From: Stigmatella aurantiaca DW4/3-1
GTDB lineage: Bacteria > Myxococcota > Myxococcia > Myxococcales > Myxococcaceae
Assembly (NCBI RefSeq): GCF_000165485.1
Contig: NC_014623.1
Coordinates: 4,914,893-4,978,892, forward strand
Length of the DNA stretch: 64,000 nucleotides
Direction: 5' to 3'
Of this stretch, positions 1 through 64,000 are shown one piece after another; position 1 is the first letter of the stretch, and every line of letters begins with the position of its first letter. Below the pieces are notes generated by a model. The model worked only from the letters and a program-made list of their open reading frames with translations, did no database searches and was not told the DNA's origin. The position numbers were made by a program, and so were the translations under genes.

Positions 1-74
1 TGGAGAACGCGAAGAACGAGATCGCGTACTTCTTCCGCGAGACCGAGATCCACGCGTACACGCACCAGAAGTAA
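1..74 (+). CDS. 3' end of an unidentified gene (partial; ...ENAKNEIAYFFRETEIHAYTHQK*)
   Basis: Open frame from the window edge to TAA at 72-74. Too short to assign a product. Confidence 0.3.
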   Translation, partial: ENAKNEIAYFFRETEIHAYTHQK

Positions 75-152
75 TTCACAGCCTGTGTGTTGGACTCCGG
101 CCCGGTGCCCGCGCTCAGAGCGCAGGCCCGGGCCGCTGTCTTTGAGGGCCCT

Positions 153-1079
153 TCAGGGGGATGAGGGTTGCGGTGGACCGATGTCCCTCAGGCACAGCTC
201 CGCCATGCGCTCCAGCAGCCACCGGGTGGCGGGGCCCTTGGCGAGATCCGGCCGGTGCACGATGGACAGCGAGAGGATCCAGTCGTCCTCGCCCCAGGCC
301 GAGGGCCGGATGCGCACCAGCCGGCCGCTGGCGAGATCCTCCAGGACGAGGTGCTCGGGCATGTTGCCCCAGCCCAGGCCCGCCCGGAGAAAGGCGTGCT
401 TCGTATTGAGATCCGCGACGCGCCAAACGTTGGAGGAGAGCAAGCCCTGATCCGCCGTCGGGCGTGAGCCTCCGCGCTCGCTCAGCACGATGTTGACGTA
501 CTCGGCGAGGACTTGGGTGGCCACGGGCCCCTGGATCTGGGCGAGGGGATGGTGTTTGGCGGCGACCGGAATCAGCCGCACCGTGGAGATGTGCTGGCGT
601 TCGAGCCCTTGCGTCTGCGCGGCCGGGCCCACCACGCCAATCTGGCAGACGCCATCGAGCACCAGGGACGACACCGCGGACAGCGTGTCCGCGTACAGGC
701 GAAGCTGCACGGTGGGGAACTTCACCGCGAACTCCCGGCAGAGATCGACGAGCGCGCGCGTGGGCAGGATGACGTCGACCGCCAGGGAGATGCTGGGCTC
801 GAGTCCGCCCACGAGCCCCTCGGCCGTCCGCTTGAAGGCGTCGACATCGGAGCAGATGCGCCGGGCGGCCGTGAGCAGCACGCTGCCCTCTTCGGTGAGC
901 GTGGGAATCTTGGTCGAGCGATCCCAGAGCTGGACGCCCAACTGGGCCTCGAGGTTCGCCATGGCATGGCTGACCGCGGACTGGACTCGCCGGAGTTTCC
1001 TCCCCGCCGCCGAGAAGCTGCCTTCGTCGACGACGGCGACGAAGGTGCGGAGTTGATCCAATGTGATGGCGTCAAACAT
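153..1079 (-). CDS. LysR-family transcriptional regulator
   Basis: 308 aa. N-terminal HTH 'LDQLRTFVAVVDEGSFSAAGRKLRRVQSAVSHAMANLE' is typical of LysR, followed by a substrate-binding-type C-terminal domain. Confidence 0.85.
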   Translation of the reverse strand: MFDAITLDQLRTFVAVVDEGSFSAAGRKLRRVQSAVSHAMANLEAQLGVQLWDRSTKIPTLTEEGSVLLTAARRICSDVDAFKRTAEGLVGGLEPSISLAVDVILPTRALVDLCREFAVKFPTVQLRLYADTLSAVSSLVLDGVCQIGVVGPAAQTQGLERQHISTVRLIPVAAKHHPLAQIQGPVATQVLAEYVNIVLSERGGSRPTADQGLLSSNVWRVADLNTKHAFLRAGLGWGNMPEHLVLEDLASGRLVRIRPSAWGEDDWILSLSIVHRPDLAKGPATRWLLERMAELCLRDIGPPQPSSP

Positions 1080-1097
1080 GCGGCGGGGAGGATGCCA

Positions 1098-1658
1098 TCA
1101 CCGGTTCGTGGGGGCGTACAGCCATCGTGAGAGCAACCCGGTCAGACGGGGCATGATGAACCAGGTCAGCGCCGCCACCGGAATGGCGGTCGAGACGGAG
1201 ACCGCTACGAGGCGAGGGAGCGTCTTGGGCAGCAGTGAGCCCAGGATGAGCGCCTGGGGCAGCAGGGCAAGCCACGTCACGAGGGCCATCTTCCACTTGG
1301 GAGGCACCGCCTTCGCGGGCATCCCCGGCACTGTGAACCAGGTCTCCAGGCCTGTCCGGACGACCGGTTGTTCCAGGGGGGTGGCATGCGCTTCACCGGC
1401 CCGGAGCAGCTCCACGACTTCGGGCAGCGACTGCCAGTGCGAGAGCGCGCTCTGGCTCTCGAAGCGCAAGAGGATGAAGTAGTCCCCTTCGCCCGCCTTG
1501 AACACGCTCGAGCCCTGCAAGGCCGGGTGCTGGGCCGCCGTCTTCATCAGCGCCTTGAGCCACTGCTCGAAGGCTGGTTGCGCACCAGGCTTGATGCGCC
1601 GCTCCAGCACGATCTTGACGGGCTCGGTGGCCGACCCGTCGATCTTCAGCACTTCCAT
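1098..1658 (-). CDS. ABM (antibiotic-biosynthesis-monooxygenase-like) domain protein with C-terminal membrane helices
   Basis: Internal Met 'MEVLKIDGSATEPVKIVLERRIKPGAQPAFEQWLKAL...' placed just downstream of the upstream gene stop at 1693. ABM-like ferredoxin-fold N-terminus, then two hydrophobic helices (LVTWLALLPQALILGSLL / AVSVSTAIPVAALTWFIM). The longer ORF to 1799 would overlap the upstream gene. Confidence 0.55.
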   Translation of the reverse strand: MEVLKIDGSATEPVKIVLERRIKPGAQPAFEQWLKALMKTAAQHPALQGSSVFKAGEGDYFILLRFESQSALSHWQSLPEVVELLRAGEAHATPLEQPVVRTGLETWFTVPGMPAKAVPPKWKMALVTWLALLPQALILGSLLPKTLPRLVAVSVSTAIPVAALTWFIMPRLTGLLSRWLYAPTNR

Positions 1659-1692
1659 GAACCAGTCCTTTCCATGAAGTCTTGTCCGGCGC

Positions 1693-3513
1693 TCAGAACA
1701 CGAAGCAGTCGCAGCCGCTCCCACTGCCCCAGAGCGAGGGAGGGGGAGTGAAGGGGTGCGCGTGAACGTGGGAGTGCGCGTGGGCATGGGAATGCGCATG
1801 GGCCGGGGAGGCGGAGGCTCCCGGCAGATCTCCCGAGGCCGCGACCGGAGACCAGCCAGGGCTCACGGGGGGAAGGGGAGGCGCCAGGGGGCCAAACTTG
1901 CCCGAGCCGTAGACGGCCTTTCCATCCACCACGGTCAAGACTGACTGGAGCTGTTTGATCTCCTCCTCGGGCACCGAGAAGTAGTCGGCGGAGAGCACCG
2001 CGAAGTCGGCGAACTTGCCCTCGGCGAGGGTGCCCTTGTCCTGGTCTTCACCGGAGAACCAGGCGCTGCCTTGCGTGTAGAGCCGCAGCGCCTCTTCCCG
2101 GCTCATCCGGTTGGAGGCGGGGTACAGCGAGGCGCCGCCCACGGTCTTGCCCGTCACCAGCCAATACAGCGAGACCCACGGGTTGTAGCTGGCCACGCGC
2201 GTCGCATCGGTCCCCGCGCCCACCGGGATTCCCAGGTCGAGCATGCGCCGGATGGGAGGGGAGTGGGCGGCGGCGTCCGCGCCGTAGCGGGCGATGAAGT
2301 GCTCGCCCTGGAAGGCCATCCGGTCCTGGACGGCGATGCCCCCTCCGAGGGCCCGGGTGCGCTCGAGGTTCCGGGGAGTGATGGTCTCCGCATGGTCGAA
2401 CCACCAGCGGAGCCCCTGGAAGGGCACGTCGCGGTTCACCTTCTCGAAGACGTCCAGGAAGCGCGTGATGGATTCATCGTAGGTGGCGTGCAGCCGGAAG
2501 GGCCACCGGTGCTCGGCGAGGTGGCGGACCACCGTCTCCAACTCGTCCTCGAGCGAGGCGGCCAGATCGGGCCTGGGCTCGAGGAAGTCCTCGAAGTCGG
2601 CGGCGGAGAAGACCAGCATCTCGCCCGCCCCGTTCATCCGGTAGAAGGCATCGCCTTGCCCCGGGCGGACCATGGCGGTCCACTTGCGGAAGTCCTCGAT
2701 CTCCTGCTTGGGCCGCTGCGTGAAGAGGTTGTAGGCGATCCGCACCGAGAGGAGCCCCTGCTGGTGCAGCTCCTCGACGGCCTTGTAGTCGTCGGGATAG
2801 TTCTGGAACCCGCCGCCCGCGTCGATGACGCTCGTGAGCCCCAGGCGGTTGAGCTCCCGCATGAAGTGGCGGGTCGAGTTCAGCTGATCCTCGTAGGAGA
2901 GCTTCGGGCCCTTGGCGAGCGTCGAATAGAGGATCGCGGCGTTGGGCTTGGCGATGAGCAGGCCCGTGGGGTTGCCGTTCCGGTCGCGCTGGATCTCGCC
3001 CCCTGGGGGGTTGGGCGTGTCGCGGGTGTAGCCCACGGCGCGCAGCGCGGCCCCGTTCAGGAGCGCCATGCCGTACAGGTACAGAATGAAGACCGGCGTC
3101 TCTGGGGCCGCGGCGTTGATCTCCTCGAGCGTGGGCATCCGCCGCTCGGCGAACTGGAACTCATTCCAGCCGCCGACCACCCGCACCCACTGCGGCGGAG
3201 GCGTCCGCTGTGCCTGCGCGCGGAGCTTGCGCAGTGCATCCGCGAGCGAGGGAACCCCATCCCAGCGAAGTTCAAGATTGAAGTTCAGCCCACCCCGGAT
3301 GGTGTGAATGTGAGAGTCAATGAGCCCCGGGATGACCGTGCGGCCTTCGAGGTCGATGACCTGGGTGGCAGGCCCTTTCTGGGCCATGACCTCCTGCTCA
3401 CTTCCGAGGGTGGAGAACCGGCCGTGCGTGATGGCGGCCGCGGTGGCGTTCGCCTTCCGGGCATCGCCCGTGAAGAACCGGCCGTTCTTGAGGATGAGGT
3501 TCGCGGTGCTCAT
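1693..3513 (-). CDS. Amidohydrolase-family (Amidohydro_3-like) metal-dependent hydrolase with His-rich C-terminal tail
   Basis: 606 aa. 'GLIDSHIHTIRGG' metal-binding HxH motif and general amidohydrolase architecture. C-terminus 'HAHSHAHAHSHVHAHPF' is a His-rich tail. Confidence 0.8.
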   Translation of the reverse strand: MSTANLILKNGRFFTGDARKANATAAAITHGRFSTLGSEQEVMAQKGPATQVIDLEGRTVIPGLIDSHIHTIRGGLNFNLELRWDGVPSLADALRKLRAQAQRTPPPQWVRVVGGWNEFQFAERRMPTLEEINAAAPETPVFILYLYGMALLNGAALRAVGYTRDTPNPPGGEIQRDRNGNPTGLLIAKPNAAILYSTLAKGPKLSYEDQLNSTRHFMRELNRLGLTSVIDAGGGFQNYPDDYKAVEELHQQGLLSVRIAYNLFTQRPKQEIEDFRKWTAMVRPGQGDAFYRMNGAGEMLVFSAADFEDFLEPRPDLAASLEDELETVVRHLAEHRWPFRLHATYDESITRFLDVFEKVNRDVPFQGLRWWFDHAETITPRNLERTRALGGGIAVQDRMAFQGEHFIARYGADAAAHSPPIRRMLDLGIPVGAGTDATRVASYNPWVSLYWLVTGKTVGGASLYPASNRMSREEALRLYTQGSAWFSGEDQDKGTLAEGKFADFAVLSADYFSVPEEEIKQLQSVLTVVDGKAVYGSGKFGPLAPPLPPVSPGWSPVAASGDLPGASASPAHAHSHAHAHSHVHAHPFTPPPSLWGSGSGCDCFVF

Positions 3514-3516
3514 GGC

Positions 3517-4176
3517 TTATCGCTTTCCTTCGTTCGCCGACGCGCCGAGCATCGCCTTCGCGTAGGTCACCCCGGCCCCGTACGTTCCCGCGTGCTGCTT
3601 CACGATGGCGTTCACCGGGTCATAGGTCTCCTGGCGCGCCCAATCCCGCTGCATCTCCAGGAGGAACTGGAGCCAGGTGATGGGCGTGCCGCCCGCCTGG
3701 GCCACCCGCTGAATCGCCAGATCGTGGGCGACCTGGCTCGTGCCGCCGCAGGCGTCCGCGACGACGTAGACCTCGAAGCCCTCGCGGAGCGCGTCGAGCG
3801 CGGGGAACGCGATGCAGACCTCTGTCCAGAGCCCGGCGAGCACGACCTTCTTGCGGCCGGTCTTCTTGACGGCGTCGACGACCCGCTTGTCCTCCCAGGT
3901 GTTCATCGTGGTCCGGTCGATGATCGGCTCCTGGGGGAAGACCTCGGTGATCTGGCTGAAGGTGGGGCCGCTGAAGGTCTTCTCCGCCACCGAGGTCAGG
4001 ATGGTCGGGACCTTGAAGACCTTCGCGGCCTTCGCCAGGCCCGTGACGTTGTTCACGAGCAGCTGCCCATCGATGGATTTCACGCCGAAGGCCATCTGCG
4101 GCTGGAAGTCGATCAGCACGAGGACGCAGTTGCTGGGATCCAGCAGGGCGGGGACATTGCGAGGGGTGAGGCTCAT
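3517..4176 (-). CDS. Isochorismatase-family cysteine hydrolase
   Basis: 219 aa. 'CVLVLIDFQ...' start and the conserved layout of isochorismatase/YcaC-like hydrolases. 4-nt spacing to the amidohydrolase gene suggests an operon. Confidence 0.8.
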   Translation of the reverse strand: MSLTPRNVPALLDPSNCVLVLIDFQPQMAFGVKSIDGQLLVNNVTGLAKAAKVFKVPTILTSVAEKTFSGPTFSQITEVFPQEPIIDRTTMNTWEDKRVVDAVKKTGRKKVVLAGLWTEVCIAFPALDALREGFEVYVVADACGGTSQVAHDLAIQRVAQAGGTPITWLQFLLEMQRDWARQETYDPVNAIVKQHAGTYGAGVTYAKAMLGASANEGKR

Positions 4177-4381
4177 GGGGGGGTCCTTGTCGCTGGGGAG
4201 CGACCGTGTTGGTGTGAAAGCAAGCTACCGAGCGAGCAGACACACCGAAACCGCATTGTCTTCATGCTTTCCATCTGGTCCGCAGATGGATAGGGAGAAG
4301 GCCAGAGGGCGAGCCCTCCTTTGACTTGACGGCCACGGATGTGGGAAGGGACCCCCTTCTCCTTCTCGTTGAACGACGACA

Positions 4382-5527
4382 ATGGCCGAGCCCTCCGCGT
4401 CCCTCCCTGACACCACACCTCTCCCGGCCCCCGCGGCGCCGAAGCTCGTGGATGTGTCCAGCCTCACCCTGGAGGGGCTGGCCCGCTTTCTGACGGAGCA
4501 GCTGGGCGAGCGGGCGTTTCGAGCGGGGCAGGTCTACCGGTGGCTCCACCAGCGCGGCGTCACCTCGTTCGACGAGATGACGGACCTGTCCAAGGCGCTG
4601 CGCCAGAAGCTCAAGGAGCAGGCCGAGATCGTCCCCTTGGTGAAGGACCTGGAGCAGGTCTCCATCGACGGCACCATCAAGTACCGCTTCAAGACGCGCG
4701 ATGGGCGCTTCATCGAGTCCGTCTACATGCCCTCCGAGGACCGCAAGACGCTGTGCGTGTCCACCCAGGTGGGGTGCGCCATGAAGTGCTCCTTCTGCAT
4801 GACGGGCACCCTGGGGCTCAAGCGCAACCTGACGCCGGGAGAGATTGTCGCACAGGTGCACACCGTGAACCGGGAGGTCCGGGCGCGCGAGGGGCTGGAG
4901 ACTTATCGGCCGCTCTCCAACCTGGTGTTCATGGGCATGGGCGAGCCCCTGCACAACTTCGAGAACCTCAAGACGGCGCTCTCCATCCTCCAGTCCCAGG
5001 ACGGCCCCAACTTCTCCCACCGCCACATCACCGTCTCCACGGTGGGGCTGGTGCCGATGATTGAGCGCTTTGGCCAGGAGACGGACGTCAAGCTCGCCAT
5101 CTCGCTCAACGCCAGCACGGACGAGCAGCGCAACCAGACGATGCCCGTCAACCGCAAGTGGAACATCGAGGCCTTGCTGGAGGCCTGCCGCAAGTTCCCC
5201 CTGCGCCAGGGCCGGCGCATCACCTTCGAGTACGTGCTGCTCCGGGGCTTCAACGACAGCGACGAGGATGCCTACCGGCTGATCGAGCTGCTGCGGGGAA
5301 TCCCGGCCAAGGTGAATCTGATTCCCTACAATGAGAACCCTGGGTTGGGGTTCCACACCACCGGCGAGGAGCGGGCGGAGCAGTTCCGCGCCATCCTGGC
5401 CGAGGGCCACATCGCGGCGTTCATTCGCCAGAACCGGGGCCGGGACATTGCCGGTGCCTGCGGACAGCTTGCCAACCGGAGTGGGCAGGATGCCGCGCAG
5501 TCAACGCAAGCCCCCGAGCTTCCTTGA
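4382..5527 (+). CDS. rlmN: 23S rRNA (A2503-C2)/tRNA methyltransferase RlmN (radical SAM)
   Basis: 381 aa. 'CVSTQVGCAMKCSFCMTG' radical-SAM CxxxCxxC and overall RlmN/Cfr-family signature. Confidence 0.95.
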   Translation: MAEPSASLPDTTPLPAPAAPKLVDVSSLTLEGLARFLTEQLGERAFRAGQVYRWLHQRGVTSFDEMTDLSKALRQKLKEQAEIVPLVKDLEQVSIDGTIKYRFKTRDGRFIESVYMPSEDRKTLCVSTQVGCAMKCSFCMTGTLGLKRNLTPGEIVAQVHTVNREVRAREGLETYRPLSNLVFMGMGEPLHNFENLKTALSILQSQDGPNFSHRHITVSTVGLVPMIERFGQETDVKLAISLNASTDEQRNQTMPVNRKWNIEALLEACRKFPLRQGRRITFEYVLLRGFNDSDEDAYRLIELLRGIPAKVNLIPYNENPGLGFHTTGEERAEQFRAILAEGHIAAFIRQNRGRDIAGACGQLANRSGQDAAQSTQAPELP

Positions 5528-5535
5528 CAATCCCG

Positions 5536-5576
5536 AGGCAGGGGGGCTAATAGCGCGCCCTCCTCCATTTTTTTGT
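5536..5576 (+). terminator. Putative intrinsic terminator after rlmN (imperfect GC hairpin + T7 tract)
   Basis: 'caggggggctaatagcgcgccctcctccattttttt' lies immediately after the rlmN stop. Confidence 0.35.
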
Positions 5577-5607
5577 TTGGTTGCTCTGTTCACTGGAGTT
5601 CAAAGCA

Positions 5608-5865
5608 ATGGCCGTCGTCCTCCGTCTCGCCCGCGCGGGCGCCAAGAAGAAGCCGTACTACCACGTGGTCGCCACCGATTCCCGCAATCCCCGGGACGGT
5701 AAGTTCATCGAGGCCGTGGGGGCCTACGATCCGAACGAGAGCCCCCCGAAGGTGCTCTTCGACCAGGAGCGGCTCCAGTACTGGCTGAAGACGGGCGCGC
5801 TGCCTTCCGAGACCGTGGCCGACCTCATCAAGGTGGCTGCCAAGAACGCTCCTCCGGCGGCCTGA
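5608..5865 (+). CDS. rpsP: 30S ribosomal protein S16
   Basis: 'MAVVLRLARAGAKKKPYYHVVATDSRNPRDGKFIE' is canonical S16. Start taken at the internal ATG (5608). Confidence 0.95.
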   Translation: MAVVLRLARAGAKKKPYYHVVATDSRNPRDGKFIEAVGAYDPNESPPKVLFDQERLQYWLKTGALPSETVADLIKVAAKNAPPAA

Positions 5866-5886
5866 GCCGCCCTCGTCTGACTGGAC

Positions 5887-6168
5887 GTGGAGCAACTCGT
5901 TACGTATCTGGCGCGGGCCCTGGTCGATCAGCCGGACCAGGTCGGCCTGCGTGTGTCCGAGGTGGATGGCGCCCGGCTCTTCGAGCTGAAGGTGGCCCCC
6001 GAGGATGTGGGCAAGGTGATTGGCCGTGATGGGCGCACCGTGAACGCTCTCCGGACGCTGCTGGGGGCCGCGGCCCACAAGCAGGGCCAGAAGGCCCGCC
6101 TCGAAATCCTCGATGATCGGCGCGCGGCACAAGCGCCACCGGCCCCTCCGGGCCCTGAAGTCCCGTGA
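5887..6168 (+). CDS. KH-domain RNA-binding protein (UPF0109/YlqC-like)
   Basis: 93 aa with 'VGKVIGRDGRTVNALR' KH GxxG loop. Conserved position between rpsP and rimM. Confidence 0.85.
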   Translation: MEQLVTYLARALVDQPDQVGLRVSEVDGARLFELKVAPEDVGKVIGRDGRTVNALRTLLGAAAHKQGQKARLEILDDRRAAQAPPAPPGPEVP

Positions 6169-6686
6169 CCTCCCGGCCCTTGTTGGAGTTCGGCTATGTG
6201 GCCCGGGCTCACGGCATCCGGGGTGAAATCGCCATCCGCACGTTTGATGCCGCCTCGGAGGCGCTCGATGTGGTCGAGCGCCTCTCGGTCCGGACCCGGG
6301 CCGGGGAGGAGCGGGTGCTGCGCATCGAGGATGTGCGGCCCACGCCCAAGGAGAACATCGTCGCCCTGGAAGGGGTGGACACGCGGGAGGCGGCCGAGGC
6401 GCTCGTCGGGGCGGCGGTCTTCGCCTACCGGGAAGATCTCGAGCCTCCCCAGGAGGGAGAGTTCTTTCAGGGAGATCTCGTCGGGCTCACCGCCGTGGAT
6501 GAGGCGGGCCAGGCGCTGGGCACGGTGGAGGAGATCTGGAACACGGGCGAGGTGCCCAACCTCGTCATCCGGAGCGCGGGGCAGGCGGAGCTCATCGTCC
6601 CGTTCGCCGATGAGTTCGTCCCTTCGGTGGACTTGCCCCAGGGCAAGATCGTCATTCGCCCCCTCGACTACGAGGACGAGCGCTGA
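6165..6686 (+). CDS. rimM: 16S rRNA processing protein RimM
   Basis: 173 aa; '[16 protein letters not shown]' RimM N-terminal motif plus PRC-barrel C-terminus. 4-nt overlap with the KH gene. Confidence 0.9.
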
Positions 6687-7420
6687 TGTACCCGGTGGAG
6701 ATCCTCACGCTCTTTCCGGAGATGGTGTCTGGCTACGTGGGGCAGAGCATCCTGGGCAAGGCCCAGGAGCGGGGCAAGCTGTCCGTCACCGCCACGGACA
6801 TCCGGGACTACGCCGAGGGCAAGCACCGCGTGACGGACGACACCCCGTACGGGGGCGGCGCTGGCATGGTGATGAAGGTGGAGCCCCTGGTGGCGGCCAT
6901 CGAGGCGGCGCGGACCCGGCACCCCGGCGCGAAGGTGCTGCTCATGAGCCCCCGGGGGCCCACGTTCACCCAGGCCCGGGCCCGGGAACTGGTGGACCAC
7001 GCGCCGGGCCTCATCCTCGTCTGTGGCCGCTACGAGGGCGTGGACGAGCGGGTCATGGGCTTCCTCGACGGGGAACTGTCCTTGGGGGACTTCATCCTCA
7101 CGGGAGGCGAGGTGGCCGCCCTGGCGGTGGTGGACGCCGTCGCCCGGCTGCTCCCTGGGGTGCTGGGCAACCAGGCGTCCCATGTGAGCGAGAGCTTCGA
7201 GGAGGGGCTGCTGGAGCATCCCCACTACACCCGGCCTCCCGTGTTCCGGGGGGCGGAGGTGCCCGGGGTGCTCCAGTCGGGAGACCATGCCCGGATTGCC
7301 CGCTGGCGGCGCTGGAAGGCCTTGCACCTGACCCAGGAGCGCCGGGCGGACCTCTTTGCCCGCCTGGAGTTGGGGCTGGCCGATCGCAAGCTGTTCGGCC
7401 TACGGGAGGAAGACTTGTAA
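6686..7420 (+). CDS. trmD: tRNA (guanine37-N1)-methyltransferase TrmD
   Basis: 244 aa; '[13 protein letters not shown]...' and SPOUT-fold TrmD motifs. ATG overlaps the rimM stop (TGATG). Confidence 0.95.
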
Positions 7421-7532
7421 TGTCGGCGGGGGTTTGGGGCCGTGGGCTGATCTCCGGACTTGTCCAGCCCGCTGCTCTCTGCTAGTAGGCGCCCCTCTTA
7501 CTTTTTTGTCCGTACTACTCTCTGAGGTCGTC

Positions 7533-7925
7533 ATGCGTCGCAGCGCCATCGAACACGTCGAGTCCAAGTTTCTCCGCAAGGACGTGGCGGTTTTCCGGAC
7601 TGGGGACTCGGTCCGGGTTCACTGGAAGGTGAAGGAGGGCGAGAAGGAGCGCGTGCAGGCCTTCGAGGGCGTCGTCATCCGGAAGAAGAAGGGCAACAAC
7701 CGCTCCAGCTTCACCGTGCGCAAGGTCTCCTTTGGCGTCGGCGTGGAGCGCATCTTCCCCCTGCACAGCCCCCGCTACGAGCGCATCGAGGTCCTCTCGC
7801 GCGGCAACGTGAACCGCAACCGCCTCTTCTACCTCCGGGCCCTCAAGGGCAAGGCGTCCCGCGTGGACATCCAGGAGGAGAACACGGGCGACAAGAAGGC
7901 TCCCAAGGCGGCCGCCAAGGCCTAG
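7533..7925 (+). CDS. rplS: 50S ribosomal protein L19
   Basis: '[49 protein letters not shown]' is canonical L19. Start at the internal ATG (7533). Confidence 0.95.
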
Positions 7926-7934
7926 CCACCGAAG

Positions 7935-7954
7935 CGGGGTGCGAGCCCCGTTTT
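7935..7954 (+). terminator. Small hairpin + TTTT after rplS
   Basis: cgggg-tgcgag-ccccg followed by tttt. Confidence 0.4.
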
Positions 7955-7982
7955 CCGGGAAGTCTGCTTCACCCGAAAAGGG

Positions 7983-8010
7983 GTGTCCGTTCAAAGGACA
8001 CTCCTTTTTT
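7983..8010 (+). terminator. Rho-independent terminator of the rpsP-rplS operon
   Basis: GTGTCC-gttcaaa-GGACAC stem-loop followed by TCCTTTTTT. Confidence 0.6.
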
Positions 8011-8033
8011 CGTTCGCGCTAGCATGGGGGCGT

Positions 8034-9935
8034 ATGCATTTTGTCGAGGTCGCCGTCCAGAACGTGCGGGGTTTTTCGGCGCAGGGGCGCTTCGCGCTCA
8101 AGCCAGGCTACCTCGTCCTCAAGCCGCCCACCTCCGATGTGAGCCCGCTGGCGGGACTCGCCCTGGCGCTCTTCTATGCCGACGGACGCGGTGGGGACGC
8201 GAGCTTCTCGGCCTCGAGCGAAAAGCCTGGCAAGGCCGCCTTCACCTTCGTGGGACAGGATGCTCAGACGTACCGGCTCCTGCGCGAGCTGGGAGGCTCC
8301 GGAACACTGCACAGGCAGACCGCGCCGGGACAGCCTCCGGAGCTGGTGAGCCAGGACTCGGCCGAAATTGGCCAGTTTCTCCGGGCGCAGGCGGGGCTGC
8401 CCTCGCGCACCACGCTGGAGCAGGTGTATTGCCTGATGCCTGGGCACCTGCCCTCGCGCAGGCCGCGGCTGAGGACCTCCCGGCCGGATCTGAAGCGGCC
8501 CTCGGTGACGTCGGGCTCCGCCTTGGCCAGCAACCAGGCCGTGACGCCCGCCGAGGACATCCCCGCGGCCGAGGCGAAGGTGCGCGAGCTGGAGAAGGAG
8601 ATGGTGCGCTCGCGGGAGGTGGACGAGCTTCAGTTCAAGCTCGATGGGCTCAACTCGCAGCTCTTCGAGACGGAGCGCAAGCTCAACAGCACCGAGGGGC
8701 TCAAGGTGGCCGTCCGGGACGCGGAGGCTGCCTGGAATGCCGCCCCCACGCCCGAGACCTTGGGGCTGCCGGCGGACATCGCCACGCGCGTGGAGCGTTA
8801 TCCCAAGGCGCGGGCCCGGCGGGACGATGCGCTGAACCGGCTGGCCGCCGAGCGAGAGCAGGAGGCCCAGTCCATTCCCGCCCAGGTGGAGTCCCTGAAG
8901 GAGAACCGGCAGTTCTGGGCAGGGCTGGGCGGCGGGACGCTGCTCCTGGTGCTGGGGATCGTTCTGGGCTCGGTGCTGGACAGCGCCTGGCGGTACCTGG
9001 TGCTGCTGGACATCCCCGCCTTTGGCTGGGCCGCCATGCTGGCCCTGCGCTACGTGGATGATCTGTCGAGGACCACGGACGTGGGGCGCAAGGAGGGCAT
9101 GTTCGCCGCGCGGGAGAAGAAGATCCTCGAGGAGTTCGATGCGGAGTCCGCGCCGGTGCGCAAGGCCCTCAAGGTCCTCGAACTGGAGGACCCCGCCGAT
9201 ATCCCCGGCGTGTTCGAGCGCAAGGGCTTGCTGGAGCAGAAGGTCCAGGAACTGCGCGATCAGCTCTCCGCCATGGAGGCCTCTCCGGAGTTCCTCTCGG
9301 CGAGCGAGCAGCGCGAGGACATCAAGCGCCAGATCGAAGAGGTCAGCGGGCAGATTGGCAAGATCGGCACCTACGTGCGCGACGTGCGCGACGTGGAGCG
9401 GGAGATCTCCCGGACAAAGGAGTCCATCGCGCTGGCGAAGGCGCCACCGGCGGCGGCCTTTGGCCCCGGAGGCGGGCCGGGGTTCCCAGCGGAGCCCTTG
9501 GAGGATCCCTCGCCGGTGCTCATGGCACAGGCAGCGGACCTCTTGTCCACGGACATCCCCACGGTGCAGGGCCAGCTCAAGGACCGTTGCCTCCAGTACC
9601 TCACGGCCCTCACGGACCGGCGTTACCAGAGCATCGAATGGGACAATGACGGCCGGGGGTATGTGTTCTCCCAGGGGCGGCATACGCCCGTGGGCGAGCT
9701 GATGCCCAAGGATCTGGACCTGTACTACCTGGCCCTGCGCTTGACGGTGGTGGAGAAGGCGAGCGCCCGGGTGAAGTACCCATTCCTGCTGGAACACCCC
9801 TTCCTGGGGGTGGAAGAGGTGAAGCTTCAGCTTCTGGGGCGGATGCTCAAGCACCTGGGCACACTGACCCAGGTGGTGCACGTGACGGGGCACCCGGGCT
9901 TCGCCCAGTTGTCAGACTCGACGGTCAATCTCTAG
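8034..9935 (+). CDS. Hypothetical SMC/Rad50-like coiled-coil protein with a central transmembrane hairpin and no canonical Walker A
   Basis: Start 'MHFVEVAVQNVRGFSAQGRFALKPGYLV' resembles an SMC/SbcC N-terminus but no GxxGxGK[ST] is present. Long heptad-rich region. Hydrophobic segments 'GGGTLLLVLGIVLGSVL' and 'YLVLLDIPAFGWAAMLAL'. C-terminus 'YPFLLEHPFLGVEE' is a degenerate Walker-B/D-loop-like segment. Confidence 0.6.
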   Translation: MHFVEVAVQNVRGFSAQGRFALKPGYLVLKPPTSDVSPLAGLALALFYADGRGGDASFSASSEKPGKAAFTFVGQDAQTYRLLRELGGSGTLHRQTAPGQPPELVSQDSAEIGQFLRAQAGLPSRTTLEQVYCLMPGHLPSRRPRLRTSRPDLKRPSVTSGSALASNQAVTPAEDIPAAEAKVRELEKEMVRSREVDELQFKLDGLNSQLFETERKLNSTEGLKVAVRDAEAAWNAAPTPETLGLPADIATRVERYPKARARRDDALNRLAAEREQEAQSIPAQVESLKENRQFWAGLGGGTLLLVLGIVLGSVLDSAWRYLVLLDIPAFGWAAMLALRYVDDLSRTTDVGRKEGMFAAREKKILEEFDAESAPVRKALKVLELEDPADIPGVFERKGLLEQKVQELRDQLSAMEASPEFLSASEQREDIKRQIEEVSGQIGKIGTYVRDVRDVEREISRTKESIALAKAPPAAAFGPGGGPGFPAEPLEDPSPVLMAQAADLLSTDIPTVQGQLKDRCLQYLTALTDRRYQSIEWDNDGRGYVFSQGRHTPVGELMPKDLDLYYLALRLTVVEKASARVKYPFLLEHPFLGVEEVKLQLLGRMLKHLGTLTQVVHVTGHPGFAQLSDSTVNL

Positions 9936-9961
9936 GGGAGGGTGGACGTGGGGAGGGGTGG

Positions 9962-10342
9962 ATGGGGCAGGGGGCCGGGGTGGACAGGCGGGGATATGGA
10001 AACGAAGCCGAGGCGATGGCGGCGCGCTTTCTGGAGCAGCGGGGCTATCGCATCCGTGCACGCAACTTCCGGTGCCGCTACGGGGAGCTGGACGTGGTGG
10101 CCGAGCACGGTGAGACGGTCTGCTTCGTGGAGGTGCGGATGCGCTCGTCGGCGGTCTGGGGAGACCCCTCGCACACCGTCTCCGTTGCCAAACAGCGCCG
10201 CGTGGTGAAGGCCGCGCTGCACTATCTCTTCGCGCACGAGCTGCGAGACCGGATGATGCGCTTCGATGTCATCTCGGTGGTAGGTCACGGCGAGCAGGCG
10301 CATGTGGAGCACCTGCCAGACGCTTTCGATGCGGGGATGTGA
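9962..10342 (+). CDS. yraN: YraN-family (UPF0102) endonuclease-like protein
   Basis: 'EAEAMAARFLEQRGYRIRARNFRCRYGELDVVAEHGETVCFVEVRMRSS' matches the YraN/UPF0102 pattern. Confidence 0.8.
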   Translation: MGQGAGVDRRGYGNEAEAMAARFLEQRGYRIRARNFRCRYGELDVVAEHGETVCFVEVRMRSSAVWGDPSHTVSVAKQRRVVKAALHYLFAHELRDRMMRFDVISVVGHGEQAHVEHLPDAFDAGM

Positions 10343-10347
10343 GACCG

Positions 10348-11175
10348 ATGCCTGGGACGCTCTACCTTGTTGCCACCCCCATCGGGAACCTGGGGGACAT
10401 CACCTCCCGGGCCCTGGAGATCCTCAAGAAGGTGGCTTTCGTCGCGTGCGAGGACACGCGCCACTCCCGGATTCTGCTGGAGCACTTCGGCCTGGCGCCC
10501 GAGACGGTGAGCCTGCCCGCCTTCGCGGAGGGCCAGCGCGCGGGCCGCCTCCTGGACCGAATGGAGGCCGGGGAGGACTGTGCCCTCATCACCGACGCGG
10601 GCAGCCCGGGCATCAGCGATCCCGGGGAGAAGCTGGTGACGGAGGCCTTGGAGCGCGGCATCCCGGTGGTGCCCGTGCCGGGGCCCGCGGCCCTCATCGC
10701 CGCCCTGAGCGCCTCGGGACTGCCCACGGGCCGCTTCCACTTCCTGGGCTTCCTGCCGCGCAAGGGCCCCGAGCGCCGCACCATGCTGGAGGAGGTGGCT
10801 TTGTTGTCCGCCACGCTCGTGCTCTACGAGTCCCCGCGCCGGCTGGGCGAGACGCTGGCGGATCTGCTGGAGGCGTGGGGCGACCGGCGGGCGTGCGTGG
10901 CCCGGGAGCTGACCAAGATGCACGAGGAGTTCGTGCGGGGGCCCCTGTCCGCGCTGGCCTCCCGCTACGGGGCGGAGGAGCCTCGGGGCGAGGTGGTGGT
11001 GCTGGTGGAGGGCCGCACCGGCGAGCGCCGCTGGTCCGAGGAGGAACTGCGGCGGGCGCTGGAGGAGGGGCTGGAGCGCGGGGAGAAGCTCAAGGCGCTG
11101 AGCACCGAGCTGGCCCGCCGCGCGGGCTGGTCTGGCCAGGACGTCTACCGCCTGGGGCTGAGCCTCAAACGGTGA
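10348..11175 (+). CDS. rsmI: 16S rRNA (cytidine1402-2'-O)-methyltransferase RsmI
   Basis: 'MPGTLYLVATPIGNLGDITSRALEILKKVAFVACEDTRHSRILL' is the canonical RsmI N-terminus. ATG taken at 10348; the ORF's GTG at 10339 is an alternative. Confidence 0.9.
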   Translation: MPGTLYLVATPIGNLGDITSRALEILKKVAFVACEDTRHSRILLEHFGLAPETVSLPAFAEGQRAGRLLDRMEAGEDCALITDAGSPGISDPGEKLVTEALERGIPVVPVPGPAALIAALSASGLPTGRFHFLGFLPRKGPERRTMLEEVALLSATLVLYESPRRLGETLADLLEAWGDRRACVARELTKMHEEFVRGPLSALASRYGAEEPRGEVVVLVEGRTGERRWSEEELRRALEEGLERGEKLKALSTELARRAGWSGQDVYRLGLSLKR

Positions 11176-11194
11176 GGCCCCAGCGGTCGAGGGC

Positions 11195-12469
11195 TCAGAA
11201 CGAGAAGGTCGCCGACAGCTCCAGGCGGAACGTCTTGCTCTCGGTGGCGCGGAAGCGCCGGGACGTCAGGTCCGTGCGGTAGTCGAAGGTGGGGTTGAGC
11301 TCCGCGGGATTGTCCGAGATGTCGATCGTGCCATTGCCGTCGAGGTCCTTGCCGATGTCCTCGTCGGTGAGCGTGTGGTCCGTGTTGTAGAGGAACGTGC
11401 CCGAGGCGCGCAGCCGGAAGGCCTCGCCGGCGCTCGCCGTGGCCCCGATCATGCCACCCACCTGGAAGTAATCCTGGGTGGCCAGCAGCTTGCGCAGGGC
11501 GGAGCTCAGCTCGTTGTAGTACCGGCCCCGGGAGACGTAGTTCCCGAGGGTGCGCAGGTCGAGCGCGAACTGCTGGTTCTTGTTCTTGCTGTTGAAGGCG
11601 GTGATCTCCGTGCCGAACACGAAGCCCGTCGTGCTGGGCGCCTGGATGCCCGTCTCCTTGCGGTTCCAGGGCCCCTGGCCGCAGTTGCCAGGGCGGCCCA
11701 GGGTGGGCGGATTGTTGTCGCTGTTGAAGCAGTTCGAGTAGATGCCCGGCCCGGTCACGGGGATGGTGTGGTGGGCCTTGAAGTAGGGCTCCGCGACGCC
11801 GAGCTTCCGCGAGAACGAGGTGTAGAGGGTGTACTTGTGGACGCGATCCCCCACGTTGCCCCGCTCGTCGGTGGCCTCCGTGTTGTCCTGGCTGGGGTCT
11901 CTCACCTTGGCCGTGGGCGCTTCGTAGTCGATGCCGAGGATCCACGTCGGCTTCGTGCTGTCATCCGCCTGGTTGAAGAAGGCGTAGGCCAGTCCGAAAC
12001 GCATGTTGCCCAGGCCGCCGCGCTTGCTGGTGGACGGGACGGTGAAGAGGGCTTGTTCCCCACCCCCCGGGATGAGCGAGCCATCCGGGTTGAGGCGGTT
12101 GTGGACGATGGTGGAGTTGGCGTCCGTGGTGCCGGACACGTAGCCGTAGCTGTCGTTCTGCTGAAGGATGAGGGGCAGTCCAAAGGACAGCTCCAGATCC
12201 TTGTAGATGCCGATGGACAGATCGATGTTCAGCCGCGAGTCGACACCCTTGTACCAGAGCTCCGTGGCGTCGATGCGTCCGTCGGTGCCCGTGAGCTGCT
12301 CGCGGGTGATCTTCGAGCGGTTCTGGGTGCGCTCGAAGCCGACGTCGATGAACAAATCGAACGGATCGTTCTCCTCGAAAGACGAGGCGATGCGGGTGAT
12401 GTCCGCCGCGCTGGCGGCCAAAGGGGCGCCCAGCGTCAGCGCGGCGAGAACGGCGCGAAGCCTGTACAT
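11195..12469 (-). CDS. Outer-membrane beta-barrel protein (porin-like), unknown family
   Basis: Signal peptide 'MYRLRAVLAALTLGAPLAASA'. Alternating beta-strand-like pattern. C-terminal '...ELSATFSF' aromatic terminus typical of OMPs. Confidence 0.7.
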   Translation of the reverse strand: MYRLRAVLAALTLGAPLAASAADITRIASSFEENDPFDLFIDVGFERTQNRSKITREQLTGTDGRIDATELWYKGVDSRLNIDLSIGIYKDLELSFGLPLILQQNDSYGYVSGTTDANSTIVHNRLNPDGSLIPGGGEQALFTVPSTSKRGGLGNMRFGLAYAFFNQADDSTKPTWILGIDYEAPTAKVRDPSQDNTEATDERGNVGDRVHKYTLYTSFSRKLGVAEPYFKAHHTIPVTGPGIYSNCFNSDNNPPTLGRPGNCGQGPWNRKETGIQAPSTTGFVFGTEITAFNSKNKNQQFALDLRTLGNYVSRGRYYNELSSALRKLLATQDYFQVGGMIGATASAGEAFRLRASGTFLYNTDHTLTDEDIGKDLDGNGTIDISDNPAELNPTFDYRTDLTSRRFRATESKTFRLELSATFSF

Positions 12470-12625
12470 CCGACCTCCGAAGAGCTTCTGACGCTCCCAG
12501 GGCCCGCGGATGCTGGCAGCTGGCCACTGGCCTGCTGCTGACGGTGGCCTAACCCCTGAGAACTCTTGAGAAATTGTCGGCGACGCTAGCCGTCATGCCC
12601 AGGGGTGTCAAGAAATGGGTGCTCC

Positions 12626-13666
12626 TCAGTTCGCGGCCCCGGCCACGGAGGGATTCAGCAGCGAGTCCATCCGGCGGATCTCCGCCTCCAGCGCCCCCCG
12701 CTGCTCCGCGGGCAGCGAGCGCCGGAAGGTGCGGTGGCTGTCGAAGGGATCGATCACGCGGTCATCCTGCGTCATGAGCTGGTAGTGCAGGTGGGGGGCG
12801 AAGGAGCGGCCACTGTTGCCGCTGGCGGCGATCACCTGGCCCGCGGAGAACCGGGTGCCCGGGCTGAGGCCCCGCGACAGCTCGGAGAGGTGGAGGAACA
12901 GGGCGCGGCGCCGCTTGCCGCCGAGCTCCTCCAGCTCCACGCAGTTGCCGTTGGAGCCAAAGTTCCAGTTCTTGCGCTTGACGACCCCCGCGAAGGGGGC
13001 CTTCACCGGCGTGCCCACGGGGGCCTTGAAGTCCACGCCCTTGTGGCGGCGGCCATCGCGGAGCAGGGAGGTGATCTGCTCGTAGTCGTCCAGCGGCGAG
13101 TGCTCCAGCCGCATCTCCATCTCTTCGCCCGAGTTCAGGTAGTAGCGCGGGTTGCGCTCCCCCTGGGCCTGAAAGCGGTACGCCCGGTGCGTCTGGCCCG
13201 TCTTGTTGCTGACGAAGCGCACGGCGTGCACGAGCGGCTCCTCGCCGGGGCGCGTCTGGTACAGCACATCCAGCGTGTCACCCCGGAGGATCTCGTTGGG
13301 CACCTGCACCCACCAGACGAGGCTGCGCGTCACCACCTGGGCCAGCGCGGGGCCCACGGCGGGGTCCGTGGCCTGGACGAGCGCGGTCTCCAGGGGGCCT
13401 TCAATCTTCACCGAGGCCCGCAGGAGCCCCGCGGCGGCCAGCGGATCGGCGGGCACCACGGGACCGGTGGGGGCTGTGACGGCGGGAGGGGCGGCGGCCA
13501 TGGGCAGGGTGGTGCCCCGGGGTGCTTCCGGCACGGGGGACGCAGGGCGTTGTTTCCACCACCACACTCCGCCCGCCGCGGCACCGAGAATCATGGAAAC
13601 GGTGACCACCGGGCCCAGGCGGTTTCGCCTGGGGGGGGCTCCGAGAGTGGGAAGAGACGGCCGCAT
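12626..13666 (-). CDS. M23-family (LytM-like) metallopeptidase
   Basis: 'GVDFKAPVGTPVKAPFAGVV...GNCVELEE...SGNSGRSFAPHLHYQLM' shows M23 HxxxD / HxH motifs. N-terminal membrane anchor. Confidence 0.85.
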   Translation of the reverse strand: MRPSLPTLGAPPRRNRLGPVVTVSMILGAAAGGVWWWKQRPASPVPEAPRGTTLPMAAAPPAVTAPTGPVVPADPLAAAGLLRASVKIEGPLETALVQATDPAVGPALAQVVTRSLVWWVQVPNEILRGDTLDVLYQTRPGEEPLVHAVRFVSNKTGQTHRAYRFQAQGERNPRYYLNSGEEMEMRLEHSPLDDYEQITSLLRDGRRHKGVDFKAPVGTPVKAPFAGVVKRKNWNFGSNGNCVELEELGGKRRRALFLHLSELSRGLSPGTRFSAGQVIAASGNSGRSFAPHLHYQLMTQDDRVIDPFDSHRTFRRSLPAEQRGALEAEIRRMDSLLNPSVAGAAN

Positions 13667-13735
13667 GCAGGCTCCCTGTATCGAGCAGTTCCGCCGGGCC
13701 GAAACCGTTGCCCGCGCGGCGATATTTCGGCCAGG

Positions 13736-15172
13736 CTATTCGTCTGGACCTTCGTCCTTGCTGGCCCCCTCGTCCTTGCCCTCCGGGGCCGAGTCCCGGA
13801 GGCCAAACTCCTTCATCTTCGTTTGAAGCGACTTGCGGCTGATCTGCAGCAGCTTGGCCGCGCGGGTGACATTGCCCCCGGTCTCCTCGAGGGCCTTGGT
13901 AATCAGGTCCTTTTCGAGCTCCGCGGCCTTCATGCGGATGATGTCCTTGAGCCCGGTCTCCCCAGTATGCGCTTCCACCGCTGGCGGGCCAGCAGGCGAG
14001 AGGGCAGGGGAGGTGTCGCCTTGGCGAATGGGCTCCGGCAGATCCTTGACGGTGATGAGGGGACCGTCCGCGAAGAGCAGGACGCGCTCGATGAGGTTCT
14101 CCAACTCGCGGATGTTGCCCGGCCAGGCATAGGCCTGGAGCAGGGCCAAGGCATCGTCGGTGATGCCCTCGATGCGCTTGTTGAGCCGGCGGTTGTACTT
14201 GTCCACGAAGTACCGCACGAGCATGGGGATGTCGCTGCGGCGCTCCCGGAGCGCGGGCAGGACGATGGGCACCACCGCGAGCCGGTAGTACAGGTCCTTG
14301 CGGAAGCGCCCGCCTTCGATCTCCGCCTGGAGGTCCTGGTTGGTGGCGGCGATGAGGCGCACGTCCACGCGCGTCGTCTTGATGCCGCCCACCCGCTCGA
14401 ACTCCCCCTCCTGGAGGGCGCGCAGCAGCTTCACCTGCATCTCGACGGGGATCTCGCCGATCTCGTCCAGGAAGAGGCTGCCGCCATCGGCCAGCTCGAA
14501 GCGGCCGGGCTTGGAGGTGACCGCGCCGGTGAAGGCGCCCCGCTCGTAGCCGAACAGCTCGGACTCGATGAGGTTGTGCGGGATGGCCGCGCAGTTGATC
14601 TTGATGAAGGGCTTGTCCCGGCGGCTGGAGGCGCCGTGCAGGGCGGTGGCGATGAGCTCCTTGCCCGTGCCGCTCTCGCCGGTGATGAGCACCGTGGAGG
14701 GGGTGTCCGCCACCTTGTCGATGATCTTGTAGACGTCCTGGATGAGCGGGGACTCGCCGATGATGGCGGTGCGGGCCTTGATGTCCGGACGCACCGAGCG
14801 CCGGGCGCTCTCGTGGGCCTTGGAGGCCTTGGCGATGACGGCGGACAGCTCCGACTGCTCGAAGGGCTTGGTGATGTAGTCGAACGCGCCGGCCTTGATG
14901 GCCTCCACGGCGGAGTCCACCGTGCCATGGGCGGTGATGATGATGACGGGCACGTCCGGGTTGGCGGCGTTGACGCTGCGCAGGACCTCCATGCCGCCCA
15001 CCTTGGGCATCACCAGATCCGTCACCACGATGTCGGCGCCGTTCTTGTGGAACTCGGCGAGCCCTTGCTCGCCGTTCTCGGCGACGGTGACGTCGTAGCC
15101 TTCCCGCCGCAGCATGGCGGCGAGGACCTTGCGGAGATTCGCCTCGTCGTCGAGGACCAGGACCTTGGTCAT
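13736..15172 (-). CDS. Sigma-54-dependent Fis-family response regulator (NtrC-like activator)
   Basis: REC domain '[17 protein letters not shown]...DLVMP'. AAA+ sigma54-interaction domain with 'GESGTGKE' and GAFTGA motif. C-terminal Fis-type HTH '[16 protein letters not shown]'. Confidence 0.9.
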
Positions 15173-15193
15173 GCGGTAGGGGACGCGCCCGGG

Positions 15194-16057
15194 TTACTTG
15201 TTGACCACAAGGGGAGGGGCTTCGAGCGTACAGATGGAGTCGGGGTGCTTGATGCGCAGGATGAGCGCCTCCAGCACCCGGAAGGGGTGATTCATGCGCG
15301 AGGCGCCCAGGTAGGCGGTGACCATGTCCATGGCCACGGTCAGGTCCATGTTCTCGCGGCCCGTGGACACCACCACGCCGGAGTCTCCCCGGAGGCGGTT
15401 GGACTGGAACACGCCATCCGAGGCGAGCTGGCGGATGGTTTCGATCTCCAGCACACCTGTCTTCTCGAAGATGCGGTGGAGCAGCGAGTACAGCCGGGGC
15501 GAGAGCACCACGGCGTAGGGGCCGTAATGGCCGTGCTCGTTGAGCTTCCGGGTGGCCTCGACGATGGCCACGTAGCCGGCACCCGGTGTGGCCCAGTCGC
15601 CCAGGGGGACCGTGAGGCGGTCGGTGGCCGTCATCAACCCCTCGTGGCCGAGCTTGGGGTCTCCGTAGAAGATGAGCTCGTCCTCCTGCTGCGCGCAGAG
15701 GGCGGCGGCGCCGGCGGCGGCGGACACGTCCAGCGGCATGTTGTGGATGCGGGCCGCCTCGATGTCGCGCCAGTGCAGCAGGAAGTCCTTGTAGATGATG
15801 GGGATGGTCTTGAACTTGCGCACGTCGGTGAAGACCGTGGCGGTCTCCTGCTCGCCGACGATGTCGATGGCCCCCGAGGACACCCCCTGGTACTCGTCGT
15901 GGGGCACCGATTGGACGCCCGCGCCCAGCGGCCCATAGATGTCGAGGATGCGGCGGCCGACGAGCGAGCGGCGTGCCACCTGGATGACGGTCTCGTTCAG
16001 TCGGGCCCACTCCTCTTCACGGAGGGGGTTCTCGGCATGTCCCAGAAAGTCAGGCAT
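15194..16057 (-). CDS. encA: Family-1 encapsulin nanocompartment shell protein
   Basis: 287 aa 'MPDFLGHAENPLREEEWARLNETVIQVARRSLVGRRILDIYGPLGAG...' is an HK97-fold linocin-M18-like encapsulin. N-terminus matches my recollection of M. xanthus EncA. Confidence 0.9.
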   Translation of the reverse strand: MPDFLGHAENPLREEEWARLNETVIQVARRSLVGRRILDIYGPLGAGVQSVPHDEYQGVSSGAIDIVGEQETATVFTDVRKFKTIPIIYKDFLLHWRDIEAARIHNMPLDVSAAAGAAALCAQQEDELIFYGDPKLGHEGLMTATDRLTVPLGDWATPGAGYVAIVEATRKLNEHGHYGPYAVVLSPRLYSLLHRIFEKTGVLEIETIRQLASDGVFQSNRLRGDSGVVVSTGRENMDLTVAMDMVTAYLGASRMNHPFRVLEALILRIKHPDSICTLEAPPLVVNK

Positions 16058-16096
16058 TGGAGGTCTCGTTGGGCGAAAGGTGGAGCGCAGCCGGCA

Positions 16097-16570
16097 TCAC
16101 GGCGCGTTTCCGCTGCCCCCCCGGCGCCGGAGCGACCCCACGGTGAGCGGGGCAGCGTTCGTCGAGGGAGGAGCGGGCACGCCATAGACGACGCGTTGGG
16201 GGGGCAGGTGGGAAATCGGTTCGATGACAGGGGGCGCCCGGGTCTGCTCCGGGCCCGCGGGGGCCGGAGACGGACTGGCGGGAGCCGGAGGCGCAGGGGG
16301 GGCGCTCAGGACCTTCTGGAAGTGGCCGGGAGCGATGGGCTGAGCGAAGTGCCCATCCTGTGCGCTGTCCAACATGCGCAGCATCTGGGTGGCCTCGGCG
16401 ACGTGTTCTTTCTCCTCGGCGGCCAGGTGCAGAAAGAAGGCGCGGACTTCCGGGTGCGAGGAGATCTGCGCGAAGGCCTCGTATTCGTTGATGGTCTCCA
16501 GTTCACGTGCGAGCACACGGCGAATCCGCGCCACATCGTTCAGGAGTTCCGTGTCGGAAGAACCGGCCAT
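16097..16570 (-). CDS. encB: Ferritin-like/rubrerythrin-like encapsulin cargo protein with C-terminal targeting peptide
   Basis: 'ELLNDVARIRRVLARELETINEYEAFAQ...FFLHLAAEEKEHVAE' is ferritin-like helix chemistry. Pro/Ala-rich linker, then C-terminal 'PLTVGSLRRR'-type cargo-loading peptide. Start at internal ATG (MAGSSDTELL). Confidence 0.8.
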   Translation of the reverse strand: MAGSSDTELLNDVARIRRVLARELETINEYEAFAQISSHPEVRAFFLHLAAEEKEHVAEATQMLRMLDSAQDGHFAQPIAPGHFQKVLSAPPAPPAPASPSPAPAGPEQTRAPPVIEPISHLPPQRVVYGVPAPPSTNAAPLTVGSLRRRGGSGNAP

Positions 16571-16764
16571 CGCGCAGGGACCATTGCGGCCCGCTGGGTC
16601 GACCGTCAAGGAAAACAGTGGCCCTCTGCCTTCCTGCTTCAGGGTGGTGAACGTCCCGCGTAGAGTCCCGCGCCCGCTTGAATGCTCCTGCCTCTCAATC
16701 TCAGTCAGCCTCCGCGCCTTCTGCTTCCGTCAAACCCTCGGGAGCGGGCGGTGGCCGCGGGGCC

Positions 16765-18378
16765 ATGCTCGTTGCCGTCGGCATCCTCGCCTCCCGGTTG
16801 ATGGGGTTGGTGCGCGAGCGCGTCTTCGCTCACTATCTGGGCAACTCCGCCGCGGCGGCTGTCTTCAAGGCCGCGCTGCGCATTCCCAACTTTCTGCAGA
16901 ACCTCTTCGGAGAGGGCGTGCTCTCGGGCTCGTTCATCCCGGTATACGCGCAGCTGCTGGGAAAGAAGGACAGCGAGGAGGCGGACCGGGTCGCGGGGGC
17001 CGTCTTCGGGCTGATGGCGCTCGCCACCAGCGTCATGGTGGCGCTGGGCATGGTGGCCACGCCCCTCTTCGTGGACGCCATCGCTCCTGGCTTCGAGGGC
17101 GAGTCCCGGCAGTTGGCCATTCAACTGGTCCGCATCGTCTTTCCCGGGACTGGGCTGCTGGTGCTGTCCGCGTGGTGCCTGGGCATCCTCAACAGCCATC
17201 GCCGCTTCCTCCTGTCTTACTTGGCGCCGGTCGTCTGGAACCTCGTCATCATCGCCGCGCTCGTGCTGGCGGGGGGCCGGATGGGCGAGGCGCGGCTGGT
17301 GGAGGTGCTGGCCTACGCGGTGGTGCTGGGCGGCCTCCTTCAGTTCGGGGTGCAGGTGCCGTCCGTGCTGCGGCTGCTGGGGCGCTTCCGGCCCTCGCTC
17401 TCCGTGGCGAGCGACTCCGTGCGCCAGGTGCTGCGCAGCTTCGTGACGGTCGTCATCGGCCGGGGCGTGGTGCAGATCAGCGCCTACGTGGACACGGCCA
17501 TCGCGTCCTTGTTGTCCGAGCGGGCCCTGTCCTCGCTGTTCTATGCGCAGACGATCTACCTCATCCCGGTGAGCCTCTTCGGCATGGCGGTGTCCGCGGC
17601 GGAACTGCCCGAGATGGCGCGCGCCACGGGAGGCGCCACCGAGGAGGTGAACACGCGGTTGCGCGAGCGCATCGAGGCAGGCGCCCGGCGCGTGGCCTTC
17701 TTCGTCGTGCCGTCGGCCGCCGCGTTCCTCTTCATAGGAGACGTGGTGGGCGCGGCGCTCCTCCAGACGGGCCGCTTCACGGCGGCGGACTCGCGGTACG
17801 TGTGGTACCTGCTGATGGGGTCCGCCGTGGGCTTGGTGTCCGGCACGGTGGGGCGGATCTACTCCTCCACCTATTACGCGATGAAGGACCCGGCGACGCC
17901 GCTGCGCTTCGCGTTGGTGCGCGTCTCCTTGGGAGCCCTCCTGGCCTGGGGGGTGGGTTTGCACCTGGCGCCCTGGATTGGCCTGCCGAGACACCTGAGC
18001 GCCGTCTTCATCACCGTGGCCAGTGGTCTGGCGGCCTGGCTGGAGTCCTTTCTGCTGCGCCGCAAGCTCGTCCGGAAGCTGGGGGGCGCGGTGGGACCCC
18101 CTCCCGGGGTACTCCCCAAGCTGTGGATGTGTGCCCTCATCGCGGGCGGGGTAGGGTTGGCCACCAAATGGGTTCTTTTCCGGAAGTTTGGGCCCATGCC
18201 AGGGGTATCGGAAGAGTGGGGGGGCGGGGTGCTCAGCCCCCCGGCGCTGCACCCGGTGGTAACGTTTCTGGCCGTGGTGGGCCCCTTCGGCGCAGCCTAC
18301 TTTGCCCTCACCGGCGCTCTGGGATTTCCTCAGGCCCAGGCGGTGTTCCGCCGGGCGCGGCGGCTCCTGGGACGGTAG
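16765..18378 (+). CDS. murJ: Lipid II flippase MurJ/MviN
   Basis: 'MLVAVGILASRLMGLVRERVFAHYLGNSAAAAVFKAALRIPNFLQNLFGEGVLSGSFIPVY' is the canonical MurJ N-terminus, with multi-TM continuation. Alternative TTG start at 16678. Confidence 0.9.
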   Translation: MLVAVGILASRLMGLVRERVFAHYLGNSAAAAVFKAALRIPNFLQNLFGEGVLSGSFIPVYAQLLGKKDSEEADRVAGAVFGLMALATSVMVALGMVATPLFVDAIAPGFEGESRQLAIQLVRIVFPGTGLLVLSAWCLGILNSHRRFLLSYLAPVVWNLVIIAALVLAGGRMGEARLVEVLAYAVVLGGLLQFGVQVPSVLRLLGRFRPSLSVASDSVRQVLRSFVTVVIGRGVVQISAYVDTAIASLLSERALSSLFYAQTIYLIPVSLFGMAVSAAELPEMARATGGATEEVNTRLRERIEAGARRVAFFVVPSAAAFLFIGDVVGAALLQTGRFTAADSRYVWYLLMGSAVGLVSGTVGRIYSSTYYAMKDPATPLRFALVRVSLGALLAWGVGLHLAPWIGLPRHLSAVFITVASGLAAWLESFLLRRKLVRKLGGAVGPPPGVLPKLWMCALIAGGVGLATKWVLFRKFGPMPGVSEEWGGGVLSPPALHPVVTFLAVVGPFGAAYFALTGALGFPQAQAVFRRARRLLGR

Positions 18379-18606
18379 GCGGGGAGGACGGATGGCGGGA
18401 GAGGCGCCAGGCATTTCCGGGCGCCCAAGGGGGGGCCCTGTGGGATGGAAGTGACGACGCGCCGCGTTCAAAAAGAACGCAGTGTGCGCGAAAGGAAGCA
18501 AGCGGCTTCCGTCCCAGCCGGGCATCTGTGTAGAGTGCGCCGCCTTTTTCAGGACCCGGTGTTTGCCTGAACCCTGGGCAGGATTTCCTTCAGGAAGGTC
18601 TCGGCA

Positions 18607-20607
18607 GTGAGCGACGAGAAAAGCGGTTCTGGTGGAGCCGGTGGGTTTGGCCCTAAGAAGCCAAAGGCCACCTTCGGCGACGTGATGCTCGGTATTCCCT
18701 CCGGCCGCAGCGGCGAGCGTGAGGGCAAGGGGAGCGACCGTCCCAGCGACAAGGGCCGAGGCCCTGGCCGAGGGGGCGGTGAACGCGAGGCGCGTCCGAA
18801 GCCCGAGGGTGAGGCCGGTGGTCCGTCCGCCTCCACCCCGCGGGAGGAGCGCCGTCCCCGGGGAGACCGGGATCGCGGCGGCGACCGCCGTGGCGGCAGC
18901 GGGGGCGAGCGCAAGCAGGGCCCCATGGTCGTGGTGAAGCGTGCCTCGGGAGTCATCGAGACGCGGAGCCCGTCTGGTGAGCCATCCGCTCCCCCCGAGG
19001 AGGGAGAGGCTTCCGCGGCGCAGGCGGCTCCGGCCACCGAGGCTCCCGCCGCGCCGGCGCCCACGCCCCGTCCTGTCCCCGCGCCAAGCAGCCCGCTCTA
19101 TGAGGACGTGCCCGAGAACGAGTCCTTCGCGGAGATGTTCGAGGCGCAGGTGAAGGAGGGCGGAGTGCCCGCCCGCCGCAGCGTGCGCATCGGTGAGAAG
19201 GTCACCGGGAAGATCTTCCAGCTGGGCGCGGACACGGCGTTCGTTTCGCTCGATGGCGTCAAGAGCGAGGCGATGATCGAGCTGCGCGAGCTGAAGGACG
19301 ATGAGGGGATCCTGCGCTACGGCGTGGGGGATCCGATCGAAGCGCACGTCATCGAGTCGGGCGCGCGCGGCGTCCTGCTGAGCCGTGCGTTGGCCAAGGG
19401 CAGCGCGTCCATGGCCATGCTCGCCGAGGCGAGGGCCTCGGGCATGCCCGTGGAGGGCATGGTGCTGGGCGTGAACAAGGGCGGTGTGGAGGTCGCCATC
19501 GGCGATGTGCGCGCCTTCTGCCCGATCAGCCAGCTCGACGTGCGCTTCGTGGAGAAGCCGGATCAGTTCATCGGCGAGAAGCTGACGTTCCGGGTCACCG
19601 AGGTGAGGGATCGCAACGTGGTGCTCTCGCGCCGCTCGCTGCTCGAGGAGGAGCAGCGCAAGCAGGCCGAGCAGACGCGGAAGACCCTGGCCGAGGGCAA
19701 GGTGATCAAGGGCAAGATCACCGGCGTGCGCGACTTCGGCGCCTTCGTGGACGTGGGCGGAGTGGAGGGGATGATCCCCGTCTCCGAGATGTCCTACCAG
19801 CGCGTCGGCCACCCCAGCGAGGTGGTGAAGGTCGGCGACGAGGTGGAGGTGGAGATCCTCCGCATGGAGGCGGGCCAGCCGAACTCGCCCGACAAGGCGA
19901 AGCAGAAGGAGCGCATCACGCTCTCGCTGCGGGCCCGCCAGGAAGACCCCTTCAAGGTGGCGCTGGCCGAGCTGAAGGAAGGCGACCGGCTCCAGGGCAA
20001 GGTTGTCCGGCTCCAGCAGTTCGGGGCCTTCGTGGAGCTGCGCCCGGGCGTGGATGGCCTGGTGCACATCTCGGCGCTTTCGGATCGCCGCATCGCGCAC
20101 CCGCGGGATGTGGTGCAGGTGGGCGAGACGATCTGGGTGGCGATCGAGAAGATCGATCCCAACGAGAAGCGCATCGGCCTGCGGAAGATCTCCGAGGAGG
20201 ATGCGCAGCGTCCTGCCGAGGAGCGCCCGGCCCCGGCCGCGGCGAAGGCCGCCGAGCCCCAGGCGCCGCGCCCGAAGGTGGGCCAGGTGGTCACTGGCAA
20301 GGTGGATCGCATCGAGCCGTATGGCGTCTTCCTGGCGTTCCCGGGCGGCAAGGGGTTGATCCCCGCCGCCGAGACGGGCACGGACCGGGGCACGGATCTG
20401 CGCAAGCACTTCTCGCTGGGCCAGGAGGTGAAGGTGGCCATCCTGGACATCGATGCTTCCGGGAAGATCCGCCTGTCGATCACCGCCGCCGAGCGAGCAG
20501 AGGAGCGCGCGGAGCTGGACGCCTGGCAGAAGTCCCAGAAGCCCGCGAGCGGTGGGGGCAAGGGCTTTGGAACGCTCGCCGACCTGCTGAAGAACCGGAA
20601 GGTTTGA
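18607..20607 (+). CDS. S1 RNA-binding-domain protein (ribosomal protein S1-like) with Arg/Gly-rich disordered N-terminus
   Basis: 666 aa. About 130-aa RG/RGG-rich low-complexity head (GGGEREARP...RGDRDRGGDRRGGSGGERKQG) followed by several S1/OB repeats (..GEKVTGKIF.., ..GKVIKGKITGV.., ..GDRLQGKVVRL.., ..GQVVTGKVDRI..). Confidence 0.85.
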   Translation: MSDEKSGSGGAGGFGPKKPKATFGDVMLGIPSGRSGEREGKGSDRPSDKGRGPGRGGGEREARPKPEGEAGGPSASTPREERRPRGDRDRGGDRRGGSGGERKQGPMVVVKRASGVIETRSPSGEPSAPPEEGEASAAQAAPATEAPAAPAPTPRPVPAPSSPLYEDVPENESFAEMFEAQVKEGGVPARRSVRIGEKVTGKIFQLGADTAFVSLDGVKSEAMIELRELKDDEGILRYGVGDPIEAHVIESGARGVLLSRALAKGSASMAMLAEARASGMPVEGMVLGVNKGGVEVAIGDVRAFCPISQLDVRFVEKPDQFIGEKLTFRVTEVRDRNVVLSRRSLLEEEQRKQAEQTRKTLAEGKVIKGKITGVRDFGAFVDVGGVEGMIPVSEMSYQRVGHPSEVVKVGDEVEVEILRMEAGQPNSPDKAKQKERITLSLRARQEDPFKVALAELKEGDRLQGKVVRLQQFGAFVELRPGVDGLVHISALSDRRIAHPRDVVQVGETIWVAIEKIDPNEKRIGLRKISEEDAQRPAEERPAPAAAKAAEPQAPRPKVGQVVTGKVDRIEPYGVFLAFPGGKGLIPAAETGTDRGTDLRKHFSLGQEVKVAILDIDASGKIRLSITAAERAEERAELDAWQKSQKPASGGGKGFGTLADLLKNRKV

Positions 20608-20631
20608 GCCAGGGGCCGCAGGGAAAAAGGT

Positions 20632-20660
20632 GTTGACGGTCCGGTGGGGGGGCGGTACTT
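20632..20660 (+). promoter_or_regulatory. Putative sigma-70-type promoter for the tRNA-fMet tandem
   Basis: TTGACG-N17-TACTTA upstream of the first tRNA. Confidence 0.35.
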
Positions 20661-20675
20661 AGCCTCCCACTTCGC

Positions 20676-20750
<75 letters not shown>

Positions 20751-20761
20751 TCGTAAGTCCG

Positions 20762-20792
20762 GGGGCTCTTCCGGGATGACTGGAAGAGCCCC
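20762..20792 (+). terminator. Hairpin between the two tRNA copies
   Basis: GGGGCTCTTCC-gggatgact-GGAAGAGCCCC; weak T tract. Confidence 0.35.
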
Positions 20793-20823
20793 AGGTGTTT
20801 CCAGCAGCGAATCATCTCCATAT

Positions 20824-20898
<75 letters not shown>

Positions 20899-20904
20899 TC
20901 GAAG

Positions 20905-20937
20905 GCCCCAGTCGCTTCCAAGCGGCTGGGGCTTTTT
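20905..20937 (+). terminator. Rho-independent terminator after the tRNA tandem
   Basis: GCCCCAG-tcgcttccaagcgg-CTGGGGC followed by TTTTT. Confidence 0.6.
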
Positions 20938-20966
20938 GCGTTTGGGGCTTCGAAAGGAAAGCACGG

Positions 20967-21707
20967 ATGAGCCAGCGGACTGCGGTGGTGATCGGTGTGG
21001 GCGCAGAGCAAGGACTCGGGGCGGCGCTGTGCCGCCGTTTCGCTGCGGAGGGCTATCACGTGCTCGTCGCGGGCCGGACCGCCGCGAAGCTTGAGCAGAC
21101 AGCCCAGACGATTGGAGCTGCGGGTGGAAGCGCGGAAGCCTGGGTCACGGACACGACGCGTGAGGAGGACGTCATCCGCTTGTTCGACCGGGCCATGGCT
21201 CCGGGTGAAGGCCGTGAGCCGGCGGATCTCGTGGTGTTCAACGCAGGCAACAATCAACGGATCGACTTCCGCGAGCTCACCGCCGGGCAGTTCGAGGAGT
21301 TCTGGCGAGTGGGTTGCTTTGGAGGCTTTCTCGTGGGCCGCGAGGCTGCCCGGCGCCTCGTGCCGCTCGGGCGGGGAACCGTGATTTTCACCGGCGCGTC
21401 GGGAAGTCTCCGTGGCAAGCCTGGCTATGCCCAATTCGCGGCGGCGAAAGCAGGGCTGCGGATGATCAGCCAGAGCATGGCCCGTGAATATGGCCCGCTG
21501 GGCATCCACGTCGCCCACGTTGTGATTGATGGCGGGATCGACGGCGAGCGCCTGCGCAAGCTGGTGCCGCAAGCCATTGAGGCGCGCGGAGAGGATGGCC
21601 TGCTCGGTATCGATGCCATTGCCGACACCTACTGGCAGATTCACCGGCAGCCGCGCTCGGCCTGGACTCAGGAGACGGATCTGCGGCCGTTCAAGGAAAG
21701 CTTCTGA
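20967..21707 (+). CDS. SDR-family short-chain dehydrogenase/reductase
   Basis: 'TAVVIGVGAEQGLGAALCRRFAAEGYHVLVAGR' Rossmann motif, ~246 aa; SDR architecture. Confidence 0.85.
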   Translation: MSQRTAVVIGVGAEQGLGAALCRRFAAEGYHVLVAGRTAAKLEQTAQTIGAAGGSAEAWVTDTTREEDVIRLFDRAMAPGEGREPADLVVFNAGNNQRIDFRELTAGQFEEFWRVGCFGGFLVGREAARRLVPLGRGTVIFTGASGSLRGKPGYAQFAAAKAGLRMISQSMAREYGPLGIHVAHVVIDGGIDGERLRKLVPQAIEARGEDGLLGIDAIADTYWQIHRQPRSAWTQETDLRPFKESF

Positions 21708-22414
21708 GCCTCGGGTGTCTCGCGGTCCCGGTGCGAGTCCAGATAGGCGCCGAAGCCTGCCTTGGACTGGATGCGAAAGGGCGGAAGGCGCGCGAGGGCC
21801 TCTTCCCCAAAGGCGTACTGTTCACAGACGAGGCTTGCCCGTAGCGCGCCCTCAGGCCCTCCCGTGAACGGCTGAACCTCATGCTGAAGGTCTCCCCGGA
21901 ACTGCACGAGCAGGCCAGGCCGGGGATGGACCTGTCCCACCGGGCGGTCGTCTCGCAGCATGCGCAGCGCGCCCCCGTGGACCCCCGAGGGGACCTGGAG
22001 GTAGAGCACGCTCACGTGCTCTGGGACGGCATCCGGGACGCCGCTGGGATCCTGAAGTGTGGCGTCGATGTGCCTGCCCACGCCCTTGCCTGCTTCGAGC
22101 AGCAGCAGGTTGACGTAGAAGGCGTTGGGCCGGAGCCGCTCCGGGCGGGGGCCGAAGAGCCGCTCACGCCAGGGCAGCAGCCCGCGCACCGTCGCGGGAG
22201 AAGTCACCAACGCCAGATAGTCCGAGAGGAACGGGAAGCGCTCTTCCAAAGTGGTCCGGCCCGCCTCGGTGAAAATGAAGGCAAAGCCTCGGCTGGCCTG
22301 GAACGTGCCCATCAGGGGGCTTCGGGCCACGAAACGCGAGGTGAGCAAAGCCTCCCGGAGGGATTCCAGCGAAGGGCCGTTCAGGGCGTCGCGGTGGGTG
22401 ACGTACTCGCTCAC
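21668..22414 (-). CDS. 2OG-Fe(II)-oxygenase-superfamily (PhyH-like) protein
   Basis: C-terminal part of the track's 21668..23335 ORF. HxD 'GRHIDAT', distal His 'LQHEVQP' and 'RAS' form the facial triad. Start candidates are GTG 22414 or ATG 22312. The upstream part of the ORF overlaps ppk in antisense and is rejected. 3' end overlaps the SDR gene 3' end convergently. Confidence 0.5.
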   Translation of the reverse strand: MSEYVTHRDALNGPSLESLREALLTSRFVARSPLMGTFQASRGFAFIFTEAGRTTLEERFPFLSDYLALVTSPATVRGLLPWRERLFGPRPERLRPNAFYVNLLLLEAGKGVGRHIDATLQDPSGVPDAVPEHVSVLYLQVPSGVHGGALRMLRDDRPVGQVHPRPGLLVQFRGDLQHEVQPFTGGPEGALRASLVCEQYAFGEEALARLPPFRIQSKAGFGAYLDSHRDRETPEAQKLSLNGRRSVS

Positions 22415-22491
22415 GGACAGGAGCGTACCGGCTCCTGGAAAAAAGGGGGATGCCCGTGAGGGGTGGGGCGCTTGCCTGCTGGCCCTCCCGC

Positions 22492-24639
22492 TCAGGTCAT
22501 CGGTCGGCCGCTGCTGGCCTGGGCCATGCGCACCGCCCGCTCCATCAACTCTCCCTGCGCCCAGCGCTTCTCCCCCTGGGGCGTGCGCCGTTGCCACGTG
22601 CCACCCATTTGAAGTTCCCAGGCATGGGTGTTGTCCGCGAGGGACCGGTCGAGCAGATCCCGGACCTGTGCCAGCAACTGTCCATCCTCCACGGGAACCA
22701 GTGCCTCGACCCGATGGTCCAGGTTGCGGGGCATCAAGTCCGCCGAGCCGATGAAGCAGCGCACCCCACCGGCCCGCTCGAACAGGTAGATGCGCGAGTG
22801 TTCGAGGAAGCGGCCCAGCGTCGACACCACCCGGATGTTCTCGGACAGGCCGGGGACCCCGGGCCGCAGGCAGCAGATGCCCCGGATATTGAGTTCCACC
22901 TTCACCCCGGCACGGGCCGCGCCGTACAGGGCCTGGATCATCGCCGGATCCACCAAGGCGTTCATCTTCAACTGGATGCGCGCCGGGTGCTCCGGGGAGT
23001 GGGCCTCTGCCGTCCGGCGGATCTCCTCCAGCAGGCCCTGCCGCATGTTGAGGGGCGCCACCAGCAGCTTGCGGAAGGACTGGGGGCGGGCAAAGCCGGT
23101 CAGGAAGTTGAAGAGGTCCGCCACGTCCGCGCCAATCTCGGGATCCGTGGTGAACAGCCCCAGGTCCGTGTAGAGCCGCGCCGTCTTCGGGTTGTAGTTG
23201 CCGGTCCCGATGTGGACGTAGTGGCGCACCTTCTCGCCCTCGCGGCGGACGATGAGGATGGCCTTGGCGTGCGTCTTGAGGCCGGGGATGCCATAGACGA
23301 CGTGCACCCCAGCTTCCTCCAGGGCCATCGCCCACCGGATGTTGGTGCGCTCATCGAAGCGGGCCTTGAGCTCCACCATGCACACGGCCTGCTTGCCGCT
23401 CTCCGTGGCGCGGATGAGGGCGGGCACCAGGGGCGAGCTGTCCGAGGTCCGGTACACCGTCTGCTTGATCGCGAGGACATCGGGATCCTCCACCGCCTGG
23501 GTGACGAAGCACTCCACCGAGGAGGAAAAGGACTCATAGGGGTGGTGGACGAGCAGATCACCCCGGCGCATCGCCGCCACCACCGAGAGGGGCTCTCCGT
23601 CCGAGTCCGAACGCAGCCGGGGCTGGGTCACGGGGGTCCACGGTGGATCCTTCAGCTCGGTGAAGCCCGGGGTGCCCAGCAGCGCGTGGAGATCCGTCAG
23701 GGCGAGCAACCCTTGCTCCGCGTAGACCTGACGAGGCTCCAGCCCGAGCGCCTCCACCAGCGGCTCGAGCAGCTTGGGGTTCATGCCCGCCTGGATCTCC
23801 AGGCGGACGACATTGCCGAAGCGGCGCTCGCGCAACTCCGCCTGCACGGCCACCAGGAGATCCTCGGCATCGTCCGACACCGTGAAGTCCGCATCCCGGG
23901 TGACGCGGAACAGCCCGTGGTCCAGCACCTCCATGCCCGGAAACAGCGCGCTCAGGTGGTGGGCGATGATGTCCTCGAGCGGGACGAAGTCCGTGCGGCC
24001 CTTGAGCGGCACGAAGCGGGGCAGGGCCTCGGTGGGGACCTTCACCCGCGCCACGTTCTCTGTCTCCGCCACGGGATCTCGGAGCAGCACCGCCAGGCTC
24101 AGCGAGAGGTTGGAGATATAGGGGAAGTGCCGTCCGAGCCCGATGGCCAAGGGGGTGAGCACCGGGAAGATCTGCTCGCGGAAGCGCTGGTCCACTTGCG
24201 CCCGGGCCTCCGGATCGAGCGCCCCCATGGAGAGAATGCGCAGGCCTTTTTCCGCCAGGGCGGGGCGCAGGCTCCGCTCGAAGCAGGCGCTGTGCCGCTG
24301 GCCTTGCTCGAGGATCTTCGCGTTCAGCTGGTCGATCGTCTCGCCTGGGTCCGCCCCATCCGGGACCAGCCGGGCCACACCGGAGCGGGCCTGCTCGTGC
24401 AGCCGGGCCACCCGGATCATGAAGAACTCATCCAGGTTGCGGGCGTAGATGGCGCAGAACTTCAGGCGCTCCATCAGGAATTCCGAGGGATCCTCGGCAA
24501 GCTGGAGTACCCGGTCGTTGAAGGCGAGCCAGGACAGCTCCCGGTTGAAGAAGAGGTTCCGGTCCGGCAGCTCCACGCCTTCCGGAATGACATCCCGCTC
24601 ACTGGGCTTGGGGGGGTTGCCCTTGCCGCGCTTCGCCAT
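22492..24639 (-). CDS. ppk: Polyphosphate kinase 1
   Basis: 'LFFNRELSWLAFNDRVLQLAEDP...' PPK1 N-terminus and both PLD-like catalytic domains over ~715 aa. Start at internal ATG (MAKRGKG). Confidence 0.95.
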   Translation of the reverse strand: MAKRGKGNPPKPSERDVIPEGVELPDRNLFFNRELSWLAFNDRVLQLAEDPSEFLMERLKFCAIYARNLDEFFMIRVARLHEQARSGVARLVPDGADPGETIDQLNAKILEQGQRHSACFERSLRPALAEKGLRILSMGALDPEARAQVDQRFREQIFPVLTPLAIGLGRHFPYISNLSLSLAVLLRDPVAETENVARVKVPTEALPRFVPLKGRTDFVPLEDIIAHHLSALFPGMEVLDHGLFRVTRDADFTVSDDAEDLLVAVQAELRERRFGNVVRLEIQAGMNPKLLEPLVEALGLEPRQVYAEQGLLALTDLHALLGTPGFTELKDPPWTPVTQPRLRSDSDGEPLSVVAAMRRGDLLVHHPYESFSSSVECFVTQAVEDPDVLAIKQTVYRTSDSSPLVPALIRATESGKQAVCMVELKARFDERTNIRWAMALEEAGVHVVYGIPGLKTHAKAILIVRREGEKVRHYVHIGTGNYNPKTARLYTDLGLFTTDPEIGADVADLFNFLTGFARPQSFRKLLVAPLNMRQGLLEEIRRTAEAHSPEHPARIQLKMNALVDPAMIQALYGAARAGVKVELNIRGICCLRPGVPGLSENIRVVSTLGRFLEHSRIYLFERAGGVRCFIGSADLMPRNLDHRVEALVPVEDGQLLAQVRDLLDRSLADNTHAWELQMGGTWQRRTPQGEKRWAQGELMERAVRMAQASSGRPMT

Positions 24640-24760
24640 GCCTGGGCCCTCTGGGGTGGACCGGGGATGCGAACAAGCCTCCTCCCGGCATACCAGATGG
24701 GGTTTTGGCTTTTTTACACTTTGAGACAAAGTGCGTCCGCCACTGCTGGAGGGTTTCACC

Positions 24761-27700
24761 GTGTCCAGACGTATTCATCTCACGCGAGGGGTATGTCTCG
24801 TCGCGGTGTTTCTTGGCTTCGGAGCGTTCGCTCAAGGCTCCTCGGTCATCACCGGGACCATCCTCGACACCGAGACGCGCAAGCCCCTGGCGGACGCGGT
24901 GGTGACGGTCACCGCGCCCCAGCTCCAGGGCGAGCAGGTGGTCCTCACCGATGCGAGCGGCCTCTACCGCCTCCCCCAGCTTCCCTCGGGTGTCTACACG
25001 CTGCGCGTGGAGCGCGATGGCTTCAAGCCGTATGCGCGCGGTGACATCACCCTGCGCCTGGACCGCACCATCCGCGTCAACGTCGAGTTGCTGCCGGATG
25101 CCCTGGGCGAGGAGATGTCGGTGACGGCCGCGCCGCCCACCGTGGACCTGGGCTCGAGCGCTCAGGGCGTGAGCGTGGACGCGGAGGTGCTGCGCAACCT
25201 GGCGGTCATCCGCCCGGGGACGAAAGGGTCGGCCTCGCGCTCCTTCGAGTCCCTGGCCGAGCTGGCCCCGGGCGCTCAGGAGGACACCTACGGGGTGAGC
25301 ATCAACGGCAGCAGCTCCCCGGAGAGCCAGTACGTCGTCGACGGCCTGTCCGTGAATGATCCCGGCGTGGGCACGGTGGGCACCCCCCTGTCCGTGGAGT
25401 TCGTCAAGGAGGTCAACGTCATCACCAGCGGCTACATGCCCGAGTACGGCCGCTCCACGGGCGGCGTCCTCAACGTCGTCACCAAGTCCGGCTCCAACGA
25501 GTTCCACGGCTCTGTTTTCGCCAACATCGCCCCGGGCTTCCTTCAGACCTCGGCGCTCGCCATCCAGCAGCAGGGGAGCGTCATCTCCGCGCAGGGCAAG
25601 CCGTGGAACCTGGGCGATTTCGGTTTCGACCTGGGCGGGCCGATTCTCAAGGACAAGCTCTGGTTCTACGGAGGCGTGGCGCCCTCGTTCAACCGCATCC
25701 GCGTGGAGCGGCAGGTCAACGCGCTGGACATCTGCACCGAGCTGGATCCCGAGAACGGCTGCGAGCGGGTCGGCAACGCGCGCATCGATCCGGAGACCCG
25801 CTACACGCGGACGATTCCCCTCGAGGGCAGCCAGGTCAACCGCTTCGCGGACGAGCGGAGCGTTCAGTACCTGGCCAAGCTGACGTACCTCTTCAACCCG
25901 GATCACAACCTCTCGCTGTCCGCCTTCGGCACGCCCCGATCCTCGGGAGGGCAGGGCAAGTACTCCTTCAGTGACGATGGGGCTCCCGAGGTGTGCTCGG
26001 GGTTGTCGTGTACCGCCTACGTCCAGGGGACCTACGACTCCATCGCCACCCGGCGGGAGAACGATGCGCTGGACCTGGTGGCCAAGCAGTCCTCGTCGTT
26101 CTTCAACAAGACCTTGCTCATCGACGCCACGGTGGGCTGGCACCACCAGGAGGATTCGATCCTTCCGTCGGATGGCTCGGGGCTGAATACGGGCGTGGGC
26201 CTGTCCGCCGAGCCCCGCATCAGCTGGCGCCGCACGCGCAACCCGGGCTACCACACCATCCTCGAGTTCGAGGACCTGCCGGACACGAGTGCCTGCGGGA
26301 CCACCGTGGCCGAGCAGCGGCAGCGCTGCCCGGTGAGCGCGTACTCCACGGGAGGACCGGGCACCATCAGCATCCAGCGGCTGGATCGCGTCCAGGGCAA
26401 GGTGCTGGGCACGTACCTGGTCCAGGCGTTGGGCCACCACATCATCAAGGCGGGCTTCGACGCGGAGCGGACGAGCTTCTACAACAACCGGGCGCGCACC
26501 GGCTTCGCCCACTGGCAGGAGTGCACGGACGGCTCGTGCTTCTTCAGCCTGAACCAGTATGGCTACCTGGCGGCGCCCGACACGCCCGTCTTCCTCGAAA
26601 CCAAGGAAGGCACCTCAAGCTCAGTGACGGTGGGCGGCTTCATCCAGGACAGCTGGTCCGTGCTCGACAAGGTCACCGTCAACGCCGGTGTGCGCTACGA
26701 CATGCAGACGCTCTGGGGGCTCGACGACAAGGTGGGGCTGAACCTGCCCAACCAGTGGTCGCCGCGCGTTGGCGTCATCTACGACTTCACCCAGCAAGGG
26801 CGCTCGAAGCTGTTCGTGAACTACGCCCGCTTCTTCGAGAGCGTGCCGCTGGACATGGCGGACCTCTCCTTCCCGCAGCAGCAGCTCCTGTCGGCCACGT
26901 ACAAGGCGCCGCCGTGCGATCTCACCGAGCCGGGGAACCTGGAGAACACCTGCTCCGTCGCCCCCAACCGGGACGTCATCGGCAACCTGGAGAGCCCCAA
27001 CCAGGGATGGGATGCCCAGGGCGGAGACCGGGTCTCCGTGGATCCCAACATCGAGCCCCAGTCCATGGACGAGCTCTCCGTGGGCGCCGAGTACGAACTG
27101 CTGCTGGGCCGCTTCGGGGCCGCCTATACGCTGCGCAGCCTCAACAACGTCATCGAGGACATGAGCCGGGACGATGGCAACACGTTCTTTCTGGGCAACC
27201 CCGGCAAGGGATACTCGTCGGATTTCCCGGTGGCGCGCCGCCGGTACGACGGGGTGAACCTCTACTACCAGAAGAACTTCTCGAACCTGTGGCTCGCCCA
27301 GGCGAGCTACACGTGGTCCCGGCTGCGCGGCAACTACTCGGGGCTCTTCCGGGCGGACACCGGCCAGCTCTCGCCGAACCTGACGCGGGACTTCGATCTG
27401 CTCTCGCTGACGTTCAACCGCGAAGGCCCCTTGCCAGGCGATCGGACCCACAGCTTCAAGCTGTTTGGTGCGCGCGAGTTCGTGTTCAACCAGGTCGCGA
27501 GCCTCAATGTGGGGGGCAGCTACCGCGCCCGCTCGGGCACGCCACTCAACTACCTGGGGGCCCACCCGCAGCGCAGTGGCTCGGAGACGTTCATCCTGCC
27601 GCGAGGCAGCGGCGGGCGCCTGCCCTGGGTGCACGGCGTCGACACGCACGTGGGTTTCAACCTGAAGGTGGTGAAGGACTCCACCCTGAGCCTTTCGCTG

Positions 27701-27958
27701 GATGTCTTCAACCTCTTCAACTTCCAGCAATACACGGCCGTGGATCAGACGCTCACCACCACCCGCGTCTATGCCATCGAGCAGGGCGGGAGTCCTGCGG
27801 GGGTGGATGCCTGCGTGACGGGGCAGGGGGAGTGTACGGTCATCTCCACGGCCACCAACAAGCCCATCACCACCGCGGACATCAACCCCAACTTCAAGCG
27901 TCCCATCGCCTATCAGGCCCCCCGGTCCGTCCGCCTGGGCGCGAAGATCAGCTTCTAA
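24761..27958 (+). CDS. TonB-dependent-receptor-like outer-membrane protein with N-terminal carboxypeptidase-regulatory-like domain (Oar-like)
   Basis: Signal peptide, CarbopepD_reg-like 'ITGTILDTETRKPLADAVVTVTAPQ...GLYRL..L..G.Y', a large beta-barrel and terminal '...GAKISF'. Alternative GTG start at 24731. Confidence 0.85.
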   Translation: MSRRIHLTRGVCLVAVFLGFGAFAQGSSVITGTILDTETRKPLADAVVTVTAPQLQGEQVVLTDASGLYRLPQLPSGVYTLRVERDGFKPYARGDITLRLDRTIRVNVELLPDALGEEMSVTAAPPTVDLGSSAQGVSVDAEVLRNLAVIRPGTKGSASRSFESLAELAPGAQEDTYGVSINGSSSPESQYVVDGLSVNDPGVGTVGTPLSVEFVKEVNVITSGYMPEYGRSTGGVLNVVTKSGSNEFHGSVFANIAPGFLQTSALAIQQQGSVISAQGKPWNLGDFGFDLGGPILKDKLWFYGGVAPSFNRIRVERQVNALDICTELDPENGCERVGNARIDPETRYTRTIPLEGSQVNRFADERSVQYLAKLTYLFNPDHNLSLSAFGTPRSSGGQGKYSFSDDGAPEVCSGLSCTAYVQGTYDSIATRRENDALDLVAKQSSSFFNKTLLIDATVGWHHQEDSILPSDGSGLNTGVGLSAEPRISWRRTRNPGYHTILEFEDLPDTSACGTTVAEQRQRCPVSAYSTGGPGTISIQRLDRVQGKVLGTYLVQALGHHIIKAGFDAERTSFYNNRARTGFAHWQECTDGSCFFSLNQYGYLAAPDTPVFLETKEGTSSSVTVGGFIQDSWSVLDKVTVNAGVRYDMQTLWGLDDKVGLNLPNQWSPRVGVIYDFTQQGRSKLFVNYARFFESVPLDMADLSFPQQQLLSATYKAPPCDLTEPGNLENTCSVAPNRDVIGNLESPNQGWDAQGGDRVSVDPNIEPQSMDELSVGAEYELLLGRFGAAYTLRSLNNVIEDMSRDDGNTFFLGNPGKGYSSDFPVARRRYDGVNLYYQKNFSNLWLAQASYTWSRLRGNYSGLFRADTGQLSPNLTRDFDLLSLTFNREGPLPGDRTHSFKLFGAREFVFNQVASLNVGGSYRARSGTPLNYLGAHPQRSGSETFILPRGSGGRLPWVHGVDTHVGFNLKVVKDSTLSLSLDVFNLFNFQQYTAVDQTLTTTRVYAIEQGGSPAGVDACVTGQGECTVISTATNKPITTADINPNFKRPIAYQAPRSVRLGAKISF

Positions 27959-27983
27959 CGCCTGCTCCCGGAGAACACCTTCC

Positions 27984-28733
27984 ATGAAGCGACGATTGAT
28001 GGAACTGAGCGTGGGCGCGGCCGCCGCGGCGGTGGTGGCCTGTTCGGAGGATCCCGAGCGCCAGTGCGTGGTGGCGCGGGCCGTCTCGGACGGATCCACG
28101 GGCTCGTTTGCCGCGACCTATGCCTTGAAAGAGGGGCAAGATCCTTCCCGGGCTTGTGCCCAGCTCACCGCCGAACCGGTGGGCTTGCAGAAGTACTACA
28201 GCGAGGAGCCGGCGGCGCCGGACACCGTGGCCATCCGCAGCGCGAGGGTGGGGCGGTTGCTGGAGCAGTTCTCGTCCCGGCTGGGGCCCGGTGCGACGCA
28301 GGCCCCCAACTCCGTGGGCGCACTGGGGGAGGTTCCAGGCGAGGACAACTTCTGCGACGTGCCGGAGCTGTCGGTGGCCCGGGTGGAGGTGCCCGAGGAC
28401 AGTGCGGGGCCCGCCCAGAGCTTTGCCTACGAGTGGTCCAACCTGCGCATCTACAACACGCCGGAGATCCCCGGGACTCAGTTCGTCGCGGACCTTCGCT
28501 ACACCGAGAACGGTTGCATCGCCGAGTACCAGGTGAAGGGCATCTGGCCGGTGGTGAATTGCGGCAGCGGCACGCCGAAGGTGCCCAACGAGGCGCTGTG
28601 CGATCCGTACCCGGACTTCGAGGCGGGCCGGCTTCGGGGCTCGGGAATCAATCCGCTCTTCCCCGTGAAGTGCGACCCGGTGGCCCTCATCTGCGTGCTG
28701 ACGGGCGACGTGCCTTCGGACAAGAGCCCCTGA
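27984..28733 (+). CDS. Cys-rich hypothetical lipoprotein
   Basis: Lipoprotein signal 'MKRRLMELSVGAAAAAVVAC' and at least 9 Cys residues. 25-nt gap after the receptor gene. Confidence 0.55.
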   Translation: MKRRLMELSVGAAAAAVVACSEDPERQCVVARAVSDGSTGSFAATYALKEGQDPSRACAQLTAEPVGLQKYYSEEPAAPDTVAIRSARVGRLLEQFSSRLGPGATQAPNSVGALGEVPGEDNFCDVPELSVARVEVPEDSAGPAQSFAYEWSNLRIYNTPEIPGTQFVADLRYTENGCIAEYQVKGIWPVVNCGSGTPKVPNEALCDPYPDFEAGRLRGSGINPLFPVKCDPVALICVLTGDVPSDKSP

Positions 28734-28752
28734 GCGGGACCCAGCCGCGGCC

Positions 28753-29832
28753 TCAAGCGGCGCCCTCCTGGATCATCTCCAGCAGGGCTTTCTCCGAGCA
28801 GTGCAGGACGGGTTTGTCGTGCTTCGCCAGCTCCTCCACGGACTCGAAGTACCGCTCCACGACCTTGCCCTGCTCGAACATCGCCAGCACGGAAGGATAG
28901 ATGTAGGAGGCCTTGGCCACTGCGGGCGTGTTGCCCAACTGCTGGGCGGCCTCCTTCACCGCGGCGACCATGGTCTTCTTCGTCGCCTTCACGCCGCTCT
29001 GGGCCTCGGCTTGTTTCACCCGTCTCCGGGCCCGGGCCAGCGCGCAGGCACAGACCAACGTCCCGCCCCAGGTCCGGAAGTCCTTCGCGCTGTACTCTTC
29101 CCCCATCACCTCTTGGATGTACTCGTTGATGTGGCGGCGGCGCACGTCCACCACGTGCCCATCGTCCAGGAGGAACTTGAAGACATCCCGGCCGCGGATC
29201 TTCAGGAGCCGCCGCACGAGGGTGGCCACGCGCCGGTCCTTGAGTTCGCGCAGCTGCCGTTGGCCGCTCTTGCCCGGGAAGTCGAAGCGCACGGTCTCTC
29301 CCACCACCTTCACGTGCCGCGCCCGGAGCGTGGCCAGGCCGAAGCTCCCGTTCTCCTCCGCGTAGACCTGGCTGCCGGGCCGGATGAAGCAGGTGCCCAG
29401 AATGCGCAGGATGCACGCCATCACCTTGTCCCGGCCGAGCCCCTTCCGCCGGAGATCCGCGTTCACCCGGCGCCGCATCTTTGGCAGGGCACGGGCGAAG
29501 CCCACGATGCGCTGGTACTTCGCCTCCTGGCGCTGGCGCGTGAACGCCTCGCTGTAGCGGTACTGCCAGCGGCCCGCGGCATCCTTCCCGATGGCTTGGA
29601 GTTTCGCTTTCTCAGAGGGTGAAATGGCTACATCCGTCCAGGCCGGGGGGAGCCGCAATGTGTCGATGCGGTCACGCTCGGTCCGGGAAACGGGATGCCC
29701 ATCGGCGTGCAGGTACCGGAATCCGCGCTTCGCAGTGCCCTTCCGGTGAATGCCTTCGCGTTGGAGCCGTTCGAGGTGCGTCATGACTCGCCATGGCTGG
29801 TAGACGCCCCGTGCGCCTGTGAACTGCTTCAT
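28753..29832 (-). CDS. Type IB DNA topoisomerase (poxvirus/eukaryote-like TopIB)
   Basis: '...YLHADGHPV...IDTLRLPPAWTDVAI...AIGKDAAGRWQYRY...RDKVMACILRILGTCFIRPG...KVVGETVRFDFPGKSG...NTPAVAKASYIYPSV' fits the TopIB catalytic-domain layout with the active-site Tyr near the C-terminus. Start at internal ATG (MKQFTG). Confidence 0.75.
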   Translation of the reverse strand: MKQFTGARGVYQPWRVMTHLERLQREGIHRKGTAKRGFRYLHADGHPVSRTERDRIDTLRLPPAWTDVAISPSEKAKLQAIGKDAAGRWQYRYSEAFTRQRQEAKYQRIVGFARALPKMRRRVNADLRRKGLGRDKVMACILRILGTCFIRPGSQVYAEENGSFGLATLRARHVKVVGETVRFDFPGKSGQRQLRELKDRRVATLVRRLLKIRGRDVFKFLLDDGHVVDVRRRHINEYIQEVMGEEYSAKDFRTWGGTLVCACALARARRRVKQAEAQSGVKATKKTMVAAVKEAAQQLGNTPAVAKASYIYPSVLAMFEQGKVVERYFESVEELAKHDKPVLHCSEKALLEMIQEGAA

Positions 29833-29975
29833 AGCTGCGCAGCGGGCGCAGCCTCCGCAAAGCGCCATGGGCTGGAGGCCTGTAGGGCAGGCAGGCATCT
29901 TTCGCAGGGTGGCTTTCCTGCTTGTAGCTTCCTTGGTCTAGACTCCTGTCCGAAAGTCTCCAACCTCCCGAGCCG

Positions 29976-30785
29976 ATGACTGCCTTCCTCGACGCCATCC
30001 TGGCTTTTCCGACTGCACTGCTCAGCATCCTCATGGGCGTGGTGCTGGTGTACTGGCTGTGCGTCATCCTGGGTGCGGCCGGCGTGGACATGCTGGACGG
30101 GGATGTGGCCGCGGGCGCCAAAGCCGCGGGCGGTACCTTCGAGGGGGGCGCCAAGGCGCTCGGGGGTGTGCTCGAAGGCAGTGCCAAGGGCGCGGCGGAA
30201 GGCATTGCCGGAGCCGCCAAGGCCGCGGGCGGCCACGATGCCGATGCTGATCTCGACGCGGGGGCGCTCTCGGGGCTGGGCTTCGCGGGCATTCCGGTCA
30301 CCATCTCCGGCAGCTTCATCGTCTTCGCCTCCTGGACGCTCTCCCTGCTGGGCAGTGGCGCGGCCCACGAGCTGCTCGGCCCGGTGTTGCCGGGAGGGGT
30401 CATCAGCGGGGGGATGCTGCTGCTGAGCCTGCTGCTGGGCACGGTCCTCGCGGCGCTGGCGGTCCGGCCGCTGCGCCCCATCTTCGTTGCCTCGAAGGCC
30501 CCGAGCCGCGAGACGCTCATGGGGCGGGTATGCATCATCAACAGCGGCACCGTCACCGGGAGCTTCGGCCAGGCCACCTTCGCGGACGGCGGCGCGGGCC
30601 TCATCCTCAATGTCTTTTGCAGCAAGGCCAACCAGCTCAAGCGCGGAGATCAGGCGCTCATTCTTGGCTATGACCCGGCCCGGGATGTGTACGAGGTGGA
30701 GCCCGTCGACTGGTTGCTCGCCGAGGAACTAGGCCCGGTCCAGGATCCGGCGTTGGCCGCGCGGATCAAGGACCGGGTGTCCTAA
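29976..30785 (+). CDS. NfeD/YqiJ-like inner-membrane protein (OB-fold C-terminus), flotillin partner
   Basis: N-terminal TM helices, Gly/Ala-rich 'AGAKAAGGTFEGGAKALGG' repeats, and C-terminal NfeD-type OB segment 'GRVCIINSGTVTGSFGQATFADGGAGLILNV...GDQALILGYDPARDVYEVEP'. Confidence 0.7.
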   Translation: MTAFLDAILAFPTALLSILMGVVLVYWLCVILGAAGVDMLDGDVAAGAKAAGGTFEGGAKALGGVLEGSAKGAAEGIAGAAKAAGGHDADADLDAGALSGLGFAGIPVTISGSFIVFASWTLSLLGSGAAHELLGPVLPGGVISGGMLLLSLLLGTVLAALAVRPLRPIFVASKAPSRETLMGRVCIINSGTVTGSFGQATFADGGAGLILNVFCSKANQLKRGDQALILGYDPARDVYEVEPVDWLLAEELGPVQDPALAARIKDRVS

Positions 30786-30875
30786 GTCTTTACTCACCAT
30801 CGTGCCTGGAGCTGTTTGCGGGGGGCTCCAAGCGCGTACTACAAATCCCTCCGGTTTTTCATCAGAAGGAAAGCA

Positions 30876-33125
30876 ATGGATCTTCCTACCGTCGCTGGAG
30901 CCGTGGGTGTCGGCAGCGTCTTGCTGTTCGGAACCCTTATCGTGATTGCCCGGTTCTACCGCCAGGTGGATCAGGGCAAGGTGCTGATCGTCAATACGCT
31001 CAAGAGCGAGCCCGTCGTCACCTTCACGGGCGCGGTGGTCATTCCGATCATCCACCGGTCCGAGGTCATGGACATCTCGCTCAAGACGGTGGAGATCGAC
31101 CGTCGCGGCAAGGAAGGCCTCATCTGCAAGGACAACATCCGCGCGGACATCAAGGTCACCTTCTTCGTGCGCGTGAACAAGACGCGTGAGGACGTGCTCA
31201 AGGTGGCTCAGTCCATCGGCTGCGTGCGCGCCAGCGATCAGGAGACGCTGGAGAACCTCTTCGAGGCCAAGTTCTCCGAGGCCCTCAAGACGGTGGGCAA
31301 GAGCTTCGACTTCGAGGAGCTCTACACCAAGCGTGAGGAGATCAAGGACAAGGTGGTCGGCACCATCGGCCGGGACCTGAACGGCTACATGTTGGAGGAC
31401 TGCGCCATCGACTTCCTGGAGCAGACGCCGGTCGACATGCTGGACAAGGACAACATCCTCGACGCGCAGGGCATCCGGAAGATCACCGAGCTCACCACGG
31501 TGCAGAACGTCAGCACCAACGAGTTCAAGCAGAGCGAGCGCATGGCCATCACCAAGCGCAACGTCGAGTCAGACGAGGCGATCTTCGCCCTGGAGCGCCA
31601 GCGCGCCGAGGCCGCCGCCAAGCAGAAGCGGGAGATCGAGAGCATCCAGGCCCGCGAGGTGGCCGAGGCCGACCGCGTGAAGGCCGAGGAGCACGCGAAG
31701 GCGGAGCTGGCCCGCATCAAGGCCGAGGAGGAGATCTCCATCAACGAGGAGAACAAGTCCCGGCAGATCCAGGTGGCCCAGAAGAACCGCGAGCGCGTGG
31801 TGGGTGTGGAGACCGAGCGCGTGGAGAAGGACCGCGCCCTGGAGGCCATCAACCGCGAACGCGAGACGGAGCTCCAGCGCATCGCCAAGGAGAAGGCACT
31901 CGAAGGCGAGAAGAAGGCCATCGCGGACGTCATCCGGGCCCGCATCGTCGTGGAGAAGACGGTGGCCGAGGAGGAGGAGCGCATCAAGGACCTGCGCGTG
32001 ACGGCCGAGGCCAAGCGCAACAAGGACGCGCTGCTCATCAACGCCGAGGCGCACGCCCAGGAGAAGCTCGTCAAGGACATCAAGGCGGCCGAGGCCAGCA
32101 ACGAGGTGGCCAAGTTCATGGCCAAGGAGCGGCTCACCCTGGCCGACGCGGACCTGGAGGCCGCGGACAAGACCGCCAAGGCGAAGATGCGGCTGTCCGA
32201 GGGTGTCCAGGCCGAGACGGCCGCCCCGGGCCTGGCCAACGTGCGCGTGCGCGAGGCGGACGCCGTGGCCGCCGAGAAGCAGGGCATGGCCCAGGTGCGC
32301 GTGAAGGAGGCCGAGGCCAGCGTCATCGAGAAGCAGGGCATGGCGCAGGCCCAGGTCGTCCGCGAGCGGCTCATGGCCGAGGCCGCGGGTGAGCAGGAGA
32401 AGGGCATGGCCAAGGTCCGCATCCAGGAGGCCGAGGCCGCCGTCATCCAGAAGAAGCTGCTGGCCGAGGCCGCGGGCGAGCAGGAGAAGGGCTTGTCGCA
32501 CGCCCGCGTCCAGGAGGCCGAGGCCGCTGCCATCCACAAGCGCGGCGAGGCCGAGGCGCACGCCACCCGCGAGAAGCTCATGGCCGAGGCCGCCGCCATC
32601 CAGGAAAAGCTGCTCGCCGAGGCCCGGGGCCTGGCCGAGAAGGCCGCCTCGATGAAGGCGCTGGACGGCGTGGGCCGCGAGCACGAGGAGTTCCGCCTGC
32701 GTCTCCAGAAGGAGCGCGACGTGGAGCTGGAGGCCATCCGCGTCCGCAAGGATGTGGCCGAATCCCAGGCCAAGGTGCTGGCACAGGCCTTCAGCAACGC
32801 GAAGTTCCAGATCGTCGGGGGCGACGGCCAGTTCTTCGAGCGCTTCGTCAAGGCGGTGTCCATCGGCACGTCGGTGGACGGCGCGTTGGAGCACGGCGAG
32901 GTGCTGCGCACCGTGGCTCAGGGCTACCTCACGGGTGAGAAGGATCTCCCGGCGGACATCAAAGACATCCTCTCCAAGCCCGGTTTGACGAACGACGCGC
33001 AGAACATTGCGGTGGCGGCGCTGCTGCACCGCATGGTGGCCACCGCGCCGCCTCCGGCCGCGTCGACCAGCCCGGTGGTGGAGAGCGTGGCCCGGCCCGC
33101 CTCCGCGCAAAAGGCCACCGAGTAG
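30876..33125 (+). CDS. Flotillin-like SPFH/band-7 protein (YqiK-like) with long EA-rich coiled-coil
   Basis: N-terminal TM followed by SPFH domain 'QGKVLIVNTLKSEPVVTFTGAVVIPIIHRSEVMDISLKTVEIDRRGKEGLICKDNIRADIKVTFFVRV'. Long repetitive 'EAEAAVI.K..LAEAAGEQEKG' coiled-coil region. Confidence 0.85.
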   Translation: MDLPTVAGAVGVGSVLLFGTLIVIARFYRQVDQGKVLIVNTLKSEPVVTFTGAVVIPIIHRSEVMDISLKTVEIDRRGKEGLICKDNIRADIKVTFFVRVNKTREDVLKVAQSIGCVRASDQETLENLFEAKFSEALKTVGKSFDFEELYTKREEIKDKVVGTIGRDLNGYMLEDCAIDFLEQTPVDMLDKDNILDAQGIRKITELTTVQNVSTNEFKQSERMAITKRNVESDEAIFALERQRAEAAAKQKREIESIQAREVAEADRVKAEEHAKAELARIKAEEEISINEENKSRQIQVAQKNRERVVGVETERVEKDRALEAINRERETELQRIAKEKALEGEKKAIADVIRARIVVEKTVAEEEERIKDLRVTAEAKRNKDALLINAEAHAQEKLVKDIKAAEASNEVAKFMAKERLTLADADLEAADKTAKAKMRLSEGVQAETAAPGLANVRVREADAVAAEKQGMAQVRVKEAEASVIEKQGMAQAQVVRERLMAEAAGEQEKGMAKVRIQEAEAAVIQKKLLAEAAGEQEKGLSHARVQEAEAAAIHKRGEAEAHATREKLMAEAAAIQEKLLAEARGLAEKAASMKALDGVGREHEEFRLRLQKERDVELEAIRVRKDVAESQAKVLAQAFSNAKFQIVGGDGQFFERFVKAVSIGTSVDGALEHGEVLRTVAQGYLTGEKDLPADIKDILSKPGLTNDAQNIAVAALLHRMVATAPPPAASTSPVVESVARPASAQKATE
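32200..32650 (+). repeat. Intragenic imperfect tandem repeats (flotillin EA-repeat coiled coil)
   Basis: Repeated DNA/protein units of about 60-90 bp, e.g. ...gaggccgaggcc..gtcatc..aag.agggcatggc... Confidence 0.5.
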
Positions 33126-33152
33126 CTTCGAGCCCTCCGCGAATGTCTCGAA

Positions 33153-33201
33153 CCCTCACCTCCGCCGCCTCCGGCTCGCCGGGAGCGGACAGGGGTGAGG
33201 G
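33153..33201 (+). terminator. Structured hairpin between flotillin and the giant gene (putative terminator / regulatory RNA element)
   Basis: CCCTCACC...GGTGAGGG 8-bp stem enclosing a second palindrome CCGGC-tc-GCCGG. Followed by an AT-richer, promoter-like stretch before the ATG at 33247. Confidence 0.4.
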
Positions 33202-33246
33202 ATTCTCATCCTCTTTCGACTTTCCGTTCATTTCCGGTGAACCACC

Positions 33247-36200
33247 ATGGCAACTGACGGCGTGAAGCCCCAGGGCGCGGCGCCCACGGGCGAGGCGACG
33301 CTGGAGGGCGGCAGCTACGAGGTCATCCGCGCCCGCTTGCTGTCCCAGGCGGAGGCGTTGGGTACCCGTGCCTCGGAGCTCAACACGCGGCGCAAGTCGC
33401 TCTTCGGCGGCACCGAGCTGTCCGTCATCGGAAATGAGCGGGTCCGCACCGACAACAACTGCGTCCCCCGGGACATCGTCAGCGTCGGGAAGTACCTGCT
33501 CTTTGGCTACAACGTCTTCCTCGGGCTGAAGAAGGAGACGGTCGTCGCGGACGTCTTCTCGCTGCACAAGTTCGAGAAGACGGCCGAGGGCTTCGACTTC
33601 TCCGCCGTGCCGCCCACCGAGGCGGGCGGCTTCCTGGCGGACCCCCGGTTCACCAAGGACTTTGGTGAGCTGTACAAGTACTACAAGGACGCGAAGCTCA
33701 CCCAGCTGCGCCGCACCGATTCCCGGCTGCTGGCCGTCTTCCAGACGGGCCAGACGCTGCGGGACATCAAGGTCTTCCGCTTCAGCGTGGATGTGGAGGG
33801 CCGGGCCACCTACATCGACAACCAGGGCGAGAGGGATCACGTCTTTCCGCCGTCGCACGACTTCGAGTGGACGGTGGCCACGCGTGAGAACTACGTGCTG
33901 GGCACCCATCCGCACGTCAATGTCTTGGATCAGGTCTTCGTCGAGACGGTGAAGGGAGACCTCACCGTCAAGGTGGAGAACAACTCCAGCACGGGCCTGG
34001 GCATCTACAGCGAGCCGGTGGAGGACGCGGATCAGTCCCTGGACGATGCGGAGATTGCCTACGCGAAGGTCGGCGGCCTGATCCTGCTGCGCGTGCTGCC
34101 GTTCCGCGAGAAGGCCCACCGCTACCTGGTGTTCAACACGCGCACCCAGCACGTGCTGCGCATCGATGCGATCGGCCAGGCCTGTGTCCGGCTTCCGGAG
34201 GACCAGGGCATCATCTTCCCGGGCGGCTTCTACCTGCAGACGGGGGATTACAAGGTCTTCGAGGGCGCCTCGGCCGGGATGGAGTTCAAGCAGTCCATCC
34301 GCTCTCCCAACGGGGAAGACGTCCTCTACATCTTCTATCGCCGGGACGAGGGCAGCTATGTCCTCTTCCCCTATAACCTGGTGCGCAAGGAGGTGCAGAA
34401 CCCGCTGCTGGCGCACGGCTTCAGCCTCTTCGGAGATGGTGGCCTGGTGGTCTTCCGGGCCGCGACGAGCGAGCCCACCCGGGTCCACCCGATGCAGGTG
34501 TGGCAGACGCCCTTCGTCTCCGCCGAGCATGCCGCCGCCACGCCGCCGGTGCCCGGTTACCTGGGCAAGGTGGGCAACGCCGAGCTGGTGCGCGGCATCT
34601 CGGATGCGCTGAGCCTCCAGCGCGTCTCCCGGACGGAGAAGCCCACCCGGCGCACCTACGAGGACATCATCGCCGCGGTGACGCGGGCCCTGGATGCCTA
34701 TTACTGGCTGGGCCACGCGGAGGTGAAGCTCCAGGAGCCCATGGAGGCCCTGCGGCGGACCTCGGAATCCATCATCGACGAGTTCGAGAAGGTCCAGGCG
34801 CTGCAGAAGCGCGCCACGGAAGCCCTCGCCGAGGCCGATGCGAAGCAGGCCTCTCTGTTGATGAAGGTGCGCCCGGAGGAGCTGTCGAACGCCGAGGCGT
34901 ACATGCAGGCGCTCACCGAGCTGCGCCATCAGCGCGGCCACCTCATCACCCTGAGGGAGATCCGCTACATGGATCTCACCCGGGTGGAGGCGCTGGAGAA
35001 GCAGGTCATCGAGGAGTCGGACCGGGTCAGCGCCGGGTGCGTGGAGTTCTTCCAGAAGGGCGAGGCGCTCCAGCCCATCGGCGAGCGGCTGGACGTGCTA
35101 CTGGGCAAGTTGGAGCCCGTGCAGACCACGATGGAGCTGGCCCCGCTCGCCGAGGACATCGAGAAGGTGGGCAAGGGGCTGGAGGTGCTGGGCGAGGTCG
35201 TCGGCGGCCTTCAGGTAGGCGATCCGCTGGCGCGGGCGAAGATCCTGGAGGGCATCTCCGAGCTGTTCTCCCGGCTCAACCGCGTGCGCGCGGGGCTCCA
35301 GGCCCGGCGCAAGGAGTTGGTGGGCCGCGAGAAGCGCGCGGAGTTCGGTGCCCAGTTCAAGCTGCTCGGGCAGAACATCGAGAGTGGGCTGTCCGGGGCG
35401 GACTCGCCGGAGAAGTGCGACGAGGCCATGTCCCGCCTCACCGTCCAGCTGGAGGAGCTGGAGGGCCGCTTCGGCGAGTTCGACGAGTTCCTCGAGCCCA
35501 TCACCCAGAAGCGGGAAGAGCTGCTGGAGGCGTTTGGCGCCAAGAAGCAAGCGCTGCTGGATGAGCGCCAGCGCCGGGCACAGAACCTGTTCAGCGCCGC
35601 CGAGCGCATCCTCGTGGGCGTCCAGCGCCGGGCGAAGTCGTTCAAGACGGACGACGAGCTGAACACGTACTTCGCGTCCGACTCGATGATCCAGAAGCTG
35701 CGGCAGCTCGCCGAGCAGCTCATGGAGTTGCAGGACAGCGTCCGCTCGGATGAGGTCCTCTCGCGCGTGAAGACGGCGCGCCAGGATGCGCTGCGGGCGC
35801 TCAGGGATCGCCAGGATCTCTTCGAGGATGGCCAGGCGGTCATCAAGTTCGGCAAGTACCGGTTCAACGTCAACACGCAGACGCTGGAGTTGACGCTGGT
35901 GCCGCGCGACGGGGCGCTCTTCCTCCAGCTCACCGGCACGGACTACTCCGTGCGCCTGGAGGACCCGGCTCTGGAGAAGTACAAGGCGCTGTGGGAGCAG
36001 CACCTCGTCTCCGAGACGCGCGAGGTGTACCGGGCGGAGTACTTGGCCGCGTGCCTCCTCGCGGACGCGGAGGAGGGCAGGGGAGGCCAGAGCTTGACGG
36101 CCCTGCACGAGGCCGTCACGTCCGGCACCCTGCTGGAGCGCGTGCGGACCTACTCCGCGGAGAAGTACGAGGAGGGGTACGAGCGCGGCATCCACGATGC

Positions 36201-38748
36201 CGATGCGGCCGCCATCTTGGAGAAGCTGCTCCACTTGCATCAGGGCGCGGGCTTGCTGCGCTTCGCCCCCACGCCGAGGGCCTGGGCGCTGCTCTACTGG
36301 GTGTTCGACACGGATGAGGCGGGGCGCGCGGTGATTCACCGCCGGGCACGCAGCCTGACCCGGCTGCGCTCGGTTTTCGCCAGCGGCACGGAGCTGGTGG
36401 CACTCGGGGACGAGCTGGGCGAGCGCGTGGGCACCTTCCTCACGGCGCACCGGATTGCCCACTCGCCGGCGGAAGCCCGCCAGGCGGGGCGCTACCTGGT
36501 GGAGGAGCTGAGCGTGGAGCGCCCGCGCTTCACGACCAGCGCCGAAGCGGTGGCCGTCAAAGAGGCGTTCGTGGGTCAGCTCGACCGGCAAGGCAACCGG
36601 TCCGCGTTCGACGACGATCTGCGCGGCCTGGAGAAGAATCTCCCGGAGCGGCTGCGGATTGCCCGGGCGTGGATGGATGGCTATCTGGCCCAGCGCGAGG
36701 GCGGTGCTGGCTCCGCGGCCCACGTGGCCGTGGAGGCGGCGGTGTTGCTGCTCACCGAGCGCAAGGCCGACCGTCACGAGGCCGGGGCACTCACCTCGCT
36801 GGAGGTGACGGAGTTGCTCGGGCAGCACCCCCGCGTCACGGACCGGAAGCTGTCCCTGCGGCTGGATGAGTTCCTGGCGCGGCTGGGCGAGTTCCGGCAG
36901 CTCCGGGTACCGGCGTACCACGAGTACCGGGCCATCCTGAGGGACTTGCTGGAGCGCGAGCGCCGCAAGCTGCGCCTGGAAGAGCTGAGCCCCAAGGTGC
37001 TCACGTCCTTCGTGCGCAACCGGCTCATCGACGAGGTGTACCTGCCGCTCATTGGCGCCAACCTGGCCAAGCAGCTGGGGGCTGCGGGGGAGAACAAGCG
37101 CACGGACCGCATGGGCATGTTGCTGCTCATGTCTCCGCCGGGTTACGGCAAGACGACGTTGATGGAGTACGTGGCGAGCCGGTTGGGGCTGACCTTCGTG
37201 AAGGTCAACGGCCCGGCGCTGGGCCACGCGGTGAAGTCGCTGGATCCGGCGGAGGCGCCCAATGCCACCGCGCGGCAGGAAGTGGAGCGCATCAACCTGT
37301 CCTTCGAGATGGGCAACAACGTGATGCTCTACCTCGACGACATCCAGCACACGGACCCGGAGTTGCTCCAGAAGTTCATCTCCCTGTGCGACGGCCAGCG
37401 CCGGATCGAAGGCGTGTGGAACGGGCGCACGCGCACGTACGACTTGCGCGGCAAGAAGTTCTGCGTGGTCATGGCGGGCAACCCGTACACGGAGACAGGA
37501 GAGCGCTTCCGGATTCCGGACATGCTCGCCAACCGCGCGGACACCTACAACCTGGGCGAGATCCTCGACGGCAAGGAGGAGCTGTTCGCGCTCAGCTACA
37601 TCGAGAACGGGCTCACCTCGAACCCGGCGCTGGCGCCCCTGGCGACGCGGGAGCCGGCGGACATCCACAAGTTCATCCGGATGGCCAAGGGCGAGGAGGT
37701 GCCCGCGGGCGAGCTGTCCTACGGTTATGCGGCGGCGGAGCTGCAAGAGATCGTCGCGGTGCTTCAGCGGCTGTTCAGCGTGCAGAAGGTGCTGCTGAAG
37801 GTGAACTTGCAGTACATCGCCTCGGCGGCCCAGGACGAGCGGTTCCGGACGGAGCCGGCGTTCAAGCTGCAAGGCAGCTACCGCAACATGAACAAGCTCG
37901 CCGAGAAGGTCGTGGCGGCGATGACGGAGGGGGAGCTGGAGCGGCTCATCGACGACCACTACCAAGGGGAGTCGCAGACGCTCACCACGGCGGCCGAGCA
38001 GAACCTGCTCAAGCTCCAGGAGATGCGCGGGCGGCTCACCCCGGAAAAGGCGAAGCGCTGGGAGGAGATCAAGCAGGGCTTCGCCCGCGTCAAGCGCATG
38101 GGGGGCAAGGAAGACGATCCGGTCGCGCGGGTCACCGGCCAGCTCAGCGCCATCGAGGAACAGCTCGGGGCGGTGGGGCAGGCCGTGTCGCAGGCGGCGG
38201 AGACGGTGCGCCAAGGACAGCAAGAGCGGAAGCCGGGGGTGGATCCGGTGTCCGCCGTCATGCCGCGCCTGGAGGCGCTGCGCGAGGCCGTGCTGGAGGT
38301 GGCCCAGGTGGCGCGCGAGGCGAGGGAGACGCCTGCTCCAGCGCCCGTGGTGCAGGTGCCGCCAGGCCCTGATCTGACGCCCTACCTCCAGCAACTGGCG
38401 AAGGTCCTGAGGGCGCTGGCCGAGCGTTCGCTTCAGCCCGCGGCGCCCGCGGCGGGGGGCGCCCCTGCGACGGACCTGAGCCCCTTCATGGAGCAGCTCA
38501 CGAGGGCCGTCACCGCCATGGCGGAGCGTCCCGTGGCGGCCGCTCCGGCCCTGGTGCGGGCGGCCTCGGCGCCGCTGCCGGTGGATCTCCCCCGGCAGAT
38601 CTCCCTCATCCAGACCGCCCTGGAGCCTTTGGAGCGGGCGGCGAAGCGCAGCCTCCAGCTCGGCTCCGAGGACGTCAAGGCGATGCAGGTCTGGCAGGCG
38701 GTCACCGAGGCGCTGGAGTTGGTGCAGGCCATCAGTCAGCCCCGCTGA
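33247..38748 (+). CDS. Giant (1833 aa) uncharacterized protein with a single classic AAA+ ATPase module and extensive coiled-coils
   Basis: N-terminal ~450-aa beta-rich region. Long heptad/coiled-coil segments. AAA+ core near aa 1290-1450: Walker A 'LLLMSPPGYGKTTLMEY', Walker B 'NVMLYLDDIQH', sensor-1 'FCVVMAGNPY', Arg-rich box. C-terminal helical region with an A/P-rich tail. Confidence 0.8.
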   Translation: MATDGVKPQGAAPTGEATLEGGSYEVIRARLLSQAEALGTRASELNTRRKSLFGGTELSVIGNERVRTDNNCVPRDIVSVGKYLLFGYNVFLGLKKETVVADVFSLHKFEKTAEGFDFSAVPPTEAGGFLADPRFTKDFGELYKYYKDAKLTQLRRTDSRLLAVFQTGQTLRDIKVFRFSVDVEGRATYIDNQGERDHVFPPSHDFEWTVATRENYVLGTHPHVNVLDQVFVETVKGDLTVKVENNSSTGLGIYSEPVEDADQSLDDAEIAYAKVGGLILLRVLPFREKAHRYLVFNTRTQHVLRIDAIGQACVRLPEDQGIIFPGGFYLQTGDYKVFEGASAGMEFKQSIRSPNGEDVLYIFYRRDEGSYVLFPYNLVRKEVQNPLLAHGFSLFGDGGLVVFRAATSEPTRVHPMQVWQTPFVSAEHAAATPPVPGYLGKVGNAELVRGISDALSLQRVSRTEKPTRRTYEDIIAAVTRALDAYYWLGHAEVKLQEPMEALRRTSESIIDEFEKVQALQKRATEALAEADAKQASLLMKVRPEELSNAEAYMQALTELRHQRGHLITLREIRYMDLTRVEALEKQVIEESDRVSAGCVEFFQKGEALQPIGERLDVLLGKLEPVQTTMELAPLAEDIEKVGKGLEVLGEVVGGLQVGDPLARAKILEGISELFSRLNRVRAGLQARRKELVGREKRAEFGAQFKLLGQNIESGLSGADSPEKCDEAMSRLTVQLEELEGRFGEFDEFLEPITQKREELLEAFGAKKQALLDERQRRAQNLFSAAERILVGVQRRAKSFKTDDELNTYFASDSMIQKLRQLAEQLMELQDSVRSDEVLSRVKTARQDALRALRDRQDLFEDGQAVIKFGKYRFNVNTQTLELTLVPRDGALFLQLTGTDYSVRLEDPALEKYKALWEQHLVSETREVYRAEYLAACLLADAEEGRGGQSLTALHEAVTSGTLLERVRTYSAEKYEEGYERGIHDADAAAILEKLLHLHQGAGLLRFAPTPRAWALLYWVFDTDEAGRAVIHRRARSLTRLRSVFASGTELVALGDELGERVGTFLTAHRIAHSPAEARQAGRYLVEELSVERPRFTTSAEAVAVKEAFVGQLDRQGNRSAFDDDLRGLEKNLPERLRIARAWMDGYLAQREGGAGSAAHVAVEAAVLLLTERKADRHEAGALTSLEVTELLGQHPRVTDRKLSLRLDEFLARLGEFRQLRVPAYHEYRAILRDLLERERRKLRLEELSPKVLTSFVRNRLIDEVYLPLIGANLAKQLGAAGENKRTDRMGMLLLMSPPGYGKTTLMEYVASRLGLTFVKVNGPALGHAVKSLDPAEAPNATARQEVERINLSFEMGNNVMLYLDDIQHTDPELLQKFISLCDGQRRIEGVWNGRTRTYDLRGKKFCVVMAGNPYTETGERFRIPDMLANRADTYNLGEILDGKEELFALSYIENGLTSNPALAPLATREPADIHKFIRMAKGEEVPAGELSYGYAAAELQEIVAVLQRLFSVQKVLLKVNLQYIASAAQDERFRTEPAFKLQGSYRNMNKLAEKVVAAMTEGELERLIDDHYQGESQTLTTAAEQNLLKLQEMRGRLTPEKAKRWEEIKQGFARVKRMGGKEDDPVARVTGQLSAIEEQLGAVGQAVSQAAETVRQGQQERKPGVDPVSAVMPRLEALREAVLEVAQVAREARETPAPAPVVQVPPGPDLTPYLQQLAKVLRALAERSLQPAAPAAGGAPATDLSPFMEQLTRAVTAMAERPVAAAPALVRAASAPLPVDLPRQISLIQTALEPLERAAKRSLQLGSEDVKAMQVWQAVTEALELVQAISQPR

Positions 38749-38869
38749 CGGTTGACTGGAAGAGGTCGGCTGCGTGGGCAGCAGCCGGCCAAACGAGGTG
38801 CCTCTCTTCTGCCCTACGCCTGGCTGCCCCCGTTCCTACCTTCACTGGTCAGGACAACGGAGGGCGATC

Positions 38870-39736
38870 ATGAGCGACATCGACACCCAGGCGGCCGCAC
38901 AGGCCAGCGGTCCCCAATCCCAGGAAGCCTCGCCACCGCAGGTGCAGCGGCCCAGCAAGGCTCCTCCCCCCATGCAAGCCGACCAGCGCCCGCCCATCGA
39001 GCGAGGCGCGCACCTGCTCGCCCTGAGCGCGCTCAAGAACGCGGAGATCCCTTTCGTGGTCGCGGGGGCCTACGCGCTGCACCTCTACACGGGCATCTAC
39101 CGGGACACCAAGGACCTGGACATCTTCCTCAAGCGGGAACATGTCGAGCGCGCCATGGAAGCCCTGTCGGGCATGTCCTTCCAGACGAAGATGCATGATC
39201 CGGTGTGGATCGCGAAGGCTTACGCCAACGACGATTACTTCGCCGACCTCATCTTCAGCTCGGGCAACGGCGTGGCGGTGGTGGATGACCTGTGGATCGA
39301 CCGGGCCCACCCGGGCGTCGTTCACGGTCTGCCCATCCTGGTGGCGCCGCCCGAGGACATCATCTGGTCCAAGTCCTTCGTGTGCGAGCGCGAGCGCTTC
39401 GATGGCACGGACATCAACCACCTCATCCTCGCCCGCGGCAAACAGATGGACTGGAAGCACCTGATGATGCGGTTCGATCCGCACTGGGAGGTGCTCCTGG
39501 CGCATTTGACCTTCTACCGGTTCGCCTACCCAGGCCAGCGCGACCACGTGCCCCAGTGGGTCTGGAACGAGCTGCTCGAACGGGCACGCAAGCAGGAGAA
39601 CGAGCCCGAGAAGAAGAAGCTGTGCCGGGGAATGATCATCGCTCAGGGCCAATACCGGGTGGACGTCGAGCACTGGGGCTATGCCGACGCCCGAATGGAA
39701 GAGGTCCCCACCTTTCGCGACTACAGGAAGGGTTGA
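38870..39736 (+). CDS. Nucleotidyltransferase-fold (Pol-beta-like minimal NTase) protein, unknown function
   Basis: 'FVVAGAYALHLYTGIYRDTKDLDIFL' gives hG[GS]...DxD. A third acidic cluster 'VAVVDDLWID' is present. N-terminal S/P/Q-rich low-complexity tail. Start at internal ATG (MSDIDTQ) with a GGAGGG SD. Confidence 0.55.
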   Translation: MSDIDTQAAAQASGPQSQEASPPQVQRPSKAPPPMQADQRPPIERGAHLLALSALKNAEIPFVVAGAYALHLYTGIYRDTKDLDIFLKREHVERAMEALSGMSFQTKMHDPVWIAKAYANDDYFADLIFSSGNGVAVVDDLWIDRAHPGVVHGLPILVAPPEDIIWSKSFVCERERFDGTDINHLILARGKQMDWKHLMMRFDPHWEVLLAHLTFYRFAYPGQRDHVPQWVWNELLERARKQENEPEKKKLCRGMIIAQGQYRVDVEHWGYADARMEEVPTFRDYRKG

Positions 39737-39823
39737 GGACGGGGCCGTCACATCGTGAAGACCGGCCCTCTGTCCTCGTGCGCGCGGAGCCTGCGCGCCA
39801 CAACCCTGAGATGAGGAATCTCC

Positions 39824-40252
39824 ATGGATCAAGTGACTGCAGAGCCGGCGGTTTCACCTGCCCCCCGAAGCCTCGTGGCCAATACGTTTTCGCTTCGGAA
39901 CCGGCGAATTTCCGTCACCTTCTCGGCGACGAGCATCACGGGCGCTCCCTTGCTGCACTACCAGGATCGCCAGCGTGAAGTGAACGCGCGCGGGGAAGAC
40001 ATCCGCCAAGTGGTGACGGAGATCGGAACGGTGGTGAGCATCACGCTGGAGCCGGACGCGGACGCGGGCTCGCTCATCTTCTCCGTGCTGATTCCGCGCG
40101 TCAGCCTCACGGCGACCGGCAGCACGCAAGCCGTCTCGACCGTGGGGTTCCTCACGCGCAGCCGCTTGCCCCCCCGCCTTCCGGTCAACGTCCAGCTTCA
40201 GACGTACGAGCAGGAGACGCTGAATGGCAGCGCCACCTTCGTGGTGTCCTGA
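39824..40252 (+). CDS. Small beta-rich hypothetical protein (142 aa)
   Basis: Compact ORF in a sensible frame, co-directional with the two upstream genes (87-nt gap). No recognisable motif. Confidence 0.4.
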   Translation: MDQVTAEPAVSPAPRSLVANTFSLRNRRISVTFSATSITGAPLLHYQDRQREVNARGEDIRQVVTEIGTVVSITLEPDADAGSLIFSVLIPRVSLTATGSTQAVSTVGFLTRSRLPPRLPVNVQLQTYEQETLNGSATFVVS

Positions 40253-40294
40253 GCCCTGAAGCGCCAGGCGATGGGCCAGAGGCGCCTGCCCGGC

Positions 40295-41353
40295 TCAGAA
40301 AAGCACGAACAAACCAGGGCCGGCCGCGAGAGATCCGTTGTCGCGGCCGGCCGCCATCACCACCGGAACGGGCATGGCTTGGAAGCTCGCACGGCGGAGG
40401 TTGTCTCTTTCGACGGGGACACCCGGATCCGAGGTCAGCAGCAGGGTAAGCCCGAAAGTGGCGACGATGCCTGCCAGCGCGGTGACGGGGACGGTGGTGC
40501 CATCGGCGAGTGAGGAGCCGAGCCAGAGCATCGCCGAGCCCACCCCCAACGGCAGGAGGGTGAGCTGGAACACCCGGGAGGGCTCCAATTCCAGCGGCAG
40601 GGTCAGCAGTCCGCCGAGGGCCATCCCAAAGGCGGGCGCCAACGCCGTGGGCAGGTAGCTGATGTCCCCCGGACTCTGCCGGTCATGAATGTTCTGGACC
40701 AGGGCGGTCAGCGTGAGGGCGTAGAGGGACGTCATCCCCACCAGGGCTGTGTCACCTGAACTCACGTCTCCGCCTCCGGTTGTGGCGGCGAGCACGCTGA
40801 TGACCCCTGCCTGGGTCGTGACCAGGCTCAGCAGTCCCCGGTCCTTGCTGGACAGATCCTCGGAGTTGGCGATGGCGATTCCCGCGGCAAACCCGGTGAT
40901 GGCCCCGCCCGCGATGAGAAACGACTCGTTGCGCTCCACGGGAACGAAGTACTGGTAGAGCGTCCCGGCGGTGCCAAGCGTGAGGCCTCCCAGCATCGCC
41001 GTGGTGAAGGATTTCGTGTCCTTTTCATCGCTGCTGTCATCGTTATCGGTGGCTCCGATCATGGAGCCACTGACGATGCCGCTGATGACCTCGGTGAAGG
41101 CCAGCATGAGTCCCCCGGGCCCCGCGGAGTAGCGGCTGTAGCGCACCGTGCGAGCTCCTGAAGACTCCGCCGGGCCCACGGCAGGAGGCGCGGGCTGCAC
41201 CAACGGGGGCGCGGAGGGCGGGGGCAGGGGCTCCTCTGGCGCGGACGTGGTGGCGGAGGGAGGGGGAGGTGGGGAGATGGCCGTGGGGGTGTCAGGTTGT
41301 TGCGCCCCAGCCAGGGCCGAGACGAGAAAGGAGAAAAGGGCGATCGATTTCAT
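40295..41353 (-). CDS. Secreted/membrane protein with Pro-rich linker and Gly-zipper hydrophobic segments
   Basis: Signal peptide 'MKSIALFSFLVSALAGAQQ'. 'PPPPPSATTSAPEEPLPPPSAPPLVQPAPP' linker, then several GxxxG-rich membrane-like segments. Ends '...GLFVLF'. Confidence 0.5.
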   Translation of the reverse strand: MKSIALFSFLVSALAGAQQPDTPTAISPPPPPSATTSAPEEPLPPPSAPPLVQPAPPAVGPAESSGARTVRYSRYSAGPGGLMLAFTEVISGIVSGSMIGATDNDDSSDEKDTKSFTTAMLGGLTLGTAGTLYQYFVPVERNESFLIAGGAITGFAAGIAIANSEDLSSKDRGLLSLVTTQAGVISVLAATTGGGDVSSGDTALVGMTSLYALTLTALVQNIHDRQSPGDISYLPTALAPAFGMALGGLLTLPLELEPSRVFQLTLLPLGVGSAMLWLGSSLADGTTVPVTALAGIVATFGLTLLLTSDPGVPVERDNLRRASFQAMPVPVVMAAGRDNGSLAAGPGLFVLF

Positions 41354-41483
41354 GTGGAGAGTTCTCTTCTGCGATTGCGGGGGGGCCCCCAGATTGCCGA
41401 GGATGCTCCACATGGAGTGGGGAATCCTGGCGCATCGTGCTCCCAGTAGGGCCAGGACAACAAGCCGGTCACCAGGAGGAATC

Positions 41484-41957
41484 GTGCCCATCACATTGGA
41501 GCAGTTGCTGGCGGAGGAGGCCGAGTTGCAGTTTGACCGGCTGAGTCATGAAGAGGTGCTCACGCTGGGGGTGACCTTGCTCGAGAAGGCGCAGCGGGAG
41601 CGGATGCCCGTGATGCTGGATGTGACGCTCGGCGGGCTCACCATTCTGCACTGCGCCCTGCCGGGCAGCAGCCCCGACAACGAAGACTGGGTGCGTCGCA
41701 AGAAGAACACCGTGAACCGCTTCTGGCACAGCTCGCTCTACATGGGCCGCTACTACGCCTCGAAGGGAACGAGCCTGACGGACAAGCCGCACATCGACCC
41801 AGCCGAGTTCGTGGACCATGGGGGCAGCTTCCCCTTGTTGCTCCGGGGCCTGGGGTGTGTCGGCAGCATCACCGTCTCCGGGCTGGCCCAGGAGGAGGAC
41901 CATGCGCTGGTGGTGGGCGTGCTGCGCGAGTGGTTGGCGAACCGCCGGGCGGCGTGA
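41484..41957 (+). CDS. UPF0303 / GlcG-HbpS-like (DUF336, heme-degrading-type) domain protein
   Basis: GTG start preceded by AGGAGG. '...LEQLLAEEAELQFDRLSHEEVLTLGVTLLEKAQRERMPVMLDVTLGGLTILHCALPGSS...' fits the ~160-aa UPF0303/GlcG family. Confidence 0.65.
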   Translation: MPITLEQLLAEEAELQFDRLSHEEVLTLGVTLLEKAQRERMPVMLDVTLGGLTILHCALPGSSPDNEDWVRRKKNTVNRFWHSSLYMGRYYASKGTSLTDKPHIDPAEFVDHGGSFPLLLRGLGCVGSITVSGLAQEEDHALVVGVLREWLANRRAA

Positions 41958-41975
41958 GGCAGGAGGACGCAGCCC

Positions 41976-43076
41976 TCAGGAGGGCGCGGCGGCGGGAGGG
42001 GTCTGTTTCACGGGCAGGATGATGCGGAAGGTGGTGCCCGAGCCCCGCTCACTGCGCACTTCGATGCGGCCGTGGTGCTTGGCGATGATGCTGTAGGAGA
42101 GCGAGAGCCCGAGCCCCGTTCCCTTGCCCACCGGCTTGGTGGTGAAGAAGGGATCGAAGATGCGCTTCAAGTGCTCGGGGGCAATCCCCTCGCCGTTGTC
42201 GGAGATCTCCACGAACACGCTCGCCCCTGTCTCCAGGCCGGTGCGCAAGGTGAGCAGTCCCCGCTTGCCCTTGATGGACTGGGCGGCGTTGACGAGCATG
42301 TTCAGGAACACCTGGTTGACCTGCGACGGCAGGCACTCCACTTCAGGAAGCTCGCCATACTGCTTGATGACATCCGCCACGTGCCGGACCTCGTTGTGCA
42401 CGATGTTGAGCGTGCTATCGAGCCCCTTGTGCAGATCCGAGCACTGCCACTGGGCGTCATCCACGTGTGAGAAGTCCGTTAGATCCCGGATGATCTGACG
42501 CACCCTGCGGAGGCCCTCCAGGGACTCGTTGAGCAGTGGCATCGCGTCGCCGCGAACATAGGCGAGCTCCACCTCGTCCTTGAGGGAGGCGAGGCGCTGG
42601 CGGGCGGTCCCGCCGAGCGCTGCTTCTTCCGCCTCGAAGGCGGCGATGAGCTTCACCAGACCGGTCACGTAGCCACGCAGGGTGTCGATGTTGCTGCTCA
42701 CGAACCCGATGGGGTTGTTGATCTCGTGGGCCAGGCCCGCGGCAATCTGGCCAATCGACGCCATCTTCTCCGACTGGAGGAGCTGGCTGTGGGTGTCCTC
42801 GAGCTTCTGGATCAGCGCCGCCTGTTCCTCCTTCTCCGCGCGCAGGGCCTGCTCGACACGCTGCTTATCGGCCAGCTCGATGCGAAGCTGATCATTGCGC
42901 GCCGTCAGTTCCTGAGACATCAGCTCGAGGGAGCGTTCAATCAGGAGCCGATCTTCATCCGCCGCTTGATAGGCCTCATTCACTGCCATCAGGAAAGCGT
43001 CCAGACCCGCGGGCAGCCGGTCCGGTCCGCCAAAGCAACGCCGAAGCTGTCTTTCGAGCAGCTTGTGGTAGCTCAC
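41976..43076 (-). CDS. Sensor histidine kinase (HisKA + HATPase_c), no transmembrane region
   Basis: H-box 'AAGLAHEINNPIGFV'; N-box/G-boxes '...NLLVNAAQSI...EISDNGEGI...GTGLGLSLS'. N-terminal coiled-coil. GTG start overlaps the FIST gene stop (GTGA). Confidence 0.85.
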   Translation of the reverse strand: MSYHKLLERQLRRCFGGPDRLPAGLDAFLMAVNEAYQAADEDRLLIERSLELMSQELTARNDQLRIELADKQRVEQALRAEKEEQAALIQKLEDTHSQLLQSEKMASIGQIAAGLAHEINNPIGFVSSNIDTLRGYVTGLVKLIAAFEAEEAALGGTARQRLASLKDEVELAYVRGDAMPLLNESLEGLRRVRQIIRDLTDFSHVDDAQWQCSDLHKGLDSTLNIVHNEVRHVADVIKQYGELPEVECLPSQVNQVFLNMLVNAAQSIKGKRGLLTLRTGLETGASVFVEISDNGEGIAPEHLKRIFDPFFTTKPVGKGTGLGLSLSYSIIAKHHGRIEVRSERGSGTTFRIILPVKQTPPAAAPS

Positions 43077-44212
43077 GATTCTGAGAAAGCCGTGATGGTC
43101 ATGGTTTGGTTGTGGAGTTCGCACCGGGGGACATCGCCGTTGGGACAAATCTCCCCATAGGAATAGAACCCGGTCAAGGCAGGGCTCGGCCCGAGGACGT
43201 CGCGCACGCCTTCGACTTCTTCCTCCACGCGCTGCTTGAGCACCAGCTTGCGGCCCACGCAGCTGATGAGCACCGCCAGTTCCGGCTGGAAGTTGCCCAG
43301 CCGTTCGAGGCCCGCGCGCGCCGCGTCCGCGGCCCCATCGATGAGCCTGTCGAAGTTGGCCTTCATCAGGCGGGCATAAGCCCCCTCGGGTATGTCGCCC
43401 GCGAAGGTCATGCTCTGGGCCTGTTCGTCAATGCCAAGCACGGTGCGAACCAGACCGCAGCCTTCCTGTTCGCCGCGGAGGGAGAGGGGAAAGCGCAGCG
43501 CGGTGGCGGGAAGGCCGGCTGCATGCTCGCCCAGATATTGCTTGTACAGCGCCAACGCCGAGTGGCCGTCGAGCTCGTAGAGGACGTTGCTCCGAGCGCG
43601 GGTGATGAGGCGCTCCGGACCGAAGGCGTCCCAGCCGCCGAGCGACCCATAGCCAATGCGCAGCCGCTCACCGTAGAAGCCCACGGCGGCGATCCCGCCT
43701 TCCACGGGCTCGCGGTTGCAACAGACGACGGTCCTCGAGAAATCCGGGCCGTCGCCAGCGAGCCCTCCTGTGAGCGCCACGTGGCTGGGCAGGTGCTCGC
43801 GCAGGCCTCGCACCAGTTCGGTGCCGTTCACCTTCAGCCCGTCGGACAGAACCAGGACATGGGAGAGCCCAGGCTGGTGGAGCCGCCGGGCCAGGGATGC
43901 CCCCGCCGCATGGCTCTGCTCTGGGGCCGCCAGATGGGCCTGGGCCAGGTGGACCCGGGTGTGCTCGAACCCCACGGCCGTGGCCACCACGGAATGATCG
44001 TGAACTTCGGTGCCGCAAATCTCACCCGCAGTGGAACACCCCACGATGAGGGCTTCTGGGGACTCGGCGCGAACCTGCCGGAAGATCGCGGGGTCTTGGA
44101 GATGTGCTCTGGCGCCAAACAGCAACACCAGGTGTGCCCCCGTGCCGGGCCCCCGCTGGGCCGTGTCCTGCCACCCGTTCGCCTCGGTCCATACCCTCTG
44201 TGCCACCTTCAT
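43073..44212 (-). CDS. FIST-domain sensor protein (FIST_N + FIST_C)
   Basis: About 380 aa with the characteristic FIST pattern (..LVLLFGARAH.. / ..ALIVGCSTAGEI.. / ..GFYSYGEICP..). Directly upstream of, and coupled to, the HK. Confidence 0.8.
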   Translation of the reverse strand: MKVAQRVWTEANGWQDTAQRGPGTGAHLVLLFGARAHLQDPAIFRQVRAESPEALIVGCSTAGEICGTEVHDHSVVATAVGFEHTRVHLAQAHLAAPEQSHAAGASLARRLHQPGLSHVLVLSDGLKVNGTELVRGLREHLPSHVALTGGLAGDGPDFSRTVVCCNREPVEGGIAAVGFYGERLRIGYGSLGGWDAFGPERLITRARSNVLYELDGHSALALYKQYLGEHAAGLPATALRFPLSLRGEQEGCGLVRTVLGIDEQAQSMTFAGDIPEGAYARLMKANFDRLIDGAADAARAGLERLGNFQPELAVLISCVGRKLVLKQRVEEEVEGVRDVLGPSPALTGFYSYGEICPNGDVPRCELHNQTMTITAFSES

Positions 44213-44305
44213 GGGGGTCCCCCTGGGGCCAATCATACCTCTCACGTGAATCCGTCGTCGCTGGCGCTTCTATGGCATGGTGCGTTCTCAAAAGGAGTGG
44301 GTGGG

Positions 44306-46240
44306 ATGCGCTCGAAGAACTCAAAGAGGTGGGGAGCGTTGGCTGCGCTTGGGCTGTGGGCGTGTACGGGGGACACGGGACCGACGGGGCCCGCAGGGCC
44401 TGCGGGGCCCCCGGGCGACCCGGGTGACCCGGGCAGTCCAGGCGAGCCGGTCAAGTCTCTCAGCTTCACGCCCATCAACGTTGCGGTGACCGATGCACAG
44501 AAGCGGTCGGTCTATGCCAGCCCCAAGGCGCGGGTGAATGGGAAAGAGGTCTCCATCCAGTATGAGACCGTGATGCGCACGGGCCATTCCCTGACGGGGC
44601 ATGTGTTCGGGCGCATGGTTCAGAAGAACGGCAGCCCGGTGAGAAACACCGACGGCTCGGAGTTCATCTCCCCGTCCAATGACTTCTCGGCGCTCATCCA
44701 GACGGGGAACAAGATCTTCGAGCTCACCCAGTTCGAGACCACCCCCGCGGCGATGTACCTGTCCGAGCTGAGCCAGGATGCCAACGGCAAGCTCACGGCC
44801 ATCAGCACCCGGCCCATCGACTTCTCGGGCGTGGAAGGCTACTGGACGCCGTGCGCGGGCAGCGTGTCTCCGTGGAACACGAACCTCTCCAGTGAGGAGT
44901 ACCCGGCGGATGCACGCCTCTTTGAGACCACGGCGTCGGTGAGCGCGCTTCCCTTGGCGGACCGCTCGATGCTCCGCTACTGGGGGCTGGATCCCACCAC
45001 CGCGACCATCGAGGAGGCCAAGGCGGTCTACTCTCCCTACCGGTACGGCTTCGTGGTCGAGGTGGCCGTTGATGGCTCGGGAACCACCACCGTGACGAAG
45101 CACTATGCAGCGGGCCGGCGGGCGCTTGAGCTGGCGTATGTGATGCCGGATCGCAGAACGGCCTACCTGAGCGACGATGGCGTCAACGACGGCTTCAACA
45201 TGTTCGTGGCGGCGCGGGCAGGGGACCTGTCCGAGGGCCAGCTTTACGCGGCGCGTTGGTTCCAGACCAGCCCTGCGGACCAGCCTGCGGGCCAGGCGGA
45301 CCTCTACTGGATTCCGCTGGGCCCCAGCGCGACGGACGCGCAGGTGAAGGCGTTGATCGACAGCGGCATCCAGTTCTCCCACATCTTCGAGACGGAGCCC
45401 CAGGCTGCCGATGGCACATGCCCCAGTGCGGCCTCGGGCTTCCGGCCGATCAACACCGAGACGGGCCGTGAGTGCTTGAAGTTGAAGGCGGGCCAGGAAC
45501 TGGCGGCCTCGCGCCTGGAGACGCGCCGGTATGCCGCCTATGTCGGGGCCACCACCGAGTTCCGCAAGACCGAGGGCATCACCTACAACCCCACCAACCA
45601 CCGGCTCTACGTCTCCTTCAGCGAGCTGAACAGCGGGATGATCCATGATCCCACGAACCGGGATCTGGGCGGCCCCAACCATGTCCGGCTGGCCCGCAAT
45701 GACTGTGGCGCGGTCTACGAGATGGCGATCACGCCCAATGCGGCCATTGGCAGTGACTACGTGGCCGAGTCCGCTTCGGCCCTGGTCGAGGGGGTGTGGC
45801 TGGGAGGCCCGGGCGGGAGCCTCTACCCGGAGACCAGCCCCTATCACGATCCCACCTACACGTATGTGGACAGCGCGGGCGCCATCAAAACCTCGCCGGC
45901 GAACCTGTGCAGCGTGAGCCACATCGCCAATCCCGACAACCTGTCCTTCATCAATGGGTACGACACGCTGCTCATTGGCGAGGACACCGTGAATGGCCAC
46001 CAGAATGACATGGTGTGGGCCTACAACCTGAGCACGCGCGAGCTGACCCGCATCTTCTCCGCCCCCTATGGTTCGGAGACGACGGGCGTCTACTTCTACC
46101 CGGACATCAACGGGTACGCGTACATCAAGACCCAGGTGCAGCACCCGTACGGCGAGTCCGACACCAACAAGGTGGGGTCGGACCCCAGCGTGACGCACTC
46201 GTACACGGGCTACATTGGTCCCTTCCCCGCGATGAACTGA
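44306..46240 (+). CDS. PhoX-family (DUF839) secreted phosphatase-like lipoprotein with collagen-like N-terminal G-x-y repeat
   Basis: SD AAAGGAG, lipoprotein signal 'MRSKNSKRWGALAALGLWAC', then 'TGDTGPTGPAGPAGPPGDPGDPGSPGEP'. Large beta-propeller-like body with PhoX-type motifs. Confidence 0.7.
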   Translation: MRSKNSKRWGALAALGLWACTGDTGPTGPAGPAGPPGDPGDPGSPGEPVKSLSFTPINVAVTDAQKRSVYASPKARVNGKEVSIQYETVMRTGHSLTGHVFGRMVQKNGSPVRNTDGSEFISPSNDFSALIQTGNKIFELTQFETTPAAMYLSELSQDANGKLTAISTRPIDFSGVEGYWTPCAGSVSPWNTNLSSEEYPADARLFETTASVSALPLADRSMLRYWGLDPTTATIEEAKAVYSPYRYGFVVEVAVDGSGTTTVTKHYAAGRRALELAYVMPDRRTAYLSDDGVNDGFNMFVAARAGDLSEGQLYAARWFQTSPADQPAGQADLYWIPLGPSATDAQVKALIDSGIQFSHIFETEPQAADGTCPSAASGFRPINTETGRECLKLKAGQELAASRLETRRYAAYVGATTEFRKTEGITYNPTNHRLYVSFSELNSGMIHDPTNRDLGGPNHVRLARNDCGAVYEMAITPNAAIGSDYVAESASALVEGVWLGGPGGSLYPETSPYHDPTYTYVDSAGAIKTSPANLCSVSHIANPDNLSFINGYDTLLIGEDTVNGHQNDMVWAYNLSTRELTRIFSAPYGSETTGVYFYPDINGYAYIKTQVQHPYGESDTNKVGSDPSVTHSYTGYIGPFPAMN

Positions 46241-46314
46241 GCGCACGCGCGGATGGTACAAACCGCCGGGGGGGCATTTCGGGGAGGCCCCCGGCGTTGG
46301 AGGCGGGAGCAACC

Positions 46315-48084
46315 ATGGGCCGTTGGAAGGTGACAGGAATCGTGGGGGTCGCTGGCCTGCTTGCCGCCGGGGCGGCCGTTCCTTGGTTTTGGGGCCGCGA
46401 GCGCCGTCCCGAGTCCGCGCCCCCGCCCACGGCGGCCCAGGTCCAGAAGGTGCTCCAGGCGGCTTTTCCGGCCCCCGCGCGGGCAGCCCCTGGGCTCTCG
46501 AACCCCGCGGCTTACCTTCCCGTTCAGTGCTACGCGGCCACCCAGGATGTGCCGGGCGGCCGCACCCGCAACGGGTGTTTCTCCTGCCATCAGCAGCCCC
46601 AGGCTCCCAATTACACCGAGGATGCCGAGGTCCAGACGCTGCTCTCGGTGGCGCGCCCCGCCGAGGACAACCGCTGGACGAACCTGCTCCGGCCGCCCCC
46701 GCCCGTTGAGCTCCCCGAGGCGGAGCTGTTGGCCTGGGTGCGATCGAGCAACTACGTGGACGAACGGGGAGGGCTGCGGCTTGCCGAGGCGCTGGCGCAT
46801 CCTCCCCCTGCTTGGGACGCGAACGGGGACGGCCGCTGGGAGGGCTATGTCCCGGACTGCGCGTTCCAGCCGGACGGCGAGGGCTTCGATCATTCTCCCG
46901 AGGGGCGCATGACGGGTTGGCGTGCGTTCGCCTATGCCCCCTTTCCAGGCATGTTCTGGCCCACCAACGGGAGCGCGGGCGATGTGTTCATCCGGTTGCC
47001 CGTGGAGTACCGGCGGGACCGGGAGGGCCGCGAGAGCACGGCCGTGTACCGCACCAACCTCGCCATCCTGGAGGCGTTCATCCGGCGGGTGGACGTGCCC
47101 CTGCCGCCCACGGACGAGCGCGCGCTCGGCGCGGATCTCGATGGGGATGGACAGCTCGGAACGGCCACGCGGGTGGCGTTCGTGTGGCCGCCTCATCCCG
47201 AGCGGCCCTTTGGCTACGTGGGCCAGGCGGCGGGGCTGGACCGTGCGCGGGACGGTTGGCCCGCGGCGGGCCTCTTTCCCCGGGGCACCGAGTTCCTCCA
47301 CAGCCTGCGCTACCTCGACGTGGAGGACGGGCAGGTGCGCATGGCCGCCCGGATGAAGGAGCTGCGCTACATGCGCAAGACCCGCTGGCTGACGTACAGC
47401 GATCTCCAACTCGCGGCCGAGGCCGAGGCCCGGGAGAAGATGCGCAACCCCGACAAGCTGAAGACCGTGCTCGCCGATGCGGAGCGCGGGGTGGGGACGG
47501 GCACCGGTTGGCTGATGCAGGGGTTCATCGAGGATGCGGGCGGGGCGTTGCGCCCGCAGAACGTCGAGGAGACCGCGGCCTGCATCGGGTGCCACGGAGG
47601 GGTCGGGGCGTCCACGGACAGCACCTTCAGCTTCGCGCGCAAGCTCGATCCGAGAGGGGCCGTCCAGGGCGGGTGGTACCACTGGGGCCGGCGGGGGATG
47701 AAGGGCATCCCGGAGCCGAAGCGTGCCGACGGGAGGGGAGAGTATGCCCACTGGCTCGAGCAGGTGGGCGGGGGGGATGACTTCGGGAGCAACGATGAGA
47801 TCCAGGCCCACTTCTTCCGGCCGGACGGGACGCTCCAGCCCTCCGCGGTGAAAGCCCTGAGCCAGGACATCTCGGTCTTGCTGGTCCCATCTCCCCGCCG
47901 GGCGCTGCTTTTGGATCGGGCGTATCTGGCGCTGGTGAAGGCGCAGCAGTTCGAGCGCGGCCGGGACGTCGTGGTGGGAGCGCCCCCGAAGGTGAAGACC
48001 CGGTTGGAGCAGGACGGGGAGACAGGCATTCTGGAGCCCGTCTCTCCGGGGTGGATGGGGCCCGCGAGAAGCGCTGCGCGCTGA
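46315..48084 (+). CDS. Putative di-heme c-type-cytochrome-like oxidoreductase (two CxxCH motifs; DUF1111/COG3488-like)
   Basis: N-terminal TM/signal 'MGRWKVTGIVGVAGLLAAGAAVPWFW', 'NGCFSCHQQ' and 'AACIGCHGGVG' heme-binding motifs, and a 'DLDGDGQLG' Ca-binding-like loop. 75-nt gap after the PhoX gene. Confidence 0.55.
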   Translation: MGRWKVTGIVGVAGLLAAGAAVPWFWGRERRPESAPPPTAAQVQKVLQAAFPAPARAAPGLSNPAAYLPVQCYAATQDVPGGRTRNGCFSCHQQPQAPNYTEDAEVQTLLSVARPAEDNRWTNLLRPPPPVELPEAELLAWVRSSNYVDERGGLRLAEALAHPPPAWDANGDGRWEGYVPDCAFQPDGEGFDHSPEGRMTGWRAFAYAPFPGMFWPTNGSAGDVFIRLPVEYRRDREGRESTAVYRTNLAILEAFIRRVDVPLPPTDERALGADLDGDGQLGTATRVAFVWPPHPERPFGYVGQAAGLDRARDGWPAAGLFPRGTEFLHSLRYLDVEDGQVRMAARMKELRYMRKTRWLTYSDLQLAAEAEAREKMRNPDKLKTVLADAERGVGTGTGWLMQGFIEDAGGALRPQNVEETAACIGCHGGVGASTDSTFSFARKLDPRGAVQGGWYHWGRRGMKGIPEPKRADGRGEYAHWLEQVGGGDDFGSNDEIQAHFFRPDGTLQPSAVKALSQDISVLLVPSPRRALLLDRAYLALVKAQQFERGRDVVVGAPPKVKTRLEQDGETGILEPVSPGWMGPARSAAR

Positions 48085-48113
48085 GGCAGGCCTCTCGTTG
48101 TCCGAGGGGGACT

Positions 48114-49118
48114 TTAGAACACGTCCTTGAGGTGCACGCTCAGGTGGGTATCGCCGGTGCCCAGGGTGCTCAGGTCGTCCTTGGGAACGACATAGCCCTG
48201 ATCCGCGCCGACGTGCTGCCGGTAGTAGTCCACCACGGCCGCGTCCTGCACATCGGACGTGGTGGTCTTCTTGACGCCATAGGCCGTGCCGTCAGCGGTC
48301 TTGGCCTTGATGGAGTCCGGCGCGCCCGCCGCGAGGTTGTCCAGCGTTCCGGAGACCCGGCCGCCGCTCTCCGGCGCGATGGTCATGCTGGCGTTGTTCC
48401 CCTCGATGTAGCTCACATCGTAGTAGGTCTGGTTTTCGCCGCCGTTGAACGCGACCTCTCCGAGGGTGGCCGCCGCGCCGTCGCCGGCCGTGCTGCGGAA
48501 GTTGCCGGACCAGCCCTGGGGGAACTCCTTCGTCACGGACTCACCCGGCTGAAGCGTCAGCGGCTCGATCTCCTGGCCACCGGCGTTCGGCGTGAACTTG
48601 ATCTCCATTGGCTTGGTGCCGTCGTTGGTGAACTCCATCGTGTTGCCGGTCTTGGACGCGTTCTTCGACGCACCCGCGGGAGCCACCGGGGCCGCGCCCG
48701 CCGGGGCCGCATCCGCTGCCGCCGCCGGGGCCGCGCCCGCGGGAGCCGCCGCTGCCGCCGCATCCGCCGCTGCCGCCGGGGCCGCGCCCGCCGCCGCCGC
48801 GTCGCCCAGCTCCGGCACGCCACCGCCCAGCTCGGGGGCCGCGAGGTCCCCGCCCGCGTTCGCGCCGCCCAGCAGTTCCACGGCCTTGTTCAGCAACTGG
48901 GAGATCTGCTCGAACCCCTTGCTCAGCGCCGCCAGGGATCCCTGCGAGCCCCCGGCGTCGAAGCTGTCGGTCTGCAGCAGGCTCTGGAGGGGGTTGCTCC
49001 GGGGTGTGCTCAGCGCCTCCAATCCCGGGGTCTGCTGGGACTGGGCGGGCACCGGCGCGGTCTGGGGGGCAGAGGAGGGGAAGGAGACGGGCGAGCGGGA
49101 GACGGAGGAAATAGACAT
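48114..49118 (-). CDS. Hypothetical protein with Ser/Pro-rich N-terminus, Ala/Pro tandem-repeat linker and C-terminal beta-rich domain
   Basis: Start at internal ATG (MSISSV). 'AAAAGAAPAAAADAAAAAAPAGAAPAAAADAAPAGAAPVAPAG' is encoded by GC-rich tandem DNA repeats (~48680-48840). C-terminal ~170 aa are globular-looking. Confidence 0.5.
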   Translation of the reverse strand: MSISSVSRSPVSFPSSAPQTAPVPAQSQQTPGLEALSTPRSNPLQSLLQTDSFDAGGSQGSLAALSKGFEQISQLLNKAVELLGGANAGGDLAAPELGGGVPELGDAAAAGAAPAAAADAAAAAAPAGAAPAAAADAAPAGAAPVAPAGASKNASKTGNTMEFTNDGTKPMEIKFTPNAGGQEIEPLTLQPGESVTKEFPQGWSGNFRSTAGDGAAATLGEVAFNGGENQTYYDVSYIEGNNASMTIAPESGGRVSGTLDNLAAGAPDSIKAKTADGTAYGVKKTTTSDVQDAAVVDYYRQHVGADQGYVVPKDDLSTLGTGDTHLSVHLKDVF

Positions 49119-49258
49119 GGCGGGAGTTCCTCGGGAGCGGGGTGGAAGGGAGCGGGCCGGAGCCTGTTGTCCGGAGTAAGAGCACACGCCGTGCCAGCCC
49201 CCTGGAGTCTGTAAACCCGCGAAAAGACGTGAAGGGCCCGGTTCCAGGAAGACGACTC

Positions 49259-49322
49259 CTGGTGACACTTGTCTACCCTGGTGCTGGTGACACTTGTTTC
49301 CTCTGGTGACAACCGTCACCAG
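49259..49322. promoter_or_regulatory. Three copies of CTGGTGACA(C) in a divergent intergenic region, the third forming a perfect palindrome CTGGTGAC-aacc-GTCACCAG
   Basis: Copies at 49259, 49284 and 49303. Located between the divergent genes 48114..49118(-) and 49363..50115(+). Confidence 0.5.
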
Positions 49323-49362
49323 GGGGCCTCTCCAGGGAACCCACCTTTGCTAGACCCCGTCC

Positions 49363-50115
49363 ATGCTCACGCTCCTGTTGACCGTTGTCCTGTCTGGCAC
49401 GGCCCCAGCCTCGGTCGAAGGTTGGGCTGGGAAGGCCTGTCCAGCGCCCACGAAGGAGCCTGACTCCAACGTTGAGTTCAAGGCCGGGCTGGAGGCACGT
49501 GCCACATGCCTCAAGAAGGCGATGAACCAGGCCATTGACCGGGTTCTCCTGCCGCTCAGGAAGAAGGACGCCACCGCCTTCAAGCAGTGGATGGGCCTTC
49601 AGGCGGACTACAACCGCTGGATGGCGGATGCCTGCGCGGCCGTCGAAGAGGCCAACTGGGTGGACCTTGCTTCGGGGGAGCGCTCCATGGGCACCGGTTA
49701 TGGCGGCACCGAACAGGAGTGTCTCCAACGACAGTATGCCTGGCGTGGGTTCTACGCCGACGCTTGGGCACGCGGCGATGGGAAGGCCCTGTCGGCAGCG
49801 CTGGAGGCGTATGCCCAGCAGGCGCCCAAGGCCCAGGAGAGGCTGCGTCAGTACCAGGCGCAGGCCCAAGCCGCCGCGGCCCAGGCGCCCGCCCAGGTGG
49901 AACAGTCCGACACGCCCTCGCAGAAGCTGTCGCGAGAGGACTGGAAGGCCTACAACGGCCGGTTGGAGCGTGCTGCCAGCGCGCCCAAGGCCCTCGCGGA
50001 GCGTCAGTGCGCCTTGGTGCCCAAGGCCAGCCCCTCCTGCGCGGAGAGCTTCCGGGCCAGCCTGGTCACGCAGCTGGACTTCAGCAATGCCCTCGGTGCT
50101 TCGGGGGGACCGTGA
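49363..50115 (+). CDS. Secreted DUF1311/LprI-like protein
   Basis: Signal peptide 'MLTLLLTVVLSGTAPASVEG'. Conserved Cys pairs and 'QxxWxxxRDxxC'-like DUF1311 segment (..QADYNRWMADACAA..). Confidence 0.5.
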   Translation: MLTLLLTVVLSGTAPASVEGWAGKACPAPTKEPDSNVEFKAGLEARATCLKKAMNQAIDRVLLPLRKKDATAFKQWMGLQADYNRWMADACAAVEEANWVDLASGERSMGTGYGGTEQECLQRQYAWRGFYADAWARGDGKALSAALEAYAQQAPKAQERLRQYQAQAQAAAAQAPAQVEQSDTPSQKLSREDWKAYNGRLERAASAPKALAERQCALVPKASPSCAESFRASLVTQLDFSNALGASGGP

Positions 50116-50133
50116 AGTTCCCTGGCGGGGCGG

Positions 50134-50727
50134 TCATGCGACAGGCCCTGTCCGGGGAGGGCCCGCCAGGTGGGCCATGTCCAGCTCCGCCCCCCGGCAT
50201 ATCCGTACCTTCAAGAACCGCTTGAGTTGATCCAGCGCGATGTCGTGATCGGTATCGCTCTCGGCGCAGCAGCAATCGCTCAGCACGGAGAGTTCGTACT
50301 CGTGCATGTGCGCGTCGTGAGCGCTGAAGAAGACGCAGAGGTTCGTGGCGATGCCCGTCAGGATCAGATGGGACGTGCCCAGGTACTCCAGCAGCGGCAC
50401 CAGCGAGGTCGAAAAGAAGGCCGAGTGCTTGGGCTTGACGATGAAGTAGTCGTCCGGGTGGGGCTTGAGCGCCAGGGCCACCTCTCGGCCCCGGGCGTCG
50501 GACCGGGTGCAGTACTCGAAGAGTTCATCGAAGTTGCTGCGCCACTGGCCGAAGTTGTCATTGACGTAGATGACCGGCACTCCAGCGCGCCGTGCCTGCT
50601 CGGCCACGGGAGCGAGGCGCTCGACCATCTTCCGGGCCCAAGGCAGGACCTTCTCGCCCCCTGGAAATTCCAGATCATTGATGACGTCGATGATCAACAG
50701 CGCGGCATGAGACTGCTTCACCGGCAT
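50134..50727 (-). CDS. Isochorismatase-family cysteine hydrolase
   Basis: 'AALLIIDVINDLEFPGGEKVLP...VPVIYVNDNFGQW...ILTGIATNLCVFFSAHDAHMHEY' carries the catalytic Cys. Confidence 0.8.
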   Translation of the reverse strand: MPVKQSHAALLIIDVINDLEFPGGEKVLPWARKMVERLAPVAEQARRAGVPVIYVNDNFGQWRSNFDELFEYCTRSDARGREVALALKPHPDDYFIVKPKHSAFFSTSLVPLLEYLGTSHLILTGIATNLCVFFSAHDAHMHEYELSVLSDCCCAESDTDHDIALDQLKRFLKVRICRGAELDMAHLAGPPRTGPVA

Positions 50728-50839
50728 GAACACTCCCTTCCTTCCTCCCCCTTGAAGACGAAGGTAGTCAGGCTCCCGGAGAGCAAGCCATGCCCGCTGG
50801 TGGAGCAGGCGAGGGGGCGGCGCCGTTCAGGGGGTTAAG

Positions 50840-52377
50840 GGAGGACTTCGTAGCGGACCAGCTCTTCGGTTTGCCCGCCTTCCTCCTTGACCTTGCCGAT
50901 GCCACGGACGAACCAATACGTCTTGGCCGTGCCACCGCCAGCCTTTTGCAGGACCACGGCCTGAAAGGTTCCCGCGGGCACCGTGACGGACTCCGAGGCT
51001 GAAGGTCCGGGCCCCGGAGCTCTTCAACGTGGTCACCTTGTTCGCCAAGCGGGTACGAGAGAGGGGCGCGTCAATCTCATCCTTCCTTGCCAAGGTGTTC
51101 ATTGTCCCCGTCCCGGATGTTGCCCGCCTTCGGGCCATAGGCCGGGGAGAAGCGCTCGTGGATCGCATCCAGGGCCTTTCCCAGCTCGAAGACCTGAGCG
51201 GGCGTCAGCACCGTTTCCCCATCGTTCACCAGGTTGGAGGGGGACAGGTAGGTGATGGGGAGGCCGGGTTGATGGAATTCATAGATGAACTGATCGCTCG
51301 TGATTCCAGGGGGAGGGTGGACCACTTCCGCGTCGCCGCCCGCTTGCACGTTGACGTACAGCCCGGGCTGCAAGCCGGAGGGATCAAAGGGGTTCGCCGT
51401 GAGCGCCCCGCCATTGGCCTCTTCGTCCGGGAAGTTGTGATGAACCAGCAGGGCCATCACGACGGACTTGTGGTCGATGCTGCTGTAGGCGCGCTCCTCG
51501 AATGTGCGGAACAGCCAGATGCTGGCCCAGGTCTCGCGGATGGCGTCGAGGACATCCTCCCAGTCGCTGGGGTCTCCGGTGTGTGACTCGTAGCACCCGG
51601 CGCATGGGAACCCCTCCAGGTCTTCGCTGTTCGTGCTGGTGCGGAACCGCATGGTCAAGCCTGGGTAGTCCGTGGCCAGCTTGGCCGTTTACGTGCGACA
51701 GCGGGGTCTGGAACTCCTCGGTGATGATCCCCAGCACCACGGAGATGTCATTGGGCACCCGGTCCAGCACGACGATGTCGCGGTAGGACAGATAGGTTTT
51801 GCCCAGGTCGGCCGCGTTGACGAACCGCAGCCTGCCCACGGAGGCCGCCAGGTTGAGCGGCTGATAATCGATGGCCGCGAAGAGTTCGGCGGTCGTCTTC
51901 ACCGGGACGGACGCCGCCAGCTTTTTCGCCTCGGCCTCGACGGCTTGGGACGTGGGGTGGAAGAACAGAGCTGGACCGAAGAACCCTGCTTTGCGGATGG
52001 CCTCGTAGAACTGGATCACCATGGCCGCGGAGGCGGTGTCATAGGGCGCGATCTCGAGCGCCCAGACATCGGGTCCCTCGTAATACGTGACGGAGCCCAA
52101 TCGCGTACTGCGTGCTGTTTTGAAAGTAGAGGGTGTTGTTGTCGAATTGATCCAGCACGACCTTCACCGAGCGGGCGCCCGGGATGCTGGTGTCGAGTGG
52201 CTCGGAGGCGAGGGCGTTGAAGTCCTCCTGGCACCCAAGGCGGAACAGAAAAGCTGGGCTGGAGGCCTCGCCTTCCAGGGCGCAGGTTCCCTCCGGGATC
52301 GGCTCCTCGCTGGAGGAGTCCTCCGAGCAGGCAAAGACCAGGGCTGCGGCCGCGATGAGACAGAGGTGGGGACGCAA
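50840..52377 (-). pseudogene. Disrupted lipoprotein gene (at least three frameshifts; sensor/phosphotransfer-like motifs of uncertain identity)
   Basis: TTG start with lipoprotein signal 'MRPHLCLIAAAALVFAC' at 52377. Coding continues through four different frames (ORFs 52039..52614, 51384..52100, 51077..51658, then an unlisted about 57-codon open frame ending near 50840: ...SVTVPAGTFQAVVLQKAGGGTAKTYWFVRGIGKVKEEGGQTEELVRYEVLP*). All segments look protein-like. Confidence 0.5.
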
Positions 52378-52394
52378 GAGGAGCCTCGGACGGG

Positions 52395-53303
52395 TTACGG
52401 GTTGATGGCGAAGCAGTAGATTCCCCCGTAGCCGCCGCCCCCCACCGTAGGGGAGCCACTGCCTGGGCCATTCTGGGAGAGGTTGACTCCCGGCGCGCAT
52501 CCAGGGGCCTGGTGATCCGACATCCAGTTGCCGCCGTTGGAGGGGTTGTTCGCGCTTCTGGGCCAGGAGTGGCCAATGGCCGGCTTGCCCGTGGATCCGG
52601 TGGCGCTCGTCCAATCGTTGCAGGTATTGCCCTTGCTGCCCGCGTATTGTCCCTGCTTGTTCGAGCCGGTCAGGGTGTCGTGGTTGTCGACGCCCTGGTG
52701 GTTCGGCTCGCCCCGTTCGTTCGGCAGGTCGTTCTTGATTTGCGTGGAGCCCTGGGGGCGAGCGGTCAGAAGCCCCGCCTTGTTCGAGGCCACGCGCAAG
52801 CCATTCCTGTCATACCAGGGGCCTTCGCCGATGCGATCAATGGCGTTGAGCGCGCCGCCGTTCGCCCCGCCCGTCGAGGCGCTCAGAAAGGCACGCCAGA
52901 CTTTTTGCCCGGACCCCGGGAGTGCTTTCTCCGCGATGGTCCGGCAGATCTTGTCCGCCCCTTCGATGCCGGTGGCCTCGCCGAAGCGGAGATCGCCACC
53001 GAAACCGTTCGCGCTGCCCGACAGCTCCCGCATGGACTCGAGGCTGGTCACGAAGAAGCTGAAGGAAGATGCATCCACTGGGTCTGCCGGATCCTCACCT
53101 CCCCCTGTTGAATCCCCTGGATCGCCATCCGCCGGTGGAACCTCCTCGGCTGGCTCCTCCTGGGAGGCGCCGGAGCCACACGCGGAGGCACAAACTCCCA
53201 GGCCGAAGAGAATGGCGGTGGAGACAACGAGCGGTTTTTCATGAAGGGCAACTCCCGTTCTGGATGACTGAAACCGTTGCACCCACGCCGTGCGGGCCTT
53301 CAC
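52395..53303 (-). CDS. Hypothetical lipoprotein with Gly/Asn-rich C-terminal region
   Basis: GTG start and signal 'MKARTAWVQRFQSSRTGVALHEKPLVVSTAILFGLGVCASAC'. Acidic linker, then a G/N/S-rich domain. Confidence 0.55.
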   Translation of the reverse strand: MKARTAWVQRFQSSRTGVALHEKPLVVSTAILFGLGVCASACGSGASQEEPAEEVPPADGDPGDSTGGGEDPADPVDASSFSFFVTSLESMRELSGSANGFGGDLRFGEATGIEGADKICRTIAEKALPGSGQKVWRAFLSASTGGANGGALNAIDRIGEGPWYDRNGLRVASNKAGLLTARPQGSTQIKNDLPNERGEPNHQGVDNHDTLTGSNKQGQYAGSKGNTCNDWTSATGSTGKPAIGHSWPRSANNPSNGGNWMSDHQAPGCAPGVNLSQNGPGSGSPTVGGGGYGGIYCFAINP

Positions 53304-53353
53304 CTCACTGGCAGGTCAGGTCCGATTGGCAACTCTGCCCGGAGGGGCAGTCC

Positions 53354-53692
53354 TCATCGCTGCTGCAGGACACAAGCCCCTGCGTCCAGTACCGCATCGC
53401 ACTCGAGGGAGGCCGCGATGCCTCCATGGTGTGCGAGATCCATGACGAAGTGGATGCGAGCGGCCCCGGGGGTGGAGGGCGGCGTCCAGGAGACCGTCAC
53501 GGGTTTCCCCCGCTCGACGGTGATGGGCGCGTTGGGCACGGAGAGGGCCTGGATGCCCTGGCCTCTCAACGAGAAGGCGGGGACCTCCGCGCCCCGGGCC
53601 TCCATTTTGAGGGCGGCGCCCTCCGCGAAGCCCGGGTACGGCAGGGTGCTCCCCCCATTGAGGAGTCTCTTCCGGTGGCTCGCCAGAATCAT
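53354..53692 (-). CDS. Small hypothetical protein (112 aa), beta-rich
   Basis: C-terminal part of the track's 53354..53878 ORF from internal ATG (MILASHRK...). Composition is better than the overlapping plus-strand N-terminal extension of the SDR ORF. Weak call. Confidence 0.3.
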   Translation of the reverse strand: MILASHRKRLLNGGSTLPYPGFAEGAALKMEARGAEVPAFSLRGQGIQALSVPNAPITVERGKPVTVSWTPPSTPGAARIHFVMDLAHHGGIAASLECDAVLDAGACVLQQR

Positions 53693-53831
53693 GGTGAGCG
53701 GACTCTCCACTGGACGTCTTAAGAAATCCTTACGTGTCCTGTCCCTCTGCACGTCCGGCGCACTTCCGGACAGAGGCCGCGGTGGAATTCCCGCGTGGCT
53801 TGCTCCACCATTGCCCTGGGAGGTGAGGGAC

Positions 53832-54602
53832 ATGGGAGAGATGTCGCAGAAGTGTGCGGTGGTGACGGGAGCGGCCAACGGAATCGGGCTTGCGGTGGCG
53901 CAGGCGCTGAGCGCTCAGGGGGCCCGGGTGTTGATGGCGGATCTGGACGAGGAGCGTGGCCAGGCGGCGGCCCGTGAACTGCCAAACGCGCTCTTTCAGC
54001 GCACGGACATTGCCTCACGCGAGGATTGCCGGACCCTGGTGGCTCGCGCGGAGCGGGAGTGGGGGCGGCTGGACATCCTGGTCAACAACGCTGGCCTCCA
54101 GCATGTCTCGCCCGTGGAGGACTTTCCGGAGGATCGATGGGAGCACCTCCTGCGCATCATGCTGGTCGGCCCCTTCCTGCTGACGAAGTACGCCTTGCCG
54201 ATGATGTACGCCCGGCGCTGGGGGCGCATCATCAACATGTCCTCCCTGCATGGGCTGGTGGCCTCCCCCTACAAGTCGGCCTACGTCTCGGCGAAGCACG
54301 GCTTGATGGGGCTGACGAAGACGGTCGCGCTGGAGGCGGCGGACAAGGGGGTCACGGTGAACGCGGTCTGTCCCAGCTACGTGCGGACGCCACTGGTGGA
54401 GAAGCAGATCGCGGACCAGGCGCGGGTCCATGGGCTGTCCGAGACCGAGGTCATCGAGAAGGTGATGCTGGCGCCCGCGGCGGTGAAGCGGCTGTTGGAG
54501 CCAAGTGAGGTGGCCGCCTACGTGATGTTCCTTTGCTCCGAGGCGGCCGGGGGAGTCACGGGAGGGGCGCAGGTCATCGACTGCGGATGGACCGCGCGTT
54601 AG
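53832..54602 (+). CDS. SDR-family oxidoreductase (3-hydroxybutyrate-dehydrogenase-like)
   Basis: SD GGAGG, 'MGEMSQKCAVVTGAANGIGLAVAQAL' TGxxxGIG. 'NNAG', 'YKSAYVSAKHG' YxxxK catalytic motif. Confidence 0.85.
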   Translation: MGEMSQKCAVVTGAANGIGLAVAQALSAQGARVLMADLDEERGQAAARELPNALFQRTDIASREDCRTLVARAEREWGRLDILVNNAGLQHVSPVEDFPEDRWEHLLRIMLVGPFLLTKYALPMMYARRWGRIINMSSLHGLVASPYKSAYVSAKHGLMGLTKTVALEAADKGVTVNAVCPSYVRTPLVEKQIADQARVHGLSETEVIEKVMLAPAAVKRLLEPSEVAAYVMFLCSEAAGGVTGGAQVIDCGWTAR

Positions 54603-54614
54603 CCCGCACCCGGC

Positions 54615-55862
54615 TCACGCCGCGTCCTTCCCCGGTTCATGCTCCTGGCTCGCCGGGAGGGAGTCTTCTTCCGTGAGCTGTTCCCGGAAGGTCTCCGCGG
54701 AGAGGTACACGGAGACGAGGGTGATGAGGGCCAGCCCGACCATGTAGATGGAGATGGGCCAGGATTGGCCTTGGAACCGGGCGAGCAGCGCGGTGGCGAT
54801 GATGGGAGACAGGCCGCCGGCGAAGACCGAGGCGAGCTGATAGCCGAGCGAGGCACCGCTGTACCGGACACGGGTGCCGAACAGCTCGGAGAAGAAGCTG
54901 GCCTGAGGGCCGTACATGGCCGCGTGGGCCACGATGCCCAGGGTGATGGCCATCCAGATGAGTCCGGTCTCCTTCGTGTCGAGCAACCAGAAGAAGGGGA
55001 AGGCCAGGAGTCCACACCCCAGGGCCCCGGCCAGATACACCGGGCGGCGGCCCAGGCGGTCCGAGGCGGCTCCAAACGCGGGAATGGCCACCAGGTGGAT
55101 GCTGGTGGCCACCAGCACGCCGTTGAGCAAGGTGGACCGCGGGAGCCCCAACCGCTCGGTGCCGTAGGTGAGGACGAACGTGGTGATGATGTAGAAGAAG
55201 CCGTTCTCCGCGAAGCGCGCCCCCATGGCCAGGAGGATCTGCCGGGGGTAGGTCCGCAGCGCGTCCAGCACGGGCAGCTTGGGGGCTTCCGCGTCCTTCT
55301 TCCGGTTGCGGAAAACGGGAGACTCGGACACGCTTAGGCGGATGAACACGCCGATGCCGATGAGGACGGCGCTGAGCAGGAAGGGCACGCGCCAGCCCCA
55401 CGAGAGGAACTCGGCCTCGGGCAGGCGGGAGAAATACGAAAACACGGCGGTGGCCACCAGCAGTCCCGCGGGGGCGCCGGTCTGCGGCCAGCTCCCATAA
55501 AAGCCACGCCGATTGGCGGGGGAGTGCTCCACGGCCATCAGCACCGCGCCGCCCCACTCGCCACCCAGTCCGAACCCCTGAAGCATTCTCAGGAGCACCA
55601 GGAGCGCTGGGGCCCAAGGGCCAATCGTCTCGTACGTGGGCAGCAATCCCACGAAGAACGTCGCCGCCCCCATGATCATCAGGGTGGCGCTCAGCATGGC
55701 CTTGCGGCCCAGCTTGTCGCCGAAATGGCCGAACACCACCCCTCCCAGCGGACGGGCGATGAAGCCGACGGCAAAGGTGGCGAAGGCCGCCATCGTTCCC
55801 GTGAGCGGATCAAACGACGGGAAGAACAATCGGTTGAAGACGAGCGCCGCCGCGGTGCCGTA
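54615..55862 (-). pseudogene. 3' (major) fragment of an MHS-family MFS transporter gene (KgtP/ProP/ShiA-like), separated from its 5' end by a 5.4 kb insertion
   Basis: Begins mid-motif '...YGTAAALVFNRLFFPSFDPLTGTMAAFATFAVGFIARPLGGVVFGHFGDKLGRK' and continues as a complete 12-TM body. The track ORF's upstream 200 codons are R-rich read-through of the inserted DNA. Confidence 0.75.
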
Positions 55863-55865
55863 GAG

Positions 55866-56711
55866 ATGGCAAATAGGCCTGGAGAAGCGGTGCCATGGAG
55901 GGGAGCAAGCGAGACAGGAGGCGAGAAGGCAGCCCCCAGCAGTCCGGGGGAGAGCAAGACGTCCAGTCCGGCTGACGTCTCGCCGGGTAGCGTGTCGGAC
56001 GTCCCCGAGCGGAGCCCCCGGAGCGAAGCGGAGGGGGCGCAGCGAGGCCTGAGCGAGGCGGGATGGCTCGGACTGCTTGCCGGGGTGTTCCTTGCCGTTG
56101 GTCTCGTGGCCGTGTGGGTCGCTGCCGTGGCTGTTCTCGCGGTGGTTGTGCTCGTCACCACGGCGGCGGCGCGCGTCCGCATGCTCGTGGGCTGCGCGTG
56201 GCGAGGCCCTAGGGAACTGGCAGCGCGTGTCCGTGCGCGCGTGCTGCTGGCGTGGTGGGGCCGACGATGGCCGCCCCTGCCCCAGCGGCCGAGCCTCACG
56301 CCGTGCAGGCAGTGCGGAGCAGTGCTGCCCTACGCGTGCGCCACGCCGCTGTGTGACGAGTGCTTGAGCCAGCCGACGCGGGAGGAGTTGCGGCAGGAAC
56401 TTAGGTTTGCGCGTGGCCTGCTTCAGCTCGCGCACGGCGCGGCCATGTCCTGGCGCGCGGCCATGGACCGGACGGCCAGGGCCAATCACTGGTGGCAGGA
56501 CCGCTACCGCCGCGCCGCGCTGGAACTGCGGCGCCGCAGACGCGAGGACGCGGAACCGGAGACGCGCCGCAAGCTGGACAAAGCGCGGGAGAGCCGCCGC
56601 GCGGTGCTGCGCTGGGCAGGAGCGTGGCGGCGGCTCGCGTTCGCGCAGCGCAAGAAAGCCAGGGAGACTGAGCAGACAGTCTGGAGTCTGACGGCAGAAG
56701 TCTCGCGGTAA
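55866..56711 (+). CDS. Island-borne hypothetical protein (S/P-rich N-terminus, TM segment, CxxC...CxxC zinc-ribbon, Arg-rich coiled-coil), 3'-truncated by IS66
   Basis: ATG sits 1-3 nt inside the island's left junction. 'CRQCGAVLPYACATPLCDEC'. The TAA stop is supplied by the first bases of the IS66 left inverted repeat (cgGTAAGCC). Confidence 0.5.
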   Translation: MANRPGEAVPWRGASETGGEKAAPSSPGESKTSSPADVSPGSVSDVPERSPRSEAEGAQRGLSEAGWLGLLAGVFLAVGLVAVWVAAVAVLAVVVLVTTAAARVRMLVGCAWRGPRELAARVRARVLLAWWGRRWPPLPQRPSLTPCRQCGAVLPYACATPLCDECLSQPTREELRQELRFARGLLQLAHGAAMSWRAAMDRTARANHWWQDRYRRAALELRRRRREDAEPETRRKLDKARESRRAVLRWAGAWRRLAFAQRKKARETEQTVWSLTAEVSR

Positions 56712-56789
56712 GCCTCCGCTCCGACCCAGGGTGTCGTAGGGCGAAGAGCGTGGCAGGAAGGGAGGGTGAGAGAAGGAGAGTCGACGAGC

Positions 56790-58451
56790 CTATCGCTGCT
56801 GAGCTGGTTGCTGTGCCCACGCCTCGGGGAGGAGCTCCGCGATGCGAGAGGCGGGGAAGAGGGTGTCACCGAGTTTGGGCAACACGTCGCGAAAGTAAGC
56901 CCAGGGGTCCATCTCCAGCCGATAGCAGCTGAGGACCAGGGAATAGACAGCCGCCGCGCGGTGGCCTGCGGCGTCGCTGCCCAGGAAGAGCCAGTTCTTC
57001 CTGCCGAGGACAATCAGCTTGATGAGCCGTTCGGCCTCTCCATTGTCCAGAGGCACGCGTCCATCCTCGAGGAAGCGGCCCAAGGGGACAGAGCGGTGGA
57101 GCGCATAGGCAATGGCCTTACCCAGCGGCGTTTTCGGGGGCACGTGAGGAGCCCAATCCGTCAGCAAACCGAAGAGTTCGAGACAGACCGGAGCGCTCTT
57201 CTCCAAGCGCAGCGCCAGCCGGGCTTGGCAGGACAGACTGGCTTGGGTGGCTTGGCGTTCCACGGCATACAGTTTCTGCACGAGGGCCAGCACTGTGCTG
57301 CCACGCGCGTCACCTGCCAGGTGAGCACGCTCGAAGCCACGCCGGGCGTGCATCCAACATCCCACCTCGGTGCGAGGCGAAGCGTGGCCGAAGAGCGCCT
57401 GGTAGCCTTTGTAGCCGTCCACCACGAGATAGCCCTGGAAGTTGGCCAGCACCGCCTGGGGCCCCTGGCTACTCCAATCCGGTGTGTACTCGACGAAGAG
57501 ATTGCCGCCCTGGCCGATGTAAGGCCAGAGGTGGCCGCGCTTGACGCCACGCGCGTCCTCCTTGTCCAGCACTCGCACCCCGGTGTCATCAGTATGCAGC
57601 AGGAAGTCACTGAGCGTTCGGCGCTTGAGCAGCGCCACCAGGGGCACCAGCAAGTCGCTGGCACCGGCCACCCAGTCGCCCAGGGTGGAAGGCGGCAGCT
57701 TCACCCCATACCGTTTATCGAAAATGGCCTGCTGGCGGTGCACCGGTAGGCCGTCTCGGTACTTGCCTACCAACAGCTGCGCCAGCAGGCCGGGGCCCGG
57801 CAACGCTCCTGGCAGCGGCGTCTCGCCCGCGGGGGCGGCCACCACACCCTCCTTACAGCGAGCACACGCCAGCTTGGGCCGCTTCTCCACTCGCACATAG
57901 AAGCGCGCGGGCTCCAATTCCAACCGCTGGCTGACTTCCTGGCCAATGCTCTTCCTGGGCTGACCGCATTCAGGACACGTACACTCTTCGGCAGAAGGCT
58001 CCACCTGCACCTCGCGCCGCTCCAGGTGGGCCGGCAGCGCCTTGGCGCCGCGCGCCAGGACACGCCGGGGCGGCTTCTTCGGCGCCTGCTCCGGCGGGGC
58101 GGCTGGGGCCGCCGCAGGCGCTTGCGCTCCGCTGTCGGCCTCGGGCGGGCCAGGCGGCGGCTGGGTGAGCAGTGACAGCAGCAGTTGCAGGGAACTGGCG
58201 GGGGTCTTCTCACTCCTGCGCCCGTACAGTTGCCTCAACGCCTCCTTCAGCCTCATCGCCGTGCTGGAATGCTCCTCGCGCAGCCTTCCTAAAAGGCCCA
58301 GCAACAACTCGATGGCCTCCTCACCTCGGCCCTCCTCCAGCAACTGCCGCATGTACGCACGCACCGCCTCCATGTCACTGGCTTCGCCGGGGGGCTCCGG
58401 TCTCGGCTCCGGCCCGGCCCCCTGCTCCTGGACTGTTGTGGGCCTGCTCAT
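56790..58451 (-). CDS. IS66-family transposase (TnpC)
   Basis: 553 aa with N-terminal leucine-zipper-like region and zinc finger 'CTCPECGQPRKSIGQEVSQRLELEPARFYVRVEKRPKLACARC'. DDE domain 'GHLWPYIGQ...LVVDGYKGY'. Confidence 0.85.
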   Translation of the reverse strand: MSRPTTVQEQGAGPEPRPEPPGEASDMEAVRAYMRQLLEEGRGEEAIELLLGLLGRLREEHSSTAMRLKEALRQLYGRRSEKTPASSLQLLLSLLTQPPPGPPEADSGAQAPAAAPAAPPEQAPKKPPRRVLARGAKALPAHLERREVQVEPSAEECTCPECGQPRKSIGQEVSQRLELEPARFYVRVEKRPKLACARCKEGVVAAPAGETPLPGALPGPGLLAQLLVGKYRDGLPVHRQQAIFDKRYGVKLPPSTLGDWVAGASDLLVPLVALLKRRTLSDFLLHTDDTGVRVLDKEDARGVKRGHLWPYIGQGGNLFVEYTPDWSSQGPQAVLANFQGYLVVDGYKGYQALFGHASPRTEVGCWMHARRGFERAHLAGDARGSTVLALVQKLYAVERQATQASLSCQARLALRLEKSAPVCLELFGLLTDWAPHVPPKTPLGKAIAYALHRSVPLGRFLEDGRVPLDNGEAERLIKLIVLGRKNWLFLGSDAAGHRAAAVYSLVLSCYRLEMDPWAYFRDVLPKLGDTLFPASRIAELLPEAWAQQPAQQR

Positions 58452-58495
58452 GCCCCAGGTATGCTACGTCCCAGGTAGGGTGCGCAACTGAAGAC

Positions 58496-58840
58496 TCAAT
58501 GCACCGGCCTCTGGCGCACCCCGCTGCCTGTCTCTACCAGGGCCAGCACTTCGGCCAGTTGCCTCGCCTCCAGGTGCACCGCTCCCTGGCCTTCTACCGG
58601 CTCAGGCACCCGGAAGCGTCCTGCCTCCAGTCTCTTGCTCACCGTGCAATATCCATTCGTCTCCCAGAACAGAATCCTCACGAAATCTCTCCTTCGCGAG
58701 AAGAAGACAAACAGGTGGCCAGACTTCGGCGCCTGGCCCAAGCTTCCCTCCACCAGTGCGCTCAACCCGTCGGCCTGCTTTCTCATGTCGCACGGCGCCG
58801 TCGCCACCCAGATTTTCACCCCCTCCGGCAGTCTCAGCAT
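58496..58840 (-). CDS. IS66 Orf2 (TnpB) accessory protein
   Basis: 'MLRLPEGVKIWVATAPCDMRKQADGLSALVEGSLGQAPKSGHLFVFFSRRRDFVRILFWETNGYCTVSKRLEAG' is the diagnostic IS66 TnpB. Confidence 0.85.
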   Translation of the reverse strand: MLRLPEGVKIWVATAPCDMRKQADGLSALVEGSLGQAPKSGHLFVFFSRRRDFVRILFWETNGYCTVSKRLEAGRFRVPEPVEGQGAVHLEARQLAEVLALVETGSGVRQRPVH

Positions 58841-59229
58841 CCTTGCACCCGCTGGAGAGCTCTCAGCACCCGCTCCACCAACTCCTGGCTGGCTCCCCCC
58901 TCCACCCTCACCCTCACTCCCTTCACTTCCACCACTACCGCCTCCCCAACTCCCTGCCTCCTTTGACTCGGTGCCTCCGGCGTCACCTCCACCGGCACGA
59001 AGCCCATTGCAGGTTTCTCTTTCTGCTCCCACTCTGCGCGCCTCCTCGACCAGAATCGCAGCCTCTCTCGGGGCAGCCCGTGCTTGCGCATGAACGCGCT
59101 CTGCGCTCCTCCTTCCTTCTGCCAGGCTCGTACCACCTCGGCTGCTATTTCCGGCGTCCACCTCGGTTGTCGGGCCGCTGCCAACCACCCTGGCTCTTCT
59201 GTCTTTGTCGTCTCTGCGCTGGTCGTCAT
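58834..59229 (-). CDS. IS66 Orf1 (TnpA, HTH)
   Basis: 131 aa '...WTPEIAAEVVRAWQKEGGAQSAFMRKHGLPRERLRFWSRRR...' is IS3/IS66-type HTH_Tnp_1. Overlaps tnpB start. Confidence 0.8.
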   Translation of the reverse strand: MTTSAETTKTEEPGWLAAARQPRWTPEIAAEVVRAWQKEGGAQSAFMRKHGLPRERLRFWSRRRAEWEQKEKPAMGFVPVEVTPEAPSQRRQGVGEAVVVEVKGVRVRVEGGASQELVERVLRALQRVQGC

Positions 59230-59290
59230 CGTCCGCTCACTCTGGCGACTCTCTCCCTTCTGCGCGACATGGGCGGGAGCGGAGGCTTAC

Positions 59291-59428
59291 GCTGCCTCGT
59301 ACGCCGCACCGGACGCCTTCGAGACCGCGCGCCAGCAAGCTCACGCCACCTGCGCGGAACTGGTGCGCAAGCACCTGCCGTGGAAACTGGTCGAGGCTGC
59401 GTTGACGACGCGTGGGGGGGCCTCATGA
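59291..59428 (+). pseudogene. 3' remnant of the IS66-interrupted island gene
   Basis: In-frame open segment '(AA)SYAAPDAFETARQQAHATCAELVRKHLPWKLVEAALTTRGGAS*' begins right at the IS66 right end. Its stop overlaps the next ATG (ATGA). Confidence 0.45.
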
Positions 59429-59832
59429 CTCCCGCCTTCTGTCGCCTGTGCGGCAAGCCGCTGGAGACGATGGAGGCGCGGCATCGCGGCGTCCACTTCG
59501 AATGCCCCGACGACGAAGCCGCACCGGAGAAGCCGGGCGAGGCGCGGCTGCTCAACGCCCCCGCCACCTGGGTCTGCTTGCCTCTCTTTCGCGCGGTGGC
59601 TCAGGCGCGGCTGGCGGCGTCGCATCTGGCCCAAACGGTGACGCACCTGGAGCGGGCGCGGGCGTTCCTCGCCCAGGTGCAGGGCGAGCACGTGCCGGAC
59701 GTCTCTAGCGCGCGCCTCGCGTTCAGTGCGCACGCGCTGGATGCGGCGGTGTTGCGCGTGAGCCTGGAGGAGATGGCGCAAGGTCTGGAGACGGAAGCCG
59801 AGACCACGGCCGGGAAGGCAGGCCGCCCATGA
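59425..59832 (+). CDS. Small zinc-ribbon protein (135 aa)
   Basis: 'MTPAFCRLCGKPLETMEARHRGVHFECPDD'. Translationally coupled on both sides (ATGA overlaps at 59425 and 59829). Confidence 0.55.
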   Translation: MTPAFCRLCGKPLETMEARHRGVHFECPDDEAAPEKPGEARLLNAPATWVCLPLFRAVAQARLAASHLAQTVTHLERARAFLAQVQGEHVPDVSSARLAFSAHALDAAVLRVSLEEMAQGLETEAETTAGKAGRP

Positions 59833-61316
59833 ACCTCCATCTCCACGAGCGAGCCGCGCGGCGTGCGGACCTGGAACGGCAGGCGCACGCGGAGCGTGTG
59901 GAACGCCAGAAACGGAAGGAAGCCGAAAAGAGAGACGCAGGCGGTGCCGCTCATCGAGCGCGCCGAGGAGCCGAGCGGCGAGAGCCGCTGTGCGCTGACG
60001 CCGTGCGAGCGCCGCCAGCCGGGCCCGTGGCCCGGTGCCTGCACAGTGCGGTTCGCCAACACCGAGGACGCCAGCAGCAGCGCACGCAACGAGACCTGGA
60101 GCGCACGATGACGCGGAAGACGAAGGCGAAGCCAAAGCCGAGAAAGGGGGACCCGAGACAGGAGGAGCTGCCAATCACGGAGACGCCCACCCTTGAGGCT
60201 CTCTTTGAGTGGTACGAGAAAGAGCGGCTCTGCCACCAGAAGCGCAATACGCGAGACGCCTACAAGACGAGCTTCCGTGCAGCGCTCAAGCGGTTTGGAA
60301 AGCATGGGAAGCCGTCGAAAGGGCAAGTGCAGGGCTGGCTGTCGGAGAGGGTTCGGAAGGCGGAAATTCTACCGTCAACAGCGAACGTTGTTCGCGCTCA
60401 CCTCCACCGCGTCTATGCACTGGCCCGGGATCTTCGGTGGCCGCTGCTCCTCAATGTCGCGGCCTTCCCGTGCTTCCCTGACGTGCCGAAAAAGCCAGAG
60501 GGGCTTAGGGATACCTACCGCACGTGGCCAATGCTCCTTGCCTGCATGCCCGACGCGCGTGCGCGTGCGTTTCTGTCGTTCCAGAGGTGGGAGGGTCTTC
60601 GGGTGTCTGAAGTCTTGGGGCTGGAGTGGAAGCACGTGAAGTGGGATGCGGAGGGCGGGCCTCAAGTTATTGTGGAGCAGCAGCGGAGCGCACGCCGCAC
60701 GGTTCCGGGGACGCTGAAGAACGATGCGGCCCCTGCCGCGTTCCCCCTGTCGGACGAGACGGTACGCCTGTTGCGCGAGCTGCGGCGTGATTTCATGGCC
60801 GCGCGGCCCATGCTCGGGGCGGTGCGCTCGGGATTGGCTGGGCGCCGTCCCTGCCGAGATGGTGCGGTGCGCAGCTACGTGTTCCCGTACTTCATGGCCC
60901 ACGTGCTCATCATCGGGCGCCGTCTCGGCCTGACTGCGCCAGAAGAGTTCCCGGAGGGTATTCGCGGACTGCGCGCACCGAAGCGCTTCCACCGGCTGCG
61001 CCACACGTTCGGCACGGAGACCGTAAACACGGTCGGGGTGGAGGTGGCCAAGGGGCTGCTGAGGCACAAGTTCATCAACACCACCGTCCTCTATGCGGAC
61101 GCGGTGCGTGGAAGGGTGCTCGACAAGGACGCGCTCAAGAAAGTGCGGCGGGAGGCTCAGGCCCGCCAAGCGCAGGCAGTGGAGGAGGCCTCCGGGGCTA
61201 TTTCCTTGAGCGGAAAGGCAAATGGGACCGGAGGGGTATCAGAGGCAGTGAAACCGCGTAGTTACGGCGAGGGGTATTCAGGAAGAAGTCGTACCACTCG
61301 ATGGCGGTTCCAATGA
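59829..61316 (+). CDS. Tyrosine-type site-specific recombinase (phage-integrase family)
   Basis: Catalytic-domain motifs '...LRVSEVLGLEW...HRLRHTFGTE...LLRHKFINTTVLYADAV' (R...HxxR...Y). Arg-rich N-terminal extension. Alternative start MTRKTKAK at 60108. Last about 12 codons read into the flanking MHS gene antisense. Confidence 0.8.
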   Translation: MNLHLHERAARRADLERQAHAERVERQKRKEAEKRDAGGAAHRARRGAERREPLCADAVRAPPAGPVARCLHSAVRQHRGRQQQRTQRDLERTMTRKTKAKPKPRKGDPRQEELPITETPTLEALFEWYEKERLCHQKRNTRDAYKTSFRAALKRFGKHGKPSKGQVQGWLSERVRKAEILPSTANVVRAHLHRVYALARDLRWPLLLNVAAFPCFPDVPKKPEGLRDTYRTWPMLLACMPDARARAFLSFQRWEGLRVSEVLGLEWKHVKWDAEGGPQVIVEQQRSARRTVPGTLKNDAAPAAFPLSDETVRLLRELRRDFMAARPMLGAVRSGLAGRRPCRDGAVRSYVFPYFMAHVLIIGRRLGLTAPEEFPEGIRGLRAPKRFHRLRHTFGTETVNTVGVEVAKGLLRHKFINTTVLYADAVRGRVLDKDALKKVRREAQARQAQAVEEASGAISLSGKANGTGGVSEAVKPRSYGEGYSGRSRTTRWRFQ

Positions 61317-61383
61317 AGCTGGCCACGGCCACCTTTAGGATGGAATTCCGTGAGTCCGGAGGGGACGCTGCGTCGCTGCTCAT
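61279..61383 (-). pseudogene. 5' fragment of the MHS transporter gene
   Basis: 'MSSDAASPPDSRNSILKVAVASFIGTAIEWYDFFL' is the canonical MHS N-terminus (AIEWYDFF). It stops being transporter-like exactly after FFL, where the continuation ...YGTAAALVF is found at 55862. Confidence 0.7.
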
Positions 61384-61407
61384 GTGGAACTCCTGACGGG
61401 AGGCTCG

Positions 61408-62805
61408 TCAGCTCCAAGGGATGCGGCACATTGCCTGAGTTCCCGTGCGTCTGTCATGGATGGCTTGGTAGATTCGGGACATCCAGAAGTTCGTGCGCCG
61501 GTGGTCTTCCAGCTCGGAGCCGCTGGGGTGCCCCTGGAGGAACGCCTCCAGCAGCGCCAGGCGGGCCTGTTCGTTGTGTCCGGCGGGCTGGGCCGCCTTG
61601 CCAAACTCGAGCTTCTCGAAGTGGGGGCCCCCGACGGCATCCGAGTTGCGAAACACATAGACGTCGAAGTGGTCCAGATGTCCCGGTCCGTAGGCGGGCT
61701 GCACGCGATGATCCCGCGTCTCGTAGGACTGGTAGGAGTGGACTTGCAGGTTGAGCAGCGGCCCCACCTGAAGGTTCATGCGCTCATGCCGGACGCGCCC
61801 GGCCCCTTTGTAGGGATCCGAAGGGGGGGCGGGAGAGGCGCGGCGCGAGAAGGAGTTCTGGAGCAGCTGAAGGGAGACCAGGGTCTGGACGGTCTCGCCC
61901 GTGAGGATCCGTCCCATGAGGGTGAGGTCCATCTCTCCGTGAGTCTCGACGGGGACCGGCGTGGGAACCTGCTCCGGGCCGAACAGCCGCTCGTAACGCC
62001 CCTCCAGGAGGGCGAGGAAGTCCTTTGGCTCGAAGGTCTGCACCTGGAATTCCAGCTGACGGGCGGCGGGTTTCGCGCGCTGGTTGCTCTCCAGCAGCCA
62101 GGAGCACAGGTCCACGAAGTGGTACCCCGAGTGCAACAGCTTGCCCGTGCGGTGCTTGTAAGCGTGGTGCTCGCGGTCCCACTCATCCGGCATCACCCAC
62201 ATGCCGTCGGCGTGGTAGAGGTCCAGGAAGGAGACGGGCACCCCATACTCCTGGAGGAAGTCGTCGAGGTAGCGCTTGATGAAGCCATAGCCTGCGTGCA
62301 TGCGGCGTTGGGCTTGCACCACCAGGCGGGCGCGTGAGGCGGCGAGCGCCTGGGCGATCTCCTCGAAGTCCTTCCAGAGCGCTTGGGCAACATCCTCGGT
62401 GCTGGCGGCATGGGCCGGGGCGGTGATGGGCTTGTCGAGCAGGATGTGAACACCGCTTTGGAGTGCCCACATCACGTAGCGTTTGTGAGCGCGCGGTTCG
62501 GTGGAAATGATCACGCCATCCAGCAGCCCGGCGGCGCGCAGCTTGGTGAGGTGCGTGAGAAGTTCCTCTGGCAAGGCGTCCGAGTCGAGGCTGGGCTCGG
62601 TGAAGAGGAGCTGGGTGGGTGCCACTCGCCGCTGGGCGAGGTAGCCGCGCACGGCGTCGCTGTGGGTGTGCAGATCCACGACCGCGCTGATGCGGATGCG
62701 GCCTTGGAGCGCGGCCTCCTCGAGCCAGGGGTAATAGACGCGGCGGGCATGCCATCCGAGGCCGATGAGCACGACGTGGCGGATGGGCTCTTGAAGAGAG
62801 CTCAC
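61408..62805 (-). CDS. Gfo/Idh/MocA-family NAD(P)-dependent oxidoreductase
   Basis: 'RHVVLIGLGWHARRVYYPWL' Rossmann N-terminus, 465 aa. ATGA overlap with the upstream gene. Confidence 0.8.
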   Translation of the reverse strand: MSSLQEPIRHVVLIGLGWHARRVYYPWLEEAALQGRIRISAVVDLHTHSDAVRGYLAQRRVAPTQLLFTEPSLDSDALPEELLTHLTKLRAAGLLDGVIISTEPRAHKRYVMWALQSGVHILLDKPITAPAHAASTEDVAQALWKDFEEIAQALAASRARLVVQAQRRMHAGYGFIKRYLDDFLQEYGVPVSFLDLYHADGMWVMPDEWDREHHAYKHRTGKLLHSGYHFVDLCSWLLESNQRAKPAARQLEFQVQTFEPKDFLALLEGRYERLFGPEQVPTPVPVETHGEMDLTLMGRILTGETVQTLVSLQLLQNSFSRRASPAPPSDPYKGAGRVRHERMNLQVGPLLNLQVHSYQSYETRDHRVQPAYGPGHLDHFDVYVFRNSDAVGGPHFEKLEFGKAAQPAGHNEQARLALLEAFLQGHPSGSELEDHRRTNFWMSRIYQAIHDRRTGTQAMCRIPWS

Positions 62806-64000
62806 ACGAGGAACCTTCGGAGGCCGGCGAAGAAGCTCAGGCGGTCAGGGTCCAGGTGTTCGCCGCAGCAGGCTCCGAGGAACGCTTCCGCCCACCGCTC
62901 CCCCAGGTTGTGCTGCACGGACCAGTGGGCCAGGGCGAGATCCCAGTACCGGTCTCCGCTGCCCACGCCCGAGAGATCCAGGCATCCCGTGAACGCCCCG
63001 TGAGAATCCACCCGGAAGTTGGGCAAGCACGGATCTCCATGGAGCAGCACGCGCGGCCCCTCGGCGAGGGCCTGTGCGGCACGTTCGAGGCGGTCGAGTT
63101 CCCGGGCAAGCGCCTCGGGACCTTCCAGGGGCGGGCCGTACTTGGCGGTGAAGTTGCGAGAGGGGACCTCGCCCCGGTTCAAGCGCTCCCGGGCTCGCCG
63201 CAGCAGCACCGGGATGGCGTAATCGGTCATGCCTCCTGGGGGCGGTGCCCTGTGGAATGTTCGCAATGCCTCGGCCAGGTTGTGCACGAGCCTTGCCCGT
63301 TCTGGGTCATGGGTGCACGCCTGTGCGGCCTGCTTGGCGGAAGTTCCTGAGAGTTCCTCGGTGAGGAGGGCCTGCACGTCTTCTCCAAGCGTGAAGAGGC
63401 CCCGGAGCACGGGGACCTGAAGCGCCAGTTGCCGCGCGCTCTCGGAGGAGAGGAAGGTGGCCTCGGCTTTCAGGGGGGCTCCCCAGGGCGGGGCCAGCTT
63501 GAGGTAGAGGGCCGCTCCGGAAGGGGGCTGGTAGCGGAACACCAGCGAGTCCAGGTGGGACGAATGGTTCACCCCATCCGTGGAGGCGTCCCTCAGGAGC
63601 TCGGCCAGGGGGGCGGGGAACAGGGGCGTGGCTTCCTCGAGGAGCCGTCGAGAGAGTGAATGGAGGATGGCCCGCGTCACCGCTTCGGGCGAACCGCTGC
63701 CATCCACTTCCACGGCGACGCCTCGTTTGGCGTAGTGCTCCAGGAGCGGATGCGTGTCCTGCTCCCAGTCCACCATGCGGGCCTTCACGGACTCAGGGGC
63801 ATCCTCGGGGCGCCGGGTGACGGCGCTCTCGGAACCGGGAGGCACATGCCGTGAGTGGAACGGCTGTCCCGTGGCGGGATCCAGGGTGCGGCCCTGCAAG
63901 CGCTCCGCCCGTGTGGCGTCGTCCACCTTCAGGTGCACGGCGGCCAGCACCTCCCAGCGGTTCCCCTCGAGGAAGTTGGACTGGGACCGCATCCGGGGAA
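62802..64000 (-). CDS. Kinase fusion: adenylate/nucleoside-monophosphate-kinase-like C-terminal portion + APH/choline-kinase-like phosphotransferase domain (5' end beyond window)
   Basis: N-part '...VDDATRAERLQGR...RPEDAPESVKARMVDWEQDTHPLLEHYAKRGVAVEVDGSGSPEAV' resembles the adenylate-kinase LID/C-terminal region. C-part 'VLLHGDPCLPNF...GCLDLSGVGSGDRYWDLA' is the APH-family HGD...N / D.G..D motif. Confidence 0.6.
   Translation of the reverse strand, partial: PRMRSQSNFLEGNRWEVLAAVHLKVDDATRAERLQGRTLDPATGQPFHSRHVPPGSESAVTRRPEDAPESVKARMVDWEQDTHPLLEHYAKRGVAVEVDGSGSPEAVTRAILHSLSRRLLEEATPLFPAPLAELLRDASTDGVNHSSHLDSLVFRYQPPSGAALYLKLAPPWGAPLKAEATFLSSESARQLALQVPVLRGLFTLGEDVQALLTEELSGTSAKQAAQACTHDPERARLVHNLAEALRTFHRAPPPGGMTDYAIPVLLRRARERLNRGEVPSRNFTAKYGPPLEGPEALARELDRLERAAQALAEGPRVLLHGDPCLPNFRVDSHGAFTGCLDLSGVGSGDRYWDLALAHWSVQHNLGERWAEAFLGACCGEHLDPDRLSFFAGLRRFLV

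What the first reader, a model, noticed from the sequence alone, without database searches (positions are those of the whole stretch)
13736..16570. Encapsulin nanocompartment locus (EncA shell + ferritin-like EncB cargo) adjacent to a sigma-54 activator
The shell protein is an unmistakable family-1 encapsulin. The upstream 157-aa gene has ferritin-like helices plus a C-terminal 'LTVGSLRRR'-type loading peptide after a P/A-rich linker. Immediately downstream on the same strand (21-nt gap) lies an NtrC-like REC-AAA-HTH activator. The EncA/EncB system is described for M. xanthus from my memory. The tight linkage to an enhancer-binding protein suggests developmental or stress regulation worth testing.
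Basis: partly seen in the sequence, partly recalled or inferred. Interest (0 to 1): 0.55.

Follow-up and report, generated by a model that had tools for sequence, protein, structure and literature searches.

The report
Known iron-storage encapsulin operon (Stigmatella)
This is the Stigmatella aurantiaca copy of the well-studied Myxococcus xanthus iron-storing protein nanocompartment (EncA shell, EncB ferritin-like cargo); the sigma-54 activator gene next to it is real and anciently linked, but the DNA gives no sign that it switches the compartment genes on.

Summary
Three minus-strand genes lie as described: encB (16097-16570, 157 aa), encA (15194-16057, 287 aa) and a REC-AAA+-HTH enhancer-binding protein (EBP, 13736-15172, 478 aa), with gaps of 39 and 21 nt. 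The window is Stigmatella aurantiaca DW4/3-1.

EncA matches the solved M. xanthus EncA (E 3.5e-170). EncB passes NCBI's EncB model, keeps every ferroxidase-centre residue and ends in LTVGSLRR. This is an ortholog of a characterised system, so it is already known.

The EBP is the ortholog of M. xanthus MXAN_3555 ("NtrC3555"), an orphan activator of unknown function.

The proposed -24/-12 promoter is absent. The best sigma-54 score upstream of encB is below the window's chance mean, also in distant relatives and upstream of encC. encB instead has a conserved sigma-70-type promoter (CTTGACGG-N18-AATGGT).

Comparative loci suggest an origin for the linkage. An ancestral histidine kinase-EBP pair beside rsmI/rplS appears to have received encBA just upstream of the EBP. 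In Myxococcaceae the kinase now lies elsewhere.

The EBP is probably co-transcribed with encBA and acts on unknown sigma-54 promoters elsewhere. Interest is low; the kinase-EBP inference is a modest new lead.

The parts
16097..16570 (-). encB: ferritin-like (EncFtn-type) encapsulin cargo protein, 157 aa
   Evidence: NCBIfam NF058678 EncB, 257 bits (cutoff 210). Pfam EncFtn-like. PDB 7S5C EncB, E=3.5e-36. 100% identical to a Stigmatella aurantiaca protein annotated 'hypothetical protein'.
16346..16540 (-). EncB two-helix ferritin-like domain (residues 11-75) carrying the ferroxidase-centre residues E23, Y30, E53 and H56
   Evidence: These residues are invariant in 14 EncB and 2 EncC orthologs. 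Their spacing matches Rru-EncFtn E32/Y39/E62/H65, which mutagenesis showed to be needed for ferroxidase activity (PMC11202242). They align with iron-bound P. furiosus EncFtn 5N5E.
16166..16222 (-). Conserved motif inside the EncB 'flexible' linker: E-P-x-x-x-L-P-P-Q-R-(V/L)-x-Y-G-x-P-A-P-P (residues 117-135)
   Evidence: E117 is invariant, and P123, P124 and R126 are at least 90% conserved in alignment A2. The motif is absent from EncC and from the short 110-aa EncB of L069. No function is known.
16124..16147 (-). C-terminal targeting (cargo-loading) peptide LTVGSLRR (residues 142-149)
   Evidence: Found. L142, T143, G145, L147 and R148 are invariant. The same LTVGSLR peptide of M. xanthus EncB/C/D is seen bound to EncA by cryo-EM (PMC11126975).
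15194..16057 (-). encA: family-1 encapsulin shell protein, 287 aa
   Evidence: PDB 4PT2/7S2T M. xanthus EncA, E=3.5e-170 over residues 1-280. About 90% identity to M. xanthus by tblastn. Pfam Linocin_M18, 6e-66. NF041155, 283 bits. Peptide-contact residues D39 and D214 are kept; Y217 is F.
13736..15172 (-). Sigma-54 enhancer-binding response regulator (REC-AAA+-HTH_8), ortholog of M. xanthus MXAN_3555 'NtrC3555'
   Evidence: Pfam domains. D52 phospho-acceptor, Walker A at 165, GAFTGA at 212, Walker B at 233. 84% identical to the gene directly downstream of encA in M. xanthus. MXAN_3555 is listed as an orphan NtrC homolog (PMC3892784). It reaches no NCBIfam equivalog cutoff.
16571..16677 (.). 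Divergent murJ-encB intergenic region with conserved blocks (GACTCTACGC, TGAAGCAGGAA, CTTGACGG, GCAATGGTCC); no sigma-54 promoter
   Evidence: Alignment of 18 loci. Best sigma-54 score is 13.5 against a null mean of 14.05 (sd 1.24).
16580..16609 (-). Putative sigma-70-type encB promoter: -35 TTGACG (16609-16604), 18-nt spacer, -10 AATGGT (16585-16580). The -10 ends 9 nt before the ATG, so the mRNA would be leaderless or nearly so.
   Evidence: CTTGACGG is invariant, and nA(T/G)GGT keeps A2 and T6 in 18 loci. TTGACG-N17-CAGATT/CACATT is also present in the divergent L069 and L089. This is an inference; the strict consensus scan found no sigma-70 site.
15173..15193 (-). 21-nt encA-EBP spacer with no room for a terminator plus a promoter
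   Evidence: The gap is 0-32 nt and unconserved in sequence in 17 of 18 loci examined. No terminator-like site lies on this strand in 13500-16900.
13667..13735 (-). EBP-M23 peptidase intergenic region with conserved GCCGAAATATCGCC...CGGTTTCGGCCC blocks and a CAGGGAGC ribosome-binding site. It is probably the start of a separate transcription unit, which would mark the 3' limit of the encB-encA-EBP unit.
   Evidence: No consensus RNA fold: -1.2 kcal/mol and no compensatory pairs.

Best explanation
The locus is the Stigmatella aurantiaca ortholog of the M. xanthus EncA/EncB iron-storage encapsulin. By homology, EncA assembles into an HK97-fold icosahedral shell. EncB forms ferritin-like decamers whose inter-subunit di-iron centres oxidise Fe2+. 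EncB is tethered inside the shell by its C-terminal LTVGSLRR peptide at the end of a long Pro/Ala-rich linker. Further cargo, an EncC ortholog, is encoded at a separate locus. encB-encA is transcribed from a conserved sigma-70-type promoter that ends 9 nt before the encB ATG. The EBP gene, 21 nt after encA, is most likely the third gene of the same transcript. The EBP is not the activator of this operon through sigma-54. It looks like the response-regulator half of an older histidine kinase-EBP two-component pair, with the encBA module inserted directly upstream of its gene. In Myxococcaceae the kinase gene (GAF-HisKA-HATPase, next to an SLT transglycosylase gene) now lies elsewhere, so the EBP looks like an orphan. 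The EBP would then be made whenever the encapsulin operon is expressed and, once phosphorylated, would act on sigma-54 promoters elsewhere. Shown here: gene identities, catalytic and targeting residues, absence of a -24/-12 element, and the synteny series. Inferred: shell assembly and ferroxidase activity (by homology), the promoter assignment, co-transcription, the direction of the insertion event, and the kinase-EBP pairing.
For: Identity; the window is S. aurantiaca DW4/3-1 at 99.99%. Ferroxidase residues and targeting peptide are invariant, with literature support. An EncC ortholog ending in LTVGSLRR lies at another locus of the same genome. No sigma-54 promoter: 13.5 vs null 14.05; L069, L089, L092; L096-L098; encC, four genera. 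The one strong in-gene match at 15978-15963 is not conserved: its GG sits on a synonymous Val position and is CG in about half of 71 loci. A sigma-70-type box is conserved. For comparison, the neighbouring OMP-like gene shows a clean TTGACA-N17-TAGCGT. Co-transcription: the encA-EBP gap is 0-32 nt and unconserved in 17 of 18 loci, and there is no terminator-like site. History: 68 of 80 EncA loci have the EBP directly downstream. L069, L089, L097 and L098 have HK ... encB-encA-EBP with different left and right flanks. L092 (an Anaeromyxobacteraceae MAG) and L095 have HK-EBP adjacent, without enc genes, in the same rsmI/yraN/rplS/trmD/rimM neighbourhood, with the EBP 66-68% identical to the window's. 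Myxococcaceae-type contigs keep SLT<- ->HK without the EBP. S. aurantiaca has an HK ortholog, P0272, at 59% identity. EncA relatives at 69% identity or less sit in unrelated contexts without an EBP.
Against: No transcript data were available, so co-transcription and the promoter are inferred. The -10 hexamer is weak, and the strict consensus scan reports no sigma-70 promoter. The encA-EBP junction has outlasted several changes of both flanks, which could mean selection for a functional tie tighter than passive co-transcription. Loss of encBA in the Anaeromyxobacteraceae-type loci is as parsimonious as gain by event counting alone. Orthology of the HK and EBP rests on identity levels and synteny, not on trees. 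In L097 and L098 a Kelch-repeat gene on the opposite strand separates the HK from encB, and in L097 a PAS kinase follows the EBP, so the cognate kinase is uncertain. encD was not examined.
Confidence: 0.75

Rival explanations
1. One reading: the adjacent EBP activates encB-encA transcription from a sigma-54 (-24/-12) promoter, giving developmental or stress control of the nanocompartment.
For: The EBP is directly linked to encA in 68 of 80 loci, and the junction has outlasted changes of both flanks. The EBP has all the motifs needed for sigma-54 activation. M. xanthus encapsulin expression is reported to rise under oxidative stress and starvation (PMC11202242 and PMC11126975).
Against: There is no -24/-12 match upstream of encB in the window (13.5, below the chance mean of 14.05), in five divergent relatives or upstream of encC in four genera. 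The in-gene match in encA is not conserved at synonymous sites. A conserved sigma-70-type -35 box sits where the promoter should be. HK-EBP pairs without any enc genes exist in the same chromosomal neighbourhood.
Confidence: 0.05
2. The EBP regulates encBA without a sigma-54 promoter. It would bind the conserved upstream blocks (GACTCTACGC, TGAAGCAGGAA) and repress or assist the sigma-70-type promoter, giving autoregulation of an encB-encA-EBP operon.
For: Conserved non-coding blocks of unknown function lie 50-100 nt upstream of the encB ATG in 18 loci. The -10 element is weak, as in activator-dependent promoters. The long-lived linkage fits autoregulation. From general knowledge, NtrC-family proteins can repress sigma-70 promoters, for example glnAp1.
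Against: The blocks lie in a 107-nt divergent region shared with murJ, and may be the murJ promoter or leader: TAGAGT on the plus strand lies 14 nt before the murJ TTG. No clear inverted repeat of the kind bound by HTH_8 dimers was seen. The blocks are not evident upstream of encB in L069 or L089.
Confidence: 0.1
3. The linkage is a neutral historical accident with no shared transcript. The EBP would have its own promoter in the 3' end of encA, and its biology would be unrelated to the encapsulin.
For: In Myxococcaceae the whole block from rpsA to rimM is syntenic, so adjacency within that family says little. In L060 a P-type ATPase gene sits between encA and the EBP. In L069 the gap is 204 nt and contains a perfect hairpin. 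HK-EBP pairs exist without enc genes. No developmental phenotype is listed for the M. xanthus MXAN_3555 mutant.
Against: Gaps of 0-32 nt in 17 of 18 loci leave no space for a terminator plus a promoter. No terminator-like site was found. The encA-EBP junction persisted while the left flank (HK, Kelch gene, murJ) and the right flank (OMP-like, PAS kinase, M23) changed.
Confidence: 0.15

Closest known systems
Myxococcus xanthus EncA/EncB/EncC/EncD encapsulin (MXAN_3556/3557/4464/2410; PDB 4PT2, 7S2T, 7S5C, 7S8T)
   Same: Same gene order encB-encA. EncA is about 90% identical and EncB about 61% overall, higher across the ferritin domain. The ferroxidase residues and the LTVGSLRR targeting peptide are the same. 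An EncC ortholog lies at a separate locus. The downstream EBP and the flanking genes are the same.
   Different: A different genus (Stigmatella), and the proteins have not been studied here. EncA Y217, which contacts the last Arg of the peptide in M. xanthus, is Phe. The peptide is followed by RGGSGNAP. The linker sequence differs except for the conserved LPPQRxxYGxPAPP block.
Encapsulated ferritins of Rhodospirillum rubrum and Haliangium ochraceum (EncFtn; PDB 5DA5, 5N5F)
   Same: A two-helix ferritin-like fold with an inter-subunit E/E/H di-iron centre plus Tyr, and a C-terminal shell-targeting peptide.
   Different: Only distant sequence similarity (E 7e-4 to 0.1). Those peptides are SLGIGSLK-type. 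EncB has a much longer linker.
M. xanthus NtrC3555 (MXAN_3555), one of 27 NtrC-like activators, classed as an orphan
   Same: Ortholog by position (directly downstream of encA) and by 84% identity. Same REC-AAA+-HTH architecture.
   Different: No function, target or kinase is reported for it. Here a candidate cognate kinase is proposed from comparative synteny.
Classical NtrB/NtrC, AtoS/AtoC and ZraS/ZraR two-component systems
   Same: The domain architecture is the same. The ancestral-type loci L092 and L095 have an adjacent HisKA kinase with the AHEIRNPL H-box.
   Different: The EBP scores below every NCBIfam equivalog cutoff (ntrC 483 vs 559; AtoC 482 vs 714). No kinase is adjacent in this window, and no sigma-54 target promoter is nearby.

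Membership tests
Family 1 encapsulin shell protein (EncA) | HK97-type shell protein sequence family (Pfam Linocin_M18; NCBIfam NF041155 encap_f1) | tested here: met
   PF04454, 6.2e-66. NF041155, 283 bits against a cutoff of 100. PDB 4PT2, E=3.5e-170.
Family 1 encapsulin shell protein (EncA) | Cargo gene with a targeting peptide encoded next to the shell gene | tested here: met
   encB ends 39 nt upstream of encA on the same strand. This order holds in the Myxococcaceae loci whose contigs reach that far.
Family 1 encapsulin shell protein (EncA) | Targeting-peptide pocket residues that contact the peptide in M. xanthus EncA (D39, D214, Y217) | tested here: inconclusive
   D39 and D214 are present; position 217 is Phe, not Tyr. 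The residue roles come from PMC11126975.
Family 1 encapsulin shell protein (EncA) | Self-assembly into a closed icosahedral (T=3) shell | not testable with these tools
   Inferred only from about 90% identity to the solved M. xanthus shell.
EncB / encapsulated ferritin-like cargo (EncFtn, FLP-TP class) | Match to the EncB-specific model above its curated cutoff | tested here: met
   NF058678, 257.4 bits against a cutoff of 210. Pfam EncFtn-like, 27.7 bits against 27.
EncB / encapsulated ferritin-like cargo (EncFtn, FLP-TP class) | Di-iron ferroxidase-centre ligands (Glu, Glu, His, plus the conserved Tyr) | tested here: met
E23, Y30, E53 and H56 are present and invariant in 16 EncB/EncC sequences. 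Their spacing is identical to Rru-EncFtn E32/Y39/E62/H65.
EncB / encapsulated ferritin-like cargo (EncFtn, FLP-TP class) | C-terminal targeting peptide LTVGSLR after a flexible linker | tested here: met
   Residues 142-148 are LTVGSLR. They are invariant across orthologs. The same peptide is seen bound to EncA in M. xanthus.
EncB / encapsulated ferritin-like cargo (EncFtn, FLP-TP class) | Decamer formation, ferroxidase activity and peptide-dependent loading | not testable with these tools
   Inferred by homology to PDB 7S5C.
Bacterial enhancer-binding protein, NtrC-type response regulator | REC domain with phospho-acceptor Asp, AAA+ domain with Walker A/B and the GAFTGA sigma-54 contact loop, and a C-terminal Fis-type HTH | tested here: met
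   Pfam. D52, GESGTGKE at 165, GAFTGA at 212, LFLDE at 233.
Bacterial enhancer-binding protein, NtrC-type response regulator | A sigma-54 (-24 GG / -12 GC) target promoter at the regulated, usually neighbouring, operon | tested here: not met
   No site above chance in any intergenic region of the locus, in relatives or at encC. The in-gene site is not conserved. Targets elsewhere in the genome could not be searched.
Bacterial enhancer-binding protein, NtrC-type response regulator | A cognate histidine kinase encoded next to it | tested here: not met
   No kinase ortholog in the window, in agreement with the 'orphan' label in M. xanthus. A kinase is adjacent in the ancestral-type loci L092 and L095.
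NtrC / AtoC / ZraR proper (NCBIfam equivalogs) | Score above the equivalog cutoff | tested here: not met
   ntrC 482.7 vs 558.6; AtoC 481.8 vs 714; ZraR 428 vs 760. It is a generic family member, not one of these named regulators.

The most novel reading that the evidence does not exclude
encBA was captured inside a histidine kinase-EBP two-component operon and has been kept directly upstream of the EBP gene across Myxococcaceae and at least one sister lineage. The reason would be that the pair forms a dedicated circuit. The encapsulin promoter would set the level of the EBP. The EBP, phosphorylated by the now-distant GAF kinase, would drive a sigma-54 regulon tied to the compartment's job, such as iron release or uptake, encD, or oxidative-stress and starvation genes. 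That would be the first dedicated regulator described for an encapsulin, and it would give the 'orphan' NtrC3555 both a kinase and a function.
Probability: 0.15. Interest if true: 0.5.

Novelty: already known. Interest (0 to 1): 0.2.

Why it matters
The encapsulin itself adds nothing new. It is a close ortholog of the best-studied T=3 iron-storage encapsulin and is recognised by curated models. It is still annotated only as 'hypothetical protein' or 'ferritin' in Stigmatella, so the annotation can be corrected.

The useful by-products are three:
- A negative result: the adjacent sigma-54 activator is unlikely to drive encBA through a -24/-12 promoter.
- A comparative-genomic account of why the activator sits there, with a testable candidate kinase for an activator listed as orphan in M. 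xanthus.
- A conserved, unexplained motif in the supposedly disordered EncB linker, which could matter to people who engineer cargo loading.

Tried and rejected
- **Sigma-54 promoter upstream of encB.** Scored with a weighted TGGCACG-N4-TTGCW scheme against a null built from all 107-nt stretches of the window. Nothing above chance.
- **In-gene site.** The strong match TGGCACGCCGCTCGCT at 15978-15963 inside encA (score 18.5) was rejected. Its GG falls on a synonymous Val codon position and is CG in about half of 71 orthologous loci.
- **Other weak matches.** Sites in the EBP-M23 gap (TGGCCGAAATATCGCC) and the M23-OMP gap (TGGCCAGCTGCCAGCA) were rejected because the spacing or the site itself is not conserved.
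- **RNA structure.** A conserved fold in the EBP-M23 intergenic region was tested and not supported: -1.2 kcal/mol and no compensatory pairs. Rfam found nothing in 11000-19000 except a sub-threshold snoRNA hit inside murJ.
- **Strict promoter and terminator scan.** No sigma-70 site and no minus-strand terminator in 13500-16900.
- **Hybrid kinase next to encC as the EBP's missing partner.** It is only 33% identical, over the kinase core, to the kinase found upstream of encB in L069, so it is not the ortholog. A functional link is not excluded.
- **Additional cargo genes in the window.** None carries the targeting peptide.
- **Literature.** No held paper mentions MXAN_3555 by locus tag or links encapsulins to sigma-54 or EBPs. 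McHugh 2014 and Eren 2022 are not held. Only Willett 2013 lists NtrC3555.
Full report
**Observation check**

- encB is 16097-16570 (157 aa from the ATG at 16570).
- encA is 15194-16057 (287 aa).
- The REC-AAA+-HTH activator (EBP) is 13736-15172 (478 aa).

The gaps are 39 nt (encB to encA) and 21 nt (encA to EBP). The longer 170-aa ORF that starts at the TTG at 16609 is an artefact. That TTG belongs to a conserved TTGACGG box. The ATG at 16570 is conserved in related loci and matches the N-terminus of crystallised M. xanthus EncB.

Third-position GC is 0.91-0.94 for encA and the EBP, as for other genes of this 68% GC window. The window is Stigmatella aurantiaca DW4/3-1. EncB is 100% identical to a protein of that genome annotated 'hypothetical protein'. 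The draft contig AAMD01000098 matches the window at 99.99% over 10.5 kb.

**What the enc genes are**

EncA:
- It hits Pfam Linocin_M18 (6e-66) and NCBIfam 'family 1 encapsulin shell protein' (283 bits, cutoff 100).
- It matches the solved M. xanthus EncA (4PT2, 7S2T and others) with E=3.5e-170 over residues 1-280.
- It is about 90% identical to M. xanthus EncA.

EncB:
- It passes NCBI's EncB-specific model (257 bits, cutoff 210).
- It matches the EncB crystal structure 7S5C (E=3.5e-36), and more weakly EncC and other encapsulated ferritins.

E23, Y30, E53 and H56 are present. They are invariant in 14 EncB and 2 EncC orthologs. Their spacing is that of Rru-EncFtn E32/Y39/E62/H65, whose mutation reduces or abolishes ferroxidase activity (PMC11202242).

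The C-terminus carries LTVGSLRR (residues 142-149) after a Pro/Ala-rich linker. L142, T143, G145, L147 and R148 are invariant. The same LTVGSLR peptide of M. xanthus EncB, EncC and EncD is seen bound to EncA by cryo-EM, where it contacts D39, D214 and Y217 (PMC11126975). In this EncA, D39 and D214 are kept and position 217 is Phe.

No other ORF of the window carries the peptide. An EncC ortholog (129 aa, ending QLTVGSLRR) lies elsewhere in the same genome. The system is therefore a straightforward ortholog of the M. xanthus EncA/EncB/EncC encapsulin.

**The activator**

The 478-aa protein has Response_reg, Sigma54_activat, AAA_lid_14 and HTH_8 domains. It has the phospho-acceptor D52, Walker A and B motifs and the GAFTGA loop. 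It reaches no NCBIfam equivalog cutoff, so it is a generic NtrC-family member.

It is 84% identical to the gene directly downstream of encA in M. xanthus. That gene is MXAN_3555. Willett et al. 2013 list it as 'NtrC3555', one of six orphan NtrC homologs with no adjacent kinase, and list no developmental phenotype for its mutant (PMC3892784). No held paper mentions MXAN_3555 by tag. None of the listed papers in the encapsulin/sigma-54 search mentions encapsulin.

**Promoters**

I scored every position with a weighted TGGCACG-N4-TTGCW scheme. I compared the results with the distribution of best scores in all 107-nt stretches of the window (mean 14.05, sd 1.24).
- The encB upstream region 16571-16677 scores 13.5. 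Extending to 16800 changes nothing.
- The only GG-N10-GC there (16634) matches nothing else of the consensus.
- The other intergenic gaps of the locus score 12.5-15.5, and their best sites are not conserved in spacing or presence.
- A strong match inside encA (15978-15963, score 18.5) is a by-product of the codons for V-A-R-R-S-L. Its GG lies on a synonymous position and is CG in about half of 71 orthologous loci.
- The same negative result holds upstream of encB in divergent relatives and upstream of encC in Stigmatella, Myxococcus, Archangium and Corallococcus.

What is conserved upstream of encB is CTTGACGG, then 18 nt, then nA(T/G)GGT (AATGGT here, 16585-16580). This element ends 9 nt before the ATG. 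In the divergent loci L069 and L089 the equivalent is TTGACG-N17-CAGATT or CACATT, followed by a roughly 35-nt leader with a ribosome-binding site.

I read this as a sigma-70-family promoter with a weak -10. In Myxococcaceae it would give a leaderless or nearly leaderless encB mRNA. This is an inference, and the strict consensus scan finds nothing. For comparison, the neighbouring 424-aa OMP-like gene has a clean, conserved TTGACA-N17-TAGCGT, and encC has TTGACC-N17-GATGCT.

**Is the EBP part of the operon?**

The encA-EBP gap is 0-32 nt and unconserved in sequence in 17 of 18 loci examined. There is no terminator-like site on that strand. Co-transcription is therefore the simplest reading.

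Downstream, the 69-nt EBP-M23 gap carries conserved blocks (GCCGAAATATCGCC...CGGTTTCGGCCC) and a good ribosome-binding site. It has no consensus RNA fold. It probably starts a separate unit.

**Why the EBP is there**

Of 80 genome loci encoding EncA relatives, 68 have the EBP directly downstream. All 68 have EncA at 70% identity or more, and nearly all are titled Myxococcaceae/Archangiaceae-type.

Within that family the adjacency alone says little, because the whole block is syntenic: rpsA<-murJ<- ->encB->encA->EBP->M23->OMP-> <-rsmI<-yraN<-X<-rplS<-trmD<-rimM.

The informative loci are outside the family.
- **Kinase, then encBA, then EBP.** L069 (a MAG with EncA 70% identical) and L089 (a metagenome contig) have a GAF-HisKA-HATPase kinase, then encB (108-110 aa), encA and the EBP on one strand. 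In L089 an OMP-like gene, rsmI, yraN and rplS follow.
- **Fuller version.** L097 and L098 show the left side: the kinase (in L097 preceded by a divergent SLT gene), then a Kelch-repeat gene on the opposite strand, then encB, encA and the EBP. In L097 a PAS kinase, rsmI and yraN come after the EBP.
- **Kinase-EBP pair without enc genes.** L092 (an Anaeromyxobacteraceae MAG) and L095 have the kinase and the EBP adjacent. That EBP is 66-68% identical to the window's. The neighbourhood is the same: OMP-like gene, rsmI, yraN, rplS, trmD, rimM.
- **Kinase left behind.** In three further contigs carrying the roughly 710-aa ortholog (53-56% identical to the L069 kinase), it stays next to the SLT gene without the EBP. 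S. aurantiaca has one too, P0272 at 59% identity. It is not in the window.
- **Distant EncA loci.** EncA relatives at 69% identity or less sit in unrelated contexts without an EBP.

The simplest history is that an ancestral kinase-EBP pair beside rsmI...rimM received the encBA module directly upstream of the EBP gene. A later rearrangement in the Myxococcaceae ancestor then separated the kinase. Loss of encBA in the L092 and L095 lineages is formally as parsimonious by event count. I prefer insertion because kinase-regulator adjacency is the norm and encBA occurs in many unrelated contexts.

Two consequences follow. First, the linkage does not require the EBP to regulate the encapsulin. Second, the GAF kinase next to SLT is a concrete candidate partner for the 'orphan' NtrC3555.

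The encA-EBP junction has outlasted changes on both sides. The left flank is the kinase, a Kelch gene or murJ. The right flank is an OMP-like gene, a PAS kinase or M23. The one exception is L060, where a P-type ATPase gene is inserted. I therefore keep open a tighter functional tie (see the novel case).

**Mechanism, with status**

Inferred by homology to the M. xanthus system: EncA builds the shell. EncB decamers oxidise Fe2+ at inter-subunit di-iron centres and are tethered by LTVGSLRR. Iron is mineralised inside, which protects against oxidative stress.

Shown here: all sequence determinants for this are intact.

Inferred from sequence: transcription from a sigma-70-type promoter with a minimal leader; the EBP as third gene of the transcript; EBP targets elsewhere.

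Not supported: sigma-54/EBP activation of encBA or encC.

**Novelty**

The encapsulin is already known, both as a system and as curated protein families. The Stigmatella copy is merely under-annotated. The kinase-encBA-EBP series, the candidate kinase for NtrC3555 and the conserved EncB linker motif are small new leads rather than a new kind of system.

Noticed in passing
window 16166-16222 (-), EncB residues 117-135: A strongly conserved motif, EPxxxLPPQR(V/L)xYGxPAPP, sits inside the supposedly flexible EncB linker in all 14 Myxococcaceae EncB sequences aligned. It is absent from EncC and from the short EncB of L069. No function was found in the papers read.
   Followed up: partly
window 16580-16609 (-): The conserved -10-like hexamer of encB ends only 9 nt before the ATG and there is no Shine-Dalgarno sequence, so encB mRNA may be leaderless in Myxococcaceae. 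The divergent L069 and L089 instead have a roughly 35-nt leader with GGGAGG.
   Followed up: partly
window 15407-15409 (-), EncA residue 217: EncA Tyr217, which contacts the terminal Arg of the EncB/EncC targeting peptide in M. xanthus, is Phe in this genome. D39 and D214 are kept.
   Followed up: no
window 13667-13735 (-): The EBP-M23 peptidase intergenic region has conserved blocks, GCCGAAATATCGCC (GCGGAATTCC in Myxococcus) and CGGTTTCGGCCC, about 16 nt apart, then CAGGGAGC. This may be an alternative-sigma (ECF-like) promoter or a protein-binding site. It has no consensus RNA fold.
   Followed up: partly
window 12470-12625 (-), upstream of the 424-aa OMP-like gene 11195-12469: A very well conserved TTGACA-N17-TAGCGT promoter with a long leader. 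The same promoter sits before the orthologous gene even in an Anaeromyxobacteraceae MAG (L092). The protein has no Pfam or NCBIfam match.
   Followed up: partly
L081, L083, L084, L086 (encC loci of Stigmatella, Myxococcus, Archangium, Corallococcus): In all four genera encC lies between a divergent hybrid histidine kinase (HisKA-HATPase-REC) and a convergent REC-GGDEF gene, near groEL. The kinase is not the ortholog of the one found upstream of encB in L069: 33% identity over the kinase core.
   Followed up: partly
L097 5315-6277 (-) and L098 2918-4036 (-): A Kelch-repeat lipoprotein-like gene on the opposite strand is inserted between the kinase and encB in two metagenome contigs. In L097 a PAS-PAS-HisKA kinase gene starts 20 nt after the EBP stop.
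   Followed up: partly
L060 and L061: Two MAG lineages have lost encB, with murJ directly upstream of encA. L061 keeps encA-EBP. L060 has a P-type cation ATPase gene inserted between encA and the EBP.
   Followed up: partly
L069 2513-2718: The 204-nt encA-EBP spacer of this MAG contains a perfect hairpin, CGGAATCCTGCC-GAGA-GGCAGGAATCCG. It may be an attenuator that lowers EBP expression relative to encA.
   Followed up: no
window 22492-24759 (-): A polyphosphate kinase (ppk1) gene lies about 6 kb from the enc locus. M. xanthus encapsulin cores are iron- and phosphorus-rich (Fe:P 4:1). This is probably coincidental.
   Followed up: no
window 49181-49196 (-): The best sigma-54 consensus match in the window, TGGCACGGCGTGTGCT (19 of 20), lies near the 5' end of a 401-aa ORF (48114-49319). 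It may be a real sigma-54 promoter, 33 kb from the EBP.
   Followed up: no
window 16678-16762 (+), murJ 5' end: The murJ start is ambiguous. The TTG at 16678 (GTG in Myxococcus) is conserved, but the next 28 codons are low-complexity and poorly conserved, and the public annotation starts 29 codons later (537 aa). A conserved TAGAGT lies 14 nt upstream of the TTG.
   Followed up: no

What the first reader, a model, noticed from the sequence alone, without database searches (positions are those of the whole stretch)
55863..61278. About 5.4 kb tyrosine-recombinase island inserted inside an MHS-family transporter gene
The MHS transporter N-terminus (…AIEWYDFFL) lies at 61383-61279 and the rest of the same protein (YGTAAALVFNRLFFP… to the C-terminus) at 55862-54615, both on the minus strand. 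The intervening 5.4 kb carries a hypothetical zinc-ribbon/TM protein, a small zinc-ribbon protein and a tyrosine recombinase. The last two junctions are ATGA-coupled. The recombinase ORF terminates inside the flanking transporter sequence. Only a 2-3 bp shared core (…AG) is visible at the junctions. The island's first gene starts within 3 nt of the left junction. This looks like a compact integrative or transposon-like element that has inactivated the last gene of a kinase-oxidoreductase-transporter operon.
Basis: partly seen in the sequence, partly recalled or inferred. Interest (0 to 1): 0.7.

Follow-up and report, generated by a model that had tools for sequence, protein, structure and literature searches.

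The report
Decayed prophage remnant splitting a transporter gene
A metabolite transporter gene of Stigmatella aurantiaca is split by the two leftover ends of a roughly 25 kb virus-like integrating element, whose middle has been replaced by an IS66 insertion sequence; this is ordinary mobile-DNA decay, although the integrase belongs to a rare, unstudied group that inserts inside genes.

Summary
The split gene is real. Window 61383-61279 plus 55862-54615 (minus strand) join into a 450-aa MHS transporter. The joined protein passes the TIGR00883 cut-off, and the gene is contiguous in related myxobacteria. The insert is 55863-61278 (5416 bp) with no target duplication.

I walked a Stigmatella erecta contig and found a ~24.7 kb phage-like relative that splits a Ser/Thr kinase gene. 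It carries a packaging-ATPase homologue, two DNA methylases and a GH19 endolysin, with the integrase at its right end.
- Its left end matches window 55929-56397 (73% nt).
- Its right end matches window 59291-61278.

So the island is the left 845 bp plus the right 1988 bp of such an element. About 22 kb was lost at the IS66. One accessory gene is frameshifted and the integrase stop codon is lost.

The integrase is a two-domain tyrosine recombinase with no arm-binding domain and an intact catalytic set. It has only 153 relatives among 1.84 billion cluster representatives. Five relatives abut truncated host genes.

Verdict: a real but ordinary decayed integrative element, and a new member of a known kind.

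The parts
61279..61383 (-). N-terminal fragment (35 codons) of the interrupted MHS transporter gene, ending ...AIEWYDFFL
54615..55862 (-). C-terminal part of the same MHS gene (YGTAAALVF... to the stop)
55863..61278 (+). Inserted DNA (5416 bp). The junction position is ambiguous by 3 nt because GAG (55863-55865) and CAG (61279-61281) both fit the Leu codon of the empty site.
55866..56711 (+). Truncated first gene of the element (TM segment, CxxC...CxxC zinc ribbon, Arg-rich helix). It is 52% identical over aa 16-178 to the first gene (343 aa) of the S. erecta element. Its stop codon TAA lies inside the IS66 inverted repeat.
56708..59290 (-). IS66-family insertion sequence (2583 bp). Inverted repeats at 56708-56728 and 59270-59290 (GTAAGCCTCCGCTCC...). 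tnpA 59229-58834, tnpB 58843-58496, tnpC 58451-56790. The flanking 8-mers GTCTCGCG and GCTGCCTC differ, so there is no target duplication.
59291..59428 (+). Last 45 codons of the '216-aa' accessory gene of the integrase module. Homology to relatives (…AASF.TPEAFE…) starts at the first base after the IS66.
59425..59832 (+). 135-aa accessory gene: N-terminal Cys/His zinc-ribbon-like motif plus a long helical hairpin. Homologues were found only next to this integrase subgroup (three other proteins in 5.8 billion clusters).
59829..60111 (+). Small accessory gene (95 aa, 288 nt, ATGA-coupled at both ends in relatives). Here it is 283 nt from ATG to TGA, so it is frameshifted. It contains a ~70-nt block (about 59974-60040) that is nearly invariant in four elements.
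60108..61316 (+). Tyrosine recombinase (402 aa = P0001). Catalytic R165, K204, H295, R298, H320, Y329. Two domains (core-binding and catalytic) with no arm-binding domain. The last 12 codons are encoded by antisense MHS sequence.
61245..61279 (+). Conserved right-terminal segment GCAGTGAAACCGCGTAGTTACGGCGAGGGGTATTC. It is shared by six elements, and similarity stops at the junction with four different host genes.

Best explanation
The island is the remnant of a temperate, phage-like integrative element of about 25 kb.

Shown:
- The element sits inside the MHS transporter gene between the Leu and Tyr codons of the conserved EWYDFFL|YGTAA motif. There is no duplication and no loss of target bases.
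- Only the outer 845 bp on the left and 1988 bp on the right of the element survive.
- These two pieces are joined through an IS66-family element that lacks the family's usual 8-bp target duplication.
- Homology to intact relatives breaks off exactly at both IS66 ends.

Inferred:
- The element entered by conservative site-specific recombination between its joined ends (attP) and the target, catalysed by its own arm-less tyrosine recombinase. The site shares only 2-3 bp of strict identity and patchy flanking similarity with attP.
- An IS66 then inserted into the prophage. An IS-associated deletion, either intramolecular transposition or recombination between two IS copies, removed the ~22 kb interior.
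- Further decay followed. The 95-aa accessory gene acquired a net 5-nt deficit. The integrase stop codon TAG became TAC, so the ORF now ends in the flank.
- The integrase itself still looks functional, and attL and attR are intact, so residual excision cannot be excluded.
- The MHS gene is inactive while the insert is present.
For: Gene split and empty site:
- establish the split and the contiguous gene in relatives.

Nested IS66 without duplication:
- Searches identify the element. The flanking 8-mers were read.

Intact relative in Stigmatella erecta (contig FOIJ01000023.1):
- It lies between the N-lobe (Pfam Pkinase positions 8-126) and the C-lobe (positions 133-258) of one kinase gene.
- Joined, the two halves give Pkinase 8-258 at 96.7 bits.
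- The distance between the junctions is about 24.7 kb.
- It carries a GH19 endolysin, two DNA methyltransferases, a phrog_2666 packaging-ATPase homologue and an HTH_3 protein.

Both ends of the window island match that element:
- Left: window 55929-56397 matches L094 1273-1753 at 73% nt (E 3e-67). The first ORF is 52% identical to the relative's first gene (E 3e-43).
- Right: window 59291-61278 matches the relatives' [216][135][95][int] module, starting at the first base after the IS66.

The interior moves with the integrase:
- L001 sits in an Exo_endo_phos gene and L082 in the kinase gene. They share 4.3 kb at 80% nt upstream of integrases that are only about half identical in protein: each is 70% and 47-48% identical to the window integrase.

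Decay marks:
-.

Recombinase properties:
- Catalytic residues are invariant across 21 family members.
- The AlphaFold model has mean pLDDT 82.9. The best PDB matches are Tn1549 Int (CB+CAT) and lambda Int 75-356.
Against: - No excision product, circular form or second copy was seen. The window holds only one copy of each part.
- The order of events is not determined: deletion in place, or transposition of an already deleted derivative.
- The strict identity shared by attL and attR is only [G/C]AG. Similarity between the junction regions is not above shuffled controls (11% of shuffles reach it). The exact crossover and the overlap region are therefore undefined.
- Absence of an IS66 target duplication is indirect evidence for a deletion. 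Other copies of this IS could not be retrieved to check its usual behaviour.
- The 'phage-like' label for relatives rests on an endolysin, methylases and a packaging-ATPase homologue. No capsid, portal or tail gene was recognised.
Confidence: 0.85

Rival explanations
1. One reading: a compact (~2.8 kb) autonomous element of the type [gene 1][zinc-ribbon gene][tyrosine recombinase] inserted into the MHS gene and was later hit by a simple IS66 insertion.
For: - The genes are co-directional and ATGA-coupled.
- Removing the IS66 plus 8 bp puts the two halves of 'gene 1' in frame.
- One metagenome contig (L084) shows short integrase modules in tandem.
Against: - The IS66 has no 8-bp duplication.
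- The 5' and 3' halves of 'gene 1' match two different genes, the 343-aa first gene and the 216-aa fourth-from-last gene, of one 24.7 kb element in S. erecta.
- The in-frame joining has a one-in-three chance expectation.
- The L084 modules include a degenerate integrase and look like debris.
Confidence: 0.07
2. The remnant is still an active, reversible switch. The integrase excises the 5.4 kb precisely under some condition, for example development, and so restores the MHS gene, as gene-interrupting prophages do in other bacteria.
For: - attL and attR are intact.
- The integrase catalytic residues are intact.
- The insertion is precise, so excision would restore the ORF.
- Five relatives also sit inside ORFs.
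Against: - There is no evidence of excision.
- The accessory gene next to int is frameshifted.
- The 216-aa gene is truncated, and the IS66 and the deletion point to neutral decay.
- Nothing is known about a directionality factor.
Confidence: 0.06
3. The insertion was produced by IS66 activity rather than by the tyrosine recombinase. On this view the IS carried flanking prophage DNA into the MHS gene.
For: An apparently complete IS66 lies inside the insert.
Against: - The junctions with the MHS gene are the prophage's own termini.
- The right terminal 35 nt is conserved in six elements, and similarity ends exactly at the host junction.
- The left segment corresponds to the left end of the S. 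erecta element.
- No IS66 inverted repeat and no 8-bp duplication occurs at the MHS junctions.
Confidence: 0.02

Closest known systems
Temperate-phage or integrative-element integration by a tyrosine integrase (lambda-type site-specific recombination)
   Same: - The integrase gene lies next to one attachment site.
- Insertion is conservative, with no target duplication.
- The catalytic set R-K-H-R-H-Y is present, with the CB+CAT fold.
- The relatives' cargo is phage-like.
   Different: - There is no arm-binding domain. Only about 25 disordered residues precede the core-binding domain.
- Targets are the interiors of protein-coding genes, not tRNA genes or gene 3' ends that the element restores.
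- Strict identity between the att sites is very short in the window.
Myxophage Mx8 integrase (attP inside int; integration gives int a new 3' end; PMC6070905)
   Same: - The host is a myxobacterium.
- In the integrated state the window's int ORF ends in host DNA.
   Different: - tblastn of the integrase finds no match in 50,697 phage records.
- In relatives int stops 16-45 nt inside the element, so the read-through in the window is a TAG-to-TAC change.
- The target is not a tRNA gene.
Tn916/Tn1549 and CTnDOT integrases, which tolerate non-identical overlap ('coupling') sequences (PMC2817482, PMC8138268)
   Same: - Tn1549 Int is the best structural match (Foldseek E 3e-09, TM-score about 0.55-0.69 depending on normalisation).
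- The junctions show no duplication. They share one dinucleotide (AG) followed by unrelated bases, as with the conserved GC plus 5-bp coupling sequence of CTnDOT.
   Different: - There is no arm-binding domain, and sequence identity is only 18-19%.
- Relatives have no conjugation genes; the cargo is phage-like.
- Heterology tolerance is inferred from one junction pair, not shown.
Gene-interrupting prophages and 'phage regulatory switches', such as the Listeria comK prophage and the Bacillus skin and SPbeta elements (from my own knowledge, not checked here)
   Same: The element sits inside an ORF, and precise excision would restore the gene.
   Different: No excision evidence exists. The window copy has lost about 22 kb and carries an IS.
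IS66 family insertion sequences
   Same: - tnpA, tnpB and tnpC are present above NCBIfam or Pfam cut-offs.
- The inverted repeats begin GTAAGC.
   Different: There is no 8-bp target duplication, which I read as the scar of a deletion.

Membership tests
Tyrosine recombinase superfamily (Pfam PF00589) | Catalytic Arg-Lys-His-Arg-His/Trp set plus the Tyr nucleophile | tested here: met
   R165, K204, H295, R298 and Y329 are invariant, and H320 nearly so, in 21 family members. PF00589 scores 39.1 bits against a cut-off of 27.1.
Tyrosine recombinase superfamily (Pfam PF00589) | Core-binding plus catalytic two-domain fold | tested here: met
   The AlphaFold model has mean pLDDT 82.9. Foldseek matches Tn1549 Int 82-397, lambda Int 75-356, XerA and Cre.
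'Simple' tyrosine recombinases (CB+CAT only; PMC8138268) | No N-terminal arm-binding domain | tested here: met
   The first helix starts at residue 29 and residues 1-21 have low confidence. The PDB profile match to Tn1549 Int covers query 25-315 against the arm-less construct.
'Simple' tyrosine recombinases (CB+CAT only; PMC8138268) | Placement in one of the 14 named subgroups (Xer, Rit, IntBrujita, IntKX and others) | not tested
   The subgroup HMMs are not available here. NCBIfam Xer models score 18-29 bits against cut-offs of 220-335 bits, so it is not a Xer.
Mx8-type myxophage integrase | Sequence similarity to Mx8 or Mx9 Int | tested here: not met
   No tblastn match at E <= 1e-3 in the phage collection.
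Mx8-type myxophage integrase | attP lies within the int coding sequence | tested here: not met
   Relatives stop (TAG) 16-45 nt before the element end. Only the window copy reads through.
Tn916/CTnDOT-type heterology-tolerant integrases | Arm-binding domain and a conjugative or mobilisable element context | tested here: not met
   No arm-binding domain. Relatives carry an endolysin, methylases and a packaging-ATPase homologue, and no conjugation genes were seen.
Tn916/CTnDOT-type heterology-tolerant integrases | Recombination between sites with non-identical overlap regions | tested here: inconclusive
   The window junctions share only [G/C]AG. The S. erecta junctions share an imperfect ~30-bp repeat, 20 of 31 identical by my count with one indel. 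Cleavage positions are unknown.
IS66 family | TnpC DDE transposase, TnpB and TnpA | tested here: met
   NF033517 scores 353.8 (cut-off 180). NF033819 scores 97.8 (cut-off 50). NF047593 scores 38.2 (cut-off 28).
IS66 family | Terminal inverted repeats starting GTAA | tested here: met
   21-nt arms, 90% complementary, at 56708-56728 and 59270-59290.
IS66 family | 8-bp target-site duplication | tested here: not met
   The flanks are GTCTCGCG and GCTGCCTC.
MHS (metabolite:H+ symporter) family, TIGR00883 | Full-length match above the curated cut-off | tested here: met
   The joined 450-aa protein scores 451.4 bits (cut-off 443.45) over profile positions 1-400 of 400.
Temperate phage (prophage) | Virion structural and packaging genes | tested here: inconclusive
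   Relatives have a phrog_2666 packaging-ATPase homologue and an endolysin, but no recognised capsid, portal or tail gene. None of this remains in the window.
Gene-interrupting regulatory prophage ('phage regulatory switch') | Regulated precise excision that restores the host gene | not testable with these tools
   This needs PCR or sequencing of S. aurantiaca cultures.

The most novel reading that the evidence does not exclude
The rare integrase clade may mark an undescribed group of ~25 kb myxobacterial temperate virus-like elements. These have a small FtsK/HerA-type packaging ATPase and no recognisable tailed-phage genes. They would use an arm-less tyrosine recombinase to integrate inside protein-coding genes (MHS transporter, Ser/Thr kinase, Exo_endo_phos and beta-lactamase-family genes) at sites that share only patchy homology with attP. 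The window remnant, with both att sites and an apparently intact integrase, could then still excise and reversibly switch the transporter gene.
Probability: 0.2. Interest if true: 0.5.

Novelty: new member of a known kind. Interest (0 to 1): 0.3.

Why it matters
For the window itself, the result corrects the annotation.
- The MHS transporter is a pseudogene split by mobile DNA.
- The annotated 'hypothetical protein' (P0152) is a truncated prophage gene that ends inside an IS.
- The annotated integrase carries a 12-residue tail of antisense transporter sequence.

More broadly, the integrase belongs to a very small clade: 153 hits at E <= 1e-3 among 1.84 billion cluster representatives, and none in the phage or IMG/VR collections. 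Its members were repeatedly found at the edge of truncated host genes. That makes the clade a candidate for studying how an arm-less tyrosine recombinase selects targets inside coding sequence, and possibly a source of new integration tools for myxobacteria. This is of moderate interest to mobile-element specialists only.

Tried and rejected
- **Terminal repeats or a shared core between attL and attR.** The best direct match is 14 of 17 (GGCAAAT.GG.C.GGAG). It is reached by 11% of shuffles, and the inverted match by 58%. Rejected as evidence.
- **Inverted repeat between the element's right terminus and the host flank, as a core-site signature.** Tested in six loci. The fraction of shuffles reaching the observed match was 0.04 to 0.64, so it is not significant overall.
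- **Mx8-like design with attP inside int.** Rejected.
- **tRNA target or a known RNA family in or near the island.** None found.
- **Other copies of the island or the IS66 in the window.** None.
- **IMG/VR scan.** It found only two distant relatives at 24-28% identity.
- **JGI metagenome scan.** It found nothing.
- **Exact-sequence look-ups of the window's integrase and its IS66 transposase.** Nothing was on record.
- **Function of the accessory proteins.** Pfam, NCBIfam and PHROGs gave no hits above cut-offs. The model of the 135-aa protein (mean pLDDT 72.8) shows only a small N-terminal ribbon plus a helical hairpin, and I did not search it further.
- **Conserved ~70-nt block inside the small ORF.** Its predicted hairpins have no covariation support, because the block is nearly invariant.
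- **The left segment as an orphan.** My first homology search found it to be an orphan. That result was overturned once the S. erecta left end was reached. The word-index search had missed a 52%-identical homologue.
Full report
**1. The observation**

The window is high-GC DNA from Stigmatella aurantiaca. The integrase is 100% identical to an NCBI protein of that species on a 10.26 Mb contig.

The minus-strand ORF fragments at 61383-61279 and 55862-54615 join into a 450-aa protein without gain or loss of a base. The joined protein matches TIGR00883 (metabolite/H+ symporter) over the whole profile at 451.4 bits, above the 443.45 cut-off. It also matches Pfam MFS_1 and Sugar_tr.

A scan of one genome per species found the gene contiguous in:
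- an Archangiaceae MAG (86% identity),
- Myxococcus eversor (84%),
- Archangium gephyra (78-79%),
- Cystobacter fuscus (78%).

In 73 of 80 related loci the junction reads EWYDFFLYGTA. The DNA there is ...GACTTCTTCCT(C/G) TACGG....

The insert is therefore 55863-61278, 5416 bp, with no target duplication. GAG follows the left junction and CAG the right one, and the Leu codon is CTC or CTG in relatives. The crossover point is therefore ambiguous by 3 nt.

**2.

Almost half of the insert is an IS66-family element at 56708-59290, found as follows:
- 21-nt inverted repeats beginning GTAAGCC;
- tnpA, tnpB and tnpC on the minus strand, all above curated cut-offs.

Its flanking 8-mers are GTCTCGCG and GCTGCCTC, so the family's usual 8-bp duplication is absent.

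The plus-strand ORF that starts at 55866 ends at a TAA inside the IS repeat. The reading frame that resumes at 59291 runs 45 codons to an ATGA overlap with the next gene.

**3. Relatives of the right part**

The word-index search found only one other integrase, at 70% identity on a soil-type metagenome contig, L001. The exhaustive HMMER search found 153 proteins at E <= 1e-3 among 1.84 billion cluster representatives, 23 of them below 1e-30. For a tyrosine recombinase this is a very small family.

Window 59309-61279 aligns with L001 3426-5395 at 68% nt. Three loci carry the same translationally coupled module [~222 aa][~216 aa][~135 aa][~95 aa][integrase]: L001, Stigmatella erecta (L082/L091) and L089.

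The window retains:
- only the last 45 codons of the 216-aa gene, with homology beginning at the first base after the IS66;
- an intact 135-aa gene;
- a 95-aa gene that measures 283 nt instead of 288 from ATG to TGA, so it is frameshifted;
- the integrase.

The GC3 frame signal agrees with the frame change.

In relatives the integrase stops at a TAG 16-45 nt inside the element. In the window that codon is TAC. The ORF therefore continues for 18 codons, 12 of them in antisense MHS sequence.

**4. The right terminus**

Six elements share a ~35-nt terminal segment (GCAGTnAAAnCGCGTAGTTA...GAGnGnnAT.C). Their integrases are 34-70% identical to the window's. Similarity ends at the same column.

Beyond that column lie four different host genes, and all the relatives' copies are truncated:

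| Locus | Host gene at the right junction | Pfam coverage |
|---|---|---|
| Window | MHS transporter | two fragments joining into a complete gene |
| L001 | Exo_endo_phos | positions 1-70 of 225 |
| L082 | Ser/Thr kinase, C-lobe | Pkinase positions 133-258 of 263 |
| L089 | Ser/Thr kinase, C-lobe | Pkinase positions 139-258 of 263 |
| L084 | Homologue of the L082 kinase fragment | not run; assigned by tblastn and DNA alignment |
| L086 | Beta-lactamase family | positions 1-308 of 329 |

Insertion inside ORFs is therefore a repeated feature of the family.

**5. The intact relative and the decisive test**

L001 and L082 sit in different host genes. They nevertheless share 4.3 kb at 80% nt upstream of the integrase. 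That block therefore belongs to the mobile unit.

I converted locus proteins to protein ids and walked the S. erecta contig FOIJ01000023.1 to its start.
- The element is bounded on the left by the N-lobe of the same kinase gene (Pkinase 8-126).
- Joining the two halves gives a continuous kinase domain, positions 8-258 at 96.7 bits, with an HRDTKGDN catalytic loop.
- The two junctions lie about 24.7 kb apart.
- They share an imperfect ~30-bp direct repeat.

The element encodes an HTH_3 protein, two DNA methyltransferases, a serine recombinase, a phrog_2666 packaging-ATPase homologue and a GH19 endolysin. A more distant relative, L086, has the same ATPase and endolysin.

The prediction that the window's left 845 bp is the left end of such an element was then met.
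- Window 55929-56397 matches L094 1273-1753 at 73% nt (E 3e-67).
- Window 56491-56539 matches L094 2024-2072 at 88%.
- The window's first ORF is 52% identical (E 3e-43) to the element's first gene, a 343-aa protein with a TM segment, a zinc ribbon and a coiled coil.

**6. Interpretation**

Three facts point to an IS66-associated deletion of about 22 kb:
- both ends of one element type are present;
- homology breaks exactly at the two IS ends;
- the IS has no target duplication.

This may have happened by intramolecular transposition or by recombination between two IS copies. Whether it happened in place or before integration cannot be told.

The original insertion is best explained by conservative recombination catalysed by the element's integrase. 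That protein has the full catalytic set and a two-domain fold without an arm-binding domain. Its nearest solved structures are Tn1549 Int and lambda Int.

Only [G/C]AG is strictly shared by the window's junctions, and similarity between the junction regions is not above shuffled controls. This resembles integrases that tolerate heterologous overlap regions (PMC2817482). It could equally reflect a rare secondary-site event, and the cleavage positions are unknown.

**7. Comparison with known systems**

- It is not an Mx8-type integrase. No phage record matches, and relatives end int inside the element, unlike Mx8, where attP lies within int (PMC6070905).
- It is not a Xer.
- It fits the 'simple' CB+CAT class, which is uncommon among phage and ICE integrases. 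PMC8138268 counts 27 phages with simple recombinases against 410 with arm-binding ones.

**8. Verdict**

It is wrong about the element's nature.

This is a decayed prophage-like remnant carrying an IS66, which is ordinary genome decay. The integrase clade is rare and uncharacterised, and it repeatedly sits inside ORFs, which gives the finding modest specialist interest.

Noticed in passing
window 59974-60040 (also L001 ~4104-4170 and the aligned stretches of L082:7847-7967 and L089:5585-5705): A ~70-nt block inside the small 95-aa gene, 60-130 nt upstream of int, is nearly invariant in four elements whose flanking coding DNA is only 50-70% conserved. It contains two perfect hairpins, AGCGGC-GAGA-GCCGCT and (G)GGCC-n-GGCC(C). 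It could be a binding site or an RNA element. No Rfam match and no covariation.
   Followed up: partly
L084 1029-3984: A 4.3 kb metagenome contig carries three tandem integrase genes of this family. One is a degenerate 192-aa remnant. They are followed by a homologue of the L082 kinase C-terminal fragment, which suggests repeated use and decay at one attachment site.
   Followed up: partly
L001 118-4334 versus L082 3863-8117: The region upstream of int is 80% identical in DNA. The integrases themselves are only about half identical in protein (70% and 47-48% to the window integrase), and the two elements sit in different host genes. This looks like exchange of the integrase and attachment module between otherwise similar elements.
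   Followed up: partly
L094 11671-12453; L086 2378-3046: The intact relatives encode a small (222-260 aa) ATPase that matches only the P-loop part of phrog_2666 ('terminase large subunit'). No portal, capsid or tail genes were recognised. These may be tailless virus-like elements, but their nature is unresolved.
   Followed up: partly
L094 9444-10190; L086 336-1207: Both larger relatives also carry a serine recombinase (Pfam Resolvase) on the opposite strand. In L086 it lies next to an HTH_17 gene. Its role is unknown.
   Followed up: no
cluster of L093 270-839: HTH_3 proteins in the same 90%-identity cluster as the S. erecta element's HTH_3 protein occur on two contigs of another S. aurantiaca assembly. 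Full-length relatives of this element probably exist in that species.
   Followed up: no
window 61408-63992: The APH-like kinase gene (with a weak, sub-threshold adenylate-kinase-like N-terminus) and the GFO/IDH/MocA oxidoreductase gene overlap by 4 nt and lie upstream of the MHS gene. Neither was found within 6 kb of the MHS orthologue in six related loci. The convergent SDR gene (53820-54602) keeps that position in two of them: Myxococcus eversor and an uncultured deltaproteobacterial MAG.
   Followed up: partly
window 55851-55864 and 55886-55899: GCGGTGCCGTAGAG spans the left junction and GCGGTGCCATGGAG lies 35 nt inside the element, an imperfect 14-nt direct repeat (12 of 14). I did not test it against chance, and its meaning is unknown.
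   Followed up: no
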